From: Heterodontus francisci
Taxonomy: Eukaryota
Length of the DNA stretch: 64,000 nucleotides
Reading direction: 5' to 3'
Assembly (NCBI RefSeq): GCF_036365525.1
Contig: NC_090387.1
Coordinates: forward strand, 88,391,691 to 88,455,690
Part shown: positions 1 through 64,000 of the stretch, piece after piece
Layout: every line of letters starts with the position of its first letter
Position numbering within the stretch: the first letter of the stretch is position 1
Position numbers and translations under genes: made by a program
Notes under the pieces: model-generated
What the model was told of the DNA's origin: nothing
Database searches by the model: none
What the model saw: the letters and a program-made list of their open reading frames with translations, nothing else

Positions 1-590
1 TTTCTGATGATACAACAGTATTTCTGATATGTCTTCCTTTTTCCTCAACCGAGTGATTCCCCCCCATCACTGTGGTTGACAGCGCCCTCAACTGTGTCCG
101 ACCCATTTCCCGCAGGTCTGCCCTTACACCTTTCCCTCCCTCCCAGATCCATGACAGGGTTTCCCTTGTCCCCACTTGCTGCCCCACCAGACTACACATC
201 CAAAGGATCATCCTCTGCCATTGCCACCACTAAATGCATCTTCCCCTCCCTTGTCAGGATTCCGAAGGGATCGTTCCCTCTGTGACATCCTGGTCCACTC
301 CTCATTATCCCTATCACCTTATCCCCTACCCATGGCACCATCCCATGCAATTGCAGGAACTATAATACCTGCCCTTTTACCTTTTCTCTCCTCACCATCC
401 AAGGCACCAAACACTCCTTCCAGGTGAAGTGGCGATTTATTGTACTTCTATCAATTTAGTATACTGCATTCGATGCTCACAATGTGGTCTCCTCTACAGT
501 GGGGAGACAAAGCGTAGATTGGGTGACCGCTTTGTCGAACACCTCTGCTCAGTCCGAAAACATGGCCACGGTTGCTTGCCATTTCAACAG
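1..590 (+). mobile_element. Penelope-like element fragment, GIY-YIG endonuclease region (degenerate)
   Basis: ORF 429-674 reads CTSINLVYCIRCSQCGLLYSGETKRRLGDRFVEH, the Cys-containing GIY-YIG pattern typical of Penelope-like elements. Confidence 0.75.
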
Positions 591-625
591 CCCTCCTCCC
601 ACCCCCCGCCCCCATCGGGCCTCAC

Positions 626-907
626 CCTGACTACGACCCGAGTAACTGTCCTTCCCTGGAACCCCGAGAGATAGATGAAAAACCTGGCAGCTATAAACCG
701 ACCCGCACTGCACTGGGTTGAGGGAGCTGGAAACTTGATATAATCCCTCCTCGTTCCTTCATTCCCATCGTATTAATCCCAGATGTAATTTCATGTCATT
801 TTTGTACCAAGTGAGGTTAAACTCCTTTGGTAAGAAGTCAGCTGTTGTATAGACGAGTCTGAGGGACGGAGATGAGAGACGGGTAATCGTTACAGGTGTT
901 GGCGGCA
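626..907 (-). pseudogene. Degenerate Ig C1-set exon, paralog of the C1 exon at 29421-29702
   Basis: Same length (282 nt), phase-1 AG/GT ends (ctttcag|TG CCG CCA ... CAG G|gtgagg), aligns codon by codon to 29421-29702; first Cys replaced by Tyr, compensating -1/+1 indels and an in-frame TGA. Confidence 0.85.
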
Positions 908-1165
908 CTGAAAGAGCAGCCAGACAAAAAGCTGCAGCGCTGTTTCCCTTTAGGTGGGAAATGTTTAACGCCGTATTATTGGTAACGACCATGTCGGTTG
1001 CTTAAAGCAGTAAATTACAATATTTATTTCGATCGTGCGTTCATGCAAGACTCGATGACGGGAAAGCCCTGTGACAATGCACTGAAATAAATTAACAAGA
1101 CCGCAACCTCTCCTCCTTCCATTTTCAAAAAACTCGCGCCGAAGCTTTCGGAAGATTGACGCACA

Positions 1166-1363
1166 TGCGCACACGGTCTCGGGCCCACTGCGCATGCGCT
1201 GCGGTCCGGAAGGCCAGGACAAGATTGCGCATGCGCAAAGGCCAACCTGGCATGTTCCCCGAGGAAGATGACGGTACGCAATGACGTCATCTGCGCATGC
1301 CCAATCTGGTCCTTGCAATCCGGACCGCAGCGCATGCGTAGAGTGCCCGAGACCGTGTGCGCA
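1166..1363. repeat. CpG-rich palindrome, 72-bp arms, with multiple GCGCATGCGC-like motifs and a CRE palindrome in the loop
   Basis: Arms 1166-1237 and 1292-1363 are reverse complements with 8 mismatches by hand alignment; ATGACGTCAT at 1281-1290. Confidence 0.85.
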
Positions 1364-3089
1364 CCGCGGCGCATTCTGATGACGTAGCGTTGTCATCAAT
1401 CACTTTGTTGAATGAAACCTTCGGCTCACGTATGTAACCTTGCTGGGCGTAAACATAACGAAATTTGGCTTCAATATGAATTAACGATAAAAAAGCCTTT
1501 CATGACCTCAGTGCTACTTTGCAGTTTTGGCCAAGATTTTGTGTTCAAATCTCTGAAATGGAACTTGAGCCCGAGCTTTCGCATTCAGAGACGAGAGTGC
1601 TGCACACTGAATCACAGCTAATACCTGATAGCTGAAGAAATCAGGGCTGCTCTCTGTGGGACGATGCACAAATTGTCTCTTTGTGATATGTAATCCTCTG
1701 TCAATGGCGGCCTTCAACTCTAAAATGTGATACTGCAGCCTGTGAAAGGGATTCACGGATTGTGTGAATAGAGATCAATCCCAGCAAAAGTTTAACCGAC
1801 ATCTACTTCATTCAAATATGGAGAGACCGTGAGCATCAATTCCACACAAACTCATTCCCCATTCAACCATTCCTCCTTATATGCGTTGTTTATTCGATTA
1901 GGCAGGTCGAGTGCAACCAATATGGTGCATAAGTTGAGTTTAATGGAAATTAAGACAGAATATAACATACTAGTTTTGCAGGAAAATCATATGACTATGA
2001 CAAGTAGTAAGTACCGATCCAGGTCGAACAGGATGGCTGGCTTGTGTAAACAGCTCTTCTCTTTCTCGTTTCTCCTCAGTGTCTTTCTGCTTCTCAAAGT
2101 TTTCCCAAACTATTGAAGAATGTTAGACTGAAGTCAGCATGGATCCACCCCTGGGAGTTCTCCACCGTCTACTGTACTGTGGCCTTCCTAAAACCTTTAC
2201 TTAATACCTATTTCAGGGGTAGAGTTGAGTGTTAGAATGACCGAACTTGAGTCCTGCAAACATTCTTCTTGATATAACGTTTCAATGGTGTGTTGAGTTC
2301 TTTGTTTAAATCACATTGTGTTACGCTTCCACGGACCACTCTTGCACGTACTTCCTGCTCTTGATGAATGATACCTTTGCAGCATCTTCCATTATCTCAT
2401 CTTGTGCTGTTCCCCATGATGGGCTTCACAACTTCCTCGAGCCATCCTATCTCCGGCCACTAAACCTCTTTTCAGTGGCCTCATTGTTCGTATTGTCAGT
2501 TATTTATACTTACAGCAATTCATAACGTCAGCCATGTAGTCTAGTTGTTCCAATTCCTTTATTAGACTATTGAACAGTAAGATGATTTGCTCTGTTCATT
2601 CTGGTAACTCTTTTCCGTAGCTTCGTTTCCAGTGAAATAGATCTGAAGAAATTCCCAGCAAATCCTTTGCGAGCTGGTTTTCGCATATTTCCCCTTGGGT
2701 GTTTCATCCGTTCTGGAGTTTACTTTGGCTGGTCATTAAAAAGCAATTTTAAGTAGGTGAACAGTTTCACTTCAACTGCTAACAGTATTTGTAGTGCGAG
2801 AACAAGCTCTAATTGTGCTTGTGCGTGAGTGATATGACAGTTATTACTGGTGAAAGAGCCGAACTTATATAGATTGGCCGGATCCAGATCTAAACTTTAA
2901 ACTAAGTGGCATTTTGATCTAAGGAGAGTATAGTTTGGAGTTAGCGGTTAGCTAACTCGCCGTCAGCTGCAGGAATTGTGGGACTGATACCCCCGATGTG
3001 TAATGCAAAGTATTCCTGCTGTCCTTCTGAATCACCTTAACTGCAATAACTTCGGGTTCCTTGAATTTAAAAACCTGCTTGAGTATTGC

Positions 3090-4520
3090 TTTCTGTTTGG
3101 AACATCGTACAACTACTCAGTCGAGTTACACGCAACACCAGCACATTTAATGCAGCAAAATCTCTCAAGGCACTTAACAAGATCTATATCAATAAAAACA
3201 TTTTTGACACTGAGCTGCAAAAGGAGATATTAGCACAGATGATCAAGAGCTTGTTCAAAAAGGGAGTGTTTAAGGAACGTGCTAAAGGAGGGGAGAGGCA
3301 GAAAGTATTAAGGAGAGAATTCCAGAGTTGAAAGCACTTTGATAATGTTGGAACGATTGAAGTCAGAGATGCTCAACAGGCCAGAATTAGAGGAATGCCG
3401 GGATCTGAAAGTCTTGTAAGCCTGGTAGAGGTGGCAGATATAGGGAAAGGAAAGGCAATGGAGAGATTTGAAAATAAGATGAAGATGTTAAAATTGAGGC
3501 ATTGTCGGACAGGGTGCGAGTGTGGGTCAGCAAGAATGGGGTAATCGATGAACGGGAGTTTTTCGAGTTAAGATACGGGCATTGGCATGTTGAACGAGCA
3601 CAAGTAGAGCGGAAGATTAGTGGCCGGGCAGGAGAACATTGGAAAAGTCAAGTCTAGAACTAACAAAACCATGAATGAGCAGATGAGTGGAAGCAGGGTC
3701 GGAATTGGGTGATATTGCGGATATTGTGAGAAGTAGGCAGACGTGATGATAGAGCGGCTATGTGGTCGGCAGCTCATCTCGGGGTGAAACACGACATCAA
3801 GACTGTGAGTAGTCTGGCCCAGTTCCAGAGATGGAAACAGCGGCCAGGGAATGAGGTTTATGATGGGGACAAAAGACAATTCCTTCCGTCTCCCATATTT
3901 AGTTGGAGGGCATTTCTGCTCATCCAATATTGAATGACAGACAAATCAGACAGACTAATGGACGGGTACAGAGAGGTGGTGATGAGATAGAGCTGTCTGT
4001 CATCGATGTACATGTGAAATCTGATGTTGCATTTCCGGATAATGTCATGGAAGGGTAACAAATAGATACGAAATAGAATGGAGTCAAGGATAAATCCTCG
4101 ATGGACTTCAAATACAGTGTTGCGGGAGTGGCAAGGGAAGACATTCTCTGGTTACAATTTGACAGGTACGAATGGAACCAAGCAAGGGCAGATCCAGCCA
4201 GCTGGATGATGGAGGAGAGGCGGTGGAGGAGAATAGTGCCGTCACCTGTGTCTAAGCTTCAGATTGAATGATGAGAAGGGTTAGTTTATCACAATAAAAT
4301 TCACGAAGAATATCACTTGCGACTTCGACAAGGGCCGTTTCAGTATGATGGCGGTGCTGAAATCTGATTGGAGGGATTCAACCATGAATTATGTCAAAAA
4401 TGGGCCCGGTTTTTGGAGGCGATAACAGATCCAATGACTTTAGCGAGGAAAGTGAGGTTGGAGATGATGTAGTTTACAAGAACAGAGGGGTCAAGAATTA
4501 GTTTTTTGAGGAGAGCAGAT
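3090..4520 (-). mobile_element. L2-clade LINE remnant (RT and 3' end)
   Basis: Minus ORF 3858-4061 FHMYIDDRQLYL matches the L2-type YADDTQLY RT motif; many disruptions. Confidence 0.65.
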
Positions 4521-5039
4521 TGGAATTGGACTGCAGTACATTTGTAATTTGCTCCGCTCATTTATTATCCAACGTGTTGTCGTTTAGATCCACCCCCGTT
4601 GCATTCCTTTCCTCTATTTACTTCTGATTCATTTTCTTACTATTCTCAGTTGCTGTCTGGTAATGCTGAGCAGGCTTCACTTTAGCGCCACCCTCGATCG
4701 TTGATAGCACTACTGTAGTGGTACAATTTGTTGAAGTGCACTCGGTTCTTCCCTGACTGCTTCTCCTTTGACTGCTGGAGCGCTGGTCAGAACAGATTGT
4801 TAATTTCATACTTGTGCTGTAGTTCGCGGTTTTTACAACAATCGTGTTTCTCATGCTGTAACTCTGACTCCGGTTTTCCAGAATGATACCCGAATCCACA
4901 GACAATAATGTCAGATCCTGCAACAGATATTGAGCTTGGAATGTCGGAACGAACAGAGACACTACAATTGTGGCAATTGACAAGCCTTGTTGCTGTGGAG
5001 CTTCAAACAAAGTCTTTCCATTGCCTCAACTAAAATTCT

Positions 5040-5688
5040 GGGTTTAAAGCAGAAAAAAAGTGGCCACGGGCCGGTTTTAACTGGATGTCTGTTCTGTTAG
5101 CGTCTGTGCGGAAAGATACATGAGTTTGGGTATCCACGTTCTCAAATCACTAAAAACCAGTGCACAAAAGTAGTCAAGAAGTCTAATGGTATATTGGTCT
5201 TCATCTCAAAGGTTTTTAAATACAAAAGTTACAATGAATGTTTCAGTCTTACTGAGCATTGTTCAGACACCATTCGGAGTACATCACATCTCAGGAATTA
5301 TGTATTGACCTTGGAGGAGTACAGTGCAAACTCATAAGATTGACAGCTTGGTTGTAAGAGTTAAATTATGGATCTGGTTGCATCTACATGATGTGTACTT
5401 CTTTGAGTTCAGAGGTTTAAGTCGTTATATAATGGAGGTGGTTAAAAATTATAACGGGATTCGATAGGACCAATACAGAGAAAGTTTCCTTTGGTGGGGA
5501 ACGCCTGCAGAAGTGGATGTAATGTTAAGTGTTAGACTATTCAGGAGTGAAATCAAAAATTACTTTGTGACACAACAGCTGGTAGCAATCTTTTCCCCCA
5601 ATAGGCTGTGGATACTGGGTTAATTGAAATGTTCAGTTCTGAGGTCAATGGATTTTTATTATATTAAAAGGCCAAGGGATCTGGATCG
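5040..5688 (+). mobile_element. CR1 LINE 3' remnant
   Basis: Degenerate similarity to the CR1 ORF2 C-terminal region seen at 24800-25450. Confidence 0.5.
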
Positions 5689-6166
5689 AAGTAAAAGCAA
5701 AATACTGCAGATGCTGAAAATTTGAAATAAAAACAAAAAATTCTGGAAATACTCAGCAGGTCTGGCAGCATCTGTGGAGAGAGAAGCAGAGTTAACGTTT
5801 CAGGTCAGTGACCCTTCAGCAGAATTGGCAAAGGTTGGAAATGTAATTGGTTTTAAACAAATAAAGCGGGGATGGGGCAAAAGATAACCAAAAAGAAGGT
5901 GTTGATAAGACAGAGTCGTGGTCGTGGAAATAAATAAGCAATAAACTAACCAACCCGTATGATCATCAACCAAGGCTGGCTCCCCTTAATGTTTTTGCTT
6001 AAAACCTATTACATTTCTAACCTTTGCCAGTTCTGCTGAACGGTCACTGACCTGAAACGTTAACTTGGCTTCTCTCTCCACAGATGCTGCCAGACCTGCT
6101 GAGTATTTCCAGAATTTTTTGTTTTTATTTCAAATTTTCAGCATCTGCAGTATTTTGCTTTTACTT
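5689..6166. mobile_element. Penelope-like terminal repeats in inverted orientation (about 170-bp arms)
   Basis: 5689-5860 and 5995-6166 are near-perfect reverse complements; same terminus occurs at 7870, 40466 and 41549. Confidence 0.8.
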
Positions 6167-7569
6167 TAAGTTTTTTTGGATGGTTTCACAGAAGTGCTCG
6201 CCCACTCAGCAATAGCATAAATATTGGGTTTCACAGGGAAATATCCGCCAGGCTTTCAGGAAGGTTCAGTCAGTCAGAGGCTGTTTATTCCGGATTGCTA
6301 TTCAATGACGATCTTTATTTTATTCATCATTATAATTTCATTCGAAGTTGTATTTTTTATATGCCAATTTTCCTTCAAATTCTCTCTTAGTCCTGCTACT
6401 TTTTTTTCTTCTGCGTCTCCTTATTGTCCATGCTCTGAATGATTTTCCGCTATGTTGTTAGCGCTAGATTTGCTATACAGCCCGAAAACTCAATCACCAC
6501 ACTACCACCTTTTTCGGCAGGCCTTTCTTCATGCGGGAATTTATCTAGTTTATACTTTAAGCAGCTCCTTTTTTGAACAATTGCGGAGGATCTTAGCTAC
6601 CAATATTTCTTGCCATTTTATCTGTTACCTCCAATGATATATCGGTCAAGTTGTTTTATTTCCAGTACTTTTTTGGTTGTACCTTCTCCTTTTCATTGAA
6701 AAAAAATCACTATCTCCTAAATGTTCTGTACTTCCTATTGTCTATCTGCTAAACTCCGTGCGCTAGAACGAGAACCAGCACTTCATCCTTTATTATTGAA
6801 TGAAATGACAGTTGATCTATAAAGGGGTCCTGGTCACAATGTAAAAGCCAGGCTCTTTATCCATCACGTCTATCTTTAGAAATTCGAAGTCACCTTTCAA
6901 TATGGTTCTAAAGCTTCTGTTCTCTTCTCCTATCTGTTTACCTGTTGCTTACGTTACATCTTTTCTGCTGACTGATGGTCTATAAATATTGCTAATATCG
7001 GAAATTCTGTTGCCAATAGAGAAATTCACGTTCCTTAAGTGTAAACAAGCAAATTTTCCTTTTTCTCCACCACTGTATGATTCCTGTTTTCCCACTCTAA
7101 TCGAACCTTTCAATGCACTCTGTCTCCTTGCTTTTCCTACCATATTCTACCTGAGTATTTTAGAAAAAAGGATGTTCAGCTCCTAATCCTCCTCTAGACT
7201 AAGCAGAGACGGTTAATCCTGTGATGTCAAACGCCTGCCATTGTATTTTGTATCGCTAGCTCTCTGGTTTTATTCACAATATTTTGTGCATTTCGACATA
7301 TGCATCTCAACACTGCTTCTCTGTGTTGAAATCCTTTTAATTACCCTCTTTTTGGTCTGTTTAGTGACTTACCTGCTTTCCTCACCTTCCCGACAGCCTG
7401 ACTCTCTTTTCCTACCCTTTCTGCTTCTTCAGTTTGTTCCTCTCTGCCATGGCTGGATCACACTGTAGTCCGATTCCTTACGCCACAACTCAATACTGTA
7501 CTGTCTGCAACAGCTGCACTCATAGCTTTCCCAGTTTGATTTCTGATCCTTATCTGGTATCAATAGCAG

Positions 7570-7860
7570 AAGTCACAGATCTTTGATTCATCTATGGCAC
7601 ATGGGCGCTACTGGCAAGGTCAGAATTTATTACCTATCCTTTATTGTCTTGGAGAAGGTGGTGGTGAGTTGTCTTCTTGAATACAACCGAATCGCGAGTT
7701 AGGCCACTTCAAAGGATAGATAAGAATCATTTCCCGTGGGTCTGGAATCTCATGTAGGCCAGAGTGGGAAAGGACGGCAGGTTCTCTTCCCTAAAGGACA
7801 TTGGAGACGCAGGTGTTTTTTTTACGACAATTGCTATTTTCGTAGTCACCATTATGTTGG
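7570..7860 (-). mobile_element. Deu-domain SINE fragment (SacSINE1-like), 5' truncated
   Basis: Deu-like core similar to 31800-31920 and 44230-44390 joined directly to the LINE tail seen at 34470-34550. Confidence 0.6.
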
Positions 7861-7867
7861 AAATTTG

Positions 7868-8060
7868 AGAGAAAAGCAAAAAAAGTGGTGGAAATACTCA
7901 GCAGGTCTGGACGTCTCTCTGGAGAGAGAAACAGAGTTAACGTTTCATGTCGACGACCTTTCATCAGAACTGGGAGAGGGAGAGGGAAAGATAATGTTTA
8001 TGATAGGGTGAAAGGCATGCGAGATTAAATGACAAGAGTGATGATTGCGCAAGGTAAATG
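7868..8060 (-). mobile_element. Penelope-like terminal repeat fragment with hammerhead motif
   Basis: Minus strand reads agttCTGATGAaaggtcgtcgacatGAAAcgTTAact around 7934-7971. Confidence 0.65.
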
Positions 8061-8879
8061 CTACTGGCGGGGTGTTGCCCTCTATTTGTGGAAGTGATGT
8101 GCGGACACGGACAGGTGGGACTAGAGGGAGGGGAGGGGCGGGGTGGTCAGCTGCACCTGTTAAAAAGCTTGTATTTTACCGTGAATACTGGTGATACGTT
8201 GTGATTCATTATATTCTATGTTCACCTGAATCACTGGCTAATGCGAGAACTGGCATGGACTCGATGGACAGACTGGCCTCCTTATGTGACGTAAATGACT
8301 CCATGTGAGAGTTTTGGACTGCGAGGAATCTCTCATCTAATGTAATTTGATCTAAATATAATCTCTCAGCTGCATGCAGATGCTAATTAATTACTCAGTG
8401 ACACAGGGAGACATCCACGCCCCAGAGCATATTCTGTAACTCCCTATCCAATTTTGCTATAATGGACACAGTGATTGATTAATATCCTCAGAGAAGTAAG
8501 TGGCGGTTTTTATATGCAGCTTCAATACATCCAGAAAGAGTATAACCGGAAATGAAAGTTATTTCAACATTCAAATCTTGAATTGCTCTAAACTAAACCG
8601 AAGGAGCAACATTCTTACACTGAAATAGTCGCGATCAATGAAGTGCAGTCATCAAACATTATCCGGAGGGTCCGTTAGGAGCCTGATAACAATTATTTAC
8701 TATCTACATGGAACACATTCAGAACCCTCTTGGAACTCAGGTTTATTCGCGACATGGGTCTAAAATAACCACCATAGTTCAAACCTTCCAAATTAACATA
8801 CATGGCCAGGAAACGAATACTGTTATAAAATGTAGGTATAAAAGGATTGTTCAAAATAAAGTAAAAAGAACAAGTATTA

Positions 8880-10345
8880 AACACAATTTATCCTGCCTGT
8901 GCAAAAATCCAGAAAGCATGCGAAATAAAAAGGGGGAATTTAGGCAATAATCAGTAGCAAGGAAGTAGATGTAGTAGGAATAACTGAAACACGGGTATAT
9001 GATTAATGAGATGGGAAACTAATAATATTACAGGTTATGACATAACCAGAAAGTATAAGGAAGGAAGATGTCGGTGGGAAGCTGATGTAATTAGCGACAA
9101 TAGAAGAAAGGGATATAACTAACAGGAGGTTAGAAACAGAATCCATTTGGAATAAAGGATGAGATCGATCAGACTATTAGGAATATGATGCAGAACACTT
9201 TATAGTGACAAGGGGATGGAGGAAGAAACATGTAAGCAAATATATGAAATGAGCAGAGCACAAAGAACAATAGGGGCGGCGCAGTGGTTAGCACCGCAGC
9301 CTCACAGCTCCAGTGACCCGGGTTCAATTCTGGGTACTGCCTGTGTGGAGTTTGCAAGTTCTCCCTGTGTCTGCGTGGGTTTTCTCCGGGTGCTCCGGTT
9401 TCCTCCCACAAGCCAAAAGACTTGCAGGTTGATAGGTAAATTGGCCATTAGCAATTGCCCCTAGTTTAGGTAGGTGGTAGGGAAATATAGGGGCAGGTGG
9501 GGATGTCGTAGGAATATGGGATTAGTGTAGGATTAGTATAAATGGGTGGTTGATGGTCGGCACAGACTCGGTGGGCCGAAGGGCCTGTTTCAGTGCTGTA
9601 TCTCTAAACTAAACTAAATATCTATGGGAGAATTTTGTTATCCTCAAATAAAGTAGCATGAAGAGGTGGTGAAAATGGTAAAAGTAATGAATTTTTTTTA
9701 CAATGTGTGCAGGACTTCTTTCTTACCCAATATATACAAAGCTCAACAATGAGGGAGCACTGTTCGATCTAGTAACGGGAAATGAAGCAGAACAGACAAG
9801 AGCAATAAACATAAGAGAACATAATGACAACAGAGATCACAACGTAACACGATTAACATAAAGTTTGAAGGGTACAAGTGAGACAACGATCAAAGTAATA
9901 ATTCGGAAATAACAGCTGATATTAAGGGGATTATGATAGAACCATGGATCATAAACTGGAACAAATACTGACAAAGAAATAGAACTGCAGTGGAGAACCT
10001 TTAAAACGGTGACCAACACGGTGCAGAAGAATATACATCACTAAAAAACGTGAACAAACTAACGAGTAATGATACACCATAGCTGGATTAAGAAATAAGG
10101 ACAGGATTGAAATTAGAGTAATAGACATACACTAAGCACATATACAGCAAAGGAAAAGATAAAACAAGAGAATATGAAAAGTTCAGGAAAAATGTCAAAA
10201 AATTGAAAAGCAAAAAGGAAGTAATAAATTAAAGCATCAAGGAACAAGGAAAATGAACAGTATCATATTCTTCAAACACATACATGACAAAGGAAAAATC
10301 ATGATGGTGATAGGTCCACACATGACAAACTAATGTCATGGCAGC
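8880..10345 (+). mobile_element. Old CR1 LINE, endonuclease/linker region, interrupted by a SINE
   Basis: Degenerate DVVGITET and LDLVxGNE-like endonuclease motifs; continues after 11850. Confidence 0.55.
9273..9618 (+). mobile_element. Full-length tRNA-derived V-SINE (HE1-like) with CR1-type tail
   Basis: A-box-like ggcgcagtggttagc, B-box gggttcaattc, V-domain core tgcgtgggttttctccgggtgctccggtttcctcccac, tail gggccgaagggcctgtttcagtgctgtatctc(taaac)n. Confidence 0.9.
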
Positions 10346-10399
10346 GAAAGGGCACTTTTCACGGCATAAAATACCGGCCTTAGGCTGTTCATATGTTTA

Positions 10400-11070
10400 A
10401 ACGATGTACAGCGAGAAATTATCTGATCAGGGTAACTATTGTCACTCAGGATGCCTTTGAATCAAGCTTGCATGGTGAGCAAATGGCTCGAGCCCTATTT
10501 ATGAGGTTGCTGATAAGGCCAATCTTATAGTGCATGGAACTGTAAGAATCCCAAGGCATGTATTGACCAAGTAGGTTTATGTTACACTGTGATAGAGAAT
10601 CCCTTAGCAGATTTCTCAACTAGTACATCAAGGAAAGGGACCTCATTTGACAGCTCCATTTCAAAGGAGAATTTGAGTGCAGGATGGAGCCCATTAACGT
10701 GTGTGAAGAAATTAATACATGCAGCTGTGGATTCAAATACAGCAAACATATCATTGACATATCAGAAATATGCAAGAGGTAGGAGGTTAGGTCTCATTCC
10801 TTCGAAGACATGTGGAGCAGTCAAATGAGCTCCCTTTCTTTGATGTACTAGTCGCCATAAACAGATGAATTCTCCATTGGCAACGCATCTACCAATCAGA
10901 GTCCACTTGCCAACCAATCAGCACTCTCTTCTCATACAGAATAAATTTGTTGCTTTCCCTTACATTGGTATTCCTTGAAATTGTCCTGATAAGTGCAAGG
11001 TGAAAAGCCTCAACAAAATGTCTCTGTTTTCAGCAACACTCAGGTTCTGTACTACTAAACGACTATTACT
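10400..11070. mobile_element. Second Penelope-like family: RT fragment (minus) with inverted terminal repeat (plus)
   Basis: Minus strand translates to YVNDMFAVF...LHPALKFSFEMELSNEVPFLDVLV (PLE RT thumb); 10860-11070 matches the terminus at 22616-22907. Confidence 0.7.
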
Positions 11071-11849
11071 TTAGACCTTGATGAATGAGGTGCACCTGGA
11101 TTTGTAACTGCGTACTAACTTTATAATTACTGCTAAACACACACGCTGGCCCTGAAAAGCTAATTTTATATTCACAGATTTTCAAATTTCCCAATATAAG
11201 AAATCCCTTTTTTAAACATTTTTTAAAGTTTGCTTTCCTTTATTTCAGCTTCTACCTGAATCTAAATGAAAATGAAATCAAAAATGAAGGGTGTTAAGTG
11301 CTTTTAATTTACTGGTTGGATATGTGTGAATAATTAAATGAGATTGGCTGCTTGCCTACTTGCTGACATTACCGTTGCAGCATGCCAGGGCATTCCCAGG
11401 CTTGGCACCTCCTTCAGGAAAGGGGGAAATCAAAGCACAAAGATTGCTTGATCTTTGAGGCAGCCTTGAGGTCAGCAGCGAACATTCTTGCTCTGCCATT
11501 AATAACAAAATCAGGGCACATATTTTTTTCAAGTTTTTTTGTAATATTTCAACTTCGACCTTACTCGCATATGCTTGTCCTTATTTATTCTGTTGGATGA
11601 TAATAAAACGTGTTGGATAATCACTGCATTTTAATTCCCTGTTTGATGTCTGAGAATACTTCAATGTGATTTGCTGCTTACCCTGCTTATTCTGGACGCT
11701 TGGAGATCGCATTGACTTGATGTCATGTTCGCATTAATATCAGGAAAGCAGAAATCCATGCCCTGAAGATCATTAGATCTTTTTGGCCGCTTTCTTCGAG
11801 GCCAGTGGTGATCTCTGTTGCATCGCTGCTAACAGCAAAGTGCAGGGAA

Positions 11850-13760
11850 TTAAATAAATACGTTGCCTCGGCATTCACCAGGACATGATATTAACAGAAG
11901 CGATCAAGCAAAAAATCCATTTAAGATAGGAGACGGGTAAATTATACATCGATCAATAGTCTAGCTGAATTGCATCCGTGCATATTAAAGTAAGTTAGGG
12001 AAGAGATAACAGAGTTTAAAACACGCATAGTGCCGTTGTAGTAGCGGATAGATAATATAATTCCTATATTTGAAAAGGGAGCTACAGAATGTCCACAAAT
12101 TTATCGACCAATTAGCTCAACTTTGGCAGTATGCAAGATAATGGAATTCTTACTCGAAGATGCAATAGAAACACATGTAGAAAACATGAATAAAATGAAG
12201 AGCAGTAAGCACGTTTCCAAAAGGGAAAGTGAGGCTTGATAATTTGTTTTTATTCGTTCAAGGTGTGTGGGCGTCGCTGGCTAGGCCAGCATTTATTGCC
12301 CATCCCCAATTGCCCTTGAGATGGTGGCGGTGAGCTGCTTCTTGAAACGCTGCAGTCCATGTGGGGTACATACATCCACAGTTCTGTAAGGAAGGGAGTT
12401 CCAGGATTTTGACCCAGCGACAGTGAAGGAACGGAGATCTCGTTCCAGTCAGGATGGTGTGTGGCTTGGAGGGGAACCTGCAGGTGGTGGTGTTCCCATG
12501 TATTTGCTGCTCTTGTCCTATTAGGTGGCAGAGGTCACAGGTTTGGAAGATGCTGTCTAAGGAGCTTTGGTGCAGTGCATCTTGTATATGGTACACACTG
12601 CTGCCACTGCGTGTCGGTGGTGGAGGGAATGAATGTTTGTGGATGGGGTGCCAATCAAGTGGCCTGCTTTGTCCTGGATAGTGTCGAGCTTCTTGAGTGT
12701 TGTTGGAGCTGTACCCATCCAGGCAAGTGGAGAGTACTTCATCACACTCCTGACTTGTGCCTTGAAGATGGTGGACAGGCTTTGGGGAGTCAGGAGGTGA
12801 TTTACTCACCGCAGGATTACTAGCCTCTGACCTGCTCTTGTCGCCACACATTTATATGGCTGCTCCAGTTCAGTTTTTGGCCAATGGTAATCTTATCAAA
12901 TCTTATCGAATTATTTGAAATTTTGAAATTTCAAATCTTATAGCATTATTTGAAATAGTACAGAAAAAGGTGCTAAGGGTAAAGCAGTAAATATTTGAAT
13001 ATTATCAAAGCAGCAGATTTGGATTTGCAAACGTCACTCGATAAGATGCGGCATAATAGACACGTGACTAAGGTCAGAACAGCAAAGTGTGAAATCAGCG
13101 GACCGCAGCAGAATGGATACGAAGCTGGCTACAAAACAAAAAGTAGGGTCCAAAGGTAGTAATGCAGACAGGCAAAAGGTGAAAAGTAATGTTCCACAAT
13201 TCTTAGTGCTTGTACCATTATTGTTCGCTATTTACATAAACAGTTTGGATTAAGCAATCGAAAGTCGAATTTCAAAATTTGCAGAGGACCAGATTCCGGT
13301 GTATTGTTAATGTAGAGGAGGAATGTGAGAAAATGCAGTAAGGCATTAATACACTTGCAGAATTAGAATATAATTAGCAAAAAAACATTAAGATAGATAA
13401 GTGTGAGGTAATATATTTTGGTAGGAAGAATAAAGAAATCACATACTTGGAAAATAAGTATAAAGGAATAGAGGAATCAGGGGGTGCAGTACACAAATAA
13501 CTAAAAGCAGCAGTACAGGTTCATGAGGCGATAAAAACATACACGTTCATTTCTAGAGGTGTAGAATTCAAAAGCTAGGAAATTATGTTAAACTTTTATA
13601 GAACCTTGGTTAGACAACACTTGGAGTACTTTGAACAATTCTCATGTTCGTATTATAATCAAAATGTACAGTGGGACTGGAAAAGATTCAAAAACTGTCT
13701 ATAATGATACGAGAAGTGAGAGGTTATATTTATCAGGAAAGATTTAATGTTCTTTCTTAA
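11850..13760 (+). mobile_element. Old CR1 LINE RT region, interrupted at 12243-12890
   Basis: Degenerate LHPxIL, NIIPIFxKG, YRPISL and KFAxD motifs. Confidence 0.6.
12243..12890 (-). mobile_element. 3' fragment of the Deu-headed CR1-group LINE family
   Basis: KYSPLAWMGTAPTTLKKLDTIQDKAGHLIG matches 44677-45276; same 3' tail. Confidence 0.85.
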
Positions 13761-13779
13761 AATGAGAAGTCTTAAAGTT

Positions 13780-15730
13780 ATAATTAGTAAAGAAATGATG
13801 TGGAGAAATTAATGGTACTTAAAGTCAACAAATCCCCTGACCTGACAGCTTGCACACTAGTTTTTGTTTTAAAAGATAAGTACAGAGATAGTGGGTGCAT
13901 TGTTTTTGATCTTCCAAAATTCCCTAGATTCTAGAACAGCTGCCATGGATTGGAAAGTAACAAATGTAACCCGGCTATTAAGGAAAGGAGGGAGAGAGAA
14001 AGCAGGAAACAATAGATTAGTTAGCCTGACATCAATAGCAGGGAAAATGCCAGATTCTATTATTAGGGACATAATCACAGGGCACTTGGAAAATCATCAT
14101 GCAATTACACAGAGTCAACACGGATTTATGCAAGAAAAATCGTGTTTGACACACCTATTAAATGTTTTGAGGACGTAATTAATAGGAAGGATAAGGGGGA
14201 GCGAGCAGATGTAGCGTATTTGGATTTTCAAAACACAATCTATAAGGTTTGACAGAATAGGTTAGTACAGAAAATTCAAGCTCATGGGATTGGAGATAAT
14301 ATATTCGCATGAATAGAGGATTGGTTAATGGATAGAAATTGGAAATTCGGAATCATTTACATTTTCGGGTTGGCAGGCTGTTATTAGTAGGGTGGAACTT
14401 GTACCAGTGCTTGAATCTTAGCAACTTACAATCTAGATCAATGACTTAGATGAGGGGACCAAATGTAAAGTATGCAAGTTTGCTGATGACACAAAAGTTA
14501 GGTGCGAATGTAATCAGTGAAGAAGATGCAAAGTGGCTGCAAAGGGATATACTCAGATTGAGGGAGTGCCAAAAACATGACAGATGGAATATAATGAGAG
14601 GGAGTGTGAAGTTATCCATTTTGGAAGGAAACATTGAAAAGCAGAATATTTTTAAATGATGGGAAACTGGATAATATTGGTATTCAGATACCGGAATCTC
14701 CTTGTACATCAATCACAGAAAGTTAACATGCAAGTAAAGCAAACAATGAGGAATATGATCATATGTTCATCTATGTTAAAAAGGAATTGGAACATAAGAG
14801 TGAACAATTCTTACTACAATTTTATAGGACCTTGGTGAGAGCACAGTCAGTGTATTACGTACAATTTTGGTCTCTCTACTTATGGAAGGATATACTTGCC
14901 TTGGAGGGAGTGTAACGGAGGTTCAGTCGATTGACCCCTGAGATCAGAGGATTATCCTATGGGGAGAGACTGAGTAAATAGATCTATATTCCCTACAATT
15001 TAGCAGAATGAGAGGTAATCTCATTGAAACATAAAATGCCTAATGGGCTGATAGAAAAAATGTTGGGAGAATGTTTTCCTTGTTGGAGAGTGTAGAATTA
15101 GGTGTCACAGAATAAAGGTCCAGCCATTGACGATTGAGATGCGGAGAAATTTCTTCAATCAAAGGTTGTATGCCTTTGGAATTCTCGACCCAAACGGGCT
15201 GTGGTACTCCATCGCTGAGTATATTCAAGACAGAGATTGATAGAGTTTTGGACATTCAGGAAATTATTGGATATTAGGATAATGTGGAAAGGTGGAGTTG
15301 AGGTCAAAGATCATCCACTCCCGTTCTTATGATTGTTAAGACTGAGAGATGGCAAGATGAAGGTTTCTATGATTATAAAAGGAATTAACAGAATAGACAT
15401 ATAGAAAATATTTCTGCTTGTGGGCGAGACCCGAACTGAAAGCCGTAAATATAAGATAATCGTGAATAAATCTAAAAAGAAATTGATCAGAACACGTATG
15501 ATCCAAAGGATGGTTAGAATCTGGAATTCGCTACCACAAGGAGTAGTTGAAATGATTAACATAGGTGGAGTTAAGGAGAAGCTAGATAAATTCATGAGGT
15601 AGCAACGAATAGAAGATAGGTTGATCGGGTTAGATGAAGTAGTGTTGGAAGAGGTTCATGTGGTGCATGAATACTGGCATGGGCTTGTTGAGCCGAATGG
15701 TCTGTTTTTGTGTAGCAAATACTATGTAAG
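13780..15730 (+). mobile_element. CR1 LINE fragments (RT to 3' end; two adjacent pieces)
   Basis: ORF 13891-14178 DWKVTNVT...LVSLTSIAGK...QHGFMQEKSCLTHLL; CR1-like 3' ends near 15300 and 15720. Confidence 0.75.
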
Positions 15731-16069
15731 ACTGCTATGTAATGCTACATAATAGAGCTGACCCAAATAACTAGCCTTATCAACTCCCATGTAACTAGAT
15801 AAGGAGCTCCCATTCCCCTTGTTCCCACTTGGAACCTATGATGAGAAATGCATTGGTTCCTTTATGTTACAGGGATATCAAATTTCAAGAATAGAGGCAG
15901 GTCCAGATGCCAGTGTCTTGCCGTCATTAAATCGCGTGCTCCTTCCTCCCATTCCAATAAATGACAATGCGATTTACAAACAGCCCATTACGCACTGGTA
16001 GATGTAATAGTCAGACACCAGGGTAGACAACTCCCACGGAACCGTAACGTCATTGAACATCATTGGTGT

Positions 16070-16219
16070 TTATACAATCTCGACTTCTATGCTTGGCTTG
16101 TTTATCTTGATCTCTGAATACTCCACTCCCCTTCTCTTCTGTTTCCTTCTTGCCATTTTATAGGAACAGGGGAAATCCAGAGATGCATAAGTCAGATTAA
16201 CATCCGTCCCTTGTTTGGT
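16070..16219 (-). CDS. Terminal cytoplasmic exon of V-C1 inhibitory receptor: TKQGTDVNLTYASLDFPCSYKMARRKQKRRGVEYSEIKINKPSIEVEIV*
   Basis: Strong acceptor ctttcatttttgcttccacag, phase 0; ITIM LTYASL and ITIM-like VEYSEI; TAA at 16072-16070. Not in the ORF track. Confidence 0.85.
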   Translation of the reverse strand, partial: TKQGTDVNLTYASLDFPCSYKMARRKQKRRGVEYSEIKINKPSIEVEIV

Positions 16220-16359
16220 CTGTGGAAGCAAAAATGAAAGAAAAGTTGCATCTGCTACCCAATCTAGTTGTTCCAGGCTGTCAATACACCTTACTCAGAT
16301 CAGACACTAATGCCGGAGACGTCCTAACTGGAATGGACTGTTGTGTTTCTCGGCCGTAC

Positions 16360-16470
16360 CTGGGCATAGACGGTGCGATCTTTCTCACGTCTGGTTTTCC
16401 CAGCTTCCCTGTGCCCACTGAACCTGAGAGCAGCGTAAGACAGACTCCCGGCCTTTCCTCTGCGCAGAAT
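16360..16470 (-). CDS. Penultimate cytoplasmic exon: ILRRGKAGSLSYAALRFSGHREAGKTRREKDRTVYAQ
   Basis: ITIM LSYAAL and TVYAQ; donor CAG|gtacgg phase 0 matches the next exon; 5' acceptor (cctcag|ATT) is less certain. Confidence 0.75.
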
Positions 16471-17519
16471 CTGAGGAGCGGTTTTGGAGAAATACTAGCT
16501 GTATATAAAATCACAAATGCACGGTACAGGGCCACAAAAAACAAAAACAGACTGCGCAAGTGTAATTACTGCAGTTGATAGTTGTAAATGACATTATCCC
16601 TGCGATAATTGTCATATAAGGACAATGGACATAACTAATTCCCAGCTTGTGTCATTCCCCTGAATATTCATTCGCAATCCTTGTTATCAGAGCTCATCCT
16701 GGAACGTTGAACCACGGTCTTGGCCCGTTTGCTGCTGTATAGTGTATCCAAGTTCTGAGTTTGCTTATTTCAGAAAACACATTTAACCTCAGTTGCTGAG
16801 CGCCCAGTAAGGAGCAGGTGGAGATACCAGTTTCGCTGCCAGGGCGCAGCGCTGGTCAACATTCAGAGCCCCATTTAAAAGTTTATGGGTGGGGATGTCG
16901 GTTGGCAACAGAATGGAGCTGGGCTATGCCTCGTCACGTGTTTGAATAGCCATCCAACTCGCCCTGACAAGATGCAAACATCAACACTCAGTTGCCCTTA
17001 AAACGAATATCAAACATTGAACAGGTGATTGACTATTGCGATTTAATGTAAGACTCAACACATTATAGCAGTCAGACTGGATCAGCTTCAACTGAAATGA
17101 ACAAATTCTTCAAAAAAGTCAAAGAATTTTAGTGGTGTTTGCGAGAACTGGAGGGTTGTGTGAATTCGTGTGTCATTGTTGCCCTCATGGGTCATTCACT
17201 ACATGATCAGAGGCGAGGACACTGGGGACAAATGCGATCCCTCCAGCAGTTAACGCTGAGACGTTTGCCGCTATTGAGGGTCACAATGACACTGCAACTT
17301 CCAGCGATTGCACTTGCGCCAAAGACTGGAATTGCGGTGTGCCTCAACGGGCTCTGGAGGAACGTGTACTGATGGTGTAGTTGGCCCGCTCTCTAAAGCA
17401 GCAAAGACCTGTGTAATCCGTCAATTTGTGCTGATTTTCCACATGTTTCGCTGATTTTCCTGCCGACTTATTTATTGCTAGTATCAACAGGCACAAGACT
17501 TGCTCCGGAGTGCATCAAC

Positions 17520-18633
17520 ATCTGTAAGCATTATTAAATATTAAAAGTGTGTCCCGATCATGCAGTACGAAGTTATGAACTATAAATATGAATTTATGAA
17601 GTATAAACCCGAAACGCGCACTTTACTGAAAACAAAATGGAGTTGAGAGGTTAAATGACCTTTTCTTTCCTGCCAATACACATGGAACTGCAAGACCCTT
17701 GAGCTAATTTTCATGTCTGGACAAGTCTTGGTGAAATCATTAAAATGCAAATGACCTTTCCGGACATTTCTTTGAGAAATTATTAAAATGAAAACAACCC
17801 TTCCTGTGGTAATTGCTGCATTTCTCCAACTAATTGAAAAGAACTGGACTCACAATACTGTTGTAGTCTCTTCGACTGCAAACTTGTAATCCAGAAAATG
17901 AGTGTAAATAGCTCTATTTGCCAAGATGGTATGGAGATGAGTGATACCCTAACTCTATTGTCTGACAATGACTTAACCATCATGAGGACAATGGAAAGAG
18001 ATGCTCTGGTCACATTTCAGAAACTAGGTTTTTGATAAGGGGTTTTAATAAGGTATATTCTGGGCAGACTGTAACAAAAAATATCTATGTGAATGAAGAA
18101 AAAGGACCCTGCCGAAGAACACCAGCTTTAATCCACCTGTAGACAGAGACTCGAGTTGGCCCTGAATTCTCCCTTGGAGGAACCGTACTAGGGTCTCACC
18201 ATTGAACCACGACAGGAATGTAAAAAGAGAAATCTGCTGTTGCTAACACAAAACATCCTCCTAAACACCCAGAGCTTTACGTCAGTGAACAAAAATGAAT
18301 TACAGGCCTGCATCATTTCAAGTCTTCACCCTAGGGAAAAGCAAGTGTAACAGAGAAGTCTTGAAATCATAAGACCTAAACCCATGCTACTTCTATTATC
18401 GCAATCTTTTGTGTGTGTGTATCATTATGTGAGAGTGAGTGTAGTTGCTTACATTTGGGTGTTTAACAATAAGCATTCATCTTTTAAAAAAAATTATGAG
18501 AAAACCTGTCATTTGTCTGTTCCTGACCATTGTACCACCCAGGAATTAAAACATTTTTGTAATACTCTGTCTTCGGTCAATGGAGAGGTGAAAAGGGGGA
18601 AACCATCCCGATCATCTCTCCTTCCCCCGTAAC
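17520..18633 (+). mobile_element. Possible solo LTR
   Basis: About 1.1 kb non-coding block ending ...cccgtaaca with a (TG)-rich stretch and polyA-like signal near the end; no TSD found. Confidence 0.25.
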
Positions 18634-19029
18634 AGGAAATGCGACGCTTTTGTTTAGCTTTTACTTGGCCCCGTGAATCACTTGATTCCCGTGTACAAGG
18701 GACCGAATTTTAGTGGTAACAATTCGGTGCTTTATTGGCCGGGATCTTGCAAAGCCAATAAATGCCAAAGCTGAGAAGTTCGCTGCTATTGAAGACCGCA
18801 ATGCACTGCAACTTCCGGGGAGCTGACTTACGCTCGAATCAGTAACTTGCGTCGCGTTTGAATGGGCTCCGGGGGAGCGCATGCTCACGGTCCTGTTATA
18901 GAGTTATAGACCTGTTGGGACCTGTCATTCGGGAACTTGGGCTTATTGCCCTGTACTTACCCCAGTATTTAAACTGATTTATTTAGGGGTGGACTCTGCT
19001 CTGGAACACTGCCCTTTAAATTAACAGGA

Positions 19030-19610
19030 GTGTGCAAACATTCCCGCACGGCAGGCAGTTCCGCACCACCGGCAGCATCCCCACCACGGCACTCCCAGAA
19101 ACCCAACTCTGCATCATCCGCCCGACACCCCCAGCTCCGCAACTCCTCCCCCAGTCAACCATGCCTCCGTAACCCCGGTCCCATCACCCCAAGCTCTGCA
19201 CCCCATCTCGACACCCACCTCCCACCCCCCGCCACTCCCCGGCTCCACACCTCCTCATCAGCTCCGCACACGCCCTCTTCACCCTGGCTCCGAATTTACC
19301 TCCCTGCACGTCCTCTCCAGGTCCGCACCACAACCCCATCAACCCGCTTCCCCCCAGCACAGTCCTGGCGCACCGCAAGGCGCAGATCCCACGCACCTTC
19401 CCCCCAACACGTCACTTCCGGCTCTTTTCCGACTTCTGCGGCACTGTGGTGGCAGGTTGGAGATGAGCTGGAGGTACGTGGGGTGGGAGGGGGTTGTGGG
19501 GGGGGCGGGGGGTGCGGAACTGGAGTCAGACCTGGGAAACCGGGAGACTCGGTGGGGGGCGGAGCCGGGGGAGATGTGTGTGTGGGGGGGGGGGGGGGGG
19601 GAGGGAGCTG
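19030..19610. repeat. GC-rich low-complexity tract, C-rich half followed by G-rich half
   Basis: C-rich 19060-19410, G-runs 19478-19605. Confidence 0.6.
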
Positions 19611-21626
19611 CCATTAAAAATCTATGAAATAAATAATCATAAAACAAACTCAATCGTGATTGAGCTGAAGGCAGATCTCAAGGGGCATGTCTCCAGCTCG
19701 TGACGTCAGAGGTGGCGTGCCATCGCCTGGATTGCTCTGCACCTCGCGGCCTCGCCACTCACTTCACTGATGGATCCACGCTGCAGACCGGCGAACCAGT
19801 TCCCGCTACAGCCAACGCAAAAGCTCGGCACGTAATGTTAAACGTAATCAGTATAGTAGGCCTCCACTTCGCCGCTGACCACAAGATCTGATCCATTCAT
19901 TTCGATGGAATCTGCTCTAGTCTGATTGCTCTAATTTGTTAAGAGTCTTGCTTTAACGCACGATTATTAATTATCTGTTCAATGTTTGATGTTTGTTTTT
20001 AGGGAAACTGTGTGTTTATGACAACAGTACTCATCGGATAATAGATTTCTTTTTAAATTCCAAGTCGAGAATGTGACGACATTTTGGAGTCTCCATGGGG
20101 AAACAACAAATGTCACGCAGGACGAGGGAAGAAAACCCCTGTATTCTCGCTTTGCAAGTTAGGAAACCTACATCACCATTATGAAGCGTTTCTATTTTAC
20201 TTGGTAGACTTAGGTCTACAATTTGTCTCTCACTCTGCGGGATGGTGCACTCTCTGTTTTCTCATTTACTAATAATGCTGTTTCTGCACTCTTTCATAAA
20301 TTTAGCTTAAGCAGCATTGGGGGAATTTCCCTTCCAGTCTTAAAATGCAGTTAATGTACTGCTGAACAAGAGGAAAATGCCAATCAGGGGGCCCGGTGTA
20401 TATTTTGAAAAGAAACACAATCGCAATTACTGGCAGACTTTAACACCTCATGAAGTATATAGAGCGCTTGTTAGAACCATCAATAAATTACCCCCGCCAC
20501 CCTACCATCCCGCAGAACAGCGGGCGCTGTGCCATAATTACACATCGTTCTTGCTGTATCTTTAAATGAGCATTTCAAACTTCTACAAAAAGCTCTGCAT
20601 AATCATAAAGTATTTTCCGCAACAAAATAAATTATATTGTTACAAATATCATCCTTTTCTGGGTAACTTAAAATAGGTTATACATGTATTTAAAAGAGAA
20701 TAACAGTTTTACGGAGTGGGGTGGCCTCGCCGACAATGCGCCACTCTGCTCGGCCTCGCAGATCCTGCCAACGTTGGGTCATGCTGCAGCAAGAAGTGGA
20801 TGATCTTGCTGCAGCCAACTAACCAGGTAAGTTCGTATTTCTCTGTGTAGTAAGGGGCATACGCCGCCGTTTCGCCGCTGACCGCAAGATACGAGCAAGT
20901 ATTCCCGTGTGCTACACCATTAGCGGGAGCAGTTCTAATGTCCCAGTAATACCGATATAACGTGTGCAGTGCATTGCAACAGCAGTCTATTTCTCATTAC
21001 ATCAGCGTGAAACTGACCTGCTCCTCGAACTGACCGGGTATATCCTCACTGATCTCTGTGCCTATTAGAGAACGACATTTATATCAATAATCAATTTCAT
21101 CGTGAACTAGACGCGCGACATGTCCGCCAAAAGTTACTCAACATTCGAACTAAGTCACCCGACTCACCATCAGTGGAAAAATCGCATCCGGTTCTAATAG
21201 TGGATCCTCTGGAGCCCATTTTACAGCCGAACACCCAGCGTTACATGCCCACTACCTGGTTCACGTTGTCTACCCTAAGGTTGCTGTCCCTCCCTGCACA
21301 GTCCAACATTAGCGGCATTTAATGTACAGACTTCATATCATCACCTACAGAGTTCACATCATCAGCTTCAGTAATCGCGAAGAATGAAAATACTGTTAAG
21401 TTTAATATTCAAACCTGGGGAAAGTATTCCGAAGGGTCCTTAATGCTTTAGGTCCTACCCTCGTCACAACAATGGGCCCCAGGAGGACAATCTCTCTCAG
21501 TGCAATAGATACTGCTCTGGTAGTCTAGACCCCAGTACGGATCATTTAAGCTTCCCGTTGCCTTAGCGCTCAAATGTAACGAAACGATAAAACACGATTC
21601 TGAAGCAGGATCGTGTCACGACTTAC

Positions 21627-21740
21627 CTTCACTTCTCTCTAATTTCCATCGCTTGACAAAAATTACCAACAGCAGGATTATTAACCCGCTCCCTACACAT
21701 CCAGACACCAAGGCGTAGAACAAAATACCGTCACCGTCAC
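21627..21740 (-). CDS. Transmembrane exon: (G)DGDGILFYALVSGCVGSGLIILLLVIFVKRWKLERSE
   Basis: Acceptor ctttctctgccccttttag, donor G|gtaagt, phase 1-1; uncharged hydrophobic span followed by KRWK stop-transfer. Confidence 0.88.
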
Positions 21741-22615
21741 CTAAAAGGGGCAGAGAAAGTGGAATGTTAATTAATTAAGCAATGTCAGATAACAGGCAGC
21801 ACCAACACGACACAGCGGTTTTTTTTGGAGTGGCGAGAGGTACCCCGTGGAGTTAGGCCCAATGCTTTTTTGATACGTATATTGATGACGTGGACTTGGG
21901 TACATAGAGCGTAATTTCAAAATTAGCAGATAACTCAAAAATCCAGAAATTTAATAAGCAATGAGGGGTATAGTAATAGAATTCAAGCGGACATAGATTG
22001 ATGCGAACATACAAACATAAAAATTAGGAGCAGGAGTAGACCACTCGGCCCCTGTAACCTTCTCCACCATTTAAAAAGATCATGGTTGATCTGATTGTAA
22101 CCTCAACTACACATGCCCGCCTATAACCGAAAACCTTGCACTCCCTTGCTTATCTACATCTGCCTTAAAATATTTAAAGACTCTGCTTTCATCACATTTT
22201 GGAGAGTTCCAAAGACTCATGACCCTCTGAGAGAAAGAAAAAATGTCCTCATCTCTGTCTTAAATGGACAGCCTCTTATTTTTAAACCCCTAGTTCAAGA
22301 TTCCTCCACAAGAGAAAACATCCTTTCCACATCCACCCTGTCGACCCTTCGGGACCTTACTCTTTTCTCAACTCCAGTGGTTACAAGCGTAGCCTGTTCA
22401 ACCTTTCCTCATATGATAACCGGTCCATAACAGCTATTAGTCCAGTAAGCCTTCACTGAGCTGCTTCCAATGCATTTACATCCTTCCTTAAATAAGCAGA
22501 CCAGTACTGTACACCATGCGCCAAATTTTGTCGCACCAATGCCCTGTATAACTAAAGCACAACCTCCCAACTTTTGTATGAAAATTCCCTCACAATAAAC
22601 AATGACATTCTATTA

Positions 22616-22907
22616 ACTAGTCGTTTGGTAGTACAGTACTTGAGTATTGATGGCAATAGCGACATGTTGTCAAAGCTTTTCATCTTGCACTCATCAGGAC
22701 AACCACAAGAATACCAATTAAAGGGAAAACAACAACTTTATACTGTATAAGATGAGAGTGCTGATTGGTTGGGTTGTGATCTCTGATTGGTAGAGGCGTT
22801 GCCATGGAGAGTACACCAGTTAATTGTGACTGACAGTTAAATGTCAAGCCCTGACCAGTGCAAGAATAAAAGCTTCGACAACATGTCTCTATTTTCAGCA
22901 ATACTCA
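22616..22907. mobile_element. Penelope-like terminal repeat with partial inverted copy, 11-bp TSD
   Basis: TSD acattctatta at 22605-22615 and 22908-22918; hammerhead motif on minus strand at about 22668-22703. Confidence 0.75.
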
Positions 22908-23311
22908 ACATTCTATTAGCTTTCCTAATTACTTGTTGTTCCTGCATATCAATCTTTTGTGATTCATGCTCCAGGACACCCAGATCCCTTTGCATCTCAG
23001 AGCTCTGCAATCTCTTGCCATTTAGATAATATGCTTCTTTTTTATTCTTCCTGCCAAAATGGAAATTTCACATTTTCCCACATTATACTCTATTTACCAG
23101 ATCTTTGCCCACTCCCTTAACCTATCTAGGTCCCTTTGTAGCCTCCTGATGTCCTCTTCACAACTTACTTTCTTACCTATCTTTGTACCATCAGCACGGT
23201 TACCAACCATACCTCAGTCACTTCATCTAAGTCGTGTTTAAGTAGTATAATGTTAAGGCCCCAGCACTGATCCCTGTGGCACACCACTCGTTACATCTTG
23301 CCAACCAGAGA

Positions 23312-25540
23312 AGAGTGGGTCCAAGACTAGCATTTTAAACTTAAATAAGGGCAATTATGAGGATCTTAAAGCAGAGCTAGCTAAAGTAACTGGCAAATCA
23401 TATGAAGGGATAGGTCAATAGAAATGCAGTGGCAGACATTTAAGGGGATATTTCAGGCTACACAGAATAGATACAGTTCAACGAGAAAGAAAAATTCCAA
23501 GGATGGTACCCGTCATTCGTGGTTAACTAAAACAGTTAAAGATAGTATTATATTTAAAGAAAAACGCCTATAATTGCGTATAGATGGGAGGCAGGTCAGA
23601 AGATTGGACAGAATAAAAAAAAACAGCAAAGAATGAATAAAAGATTGATAAGGAAGGTAAAATTAGAGTACGAGAGAAAGCTAAATAGAAATATAAAGAC
23701 ACATAGTAAGAGTTTCTATAGATATTTAAAAAAGAAAATAGTTAACAAAGCAAGCGTTGGTCCTATAAAAAGTGAGTCTGGGGAATTAATAATGGATAAT
23801 AAGGAGATGACAGATTAATTGAAAAGATATTTTGTATCGGTCTTCACTATTGAGGATATAAGTAACATCCCAATATTAGCTGTAAGTCAGGAAATGGAAG
23901 GGAGGAACTAAAGAAAATTACAGTCACCAGGGAAGTGGTAATGAACAAATTGTTGGATCTTTGGGCTGGCAAGTCCTTGGGTCCTGGTAGACTTCATCCT
24001 AGGAGTTTAAAAGAAGTGGCTAGTGAGATGGTTGACGCATTAGTTTTAATTTTCCAAAATTCGCTAGATTCGGAGAAGGTCCGTTAGATTGGAAAATAGT
24101 GAATGTAACTCCTTTATTCAGAAAGGGAGGGAGACAGAAAGCAGGAAATTGCAGACCGGTTAGCTGAAAATCTGTCTTAGGGAAAGTGTCAGAAGCTATC
24201 ATTAAAGATGTTATAGCAGGGCATTTAGAAAAAATCAAGGTAATCAGGCAGAGTCAACATGTTTTTGTGAAAGGGAAATCGTGTTTAACCAATTTATTGG
24301 AGTTCTTTGAAGGAGTTTCATGTGCTGTGGATCACGGGGAACCGGTGGATGTATTATACTGATTTCCAGAAGGCATTTGATAAGGTGCCATATCAAAGGT
24401 TATTGCAGAAAATAAAAGCTCATGGTGCAGGGGGTAACATATTGGCATGGATAGAAGATTGGTTAGCTAACAGGAAACAGAGAGTAGGCATAAATCGGTC
24501 ATTTTCTCATTGGCAAGATGTAACGTGTGGTGTGCCACAGGGATCTATGCTGGGGCCTCAACCTTTTACAATTTATGTAAATGATTTAGATGAAGGGACC
24601 ATAGGTATGGTTGCTAAGTTTGCTGATGACGCAAAGATTGGAAAGTAAGTTGTGAAGAGGACATAAGGAGGCTACAAAGGAGTATAGATAGGTTAAGTGA
24701 GTGGGCAAAGATCTGGAAAATGGAGTATAACGTGGGATAGTGTCAGGTTGTCCACTTTGTCAGGAAGAATAAAAAAAGAAGCATACTATCTAAATGGTGA
24801 GAGATTGCAGAGCTCTGAGATGCAGAGGGATCTGAGTGTCCTAGTACATGAATCACAAAAGGTTAGTATGCAGTTACAGCACGTAATTAGGAAAGCTAAT
24901 AGAATATTATTGTTTGTCGTGAGGGGAATGGAATATAAAAGTAGGGAGGTTATGCTTCAGCTATACAGGGCATTGGTGAGACCCCATCTGGAGTACTGTG
25001 TACAGTACTGCTCTCCTTATTTAAGGAAGGATGTAAATGAGTTGTTGCAGTACAGAGAAGGTTTACGAGACTAACAACTGGAATGGGCGTGCTGTCTTTT
25101 GGGGAAAGGTTGGGCAGGCTAGGATTGTACCCGCTGGAATTTAGATGAATAAGAGGTGACTTGATTGAAACATATAAGTTCCCGAGGGGTCTTAACAGGG
25201 TGGATGTGGGAAGGATGTTTCCCCTTGTGGTAGAATTATAAACTTGGGGCCACTGTTCAAAAATAAGGGGTCGTCCATTTAAGACAGAGATGAGGAAAAT
25301 TATTTTTCTCTCATAGGGTGGTGAGTCTTTGGAATTCTCTTCCTCAAAAGGCAGTGGAAGCAGAGTCTTTGAATATTTTAAGGCAGAGTTATATAGATTC
25401 TTTATAAGCAAGGGGGTGAAAAGTTATCGGGTGTAGGTGGAAATGTGGAATAATCAGTTCAGCCATGAACTTATTGAATGGTGGAGCAGGCTCGAAGGGC
25501 CGGGTGGCCTACTCCTGCTCCTAATTTGTATGTTCGTATG
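23312..25540 (+). mobile_element. 5'-truncated CR1 LINE nested in a same-family CR1
   Basis: DFQKAFDKVP, GVPQGSMLGP, KFADD, LVRPHLEYCVQ; host element resumes at 25541. Confidence 0.85.
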
Positions 25541-27829
25541 ACCCATTTATGCCTACTTTCTGTTTCCTGTTAGCTAGCCAATCATCTATCCATGCCAATA
25601 TGTTATCCCCTACACCGATCTTTGCACAATTATATGCATTTTCTTTAACATTGATACTATCTTTAACTTTTTGAGTTAACCACAGATGGTGGGTCCTCCC
25701 CTTGGAATTGTTCTTTCTCGTTGGAATGTATCTATTCTATGTATCCTGAAATATTCCCTGAAATGTCTGCCACTGCATCTCTATTGACCTATCCCTTAAC
25801 CTAATTTGTTAGATAACTTCAGCTAGCTCTGCTTTCATGCCCTCATAATTACCCTTATATAAGTTTAAAATACTAATCTGAGACCCACTCTTCTCTCTCT
25901 CAAACTAAATGTAAAATTCAATCATATTATGATTGCTGCTGCCTAGGGACGCCTTTACTATGAGGTCATTAATTAAGCCTATCTCGCTGCACAATACCAG
26001 GCCGAGTATAGCCTGCTCTCTGGTTTGCTCCAGAACGTGCTTTTGTAAGAAACTATCCAGAAAACATTCTATGAACTCCTCATCTAGGTTAGCTTTGCCA
26101 ATTTGATTTTTCCAGTCCATCTGTAAATTAAAATCCCCCATTCCCCCATGATTATCACCGTACCTTTCTGACAATCTCCTATTATTTATTCCTTTATATC
26201 TCGTACGACCACGTGGTTACTGTTAGGGGGCCTGTACACCACCCCCACAAGTGCCATCTTGCCTTTATCATTTCTTATCTCTACCCAAACCGCTTCTAAA
26301 TCCTGGTTTCCTGAACTTAGGTCATCCCTTGCTATTGTGCTAATAAAATCATTATTTAACAGAACCACCCCTCCACATTTTTCTTAGCTTTCTGTCCTTC
26401 CCAAATGTCATATACCCTTCAATACTCATGTCCCTAACTATGTTATCCTGCAGACATGTCTCTGTTATGGTTATCAGATCGTATTTGTTTATTTCTATTT
26501 GCTCTATCAGTTCATCTGTTTCAAATGCTAAGTGCATTCAGATACAGAGCCTTTAGTTTTGTCCTTTTATTATTGTTGTAACCTCTAGCCTTATCTGATG
26601 ACTTACTCGTAGATTTGTACTCTCTGTCCCTTCCTGTCACTGTTTGTTCATCATTTCCCATATTAATATCTTTCTCTCTTGTCTTGTTTTTACTCTTTAC
26701 TTTTTTCAAAATGTGATCCCTGCCCCCACTACTTAGTTTAAAACCCTCTCTACTTCCCTAGTTATACGACTCGCTAGTACGCTGGTCCCAGCACGGTTCA
26801 GGTGTAGACAGTCCCAATGGTATAGCCTCCAATTTCCCCTGTACTGGTGCCAGTGCCTGATGAACTGGAACCCACTTCTACACACCAGTCTTTGCGTCAC
26901 GCATTCATTTCTCTAATCTTATTTTCCCTATGCCAATTTGCACATGGCTCAGGGAAATAGGGTGGACATGTGGTGAATGAAATTTACGGCAGAAAATTGT
27001 GAAGTTGCTCATTATGGTAGGAAGAATTTGGACAGGCAGTGTGAAGTAGATTGTAAAATCTTAAGGGGGTGCTGGAATAGACAGACCTGGGGACATATGT
27101 ACACAATTCTTTCTTAGTGGCAGGACAAGTTAAAAAAGCTGTTAAAAATATGGGATTCTTGGCTTTATTAATAGAAGAATAGAGTTCAAAACAAAGGAAG
27201 TCATGCTCAACATTTATAATACACTGGTTAGATTCTATCTGCAGAATTGTGTTGAAATCTTGGCACCACATTTTATGAAGCACGTCAAGGCATTTGAAGG
27301 AGTGTAGAAGAGATTTACTAGAATGGTACTAGGGATGTGGGATTTTAAATACGCAGAGAGACTGGAGAAACTAGGATCGTTAGCCCTAGACTAGACAAGG
27401 TTAAGAGGAGATTTGATAGAGGTGTTCAAAATCATGAACAGTTTTGATAGAGGAAACAAGAAGACGCTTTATAGCGGCAGACGGGTCAGTAACCCAAGAA
27501 CACAAACAGAAGGCGACTGACATGAAGAAAAAGCGTTTTACACAGTGAGTTAATGCGATATGGGATGCACTATCTCAAAGCACAATACAAGCAGAGTCAA
27601 TCGTAACATTCAAAAGAGTATTGGATAAAAGCTTGGAGAGAGAAAATTCCAAGGGTATGGGGAGAGAGCGGGTGAGTTGGACTAATTGGATAGATCTACC
27701 AAAGAGCTAGTACAGGCACGAAGGCTTGAATAACTTGCTTCTGTGCTGAATGATTCTATGATATCGATTTCCTTCATGAACCTGCCCAGCTCCTGTTAAA
27801 CATTTGCAGTGCAATTGCACTCATCCCAT

Positions 27830-29280
27830 AAGAACATAAGAAAATGGAGCAAAAGTAGATCATAGGGCCCCTCGAGCCTGATCCAGCATTCAATATGATC
27901 GTGGCTGATTTTCTGCCTCAATTCCATTTTCTGCCTGCTCCTCATATCCCTTGATTCCTTGAGGCACCAAAAATATATCTATCTTATCCTTAATAGCGTA
28001 CATTCCCACATAGCTTTGTATCGTCTGCAAACTTAGCTATATTACTCTTGGTCTCTTCATCGAAGTCACTAATATGGAATGCAAGTAGCTGAAGCCCCGG
28101 TACTCCACTAATTACAGCCTGCAAACTTGAAATTGCGCCGATTATCCCTACTCGTTCGTTCCTGTCCGTTAACCAATACTCCATCCATCCTAATATATTA
28201 CCCTTAACTCCACGAACCTTATCTTGGGTATTTGCGTGACACCTTATTTTGGAAATCCAAAACACAAATCTACTGGTTCCCCTTTATCTACACTACTAGT
28301 TACATCCTCAAAAAACTCTAATAAATTTGTCAAACATTCGTAAAACCCCGTTGACTTTGTCTGATCATATAATTGCTAAGTGCATTGTTAACTACACGAG
28401 TCTTCAGTTTATTCCAGAGGCCAGTCACCGCATAGCAGACGAAAAGCTCTTGACATGTATTGATGCCCCTTCATTCCAGCAAATTTATCCAAATGCTCTA
28501 TCCACGTGTACACAGTGTAGCCCATCATTCAGTTATGTGTTCCCCAAGTCTATGCCTTTCTAAACTACAGATCATGATAACCAAGTGTTTTAAACTAGCT
28601 ATCAACCTATTGGCTCTCCTCCGAACTTTTCCCCTAATGACTCTATACTTCTCACCATATGAGAAACTAGAACTGGATACAGTATTGTAGACGAAGATTG
28701 ACCAAGGACCAGGGGATTAGAGTCCTTGTTTATTAATTTGGTCTCGCTACACATCCCAAATACCTATTTCTGGCTATAACCTTACGGCAGTGGTAGTAGA
28801 CGCTTAGATATTCGTACAGAATCACCCCTAGTTCTCTTTCGCCTTCAGAATAGTTTAATTCGGAGCCCTCCACTCTATGCACATGCTTGTTATTAGCCCC
28901 ACCTACGTATATTACACTACCGATATCGACGTTAAATGTAATCGACCAAATGCAAGTCCATTTCCGGATCGCATCTAGATCGCACTATAATCTATTTTAC
29001 TCCGACACCAGCGCAGATAGGTATCATCAGTGAGCCTACGGACATCTCCATCCAGATCACTGATAGAAATCGTGAAATGTAATGACCAATATACTAATCC
29101 CTAAGGACCTAATTAGTAGCCGGCCTCCATATGCCGTCACTACCATGAACGACAACCCTTTGTCGATGAGAGTGAGACGAATTCCCTATTCAAACCACCA
29201 TCTGCTCTCTAATCACGCACCACTGTATCTTAAATATTGACATATTGTCTGGCACCGCGTCAAAAGCTTTTTGCCACTGC
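27830..29280 (-). mobile_element. CR1/L2-group LINE fragments
   Basis: ORF 27990-28265 AKFADDTKL; older RT remnant 28460-29280. Confidence 0.55.
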
Positions 29281-29420
29281 AAACAGCACAGTAACATCCT
29301 TAATACACACTGCATTAAGAATGTTCTGATGCAGGCTCGTGGAAACAGAAAGTTAATGAGAGATCTCTATATCTAGCGCAGCTACAGTTCAGAGGAGTAT
29401 TAAAAATCTGAGACTCTTAC

Positions 29421-29702
29421 CCTGACCACGAACTGTGTAGCTGTTGTTGGCTGGGACCCTGAGGGAGATATGAGAAACCTGGCAGGTATAATCCGACTCG
29501 CTCTCCACAGGGCTGAGGGAGCTGGAAACTTGATACAATCCCTCCTCGTTCTGACTTTCCGTGATGTTTATCCCAGATGTAATTTGGAAACCATTTTTAT
29601 ACCAAGTGAGATTAAACTCCCCCGGGAAGAAGCCAGCTGTTGTGCAAAAGAGTGCGAGGGATGGAGAGGAGAGATGGGTAACCTTCAAAGGTGTTGGCGG
29701 CA
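29421..29702 (-). CDS. Ig C1-set domain exon of V-C1 receptor
   Basis: LFCTTAGFFPGEFNLTWYKNG...GLYQVSSSL...YTCQVSH C1-set signature; acceptor cattcctag|TG, donor G|gtaaga, phase 1-1. Confidence 0.92.
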
Positions 29703-30254
29703 CTAGGAATGAGTTAAAGGAAATGTGTTAAAATCGCTATTCGTGCATTACATTTGAAAAAGGAAAGTATGGCTTTCGAGAAACAAGAAGATTTAGCAGC
29801 TCGATTGTTCCTTTAGTAAGGACATTTAATCGCTGTATTAAGCTTGTTTTGCTTTAAGAAGTATATGGGGAATATTTCTTTCATTCTGGTCTTTATCCAG
29901 CACTGGTTGCGGGAAGACTCCGCGTCCTGTTACACAGCACCCGCCTGTACGATGTCTCAAAACTCTTTGCTGGTGTTACACTGTGATTTGGACCTTCGGT
30001 TTCTTTTATTCATTCATGGGATGTAGGCATCGTTGCCAAGGTCAGCATTTATCGCCTATCTATAATTGCCCCTGAGAAGGTGATGGTGAGCCCTTCTTGA
30101 ATTACTGCAGTCCGTGTGGTGAATGTACATACTCAGTGCTGTTAGGGAGGGAGTTCCAAGAGTTTGACTCAGCGATAGTGAAGTATCGGCGATATAGCTT
30201 TTACGTACGTTTCAGCTATGCCACGAGGGAGACATTACAAGCTAGAACGTCGCT

Positions 30255-30480
30255 TCTGGCTCGGTTGACTCGATGGCCCACATCTATTGCAAAATAACGC
30301 CAACAGTGGGGGTTCAAATCCCATACCGGCTGAGATCGTTTTTGGCACCTGCCTCCTCGCCTTACCCCATCGTGATATCATGGCATGAGTGATGATTAGC
30401 AATCCTCAGACAATGAGGACGCCACATAGAGACAGTGACACAGCTTGGGCCATAATTACGGCAACTGCATGAAAAAAAAT
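30255..30480 (+). mobile_element. tRNA-derived SINE of another family
   Basis: A-box-like tggctcggttg, B-box ggttcaaatcc at about 30310, A-rich end. Confidence 0.45.
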
Positions 30481-31632
30481 GCCTGTATTCCAATGTGGGA
30501 CTTTTTGTCAAAGCTTAACTTGGGGAAAGTCGCCCGTATCAGAGCTACCGTAACTCATTTCTGAGATGGAAATCAATGTATCACTGCAAATACATCGAGT
30601 GTAAATTAAGATAAGTCCAAGGATAATCTGGCGCTGGTGTAAGTAGAATGATCAATGTGTGCACCGCCTCTACTGCAAATAAAATGTACGAATGGAAAAG
30701 CAATCTGTTAGTATTGTAAATAATCTCTAATTGTGCAAATGCAATGGGTCACGGAATAAAATAGATTATCATTGGTAGACTAAAATCTCTCCCTTGCGAT
30801 CGCTTTGTTTTTTCAGGCTCCACTTGTCCCTTACCTCTGTAATACTTTCATATATTTGCTAACAGTTAATCACAATCTCACTATTGTATTACAATTTTGA
30901 TTCACCAGGCAACTGGAAAAAGTCATCGCACTCTGGTATGGGGGCAAAAGTAGAATGGAGCTCGGCTCCTCAGTGATGAGAGGATTGAACGAAATGATTC
31001 CAAATCGGATTCTATTCAGAGTCACATCACTTTTTCTCACTCGATGAATATTTAAAAATAAATTTTAAAAATCTCATTCAGCACTTTCTATGTGTAAATA
31101 TGTTATATAAATGACCACATAAGTGCCATGATTACTAGAGCTGCTCAGAGGCTGGATTTTCTGCAGCCAATGACTTAATTGTTGACTCCGCAACGCCTCT
31201 CTGCCACCTACAAGCCAGGAGACAGATGGCATACTCGCCACTTGTCTGATTAGTATATGCTTGACACGATCCCTGAAAATCCCTGCACCACATTAAACAC
31301 CCGCTCTCTTCACCTTATGCGCACCGTGATTGCAGTGTGTGTCATCTACAAGATGCACTGCACGACTCGCCAAAGCATCGTCTGCAGCTCCTTTCAAATC
31401 CGTGAACTGTGTCACATAAAAAGACAAGGGTACGGCCACATGGAAATACCACCAGCTCCAAGTTCCCCGCAAGTCAGACGTCCTTCTGTCTTGGACATAT
31501 ATCACAGTTCGTTCATTATCACTGGGTCAGATTCCTGGAACCTCATACATGACAGCACGCCATACATGAGGTGCTATCGCCTTCTCACCACCAACTGCAG
31601 GGATTCAAAGAAACTATACCCCGCCAACTAGT

Positions 31633-34560
31633 GACTAGTAACCCAGAGACCCAGGGTATTGCTCTGGGGACATCGGTCGAATCCCACCACTGCAGAAGGT
31701 GGAATTTGAATTCAATTAATAAATCTGGAATTAAAAGTGAGTCTAATGATGGCCATGAAACCATTGTCAATTGCAGTAAAAAACAAAAATCTGGTTCACG
31801 AATGTCCTTTAGAGAAGTAAATCTGCTGTCCTTACCTGGCCTACATGTGACTCCAGACTCACAACAATGTGGTTGACTCATAAATGCCCTCTGAAATGGC
31901 CTAGCAAGCCACTCAGTTGAATCTAACGGCTAAGAAGTCAATAATGAATGAAACCAGATGGACCACCCAGCATCAACCCATGCACTGGAAACAACAACGG
32001 CAAACCCAGCCCTGTCGACCCTGCAAAGTCCTCCTTACTAACATCTGGGGGCTTGTGCCAAAGTTGTGAGAGCTGTCCCACAGACTAGTCAAGCAACAAC
32101 CTGACATAGTCATACTCACAGAATCATATCTTACAGGCAATGCCCCAGACACCACCATCACCATCCTCAGGTATGTCCTGTCCCAGAGGAAGGACAGAGC
32201 CAGAAGAGATGGAAGCACACTGGTATACAGTCGGGAGGGAGTTGCCCTGGGAGTCCTTAACATCGACTCGAGACCAAATGAAGTCTCTTGGCTTCAGCTC
32301 AGCATGGACAAGGAAACCTCCGGCTGATTATCACCTACTACACCCCTGTCAGCAACACTTGGAGGAAACACTGAAGGTGAGAAGGGTGCAGAATGTACTT
32401 TGGGTGTGAGACTTCAATGTCCATCACCAAGCTTGGTAGCACTACTAGTGACTGAGCTAGCCGAGTCCTAAAGGACATATCTGCTTGACTGGGTCTGCGG
32501 CAGGTGGTGAGGGAACCAACAAGAGGGAAAATATACTTGACCTTGTCCTCACCAATCTGCCTGCCGCAGATGCATCTGTCCATGACAGTGTTGGCAGGAG
32601 TGACCACCGCACATCCTTGTGGAGTCAAGGTCCCGACTTCACATTGAGGATACCCTCCAAAGTGTTGTGTGGCACTATTACCGTGCTAAATGGGATAGAT
32701 TTCGAACAGATCTGGCAATGGAAAACCGGGCATCCAAGAGGCAGTGTTGACCATCAGCAGCAGCAGAATTGCACTCAGCCATAATCTGTAACCTCATGGC
32801 CAAGCATATTCCCCCACTGTATCATGACCATCAAGCCGGGTGACCAACCCTGGTTCTTTGAAGAGTGCAGGAAGGCATGCCAGGAGCAGCACCAGTCATA
32901 CCTCAAAATGAGGCGTCAACCTACTGAGGCTACAATCCAGGACAACTTGCGTGCCAAACCGCGTAAGCAGCATGCAATAAGCAGAGCTAAGCTTCCCATG
33001 ACCACCGAATCAGATCTCAGCCTGCAGTCCTGACACATCCATTCGTGAATTGTGGTGGGCAATTAAACAATTAACTGGAGCATGTGGCTCCACAAATATC
33101 CCCATCCTCAATGATGGGGAAGCCCAGCACATCAGTGCGAAAGATAAGACAGAAGCATTTGCAACAATCTTCAGCCAGAAGTGCCGAAGTGCCATCTCAG
33201 GCTCCTCCTGAAGTCCCCAGCATCACAGATGCCAGTCTTCAGCCAATTCGATTCACTCCGCATGATATGAAGAATTAACTGAAGGCACTGGACACTGCAA
33301 AGGCTATGGGCCCTGACAACATTCCAGCAATAATACTGAAGACCTGTGCTCCAGAACTTGCCGCACCCCTAGCCAATCTGTGCCAGTACAGCTTCAACAC
33401 TGGCATCTACCCAGCAATGTGGAATATTGCCAGGTATGTCCTGTGCACAAAACCGGGACAAGCCAAACCTGGCTGATTACCAGCCCATCAATCTACTCTC
33501 AATCATCAGTAAAGTGATGGAATATGTCATCAACAATGCTATCAAGTGGCACTTGCTTAGCAATAACCTGCTCAGTGACGCTCAGTTTTGGGTTCCGCCA
33601 GAGCCACTCAGCTCCTGATCTCATTACAGCCTTGGTTCAAACATGGACAAAAGAGCTGAACTGAAGAGATGAGGTGGGAATGACTGCCCTTGACATCAAG
33701 GCAGTATTTGACCGAGAATGGCATCAAGGAACCCCAGCAAAACTGGTGTCAGTGGGAATCAGGGTGAAAACTCTCCGCTGGTTGGAGTTATATCTAGCGC
33801 AAAGGAAGATGGTTGTGGTTGTTGGAAGTCAATCATATCAGCTCCAGGACATCAGTGCAGGAGTTCCTCAGTGTAATGTTCTAGGTGCAACCATCTTCAG
33901 CTGTTTTATCAATGAACTTCCTTCAATCATAAGGTCAGAAGTGGGGATGTTCGCTGATGATTGCCCAATGGTCAGCGCCATTTCCGACTCCTCAGATACT
34001 GCCGCAGTCCGTGTAAAAATGCAAGAAGATCTGGACAATATTCAGACTTGGGCTGATAAGTGGCAAATAACATTTGCACCTCTCAAGTTCCAGGCAATGT
34101 CCGTCTCCAGCAAGAGAGAATCTAACCCTCTCCCCTTGGCATTCAATGGCATTACAATCACTGAATCCCCACTATCAACAGCTTGGGGGTTACCATTGGA
34201 TGTCAAGATTGCATACCATCTACAAGATGCACTGCAGCAATGCAGAAAGGTAGTACCTTACAAACCCGCGACCTCTGCCACTTGGAAGGACAAGGGCAGC
34301 GGATGCATGGAAACACCACTACCTCCAAGTTCCTCTCCAAGCCACACACCATCCTGACTGGGAACTGTATCGCCGTTCCTTCACTGTTACTGGTTCAAAA
34401 TCCTGGAACTCCCTTCCTAATAGCACTGTAGGTGCAACTACCCCACATGGGCTACAGCGGTCAAGCAGGTAGCTCACCACCACCTTCTCAAGGGCAATTA
34501 GGGATGGGTAATAAATGCTGGCGTAGCCAGTGATGCCCATGGCCCATGAACCAATAAAAA
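31633..34560 (+). mobile_element. CR1-group LINE with tRNA-like head and Deu domain, single APE-RT frame (disrupted)
   Basis: B-box-like ggtcgaatcc 31675-31684, Deu core 31800-31920, endonuclease start NIWGL..DIVILTESYL at about 32040, RT ALDIKAVFDREWH, GVPQ, MFADD, A-rich tail. Confidence 0.85.
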
Positions 34561-34821
34561 AACAACTAAAAAAAACTTCTTAATGACAATTCGTGATAAG
34601 CAATAAATGCTGCCCGTGCCAACGATACCCATATTCAGAGAATGAACTAAAACAAATACAACATATTTAAATACATGATAACGGGATGACAGATCAATAT
34701 CTGAAGTCAGCACCACAGATCCGAACAGACAGGAAAATCTTTGCTGTTCTCTTGTTCAATATTCTCTAATGTAGATCTGCATAATTTGAACCTGGCATAT
34801 TACCCCTGCAGTGTCACTCAC

Positions 34822-35142
34822 CGTGTACAATAAGCTCAGTCCCAGTTCCATTGGATATCTTTCCGCTCCAGTCTCTCGCTTTGCAATAATAGACTCCGGA
34901 GTCCTGGAAACTCACATTCACCAGATGGAGCTCGGCAGATCCTGGCTTGACAGATGTGATTATTTTATTTTTCTCCGTAGTCGCATTCAAAGTCTCGTTC
35001 TGATCTTCTCTCCACCAATGAACATCCACCCATGCTTTGCGATCGAAAAGCGAGAAAGTGCAACAAATGGACACATTTGTACCTTTTACCGGAGTTACCC
35101 GGGCGGGAAACTGAGTCACGGGGAAAATGGTCCCGTCCGTCG
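34822..35142 (-). CDS. Ig V-set exon with germline-joined J-like end
   Basis: VTQFP..SICCTF..VHWW..LHLVNVSFQDSGVYYC..NGTGTELIVH; acceptor tatttctgacag|CG, donor G|gtgagt, phase 1-1. Confidence 0.93.
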
Positions 35143-35341
35143 CTGTCAGAAATAAATACAAACATGAATGTTAGGCAGAAATAGTGACTGGCTGGATCAA
35201 AAGGGAAGAAATAGCTTGTAAGAAATACAACGAAAAAGGGAAGTGTACACTAAACAGTGCTCACTAAACATTGAACAGCAGTGACCTCTACACAGTTCTT
35301 ATTCATTTTCCTATTATCATTCAGATCTTAATTTAGTACAC

Positions 35342-35396
35342 CTGAATAACTAATGCCCAGAGCTAAAAGATATCGCAGCATATTGAGTACAGGCAT
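35342..35396 (-). CDS. Leader (signal peptide) exon: MPVLNMLRYLLALGISYS
   Basis: ATG at 35396, hydrophobic core, phase-1 donor CAG|gtgtac (weak), 199-nt intron, joins V exon as ...SYSATDG. Confidence 0.7.
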
Positions 35397-35399
35397 CCC

Positions 35400-35600
35400 G
35401 AATTCGATCACTTGTGCTGTAAGTCAGTGTGAAATGCTGACGTGTGCGGGGATGTCAAGATTGGAAAGATAATCTGGCATTGAGCGCGTTGGAGTGTGGC
35501 GGACCACAAGATAGCTGAAGCTGTAACGCCAATACACTGATTCACATTTACGTCAGAGCTGAGAACGCACAGTGGAAGTTGATGCCACCCACTTCACTGT
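35400..35600 (-). promoter_or_regulatory. Putative proximal promoter of the receptor gene
   Basis: Immediately upstream of leader ATG; CRE-like TGACGT (35438) and TTACGTCA (35548), ETS-like GGAAGT (35574); motifs are short and may be chance. Confidence 0.3.
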
Positions 35601-36039
35601 TGTTCAAGAGAATATGGAACATTTTTGCATCACGTGAAAGTTTCCGAATTGATGCAGCTGTTGACGAGTTGACCAGTTTTTACAGATTCGGTGTGGTTGC
35701 AGCTGCGTTGAAAGCGGTCTGGCTCCATTCACCCATTTCGCTGCATTGTTTTGCCCCAGAAAGTCCTGGGCCTATGCAATGAAACTCAGCCGGACGACGG
35801 ACAATTTCGCATTGTTTATTGCAGGGCCCCTCGGTGTCGAGACCGGTACAAACCAACTGAAGATTGAAGTCATTCAGCAGGCATCGAGCTTTGAAATTGA
35901 TAGGTGCTCGGGATACCAACAGGATTAATAGAAAAGATAGAATGGAACCTCAATCCAAATTATAAGAGTACACTCAAAGGTCAGTCACCATTTGTTACCC
36001 CTTGGGGGAAGAGATTTTACTTCATGTCAAGTGGATAAC

Positions 36040-38530
36040 TGATGGTGACTTATTCATGCTATTGGTTGAATCATAGTGATGCTGGTGATTGCATAATTTT
36101 GCTGGTGACTGGTGATGCTGCTGGTTATTGGGTGATGCTGCTGGTGACTGGATGCTGCTGCTTGTGTCTGGATGATAGTTTCTGGTGATTGAGAAGTAAC
36201 TGTTGTTCGAAGTTTTATGCTGGTGACTAAGTGATGATGTTGGTGAGTAAGTATTTATTCTGGTGACTCGTGAGAGTACTCATGACTTTGTGATAGAACC
36301 ATAGAACCATAGAAAAATTACAGCACAGAAGGAGGCCATTCAGCCCGTCGGCTGAAAAACTAGCTGCCCAATTTAATTCCACCTTCCAGCACCTGCTACA
36401 TAGCCTTGCAGGTTACAGCACTTCAGGTGCAGCTCCTGGTACCTATTAAAAGAATTGAGGGTTTCTGCCTCCACCACCATTCCTGGCAGTGAATTCCAGA
36501 CACTCACCACCCTCTGGTGAAAAAGTTTTTCCTCATGTCCCCTCTAATCGTTCTGTTAATCTCCTTAAATCTGTGCCCTCTGGTAATTGACCTCTCTGCT
36601 AGGGGAAACAGGTCATTCCTGTCTAATCTACCTAGGACCCTCATAATTTTGTACACCACAATTATGTCACCCCTCAGCCTCCTTTGTTCTAAGGAAAACA
36701 ACCCTAGCCTATCCAATCTTTTCTCATTGCTGCAACGTTCAGACCATGGCAACATTCTTGTAAATCTCCTCTGTACACTCTCCAGAGCAACTATGTGCTT
36801 CCTGTAATGTGGCGACCATAACTGTATGCAATAGTCCAACTATGGCCGAATCAGCGTTTTATACAGTTCCAGCAGTACATCCCTGCATTTGCATTCTATA
36901 CATCGACCAATAAAGGAAAACATTCCATATGCCTTCTTCACCACTTTATCTATCTGTCCTGCCACCTTCAGGAGCCTGTGGACATGCACTCCAAGGTCTC
37001 TCATTTCTTCTAACCCCGTCAATATCCTTCCATTTATTATGCTTTATTTGCCCTCCCCAAGTGAATTACCTCACACTTCTCCGGACTGAATTCCATTTGC
37101 CACTTTTCCTCCCACTCAACCAAACCATTGATATCATTCTTTATCTACCTGTCCTGCCACCTTTAGGAACCTGTGGACATGCACTTCGAGGTCTGGAAGG
37201 TGGAATTAGATTGGGCGGCTAGTTTTCGGCCAGCACAGACACAGCAGGCCTCCTTCCGTGTTGTAATGTTTCTATGGGTTCTATGGTTCTATTCTGGAGT
37301 CTGCAACCATCCTCTCCACTATTAGCTACCGGACCAATTTTGTGTCATCAGCAGATTTCCCAAGCATGCCTCCCACATTTAACTCCAAATCATTAATGTA
37401 TACCACAAACATGGACACAACACTGAGCCCCGTGGAACGCGATTGGAAACAGCTTTCCATTCGCAAAAAAACATCAGTGGACTATTACCCTTTGCTTCAT
37501 GTCACTGAGCCAATTTTGGATCAAATCTGCCACATTTCTCTGTATCCCATGGGCTTTCATTTTACTGCCCAGTCTGCCATGCGACACCTTGTTAAATGCC
37601 TTACAACAATCCATGCAGACCACATACACTGTACTACCCTCATCATATCCTCCTTGTTACTTCCTCAAATAATTTAATTAAGTTAGTAAGACATGACCTT
37701 CCCTTAACAAATCCATGCCGACTATCCCTGATCAGTCCGTGCCTTTCTTGTCCCTCAGAAATGATTCTAATAATTTATCCACCACCGATGTCAAACTGAC
37801 TGGCCTGTAATTATTTGCCTTATTCCTCGCACACTTTTTAAACAATCGTATAACGTTCGCACACCTCCTATCCTCTGGCACTCTCACCTGTATCCAGTGA
37901 GGATTTGAAGATGATCCTCAGCGCATCCACTATTTCCTCCCTGGCTTCCTTGTGATGGCGTTCCTAGTGACTGATAGTTGCTGCTGGTGACTGTATGTTT
38001 TTGCTGGAAACAGGGGGATGCTGGTGATGACTCATCTACTGACAACTGGGCAATGCTGCTGGCGATGCTGTTGGATAATGTCGTTGAGGACTGGGTAATG
38101 GTAGTGGTGACTGGGATATGATGTTGATGATTGAGTTTCTTGGCTGGTGATTATGTAATTCTGCTGTTGGTGACTGGGTAATGATGCTACTGATGACTGG
38201 GTGATGCTGCACCTGGTGAATGGGTGAAGCTGGTGGTTATTGAGCGCTGGTGGTGGTGGTGGCTGCGTGATGCTCCTGCTGGGAACTAGATGGGGACTAC
38301 GGCGACTGGGCGATGGTGCTGCTGGTGACTATGTAAGGCTGCTGGTGACTAAATATTTCTACTTACGACTTACGACTTACGACTGCATTGATGTTGAAGA
38401 ATGGGTGATGCTGCTGGTAACTGGGGTGCTTCTGCTGGGAACTGGATGTTGCTGGTGACGGATTAATATTGCTGCTGCATTCTGAATGATGCTGGTCACT
38501 GGGTGCTAGTTCTGATGGTGATTGAGTTAT
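36040..38530. repeat. Degenerate (gctggtgactgggtgat)-type tandem array split by a CR1 insertion
   Basis: Array at 36040-36294 and 37950-38530; ttgtgat duplicated at both CR1 junctions. Confidence 0.75.
36295..37950 (-). mobile_element. 5'-truncated CR1 LINE with a small nested CR1 piece at 37141-37290
   Basis: ORF 36504-36839 DYCIQLWSPHYRK..LFSLEQRRLRGD; (atagaacc)n tail at 36293-36312. Confidence 0.85.
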
Positions 38531-38539
38531 GCTGCTGCT

Positions 38540-39000
38540 TTATTATATGTGGACGTGTTTGTTTGTTATCTGTGTGTGTGTGTGCGTTATGTTTCGATGC
38601 GTGTGCTATTTGTAGTTTCCCTGTTAATCTATAAGAACTATTGTTGGGGTATCTTTCCAATCTAATATTTCCGTTTTGCACGATGTGTGTGTTATGCGTA
38701 TGTATTTGTTTCATGTGTGTGTACTCCACAATACGTGTACTTTGTGTGTGTTATGTGAGCTTGTTTTACGTGTTTCCGTCTCTGTATGCCTTATGTGTGT
38801 GTCTTTATGCGTTATGAATGTGTTATATTTGTGTTTTGCCTGTGTGTTTTATCTGACTCTGTTCCTCTGCTCTGTTCAGGTTGCCAGATGCATTCTTCAG
38901 TTTGTATGTGTTTGTGTGCAGATGTGTGTGTGCAGATGTGTGCTGTGTCTTTGTATGTGCAATCAATTGCATATGCGTTGCTATCTCATAATCATGAGCT
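38540..39000. repeat. TG-rich low-complexity tract
   Basis: Degenerate (TG)n; source of spurious Cys/Val-rich ORFs. Confidence 0.8.
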
Positions 39001-40465
39001 TATTATTTGTCTCCCAAAGCATATTGTAAACATTCCCATCAGCCCTCCATTCTGCAGCTCACAATTCCTCTGCAGCTTCTTTGTTACATTTTGCGGCCAG
39101 GTCGCTGAGCCAATATTTTTACTTTCAACAAAAATAAAAGTTAATGTACGTTCACTCCTCACCAGACTTTTGACAACGCACAGTGTTGGGAAAACATACT
39201 TCCTTGCTGCCCTGGACCTCTGGCCTGTCGTCCATTCTAACCGGTAATCCTGTCCGCTTGCAGTCCCAAGCGGCAGCGTCAATCCTTTGCTCCCAGCCCC
39301 TGTCTCCCTAAATTCCTATCGTAACTGACACTGCTTCGCTGTCCATCAGGCTTTGAGATCCAGCCACTCTGCGTCTCGATTCAAAGCAGCAGCCCCTATT
39401 CCAGCCACAGTCTGTTTCCCTACCCACAAACCAGATAGAAACGAGGATAACTACTCTGAAAACAGATATGTCATCACTTCTCCTTCTCTACTCCCTACTC
39501 CTCCTCATTAACAGATGTTTTCTGTCTCCCCAACACCCATTCCGCTCATTGTCACCACATCGCTTCTCTGTCCCACCACCACGGCTTAGTCCCTCCAGAT
39601 ATTTCTCTATTCCACGTCTTCCCCATTGCATCCTTCCTGTCATGTGCCCATTGCTCGTGCCCTGTCTTACCCTCTGTGCCCCTGAAGCTATGGGTCCTCA
39701 GCTGGCTCCGTTCTCCCTCTCTATCCACTCCGCCTTCGCTACACCCGCCCAGTCCTGCTCTCTTTCAACCTCTTTGGTGTGTCCGGAATATTTTTCGGAA
39801 CAATACATTGTGGAACCAACACGGGGGTATGCTTTATTAGATTTATTACTCAGCAACGATCCAGATTTAGGTATCACCCTAAAGATGTGTGATTCTATAT
39901 CTAATAGCGATTACAATATGGTCGAGTTCAAAGTCATGTTTGGCAGAGAAGATGTGAAGAGCGAAATGCAATACAGCTACGAAGATTCCAAACTTAGTTG
40001 AGGCTGAGATTAATGCGATTAGACAGAGTCTGTCCACAGTAAACTAGGCAAATCTATGAATTGAAGAAGACCAGTAGGAGATGTTCAAAAATGCATTTTA
40101 TGTGATACAGAGCTAGATCATACCCCGAAAGAGCAAACGGTCTTGCCCAAAAAGTAGACGAATAAAGAAATAATAGAACAAAAAGACGAAGCAAACAGAA
40201 ATGCAAAAAAAAAAATAAAATCTGCCTACTGACTGGGAAAGATATCAAGAACAGAAAAGGGCGATAAAGCAGATCGTAAAAACTATGAAAAGGTTGTCTA
40301 AAAATAAACTTGCAAAGGATATCAAGCGATGTCAGAATCAACACAAACATTTTTACAACGATATTCGGGAAACAGAATTATCAAGAGCAATGTGGGTGCC
40401 TTGCAAAATGATAATGGCGATGCTGTCAATGAAAATAAAGGATTGCAAGACATGTTGAATAATTA

Positions 40466-40736
40466 ACAGTAAAATACTGCAGATGCTGGAAATCGGAAAC
40501 AAAACAAAACGTGCTGCAGATACTCAGCAGGTCTGGCAGCATCTGTGGAGAGAGAAGCAAAGTTAACGTTTCAGGTCTGTGACCTTTCATCAGAACAGGC
40601 AAACGTTAGGAAATAATTAGGGTTTTAAGCAAGCGAAGCGGAGAGGAGTGGGGGAGAGAATAAAGGGGAAGGTGTTTGATAGGGCAGAAGGAGAGCAAAT
40701 AACAGCTGTTCTGGGACAAAGGCAAACCGTGTTTTA
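40466..40736 (-). mobile_element. Penelope-like 3' fragment with 14-bp TSD
   Basis: TSD atgttgaataatta at 40452-40465 and 40737-40750. Confidence 0.85.
40562..40596 (-). ncRNA. Minimal type I hammerhead ribozyme motif, canonical core
   Basis: gtt CTGATGA a aggtc aca gacct GAAA cg TTA ac: intact core, 5-bp stem II, palindromic AACGTT helix III. Confidence 0.7.
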
Positions 40737-41548
40737 ATGTTGAATAATTACCTTGCTTCAGTATTTACAGTAGAGGAAGGGGTCAGCATTCCTGCCATCC
40801 CAATGAAACTAATGCTGGATTAGGGATAGGGACTCAACAAAATTAACAAAATCAAAAGGATAGTAATGACGAGAATAATTCCACTAAAGAGTTGCAGATC
40901 CCCAGAACTAGATGGTTTCTATCCCAGAGTTTAAAGAAAGTAGGTGAAAACATTTTACAGACGTAACTATAATTTTGCAAAGTTCTTTAGATTCGGGCAT
41001 GGCTCCTTTATATTGGAAAATTATGAATATCACCCTGCTTTCTAAGGAAGATGATTGAGAGAAGTTAGCCAAACATCTACTGAGGGGAAATTACTATAAT
41101 TCAGAATAGGATGACCTTGACAATTTTCAGTTAATCAGGAAGAGCCAGCATAGTTTTCTAAAGGTAAGTGATGCGTGACGAACCCGATTGAAATTTCTGA
41201 AGAGGTGAATGAAGAGTTAGACAGGGAAATGTCTATAAATGTCATTTATATGAACTTCCAGAAAGCATTTGTTAAATTGAAGCTCATGGAATTGAAAACA
41301 TGCCATTGAGCTGATTAGGTAATTAGCTGAACTGCTGGAGACAGAGAGTACGGATGAGGGGCAGGTAGGTACTCTAATTGGAAGGATGTGACGAGTGGTG
41401 TCCCACAAGCATCTCTGTTTGGGCCTCAACTACTTACCATGTTTATTAACAACTTGTACAATACAATGTAAAGCAACATATCCAAATTTACCGAAAAGAT
41501 TGATGATATTGTAAACATTGTAGATGGAAACAATAAAGTACAAATAGA

Positions 41549-41774
41549 GAAGCAGATGAAGGGTGACTGACCCGAAACGTTAACTCTGCTTGCAGTTCCG
41601 ATGAAGGGTCACTGACCCGAAACGTTAACTCTGCTCCCAGTTCCGATGAAGGGTGACTGACCCGAAACGTTAACTCTGCTTCTCTTTCCACAGATGCTGC
41701 CAGACCTGCTGAGTGGTTCCAGCATTTCTTGTTTTTATTTCAGATTTCCAGCATCCGCAGTATTTTGCTTTTAT
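41549..41774 (+). mobile_element. Penelope-like terminus with three tandem 45-bp hammerhead units, 15-bp TSD
   Basis: TSD taaagtacaaataga at 41534-41548 and 41775-41789; units agttCCGATGAagggt(c/g)actgacccGAAAcgTTAactctgct. Confidence 0.85.
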
Positions 41775-44027
41775 TAAAGTACAAATAGATGTTGATAGAA
41801 TCAGTGAATGTGCAAAACTGTGAGGAATTGATTTCAATGTAGGCGGATATGAGGCTATCGACTTTGGACACAAAACGGATAGAACAGGGTACTTTCTGAA
41901 TGGTGAAAAGCTAGAAGCAGTGGAGGTTAAAGGAGTCTTGTGGGTCCAGGCACGTATATCATTAAACTATAATGAACATTTACAGGAAATACTCAAATAC
42001 ACTAACGGAATTATGAAGTTAAGTCGCAGATTAGCCATGATATCATTGAAAAACAGAACGTACTCGAAGGTCTACACGGTCTACTCCTGTCTCTATGAGC
42101 TAGACCAATTAAACCCATCGTTTCACGCCTTTCTATTGCAAACGGGAATCGCGAGCGATACATAATGAGCGGTCAAATCGATGTAGCTGATTCGACACTG
42201 TCGTCCAAAGCCAAAATGTACAGCCCTTCTGTGAAACGCCATTGGAATTTGGACCAACGCTCAAATATTATAATGATCCGCTTTGTGGTAACAAATCCCA
42301 GACATTACTGTTGGCGGTATGATCAGACAAAAGGTTAGGAATTTCATATCGCGCTGTTTTGTATTCTGTTTAGTGGAATTTTGAACCCGTTTAAAATAAG
42401 CTGGTCGATGGCTCCTTTAAAAGAATGGATAACCGGATATCGGACAGATACACCGATAAGAAACGTGGAGATACCGCAACGTTTACTGCCAGAGTGAGAA
42501 AGATGAAATGAATTTCAAGGAACTATAATATTAATTGCCTGGAAGGTTAACAGAAGGTACATGACTGCCTTCCCATTTGTTTTCTGCCCGGTTCACTGGG
42601 GTACAGTCTCTCTTCTCATCTAGTAAAGAAGGCAAAGATGTTTACAGATATACAAAAGTTACTCCAAAATGCACCAAACAAAAACCCACAATTCAAATTT
42701 GCAAAATCACGTGTCACCTACCACACAATTATCAGTATCCAGCACCAAGGGCAGTCTACCCAGATTGTAACGACAGCAGTGACTCCAAGGTTGCAGATCT
42801 TGCGAGCAAGTGAGGAGATTCGCACTGAACCCATTAAAATTTCCGTTCTGTGACTACCTATTTGCTGCAAGTGACATATTCCGACCTGAGCGGCAAGTTG
42901 AAAATCTCCACATTTAGGTGCGACTCAGAGATCCTAAATGGATCCCAGGCGCGAGGATTTAGACGTGGAAAGGGAGGGTCCACAGTATTCTATTAAGTTA
43001 CACATGGTCACTTACCCTTTGTGAATGAATGGGACAGTGATCGTGCAAGAGGAATTTCAGTAATTTAGTATGAGACAATGCAGAAATAACTATACGGCAC
43101 AATCTCAGGTCTACTATTAGTGCCATACATTTGACAGGTTAGGAAGAGAGAGGTCGGTCAAATCAATTTGTAACTTGAGATAAAAAGGTAAATTTTTGAT
43201 GACGTGCTGCCAGGAGAGGTTCTTGTACCTCCAGGGAACGCATATCACAAATGTCAGGAGAGTAGATCTGATTTTCTGTAAACTCATTTGAATATAAATG
43301 AGGTATCACCTACAACGAAGTCGTGAATCAAGGGTATGTTCTATAAATGATACAGTTGGCAACTAACGTCACTAATAGTCATTTTCAGCCTTATAAAGGT
43401 ATTACTGAATGCAATAAGAATCAACTTGAACCCAGACTTAGGAAATAAATACCACTTTGTTAATATACTGACAGAAAGAAAGACACTGCATTCATAAATC
43501 ATTGTTCGCATTCTACCGCCGTCACACAGAGATTTGAAGGTAATAACTTGCTTTTAAAGTGCAGTCCCTGTTAGGCAAACGCGGCAGCCAATTTTGCGCA
43601 CAGTAAGCTTTCGCAAGCAGCAAAATGATAAATGACCAATTAACCCTGCTTTTAGGGTGGTGGATTCACTCCATATTTGTTTCCTGTCCAGCTCAGTGGA
43701 ATATATACTCCCATTTAGAAGTCATGTGCATATCAGAACATGCTTGTGACTATTCAAGAAACAGATTCCACAATGCTGCTAAACACATAAAAATGTTAAA
43801 ACGAAGCAAGCTTTCTGAGTACGTATGGTGCCAAGATGCTTGAAGAAAATGATTCTGATAGGTCATGTATCGTTCAAGCGCTTTTTCAACTTCAATTACA
43901 GCTGTGAGTCCAAAACATCGGACCACGTGAACAGCTGAATAGATAGTCCGAACAGACAGGATATTTTATCTTGAATGCACCAAAACACTGAATATGAGCC
44001 TCTGTGTTTTGATATACGTCTGTGATC

Positions 44028-44490
44028 GGGGACGGTAGCATAGTTGCTGTTACTCGACCAGTAATCCAGAGACATAGATAAATGATCCTGCAACATGTGT
44101 TCAAATCCCAGTACGGCAGCTGGGGAATTTAAGTTCAGTTAATTATATAAATCCAGACTGAAATCTAGTATCAGTAATGATAACCACTGAATTACTGAAC
44201 TGTCATAAAAATCCATCTGGTTTACTATTATCCTTCATGGAAGGAAATCTGCCGTCCAAACTTGGTCTGACCTATATGTGTCTCCAGACACACAGCAATG
44301 TGGTTGAGTCTTAACTGGCCTTTGAAATCGCCAAGCAAGACGAGTCTTAACTGGCCTTTGAAATGGCCAAGCAAGACACTCAGTTGTATTCAACGGAAAT
44401 GTCTCACTACCTCTTTCTCAGCGGTACTTATGATGAGGCTTTAGATGTTGGTCTTGCAAGCGACGCTCAAGACAGTGAAGGGATTTTAAA
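44028..44490 (+). mobile_element. Full-length Deu-domain SINE (SacSINE1-like) with internal 36-bp duplication
   Basis: tRNA-like head with gttcaaatccc, Deu core ggaaggaaatctgccgtcc...cagcaatgtggttga, duplicated 44306-44377, LINE-type tail. Confidence 0.8.
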
Positions 44491-44543
44491 AAAATCACTG
44501 GGGCACAATGGACCAAAATACATGAATTTGGTATCAATGCACA

Positions 44544-47500
44544 TTTTTTAAAAATTCATTCATCGCTGGCCAGGCCAGCATTTATTGTCCATCCCTAATT
44601 GCCCTTGAGAAAGTGGTGGTGAGCTTCATTCTTGAACTGCTGCAGTCCATGTTAGGTAGGTACACCCACAGTGCTGTTAAGGAAGGGAGTTCCAAGATTT
44701 TGACCCAGTGACAGTGAAGGAACGGCGGTATAGTTCCAAGTCAGTGACTTGGACGGGATGTTGCAGGTGGTGGAGCTCCCATGCATTTGCTGCCCTTGTC
44801 CTTATAGGTGGTAGAGGTCGTATGTTTGGAAGGTGCTGTCGAAGAAGCCTTGGTACGTTGCTGCAGTGCATCTTGTAGATGGTACACATTGATGACGCTG
44901 TGCATCGGTGGTAGAGGGAGTGAATGCTTGTGGATGAGGTGCCAATCAAGCGGGCTGCTTTGTCCTGGATGGTGTCGATCTTCTTGAGTGTTGTTGGAGC
45001 TGCACCCACCCACGCAAGTGGAGAGTATTCCATCACACTCCTCACCTGTACCTTGTCGATGGTGGACAGACTTTCGGGAGTCAGGAAGTGAGTTACTCGC
45101 CGCAGGATACCTAGCCTCTGACTTGCTCTTGCAGCCACGGTATTTATTTGGCTACTCCAGTTCAGTTTCTCGTCAATGGTAGCCCCTAGGATGTTGATAG
45201 TAGGGGATTCAGCAATGGCAATGCCATTGAATGTCAAGGGGCGATGGCTATATTCTCTGTTGTTGGAGATGGTCATTGCCTGGCACTTGTGTGGCGCGAA
45301 TGTTACTTGCCACTTATCAGCCCAAGGATGATCTTGTCCAGGTCTTGCTGCATTTCTGCACGGACTGCTTCAGTACCTGAGGAGTCACGAGTGGTGCTGA
45401 ACATTGTGTAATCATCAGTGAACATCCCCACTTCTGACCTTATGATTTAAGGAAGGTCATTTATGAAGCAGCTCAAGAGGGTTGGGACTCGGACACTACC
45501 CTGAGGAACTCCTGTCGTGATATCCTGGAGCTCAGATGATTGACCTCCAACAACCACAACCATCTTCCTTTGCTTTAGGTATGATTCCAACCAGCAGAAG
45601 TTTTTCCCCCTGATTCCCATTGAATTCAATTTTGCTAGGGCTCCTTGATGACATACTCAGTCAAATGCTGCATTGATATCAAGGGCAGCCACTCTCACCT
45701 CACTTCTTGAGTTCAGCTCTTTTGTACGCGTTTGGACGAAGGCTGTAATGAGGTCAGGAGCTGAGTGGTCCTGGCATCAAACTGAGCATCACTGAGCAGG
45801 TTATTGCTAAGCAAGTGCTGCTTGATAGCATTCCCGATGACACCTTCCATCACTTTACTGATGATTGTGAGTAGACTGATGGGGCGGTAAGTGACTGGGT
45901 TGGACTTGTCCTGCTTTTAGTGTACAGGGCATACTTGTCAAATTTCTACATTGCTGGATTGATGCCAGTATTGAGGCTCTACTGGAACAGATTGGCTCGG
46001 GGCGCAGCGAGTTCTGGAGCACAGATCTTCAGTATTATTGCCAGAATGTTGACAGGGCCCATAGACTTTGCAGTATCCAGTGCCTTTAGTCGTTTACTGA
46101 TATCACGTGGGATGAATCAAATTGGCTGAAGTCTGGCATCTGCGATGCTGGGGACTTCAGAAGGAGGTCGAGATGGGTCATCAGCTTGGCAGTTCTGGCT
46201 GACGATTGTTGCAAATGCTTCAGCCTTGTCTTTCACACTGATGTGCTGGACTCACCCAGCATTGAGAATGGGGCTATTTGTGGAGCCATCTCCTCCAGTT
46301 AGTTGTTTAATTGTTCACCACCATTCACGGCTGGATGTGGCAGGACTGCAGAGCTTAGATCCGACCCGTTGACTATGGGATCGCTAAGCACTGTCTATTG
46401 CATGCTGCTTACGCAGTTTGGCACGAAAGTAGTCCACTGTTGTCGATTCACCAGGTGACACCTCATTTTGAGGTATGCCTGGTCCTGCTCCTGGCTTGCC
46501 CTCCTGCACTCTTCATTGAACCAGTGTTGGTCTCCTGGCTTGATGGGCCATGAGGCTACAGATTGTGGTTGAGTACAATTCTGCTGCTGCTGATGGCCCA
46601 CAGCGCCTCATGGATGCCCAGTTTTGCATTGCTAGATTTGTTCAAAATCTTTCCTATTTAGTACAGTGATAGTGCCACACAACATGATGGACGGCATCCT
46701 CAGTGTGAAGGTGAGACTTCGTCTCCACAAGCACTGTGCAGTTGTCAGTCCTAGCAATACGGTCATGGACAGATGCATCTGCAGCAGGCAGATTTGTGAG
46801 GGCGAGGACACGTATGTTTTTCCCTTTTGTTGGTTCCCTCACTACCTGCTTCAAACCTAGTCCAGCAGCTATGTCCATTAGGACTCCGCCAGTGCATTCA
46901 GTAGTGGTGCTATCGAGCCTCTCTTGGTGATGGACATTGAAGTCCCCCACCCAGAGTACATTCTTCGCCCTTGCCACCCTCAATGCTGCCTCAATGTGGT
47001 GATCAACATGGAGGAGTACTGGCTCATCAAATGAGTGAGGGCAGTAGGGTTCCTTGCTCATGTTTGATCTTATAAAATGAGACTTCATGGGGTCCAGAGT
47101 CGATGTTGAGGACTCCCAGGGCAACTCTCTCCCTACTGTATACCACTGGGCCACCACCTCTGCTCGGTCAAGACATACCGGGGGATAGTGATGGCTGTGT
47201 CTGGGATATTGTCTGTAAGGTATGATTCCGTGAGTATGACTATGTCACGCTGTTGCTTGGCTAGCCCGTGGGACAGCTCTCCCAAATTTGGCACAAGCTC
47301 CCAGATGTTAGTAAGGAAGACTTTGCAGGGTCGACAGGGCTGGGTTGTCTGTTGTCATTTACAGTGCCTAGGTGGTTTGTCCAGTTTCATTCTTTTTGAT
47401 TGATTTCATAGTGGCTACCTACCACTAAGTGGCTTGCTAAGACATTTCGGACAGCATGTAGGAATTAACCACATTGATGTGGGTCTGGAGTCACATGTAG

Positions 47501-47745
47501 GTCAGACCAGTCAAGGACATCAGATTTTCTTCCCAAAAGGGCATTAATGAACCATATTGTTTTTTTTACAACAATCGATAATGGTTTTATGGCCGCCATT
47601 AGACTAGCTTTTAATTACAGATTTATCAATTGGATTCAAATTCCACCTTCTGCAATGGTGGGTCACGAAGCCATGGCCTCCGTACAATATTCTGGGTCTT
47701 TCGGTTATTAATTCAGCGACAATACCACTACACCACAGCCTCCCC
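44544..47745 (-). mobile_element. Second near-full copy of the tRNA/Deu-headed CR1-group LINE
   Basis: Begins GGGGAGGCTGTGGTGTAGTGG (A box 47725-47735), Deu core about 47430-47545, VGDFNVHH, GVPQGSV, EYSPLAW, same tail. Confidence 0.87.
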
Positions 47746-48719
47746 TTGTAGGGAAAGTCAGGAAAGTGAAGGTAAGGACGAACCAATTGACACCTTTGTC
47801 TTGGAGATGTATGTGTCCATGGCTATACTGAACAACAAGAAAACTGCATTTAGTAACCTGGCCACTACCAGAGACATTGGGACAATGCGGGGGAGATGAA
47901 CAAAGATCTCCAGCCACACACCCACACTAATATCTGTTGTTAAGATCATTTGGTTACCCAAATATGACTTGTTGGAAATCACATGTGGCTTGATATTGTT
48001 ATGAATGCTGCACTTAGTAGTATGAATATATTCCTAAAACTATGATTTTTAACGTAGTGTCTGAAAGATTTGGAGGGCACATGCAACCTCACACCAACTC
48101 TACCTAGATACAGGACAGGGATCCTGGTTACCATGTGAGCAAGGAGCCAAGATCAAAGACATCTTTGACAGCAGAATGCAATGTTTTGACACCTGACGAA
48201 GAATGAGTTTCACTTTTCCAGACTCACAGATCGCAAACAGGAGAGCCAACAACTCTGAAGATGAAAATTCGAGTTGAAATTTTTAACACCTGGAAACAAA
48301 GGAAGGCTCAGTTGGGTCTGCTGTGGCCGACTTGTGGACTCTGCATGTTGGAAAAAGTAAATGGCTATTGACTTTTGATTCTGGATAAATTAAACAGGCT
48401 TTCAGATGTATGGAGGCAGGAAGGAGGACTGGTAGACATACAGAACAGTAGTGGCATGTTCAGGAGAGAGACAGAGAGAGAGAGAGAGAGCATCTACTCT
48501 CAGAACACGGATACAGTGAAAGTGTGCTAAGACTTGAAACCAATTCAAAAGTGAGGTTTGCTGAGGGACAAAAAAGACCAGGGTATCACCTTATTCAGAG
48601 CAGTCCAGATTGAAGGTGCTCGGAAGAAATGAGTGAAGAGTTCAGAAGGACTAAAGGTTGCACCTAAATAGAGCAAGGACTGAAGATCATGCAGGGCGAT
48701 TTGCTCGTGCTATTGAGGA

Positions 48720-51700
48720 GGATTTAAGCAACTTGGCATAGGTGTGGGAACAAGGAGACAATATCAGAGAGGAATACCAAGGTGCACAGAATACTGGGAG
48801 AAATAGATAGCACTGGAGTAGCAAATAATTTAGGTGGGTTCAGAGTAAGGGAGGAAGAAAGAAAGTCTAAATCAGGGTTAATGCGCATGTTTGTGAACAC
48901 ACGGAGTCTGGATCATATGATATGGCTATAGCAGAGACCTGGCTCAAAGAAGTGAAGGACTGGGTGTTGAAGATTCCTGGATACAAGGTGTTCAGTAAAG
49001 ATAGGAAAGGAAGAAAAGGAGGAGGAGTGGCAGTATTGATTAAGGAGAGCATTGCAGTGCTAGGGAGAGGGGTCAAAGACTATTTGGCTAGTGAGAGGAA
49101 CAACAAAGGTGCAATTACATTGCCCGGTGTTGTCTATAGGCCACCAACTAGTGGACAGGATGTAGAGGAATAGATTTGCAAGGAAATTACAGAGCAGTAT
49201 AAAAATATAGATTAGTTATAATGAGGGAATTTAATTATCCGAATATAAACTGGGATAGGAGTAGTACAAAGAGCAGAGAGTGGCAAGAGTTCATAGAGTG
49301 TGTTCGGGAAGATTTCCTACAGCAGTATGTTTCCAGTCTAAGGTGAAGAGAGCACTGCTGAATTTGGTTCTTGGGAATGAGGTGAGCATAGTGGATCAAA
49401 TAGGAGAGCATTTAGAGGACAGTGATCATTGCATTATAAATTTTAGGTTGACTATGGAAGAGGAAAAAGAACAATATAAAGTAAGAATATTTAGCAGGGG
49501 GAAAGCCAATTTCAATTGGGTAAGAATGGATCTGGGTCAGATAAATTAGCTTCAAAGGTTGACAAACAATGGTCGCTGAACAACCTTCAAGGAAGTGATA
49601 GTTCGGGCACTGTCAAGTTATTTTCCCTAGAAGGGGATAGGTAAGGCAAACAAATCTAGAGATTAAGATGAAGAAGAACAAATATTATTATGACAGATGC
49701 CAGGTGGATAATGCAATGGAGAACCAAGCTGAATATAGAAAGTTCAGAGGGGAAATGAAAACGCAAATTAAAAAAAGAAGCAAAGAGGGAGTGTGAAAAG
49801 CGATTGGCAGCTAACATAAAACGGAATCCCAAAGTCCTCTATAGACGTACAAATAGTAAAAAAAAGTGGTAAAAGGAGGAGTGGAGTCGATTAGGGACAA
49901 AAAGCGGATTTGCACTTGGAGGCAGGAGGAGCAGCTGAGTTGCTAAATTAATGCATTGCATCTGTATTTGCCAAGGAAGAAGATGCTACCCAGGCCACGG
50001 TGAAAGAGGAGATAATTAATACACGAGAAGGATTTAAATTAATACGGATCAGGCATTAGAATGTCTGTCTACACTTAAAGTTGATAAAGCACCAGGACCA
50101 GATGAGGTGCATCTAAGGATACTGAGCGAAGTGAGAGTGGAAATTGTGGAAGCACTGGTCATAATGTTCCAGTCTTACTTAGACTCGGGTTGTTGCCAGA
50201 GGACTGGAGAATTGTAATTGTTACACCCTTGTTCAAAAAAGGGTGTAACTATACACCTACCAACAATATGCAAAGCAGTTTAACTTCCGTGGTGGAGAAA
50301 CTTCGGGAGTAAATTAATAGGCACATGGAGAAATGCGGCTTAATTAAGGAAAGCCAATAAGGATTTGTCAAAGGGAAATAGTGTTTAACTAACTTGCTGG
50401 AGTATTTTGAAGAGGTAACAGAGCGGGTTAATGATGGCAATCCTGTTGACGTGGTGTACAAGGACTTCCAGAAGGCATTTGGTGCAGTATCGCACAAGAG
50501 ACTAGTGGGAAAAATCATAGTTCATGGACTAAAAGGGACAGTAGCAACATGGGTATGAAATTGGCTGAGTGACAGGAAACAGAGAGTAATGGTTAATGGA
50601 TGTTTTTCAGGCTGGGAGAAGGTTTGCAGTGGAGTTCCCCAGAGGTCCATGTTGTGATATTTGCTTTTTCTGATATATACTGATGACTTAGACCTTGGTG
50701 TACAGGGTACAATTTCAAAATTTGTGGATGATACCAAAGCTGGATGCATTGTGAACTATGAGGATAATATTGAACATCAAAAGGGCATAGACAAATTGAT
50801 GGAATGGACAAGACAAGTGGCAGATGAAGTACGACGTGGAGAAATGTGAAGTGATTCAATTTGCTAGGAAGAACATGGAGAGACAATATAAGATAAACGG
50901 TCCAACTCTAAATAGGATGCAGGAGAAGAGGGGCCTGGTTGTATATGTGAATATGTCATTGAAAGTAGCAGGACAAGTTTAGAGAGCATTTAATGAAGCA
51001 TGCAATATCCTAGGCTGTATTGATAGGGGAATAGTGTACAAGACATCCGATCTTTTCAAGAAGTCTGACGAGACCACGTCTGCTGACGAGGTCAAAGGCT
51101 TTGGTGAGATCAATGAAAGCAACGTAGAGGGGCATCTGTAGTTCGTGGCATTTCTCCTGTAGCTGACGAAGGGAGAACAGTATGCCAAAGCTACTAAGTA
51201 TCATCATCTCATTCCATGACAATATGAAAGGCACAATTCAGCATAGCGGCGTCCCCTCAGACTCCTTTCTGATCCTGAGTGGCGTGAAACAGGGCTGTGT
51301 TCTCGCACCCACACTGTTTGGGATCTTCTTCTCCCTGCTGCTCTCTCATGCATTCAAGTCTTCAGAAGAAGGAATTTTCCTCCACACAAGATCAGGTGGC
51401 AGGTTGTTCAACCTTGCCTGTCTAAGAGCGAAGACCAAAGTACAGAAAGTCCTCATCAGGGAACTCCTCTTTGCTGACGATGCTGCATCAACATCTCACA
51501 CTGAAGAGTGTCTGCAGAGTCTCATCGACAGGATTGCGGCTGCCTGCAACGAATTTGGCCTAACCATCAGCCTCAAGAAAACGAACATCATGGGACAGGA
51601 CATCAGAAATGCTCCACCCATCAATATCGGCGACCTCGCTCTGGAAGTGGTTCAAGAGTTCTCCTACCTGGGCTCAACTATCACCAGTAACCTGTCTCTA

Positions 51701-52890
51701 GATGCAGAAATCAACAAGTGCATGGAAAGGCTTCCACTGCTATGTCCAGACTCGCCAAGAGAGTCTGGGAAGATGGTGCACTGACATGGAACACAAAAGT
51801 CTGAGTGTATCAAGCCTGTGTCCTCAGTACCTTGCTCTATGGCAGCGAGGCCTGGACAACGTATGTCAGCCAAGAGCGACGTCTCAATTCATTCCATCTT
51901 CGCTGCCTCCGGAGAATCCTTGGCATCAGGTGGCAGGACCGTATCTCCAACACAGAAGTCCTCGAGGTGGCCAACATCCCCAGCTTATACACCCTACTGA
52001 GCCAGCGACGTTTGAGATGGCTTGGCCATGTGAGCCGCATGGAAGATGGCAGGATCCCCAAGGACACATTGTACAGCGAGCTCGTCACTGGTATCAGACC
52101 CACCGGCCGTCCATGTCTCCGCTTTAAAGACATCTGCAAACGCGACATGAAGTACTGTGACATTGATGACAAGACGTGGGAGTCAGTTGTCAGTGATCGC
52201 CAGAGCTGGCGGGCAACCATAAAGGTGGAGCTAAAGTGTGGCGAGTCGAAGAGACTTAGCAGTTGGCTGGAAAAAAGTCAGAAGCGCAAAGGGAAAGCCA
52301 ACTGCGTAACAGCCCCGACAACCAATTTTATCTGCAGCACCTGTGAAAAAGTCTGTCACTCTAGAATTGGCCTTTATAGCCACTCCAGGCGGTGCTCTTC
52401 AAACCACTGACCACCTCCAGGCACTTACCCATTGTCTCTCTAGACAAGGAGGCCAAAGAAGTGTACAGGAGCAAGGAGGTTTTGTTCAACTTGTGAAAGT
52501 CAAGAGTTCAGCCTCAGCTGGGGTATTGCATCCAGTTCTGGGTGCCCCACTTTCGGAAAGTTGTGAAAGCATTGGAGAAAGTGCAGAAAAGATTCAGGAG
52601 AATGTTCTAGCAATGAGGAACTTCAGTTATGAAGATAGATTGGAGACGTTGGGACTGTTTTCTTTGGAGAAGAAAAGGCTAAGAGATGATTTGATGGAGG
52701 CATTCAAAATCATGAGGAATCTGGACAGAGTGGATTGGGAGAAACAGTTCCCACTCGTGAAAAGATCGAGAACAAGATTTAAAGAAATTGGCAAAAGAAG
52801 CAAAAGCAACATGAGGAAAAACTTTTTCACAGAGCGACTGATTAAAGGCAGGGGAATGGCACTAGGTAATTTGTTCAGTCAGATATAAGA
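48720..52890 (+). mobile_element. CR1 LINE ORF2 (degenerate), interrupted by RTE
   Basis: AIAETWL..GGGVAVL..VVYRPP, SDHCII, KFVDDTK, LFSLEKKRLRDD. Confidence 0.85.
51044..52459 (+). mobile_element. RTE-clade LINE, 5'-truncated with 5' inversion
   Basis: 51044-51183 is inverted relative to 51184-52459; TSD agtgtaca(a/g)ga at 51033-51043 and 52460-52470; LLFADD and C-terminal C2H2 finger. Confidence 0.9.
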
Positions 52891-55799
52891 GGATATGAAC
52901 ATACGACTTAGGAGCAGGAGTAGGCCACTCGGCCCCTCGAGCCTGCTCTGTCATTCAACAAGTTCATGGTTGATCGAATTGTAACCTCAACTGCATATTC
53001 TTGCCTACCCTCGATAACTTTCAATCACTTTTAAGGAACAGAGTTCCAAAAACTCACCACCCTCTGAGAGAAAGCATTTCTCCTCATCTCTGTCTTATAT
53101 GCAGAGATCCAACCCATCATAATTCTGTGATTCTGCGACAGGGAGATCCAACCCATTGCAAGTGGGAGGAGTTTGGGATCTACAACTGCAAAGATATCTC
53201 TTCAACGAAGGCACCGTGTACAGTTTAAATGTGGTCTGGGGAGTTTCAATTGCTTTAACAAGTTAAAGGGAAATACCTTTCTCTGTAATTTAGTTGATAC
53301 TTACTGAGTACTGCTTAGTGCATGTTATTTTTTATTTTTGTTGTTGTCGTATACGTCTTAAAATGTTAAATCTTGTCGTGTACTTTAAACTGGTGTAAGG
53401 AGTTATTCAGTTATAATGTGACTCGGGAAAGTAATAGAACTTTGGAATCATCAAGGCACTGAGAAATACTCAAAAGGTGCATCGATCTTTTAATGAGACA
53501 AGCAGGTTTGAAAAAAAAACACACACAGGTACCTGCCCGAGGGATTCACATCGAAATAAATAGGGACAGCGCATTTGGATTGGGATAATAATGGCTAGGG
53601 CAAATTAATGTTAACAAATATAATCAACAAGATGGCTGTGGATAAAGCGGGGGCTGCCGAATCGTTTAAGTCCATGATTTCCTGTTTATACTGTACACTG
53701 CAAATGTCAGTACAGCGTAGAATATATATATATTTTGCATTTATCCTGATGTCGTGCTTGAGAGTTATGCCTCGAAGCCTTGATCAAAGTGCTAATAACG
53801 TAGGAGCTCTGATACAGGCCTTCTTGCTTACTTATTTCTGTTCCTAGCCTCAGCATAAACTTCCTACGAAATAACAAATGTACCTTAAAGACAGAAAGAT
53901 TTCTAACAGTTAACACAATCTAGATTTAACATTTCATTCCCCAATTCTAAGAGGAAAAATAAAACCAGCAAACTAAGTGCTAAACCACAATTCAGAAAAG
54001 TTTAATATTGTGGAATAAGAAAAGGGGGTTCGTTTGATTATATATCAACAAATAACGAAAACTCTTGGTACCCATGTAACTAAAGTCCGAAAACAGAGGT
54101 AAGAAATGATGCTGTCGACTGCTTCAAGTCTGAAACTGTTCTTCCCTTCCTTGCAGCAGAAGAGTTAGTTTGTAATAGTAAGGAACTTGTGATTATTCGT
54201 CATTCTGTAACTGCCAAAAAGCCAGCGCAAGAGTACAGAATGAATGCAATTTGCAGATGAGCTGATATTGAAAGCTTGGGATCATTTCACTCTTTCGAGC
54301 CTAGAATCTATAAACACCCTCCTCAACACACATTTTTTGAAGTAGACAACGTGGGTCATTGAGAACAGATATGATGGGTGAGCGCAACTTATGTTCACAG
54401 CTACATCAACTGAACTGTCCTTCAAAGCGAAACCATTTCATTGAAGCAGCCAAGTTCAGATATCCTGTGCAACCCCTGACTTCAACACACCCAGATCATC
54501 AACTACACTTAAGCCTTCAGTGTTTCAGTGAGCTCTGTCTCCCAAATATCTTTGGTGGCGGGCTAATTGAAATGTTCAAGACTAAGATTTTTTTTTGGTG
54601 AAAGTATATACAGCAATTGCAGGTAGATGGAGAGGAGGTACAGATCAACCATAATCGAATTCAATGGGAAATCCGATTCAAGGGCTAAATGGTCGACTCC
54701 ACTCTACATGTCTCCGTTAGTACGTGCGGAACTCTACCATCCTTGAGGATGGAATGCTTAAGCAGTTTCCGTCTCCTGCTCGTTGCTTAAGTGTGAACCG
54801 GCATTCAAAAGTGCAATATTAGGTTTCAGGCCGTTGACCTGGTGTGTTCATTGTTAAGTCGCCTAGCTCTCTCCTTCGCTGTTTAACATGCAGCCCTGCG
54901 TGCATGCACTACAAGACCGGTAACATAAAACAATGACATTTTATATAGCAAAACATCCCACGGCTTTTCACATGCGTGTAATGAAACACAACAGTACTGA
55001 TCCACCAAAGGATGTATTAGGGGTAGGAAGAGGGTGACTAAAGATTTGGGGAAAGGGATATGATTTTAGCAGGGGAGAGAGAGAGAGACAGTGGTGGCAA
55101 GGCCTAGAGTTTTAGCAAAGGGATTCTAGAGCTTAGGGCCCAGATGGCTGAAGGCACATTTGCCAATGGTCAGGCGATCTCCTCTGTTGTAGCTTCACCA
55201 AAACATCAAACTATACCTTCTATTTCTTGTGAGACACCCGCCTTCATAGGATAATACATGAACTTCTGACAAACATGCCTTTACAATTGCGGTCCTTATG
55301 ATTTACCTTAATAGATACTGGTAAGTACAAATTTAGAAGATAAGCATATTCATTTAAAACATTAAAGTTAGATAAAATCAGGCTAAGAATAGAAAGCTAT
55401 GTTGATGGCTTTACATGAGGAGGCATGAAAGAAGGGTGGTGTGGCGCATGAATACCAGCATAGACCTCTTTCTGTGTTGTAAATATTATGTAATAAACAT
55501 GACAGAGCACATCCAGTAAAATGGACTTGTCATTGATCGTGTTGTGCGCTATTATCTTACAAATTCAACTCCTTATTTCAGCAGCGAAGTTAATTGAAAA
55601 TGTCACATGCTTTCATCACAACAGTATTCGTGCATTAGAACAGCTTCCAACAGGTCGATTTACATTAATTGTAAATTTATATTGCTTTTCCCAGGATTAT
55701 TCTGTTCATTTTCACCTTAGCCTATGTCTAGCTTGGTTGTATCATTGGCTAGACATGCTGCGTCTGGCCTTCACAGATCCAGAACGTTTGCACCTTCTC

Positions 55800-57170
55800 G
55801 GTAAACTGCAGCAAAGGGTTGGGAAGTGTAGTTAATACAGAGAAAGATTGCGGAAAAATGCAGGAAAACATCAATAAAGTTGCAGAATAGGTATACAATT
55901 GGGAAATGAACTTCAACATAAGTAAGCCTGCAGTCGTTCATTTCGATATGAAGGATAAGGAGATCTTGGAAAGCAAGTACCTAATTAGGTGAAGGCATCA
56001 AGGGATCTGGGAGAACTGAGAAGCAAATTACTATAAGTAGTGACTCAGGTTAATGGGGCTATGCAAAAAAAAAAAACAGAGAACGGCCTAGAATTCATTT
56101 CTAAATAGATAGAATTACAAAAGCCGTGAAGTTACTATAAGCGTCGTTGGAACTTCGGTTAGACCAAATTTGAACTACTGTGAGCAATCTTTACTTCTAT
56201 AATTATATAAAGGACATAGAGGCACTGGAGAAATTGCATAAGCATTCTCTGTAATGATACCAGAATTGAGAAGTTATATCTATCACGTAGGATTGAATAT
56301 GTTGGGTCTCTTTTCTGTAGAAAAGAGATGACTCAAGGTGGCCTGATCGAGGTCTTTAGAATTATGAAAGAGTTTGATTGGGTAGACATGGAGAAGATGT
56401 TTCTGCTTGCGGGCGAGGTCAAAACTAAATGCAATAAATAAAGACAGTCACTTATAAATCCCGTAGGATATCAGGAGAAACTTCTTTACCTGGATCGTGG
56501 TTAGAATGGATAACATGCTATACAAGGTGTAGTTGAGGCGATTAACATGGATTCATTTAAGGGGAGCTAGATGAATACATAGGGAAGAAATGAATATAAG
56601 CATAGGTTGATGGTGTTCGATGATGAAGGGTGGGAGAAGCATCGAGTGGACACCAACATGGACCTATTTCTATGCTAGATCCTTGTAGCAGCATCCTTCA
56701 ATGCCTGTGGCGATCTTCCTTGCATCGCTGCTGTCAGTGTGGCTAATTAAATAAGTACTTTGATTCGGTGTTCACCAAATATGCTACCAGAGTGGACACG
56801 TAGAATCATAGAACGGTTGCAGTACAGAAGGAAGCATTCGGCATGTCATGCCCATGCTGGCTCTCTGCAAGAGCAATTCACCTAGTCCCACTCCCCCACC
56901 TTTTCCCCACAGCCTGACAATTTTTAGCTTTTCAGATAGTCATCCAGATCTCTTTTGAAGTCCTCGATTGAATCTGACTGTACCACACTCTCAGGCATTG
57001 CATTTCCGATCTCAACCCCTCGCTGCGTAAAAAGAAAAAAAAAAGATTTTCCTCATGTTGCTGTTGCCTCTTTCGTTAAACACCATAAATCAGTGTCTTC
57101 TGGTTCAGGATCCTTCAGCCAATGGGAACAGTTGCTCCAAATCTACTCTGTTCAGACACTTCATGATTAG
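55800..57170. mobile_element. CR1 fragments (plus 55800-56680; minus 3' end 56800-57170)
   Basis: Similarity to other CR1 3' regions in the window. Confidence 0.6.
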
Positions 57171-57285
57171 AAGAAAAATTCAAACCAAAAGACATTTACG
57201 ATAGGAAGGCAGGAGAAAATTAATAAGCTAATCAAACTTAGTGAGCAGAATATCCCCAGTTTGCATGTATTGCATCCATGCATAT

Positions 57286-60200
57286 CTCCGATCCTGCTGT
57301 CTTCACTGCCCAGAGTGTCTGCGGCCATGGCGTGCGGTAAGTCCATTCAGGTGAAGAAGGAGCAGCGGGACCCTAGAGAAGTCTTGAGAAAAGGTGCCCC
57401 GAACACCCAAAAAATCCATGAACGGCTCCCCGGCCGCAACTTCAAAGCACCCGCGGGAGATGGCTCGGAGAGCATCTGCAGCGCACTGTCGGCAATGCGG
57501 TATGCCTTTATATAAACCACATCAAAAAACCCTTAATGAATATAATCACCTTTGTAAGTCTGCCAAAAGATGCTTCACCTCCCGAAGGACGTGGATGAGC
57601 TTTCCGGACGTCGATGGTGGGCACTGAGGAAATGGCTTATTACCAGCACCCGCTTTCCCCCCCTTCCCCCCCTTCCACACCACCCCCCCCCCCACCCCCG
57701 TCCCCTTCCCTGCTCCACCCTCTCAGCTCATCCCCTCCCAAGCCCGTCCCATCCCCCCTCGCACCATCTTCCCCCCGCACCCCCTTCCCCTACACCCCCC
57801 ACCCCCTTACAGCCCCCTCCCAGCTCCCCGTCTCACCCCCCTCCCTCCACCCCTCTCCCTCGCTTCCCCTCCTCCCACCGGCATCTTCCTACACCTGTGT
57901 AGGGGTCCTAACAACCCCACTGCCTTGTGGGCGTCTCGGGAGAGAGCAAGGCTAAGGGAGTAAACCCTAACAGATAATCCAGAGCGGAACCCCGTAGGCC
58001 GTCATGTGTCACCTTTGGCATGTTTCCGGCACTTCCTGCAGCCATACCGGTGCCAATCGTCGTGCTCTGCACTCCTTTGGACCCCACCAGAAAGGCCGAG
58101 AGGGGGGTTTTGATGACTGGGCAACTCTCAACCTCCATAAATTCGCTCAGGCATGCGCCATGGAGAGGTCACTCCATAGTTGCCTCACAGCAACTGAAAC
58201 AACACGGAAGGCAGCAGTTATGGGTTATAAGTCCAGATAAATTGGCATAGAAATGGGCGCCACGGGTTGCCTTTGTTGGTGGAAGAGGTCATCGCACCTC
58301 ATTGGACATCTACTGCCCTCCTCAAACCGGGCAGCCCCCGGTCAGTAGGGTTCTGTCCTGCCACAGTCCACGTGCTTCAATGGGTGCTTGGTGCTCAGGG
58401 TCATTGCCCGAAAGGTGGACTGATACACCGCACCAAACAACACAAAAAAAGGAAAGAAGGTCCCAGCCCTTCGCTTTGCAAGCTGGAACGTCAGAACTAT
58501 GTGTGCTGGCTTGTCGGAAGACCTTACACAAATCAACGATTCTCGGAAGACCGCCATCATTAACAACGAGCTCAGTAGACTCAATGTTGACATTGCAGCC
58601 CTTCAGGAAACTCGCCTCCCCGCGAGTGGCTCTCTAGCAGAGCAAGACTACACCTTCTTCTGGCAGGGCAGGGATCCTGAAGAACCAAGACAGCATGGAG
58701 TGGGCTTCGCCATCAGAAACTCCTTGCTCAGCATGATAGAGCCTCCCTCAAATGGCTCGGAACACATACTGTCCATCCGACTGCTCACCACCTCTGGTCC
58801 AGTACACCTACTCAGCATCTATGCTCCAACACTCTGCTCCCCACCTGAAGCTAAAGATCAGTTCTAAGAGGAACTCCATAACATCATTAGCAGCATCCCC
58901 AACACCGAGCACCTATTCCTGCTGGAGGACTTTAATGCCAGGGTTGGGGCCGACCATGACTCATGGCCCTCCTGCCTTGGGCGCTATGGTGTTGGAAGGA
59001 TGAATGAGAACGGGCAGAGACTGCTTGAGTTGTGTACCTATCATAACCTCTGCATCACCAACTCGTTCTTTCACACTAAACCCTGTCATCAGGTTTCATG
59101 GAGGCACCCAAGATCACGTCGTTGGCACCAGCTGGACCTCATTGTTACAAGGCGAGCCACCTTAAACAGTGTTCAAATCACACACAACTTCCACCGTGCA
59201 GACTGCGACACCGACCACTCCCTGGTGTGCAGCAAGGTTAGACTCAGACCAAAGAAGTTGCATCATTCCAAGCAGAAGGGCCACCCGCGCATTAACACGA
59301 GCAGAATTTCTCACCCACAGCTGTTACAAAAATTTCTAAATTCACTTGTAACAGCCCTTCAGAACACTCCCACAGGGGATGCTGAGACCAAGTGGGCCCA
59401 CATCAGAGACGCCATCTATGAGTCAGCTTTGACCACCTACGGCAAAAGTGCGAAGAGAAATGCAGACTGGTTTCAATCTCATAATGAAGAGCTGGAACCT
59501 GTCATAGCCGCTAAGCGCATTGCACTGTTGAACTACAAGAAAGCCCCCAGCGATTTAACATCCGCAGCACTTAAAGCAGCCAGAAGCACTGCACAAAGAA
59601 CAGCGAGGCGCTGCGCAAATGACTACTGGCAACACCTGTGCAGTCATATTCAGCTGGCCTCAGACACCAGAAACATCAGAGGAATGTATGATGGCATTAA
59701 GAGAGCTCTTGGGAAAACCATCAAGAAGATCGCCCCCCTCAAATCTAAATCAGGGGACATAATCACTGACCAACGCAAACAAATGGACCGCTGGTTTGAG
59801 CACTACCTAGAACTGTACTCCAGGGAGAATGTTGTCACTGAGACTGCCCTCAATGCAGCCCAGCCTCTACCAGTCATGAATGAGCTGGACATACAGCCAA
59901 CCAAATCGGAACTCAGTGATGCCATTGATTCTCTAGCCTGCAGAAAAGCCCCTGGGAAGGACAGCATTACCCCTGCAATAATCAAGCGTGCCAAGCCTGC
60001 TATACTCTCAGCACTACATGAACTGCTATGCCTGTGCTGGGACAAGGGAGCAGTACCCCAGGACATGCGCGATGCCAATATCATCACCCTCTATAAAAGC
60101 AAAGGTGACCGCGGTGACTGCAACAACTACCGTGGAATCTCCCTGCTCAGCATAGTGGGGAAAGTCTTTGCTCGAGTCACTCTAAACAGGCTCCAGATGC

Positions 60201-61688
60201 TTTCCGAGCGCATCTACCCTGAGGCACAGTGTGGCTTTCGTGCAGAGAGATCGACCGTTGACATGCTGTCCTCCCTTCGTCAGATACAGGAGAAATGCTT
60301 TGAACAACAGATGCCCCTCTACATTGCTTTCATTGATCTCACCAAAGCCTTTGACCTCGTCAGCAGATGTGGTCTCTTCAGACTAGTAGAAAAGATTGGA
60401 TGCCCACCAAAGCTACTAAGTATCATCACCTCATTCCATGACAATATGAAAGGCACAATTCAACATGGTGGCTCCTCATCAGCCCCCTTTCCTATCCTGA
60501 GTGGCGTGAAACAGGGCTGTGCTCTCGCACCCACACTTTTTGGGATTTTCTTCTCCCTGCTGCTTTCACATGCGTTTAAGTCCTCTGAAGAAGGAATTTT
60601 CCTTCACACAAGATCAGGGGGCAGGTTGTTCAACCTTGCCCATCTAAGAGCGAAGTCCAAAGTATGGAAAGTCCTCATCAGGGAACTCCTCTTTGCTGAC
60701 GATGCTGCTTTAACATCTCACACTGAAGAGTGCCTGCAGAGTCTCATCGACAGGTTTGCGGCTGCCTGCAATGAATTTGGCCTAACTATCAGTCTCAAGA
60801 AAATGAACATCATTGGGCAGGATGTCAGAAATGCTCCATTCATCAATATTGGCGACCATGCGCTGGAAGTGTTTCAAGAGTTCACATACCTAGGCTCCAC
60901 TATCACCAGTAACCTGTCTCTAGATGCAGAAATCAACAAGCGCATGGGAAAGGCTTCCATAGCTATGTCCAGACTCGCCAAGAGAGTGTGGGAAAATGGC
61001 GCACTGACACGGAACACAAAAGTCCGAGTGTATCAGGCCTGTGTCCTCAGTACCTTGCTCTATGGCAGAGAGGCCTGGACAACGTATGTCAGCCAAGAGC
61101 GATGTCTCAATTCATTCCATTTTCGCTGCCTCCGGAGAATACTTGGCACCAGGTGGCAGGACCGTATCTCCAACACAGAAGTCCTCGAGGCGGCCAACAT
61201 CCCCAGCTTATACACACTACTGAGTCAGTGGCGCTTGAGATGGCTTGGCCATGTGAGCCACATGGAAGATGGCAGGATCCGCAAGGACACATTGTACAGT
61301 GAGCTCGCTACTGGTATCAGACCCACCGGCCATCCATGGCTCTGCTTTGAAGACGTCTGCAAACGCGACATGAAATCCTGCGACATTGATGACAAGTCGT
61401 GGGAGTCATTTGCCAGCATTCGCCAGAGCTGCCGGGCAGCCATAAAGGCGGGGCTAAAGTGTGGCATGTCGAAGAGACTTGGTAGTTGGCAGGAAAAAAG
61501 ACAGAGGCGCAAGGGGACAGCCAACTGTGTAACAGCCCTGACAAACAAATTTCTCTGCAGCACCTGTGGAAGAGCCTGTCACTCTAGAATTGGCCTTTAT
61601 AGCCACACCAGGCGCTGCTTCACAAACCACTGACCAGCTCCAGGCGCTTATCCATTGTCTCTCGAGATAAGCAGGCCAAAGAAAGAAA
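57286..61688 (+). mobile_element. Full-length RTE-clade (BovB-like) LINE, 4.4 kb, 13-bp TSD
   Basis: TSD catcc(a/g)tgcatat at 57273-57285 and 61689-61701 inside a CR1; long 5' UTR with C-rich tract; GAA-type tail. Confidence 0.92.
58499..61633 (+). pseudogene. RTE APE endonuclease-RT-C2H2 ORF with one in-frame stop
   Basis: ORFs 58499-58867 and 59000-61633 share a frame and the gap is open except TAA 58865-58867; DIAALQET, YAPT, DFNA, DTDH, NYRGISL, GVKQG, LFADD. Confidence 0.92.
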
Positions 61689-61791
61689 CATCCGTGCATA
61701 TTAAAAGACGTTAGAGAAGAGATAGATGAATACGAATATTTATTGCTAAGAAAGTGAATACGGCCAGAGGAATGGCAGACAGATAGTTTAA

Positions 61792-64000
61792 TTCTTCTTC
61801 TTCTTCTTTGGCCTCCTTGTCTTGAGAGACAATGGGTAAGCACCTGGAGATGGTCAGTGGTTTGCGAAGCAGCGCCTGGAGTGGTTATAAAGGCCAATTT
61901 TAGAGTGACAGGCTCTTCCACAGGTGCTGCAGATAAAATTGGTTGTGTGGGCTGTTACACAGATGGCTCTCCCCTTGCACTTTTGTCTTTTTTCCTGCCA
62001 ATTGCTAAGTCTCTTCAATCTGCCACACTTTAGCTCCTCCTTTAAGGCTGTCCATCAGCTCTGGCGATCACTGGCAACTGAATCCCACGACTTGTGATCA
62101 ATGTCACAGGGCTTCATGTCGCGTTTGCAGACGTCTTTAAAGCGGAGACATGAACGGCCGTGGGTCTGATACCAGTGGCGAGCTCGCTGTACAATGTGTC
62201 CTTGGGGATCCTGCCACCTTGAGGACTTTTGTGTTTGAGATATGGTCCTGCCACATGATGCCAAGGATTCCGTGGAGGCAGCGAAGATGGAATTAATTGA
62301 GACGTCGCTCTTGGCTGACATATGTTGTCCAGGCCTCGCTGCCGTAGAGCAAGGTACTGAGGACACAGGCTTGATACACTTGGACTTTTCTGTTCCGTGT
62401 CAGTGCGCCATTTTCCCACACTCTCTTGGCGAGTCTGGACATAGCTGTGGAAGCCTTTTCCATGTGCTTGTTGATTTCTGCATCGAGAGACAGGTTACTG
62501 ATGATAGTTGAGCCCAGGTAGGAGAACTCTTGAACCACTTCCAGAGCATGGTCGCCGATATTGATGGATGGAGCATTTCTGACGTCCTGTCCCATGATTT
62601 TCGTTTTCTTGAGGCTGATGGTTAGGCCAAATTCGTTGTAGGCAGCTGCAATCCTGTTGATGAGTCTCTGCAGACACTCTTCAGTGTGAGATGTTAATGC
62701 AGCATCGTCAGCAAAGAGGAGTTCCCTGATGAGGACTTTCCATACTTTGGTCTTCGATCTTAGACGGGCAAGGTTGAACAACCTACCACCTGATCTTATG
62801 TGGAGGAAAATTTCTTCTTCTGAAGACTTGAACGCTTGTGAGACCAGCAGAGAGAAGAAGATCCCAAACAGTGTAGGTGCGAGAACACAGCCCTGTTTCA
62901 CGCCACTCAGGATAGGAAAGGGGTCTGATGAGGTGCCGCTATGCTGAATTGTGCCTTTCATATTTTCATGGAATGAGGTGATGATATTTAATAGCTTTGA
63001 TGGAAATCCGATCTTTTCTTGTAGTCTGAAGAGACCACGTCTGCTGACGAGGTCAAAGGCTTTGGTGAGATCAATGAAAACAACGTAGAGGGGCTTCTGT
63101 TATTTGCAGCATTTCTCCTGTAGCTGGTGAAGGGAGAACAGCATGTCAATGGTGGATCTCTCTGCTCGAAAGCCTCACTGTGCCTCAGGGTAGACATGCT
63201 CAGCCAGCTTCTGAACCCTGTTTAAAGAGACTCGAGCGAAGACTTTCCCCACTATGCTGAGCAGGGAGATTCCACGGTAGTGGTTGCAGTCAGCCTTGTT
63301 CTTCTGCAACTTCTCCTCGCACCCCTTCCCCTACACCCCCTCTCCTACCCTCTGCAGCCCCCTTCCCTGCTCCCACTCGCACCTCCTCCCCCCTGCACCC
63401 CCTTTCCCTACTGCACCCCCTTCCCTCAGCTCCTCCCACCGGCATCCACCTATCCCCGAGCAGGGGCCCTAACAACCCCACTGCCTAGTGGGCGTCTCGG
63501 GAGAGACCAAGGCTAATGGCGTAAACCATAGCAGAAAATACGGAGCAGAACCCCGAATGCGGTCATGTGTCATCTTTGGCATGTTTCTGGCAGTTCCTGC
63601 AGCCATACCCGTGCGAAACGTCGTGCTCTGCACTCATTTGGACCCCACCAGGAAGGCCGAGAGGGGGCTTTGGACGCTTGGACAACTCACAACCTCCATA
63701 CATCCGACAAGGCATTTGCCATGGAGAGGTCACTCCATAGCTGCCTCACAGCGACCAAAACAACATGGAAGGCAGCAGTTATGGGTTATAAGTCCAGCTC
63801 AATTGGTGTAGAGATTGGGCGCCACAGGTTGCCTTTGGCAGTGGGAGAGGTCATCGCATCTCACTGGACAGCTACTGCCCGCCTCAAACCGGGCAGCCCC
63901 CGGTGAGTAGGTTCTGTCCCACCACAGTCCACCTGCTTCAATGGGTGTTTGGAGTCAGGGTCATTTCCCGAAAAGTGGACTGCAGCACCACACCAAAGAG
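61792..64000. mobile_element. RTE: minus-strand 3' part (61792-63292) joined to plus-strand 5' UTR (63293-64000, runs off window)
   Basis: (ttc)n tail at 61792; ORF 62293-62961 matches RTE RT; 63310-64000 matches 57700-58435. Confidence 0.88.

Follow-up and report, generated by a model that had tools for sequence, protein, structure and literature searches.

A germline VJ–C1 receptor gene with ITIM-consensus tail motifs, likely an inhibitory member of a paired immune receptor family of cartilaginous fish

Introduction

SIRP receptors, whose ectodomains pair a germline VJ domain with two C1-set domains, comprise an ITIM-bearing inhibitory form and clustered activating sisters, among them SIRP-beta1, which carries a lysine in the middle of its transmembrane (TM) segment and partners with DAP12; the human cluster lies on chromosome 20 with NSFL1C as a neighbour. 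NKp30 (NCR3) is built on a non-rearranging VJ exon and has no C1 domain, and its activating form has an arginine in the TM segment. Clustered birth-and-death families with both ITIM and charged-TM forms also include LILR/KIR, Siglec/CD33, NITR and CHIR, the ectodomains of which are C2-set or V plus I, the second domain of NITRs being of the I (V/C2-like) type. PRARP, which carries ITIM/ITSM motifs, tetrapod VJC1 and UrIg/UrIg2 have a non-rearranging VJ–C1 layout without RSS. Genes of this last group are linked to the MHC or to antigen-receptor complexes, according to PMC10751288 and PMC12227049. The origin of SIRPs is called unknown in a 2022 review (PMC9652883), and a 2026 survey (PMC13262535) places the SIRP family in tetrapods. 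Shark germline receptors for inhibitory self-recognition form a poorly known field.

Here we describe a gene on the minus strand of a 64,000-nt window of the Heterodontus francisci genome (NC_090387.1, 88,391,691–88,455,690); coordinates below are positions in this window. Its exon structure, its tail isoforms, about 40 clustered V–C1 relatives and the occurrence of neutral-TM and Arg-TM sister types together support the reading, to which we give a probability of about 0.72, that its product is a germline VJ–C1 receptor, a type I membrane protein whose tail bears three ITIM-consensus motifs, and likely an inhibitory member of a cartilaginous-fish paired immune receptor family.

Results

Gene structure and transcripts

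Seven exons, separated by six introns that are all GT–AG, encode a 358-residue protein in the order leader, VJ, C1, TM and tail, and the joined frame is identical letter for letter to RefSeq XP_067905922.1 (Heterodontus francisci, 'tapasin-related protein-like'), a label that is a misnomer. The leader exon (35342–35396) starts with the ATG at 35396, ends in a phase 1 donor and agrees with RefSeq isoforms X1, X3 and X4. It is followed by a germline-joined VJ exon (34822–35142), which encodes a compact V domain with 59 residues between its cysteine pair (Pfam V-set, E = 5.6e-10), and by the sole C1 exon (29421–29702), whose product is C1-set (E = 3.8e-13) and not an NITR-type I domain. The TM exon (21627–21740) is uncharged, as predicted, and contains a Gly/Cys small-residue motif like that of most neutral-TM members of the family. 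The cytoplasmic tail is encoded by a 44-nt mini-exon (21018–21061, phase 1 to 0), a 111-nt cassette exon A (16360–16470, phase 0/0) and the coding part of a terminal exon B (16070–16219), which includes the stop codon; the 3′ UTR reaches at least from 16069 to 15215, a single contig covering 15215–16222. A second C1 exon, the finding that might have made this a plain SIRP-alpha orthologue, is absent: neither it nor an alternative Arg-TM exon was found in the gene or in the 200 kb to its left. Outside the gene, a broken C1 exon from this family stands as an orphan at 621–909 on the minus strand, with an in-frame stop and its first cysteine lost.

The original prediction had proposed phase-compatible leader, V, C1 and TM exons, followed by a tail. 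All of these are real; because the TM exon ends in phase 1 and exon A begins in phase 0, however, they cannot join on their own, and the 44-nt mini-exon, missing from that list, is required to bridge the phases. Assembled contigs from one sample of one study, presumed to be RNA, whose three runs (here X1, X2 and X3) may underlie the RefSeq models, contained the joints 21060/21626, 16470/21018 and 16219/21018, giving two in-frame TM-to-tail isoforms with exon A in or out. In run X1 the contig depths were 49.7 for TM/mini-exon, 19.1 for mini-exon/A, 19.1 for A/B and 20.8 for mini-exon/B, so that exon A was skipped in about half of the joined depth (20.8 skipping versus 19.1 including). Run X2 gave the mini-exon/B joint at a depth of 5.28, with only the skip form seen among the contigs listed, and none of the TM–tail joints was found among the contigs of run X3. 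RefSeq models list the same exon A skip (isoform X3) and a form that skips the C1 exon (isoform X4). The predicted joining of V and C1 to the TM and tail exons is thus borne out in contigs for the TM–tail part; the leader–V–C1–TM joins were seen in no reads and have their support in compatible phases, splice sites and the RefSeq models. Read-through of exon A, which would yield a canonical TVYAQV followed by a stop, was considered and set aside, no listed contig crossing the A–B intron, although contigs drop rare forms. One contig of run X2 extends 36 letters beyond the TM acceptor.

The V domain

The J-like motif is encoded by the V exon itself, and positions 34401–35500 contain no exact RSS heptamer, in line with the predicted non-rearranging architecture; the predicted eight N-glycosylation sequons are likewise present, five in V and three in C1. 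One of the V sequons, N-G-T, starts the J motif itself. In an alignment of 23 of the 30 family V loci that we fetched, the position of the J-motif Phe/Trp is occupied by Asn in 18 of 23 domains and is followed by G-T/S in most. The extra cysteine to which the original prediction drew attention does exist; it is private to this gene (1 of the 23 aligned domains), and a special significance for it is not supported. Cysteine-pair spacing across the family is 54–59 residues, compared with 61–70 in NKp30-like, 66–68 in SIRP-type and 65–70 in TCR and immunoglobulin light-chain (IgL) V domains, and the predicted structure (pLDDT 84.2) has no C″ strand. Fold searches with this model have no discriminating power for the affinity of the V domain: VIA matched it about equally to a VNAR (Z = 15.1, rmsd 1.7 over 97 aligned residues), NCAM2 Ig1 (15.0) and CD79b (14.4), with SIRP absent from the 50 matches listed, and the top Foldseek matches were CD79b, TCR V-beta and, third, NKp30, with SIRP-alpha at rank 41 and all E values between 2e-9 and 5e-8. 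V-profile searches of the PDB and of 50% representatives were dominated by multi-domain proteins.

A clustered family with neutral-TM and Arg-TM members

All 45 V-exon matches in the H. francisci genome (142 candidates scored) and 44 of 45 C1 matches (150 of 371 candidates scored) fall on a single contig, C17, in clusters at 70.9–71.0, 76.1–77.1, 88.4–90.8 and 92.5 Mb, the present gene being the left-edge member of its own cluster. A C1 exon follows 41 of the 45 V exons at a distance of 0.8–18 kb; for 39 there is exactly one, and the two second C1s are broken orphans. Of the 41 remaining C1 exons (the gene's own, orphan and one broken C1 having been excluded beforehand), 40 had their 10 kb downstream inspected by eye, which gave 27 neutral TM exons, 3 Arg-TM exons and 10 cases with no TM match, and ITIM-like tail exons behind 15 of the 40. 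Activating-type members are few (3 of 30 classified), and in these short-tailed sisters the arginine lies near the start of the TM segment. Pairwise dN/dS between close paralogues stayed under 1 in most comparisons and exceeded it in a few V pairs with low counts (0.77 in V and 0.51 in C1 between the gene and its neighbour), and clear positive selection on V was not found in these comparisons, leaving pathogen-driven diversification of the family unsupported.

By sequence, the close relatives are all from cartilaginous fish: 32 of 32 database relatives in one search and 67 of 73 in another, covering chimaera, rays and sharks (one of the 73 was assigned to Callorhinchus by its accession series). 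RefSeq names these proteins tapasin-related, NCR3LG1-like, CD276 homolog and others. Among 101 family proteins, isoforms included, none has a V–C1–C1 layout, whereas 10 have an Arg-TM by pattern and one more by eye, in several shark and ray species; the tails of some members are short or free of tyrosine. A description of this family was not found in the literature searched, coverage of which was incomplete, and we estimate the chance of a prior description at about 1 in 3; the one supplementary file of PMC3964593 that we searched gave no SIRP, NKp30 or ITIM match, and the bamboo shark cluster markers listed contained no recognisable member of the family. The gene is described here as an inhibitory-type member of an apparently unnamed chondrichthyan VJ–C1 paired receptor family, in which it is unremarkable save for its tunable tail. 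The predicted intact, non-rearranging VJ–C1 chondrichthyan receptor with ITIM-consensus motifs stands, though its membership in a cluster of some 40 paired receptors had escaped the original prediction. Dispersed under misleading RefSeq names, these genes offer a defined set of candidates on which ligands can be screened and expression mapped.

In a V tree the family forms one branch (support 94/99) on a long stem, within which the V domain of the gene falls into a subclade of four (99/96) that includes an Arg-TM protein of Heptranchias. NKp30-like V domains form a separate branch (99/97), SIRP-type domains do not join the family, and TCR-like V domains stand next to it with weak support (77/85). 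AU tests over about 107 columns gave p = 0.086 for union of the family with SIRP, 0.17 with NKp30-like, 0.23 with turtle and 0.26 with TCR-like domains; phylogeny, which the original prediction had named as a check, thus delimits the family and leaves each of these unions unrejected. Median scores against the family V profile were 55.7 bits for turtle, 39.7 for NKp30-like, 33.1 for TCR-like, 30.4 for IgL and 27.9 for SIRP-type domains. The best outside group, turtle multi-VJ paired receptors (P0064, P0092 and P0147), shares an N-G-S/T-G J motif (5 of 9 domains) and the coexistence of Arg-TM and ITIM forms, but these proteins have several V domains and no C1, average 24% identity to the family and do not join it in the free tree. 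The C1 profile ranked immunoglobulin heavy-chain and UrIg2 constant domains first, in a search in which the scores of multi-domain proteins add up.

Comparison with described systems and alternative readings

With NKp30 the family has in common the non-rearranging VJ exon and, in its Arg-TM members, the TM arginine of the activating form, but NKp30 combines a VJ without C1 with an activating TM, whereas the shark gene has a C1 domain and a neutral TM and its family has ITIM tails. A query only weakly identified as NKp30-like (E = 7e-8) found a separate cluster, with 28 of its 29 matches on C29, the MHC chromosome, and no match on C17; the gene is not NCR3. LILR/KIR, Siglec/CD33, NITR and CHIR resemble the family in clustering and in their paired ITIM and charged-TM forms, and differ from its VJ plus C1-set ectodomain. 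PRARP and VJC1, compared here by description and not by sequence, share the layout, as does UrIg/UrIg2, but the shark family lacks their linkage to MHC or antigen-receptor complexes, and UrIg2 (V-C1-C2-C3) is built differently.

The SIRP family shares with the shark family an ectodomain of germline VJ plus C1-set type and the pairing of an ITIM-bearing form with clustered sisters of activating type. SIRP-alpha is the nearest whole-protein look-alike, marginally so by PDB sequence, and the SIRP-like character claimed by the original prediction holds to that extent. Should the gene be a true divergent SIRP, that is, a shark co-orthologue of SIRP-alpha that moved site, retained one C1 and reads CD47 on myeloid cells, one would expect the SIRP-alpha ectodomain to be its top PDB sequence match, as it is (E = 6.2e-14), and SIRP-alpha clusters to be its top two ESM Atlas feature matches, as they are (0.96); but titin (9.8e-14) and UrIg2 (3.1e-13) follow so closely that the PDB lead is negligible, and CD33-type clusters also reach 0.94, which means that a tail of this kind is no hallmark of SIRPs. 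The H. francisci genome yielded no further SIRP candidate, two SIRP-type V queries giving no good match there within the first search filter (best E = 7.5e-5 and 0.0029), SIRP-alpha too has a non-aromatic start to its J motif in the alignment, and the AU test spares the union. Against this, the SIRP-type reference (five V domains from two species, lungfish and paddlefish, the latter assigned by motif and tree) behaves differently: lungfish SIRP-type V matches SIRP-alpha at 2.2e-16, whereas the V domain of the gene has no SIRP among its best 60 PDB matches, SIRP-type V receives the lowest score of the six groups compared with the family profile, and the SIRP profile in turn scores the family lowest (20.8). 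The activating sisters also bear an arginine near the TM start instead of the mid-TM lysine of SIRP-beta1, and the family, at about 40 genes, has one C1 where SIRP has two. With a single C1, the lowest V scores against SIRP-type domains and a chromosome other than that of the SIRP-region marker, the gene is probably no SIRP itself, for all the likeness of its tail motifs to those of SIRP-alpha, and we regard SIRP co-orthology as unlikely. Two other readings are less probable still. A ligand or adhesion molecule related to B7-H6, tapasin-related proteins or nectins, with tail motifs serving trafficking and not inhibition, would suit the RefSeq names and the members with short or tyrosine-free tails; these names, however, vary at random within one family, the tapasin N-terminal domain is absent (the leader joins V directly), paired ITIM motifs are conserved across Chondrichthyes and Arg-TM sisters exist, which makes this reading quite improbable. 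We give even less credence to the idea that the gene survives from the pre-RAG antigen receptor as one partner in a TCR- or light-chain-like V–C1 dimer. A VJ exon with one C1 is the proposed precursor layout in PMC10751288, and both the position of the family V beside TCR-like domains and the C1 ranking lean that way, but the original description 'shaped like a TCR chain' finds no support past the order of the domains: TCR and IgL V domains are longer than this one, the J-motif aromatic residue is replaced by a sequon Asn and the protein has no stalk cysteine. As the family is on C17, the MHC on C29 and TCR-like and light-chain V exons on C34 and C8, and as UrIg/UrIg2 are better placed as ancestor candidates (PMC12227049), the gene is a poor candidate for the antigen-receptor ancestor. 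Of these readings we prefer that of an inhibitory paired receptor.

Chromosomal setting

A shared setting with the SIRP region, the synteny check suggested by the original prediction, was not borne out: CBFB lies on C17 between the family clusters, and genes with the SEP domain (NSFL1C-type) map to C16 and C5, which of them is NSFL1C being our assumption from a motif. A search of 200 kb around the C16 SEP gene, little sequence in a genome of 6 Gb, revealed no Ig domains. MHC I matches fell on C29 and unplaced contigs and none on C17; CD47 and MHC II beta family searches gave no match anywhere, their controls included, and so carry no information. Bamboo shark genes whose identifiers are close in number to those of family members are FOXC2-, OSGIN1- and MAP1LC3B-like, which fits a human 16q-type chromosome. 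Three NHR2-domain genes lie on C5, C16 and C17, as we had predicted beforehand. Tables in PMC6585022 and PMC1867822 place E2F, syntrophin and MMP paralogues on 8q, 16q and 20q and NSFL1C on 20p13; PMC6585022 argues, however, that several such duplications predate vertebrates. Judged by the NHR2 trio, a single three-way marker, and by these tables, C17 and the SIRP chromosome look like sisters by duplication, which makes an ohnologue origin of the family conceivable. We offer as a speculative and rather doubtful scenario that the family is a whole-genome-duplication sister of the SIRP cluster: a VJ–C1 ITIM receptor would predate the second duplication, its chromosome-20-type copy would survive as SIRP in bony vertebrates, while the 16q-type copy would have been retained in cartilaginous fish and have grown there into the main germline receptor system for self and non-self; the turtle multi-VJ receptors may be surviving relatives. 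The family gives a concrete synteny test of SIRP origin.

The tail and proposed function

The full tail contains three motifs that match the ITIM consensus, LSYAAL in exon A and LTYASL and VEYSEI in exon B, the latter two 23 residues apart. Of the four tyrosine motifs originally listed, these three hold; the fourth, TVYAQT, arises only across the A–B splice (TVYAQ|T) and has no V/I/L at +3 and so also departs from the ITSM consensus, given as TxYxxV/I in PMC11599192, at the +3 V/I. The tail also carries a fifth tyrosine. Inclusion or skipping of exon A gives isoforms with three or two ITIM-consensus motifs.

The receptor probably signals like SIRP-alpha. By analogy with established ITIM biology, the V domain would bind a cell-surface ligand, Src-family kinases would phosphorylate the tail tyrosines and the two motifs of exon B would together receive the tandem SH2 domains of SHP-1/SHP-2, with exon A inclusion tuning inhibitory strength; the likeliest use of the receptor is by a leukocyte sensing a self surface protein. 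The short-tailed Arg-TM sisters may signal via an adaptor of the FcR-gamma/CD3-zeta type, as the arginine anchors of LILRA, GPVI and NKp30 use FcR-gamma or zeta. Pairing of the VH/VL or TCR kind would be disfavoured by a glycan on the Asn that takes the place of the J-motif aromatic residue, and the Gly/Cys TM motif could permit homodimers.

Across the family, the terminal ITIM and a T/V-E-Y-x-x-I/L motif form a constant unit conserved from chimaera to rays and sharks. The tyrosine of the TVYAQT motif is retained in many relatives and lost in P0007, P0024, P0025, P0031 and P0205. Exon B does not appear to be a recent copy of exon A, since shuffled sequences align as well at the DNA level (40 of 300 shuffles attain the score). 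The exon A module is itself duplicated in some family members (P0033 and P0035).

Relatives of the family V domain

Outside the family, the best matches to the shark family V profile were turtle multi-VJ receptors (P0064, P0081, P0092 and P0147), which occur in Arg-TM and ITIM forms and bear unrelated RefSeq names. SIRP-type V domains were found outside tetrapods in two multi-V proteins, lungfish P0117 and paddlefish P0156, and their presence there would move the origin of the SIRP-type V back to bony fish.

Variant and incomplete family members

One family member has a long basic tail with no tyrosine and is kept in both horn shark (locus L115) and a stingray (P0041); it may represent a third signalling type. 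Skipping of the TM exon, in frame, recurs in RefSeq isoforms from four species (P0004, P0008, P0026 and P0039), and these are possibly soluble forms. Two family V exons lie around 1 Mb from CBFB (C17:70972545 and C17:71019513 in the horn shark genome), with no C1 among the matches listed downstream of them; possibly they are V-only members, or their C1 escaped the search.

Within the window, a broken orphan C1 exon of the family (621-909, minus strand) shows 80% DNA identity to the gene's own C1, with neither a V nor a TM match nearby. Next to it is a GC-rich inverted repeat (1166-1363; self-match of around 200 bp, 76%) that appears promoter-like.

Other loci

NKp30-like VJ exons gave 28 matches in the horn shark genome (G000), forming two clusters (L160-L174) on the MHC chromosome, at C29:14.8-15.4 Mb and 31.0-32.0 Mb. 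Some are arrayed in tandem inside a single gene span.

Window positions 51000-64000 contain several LINE copies that are close relatives of one another (88-92% similarity), and a 921-amino-acid open frame among them (58868-61633) resembles a reverse transcriptase and is a candidate for one.
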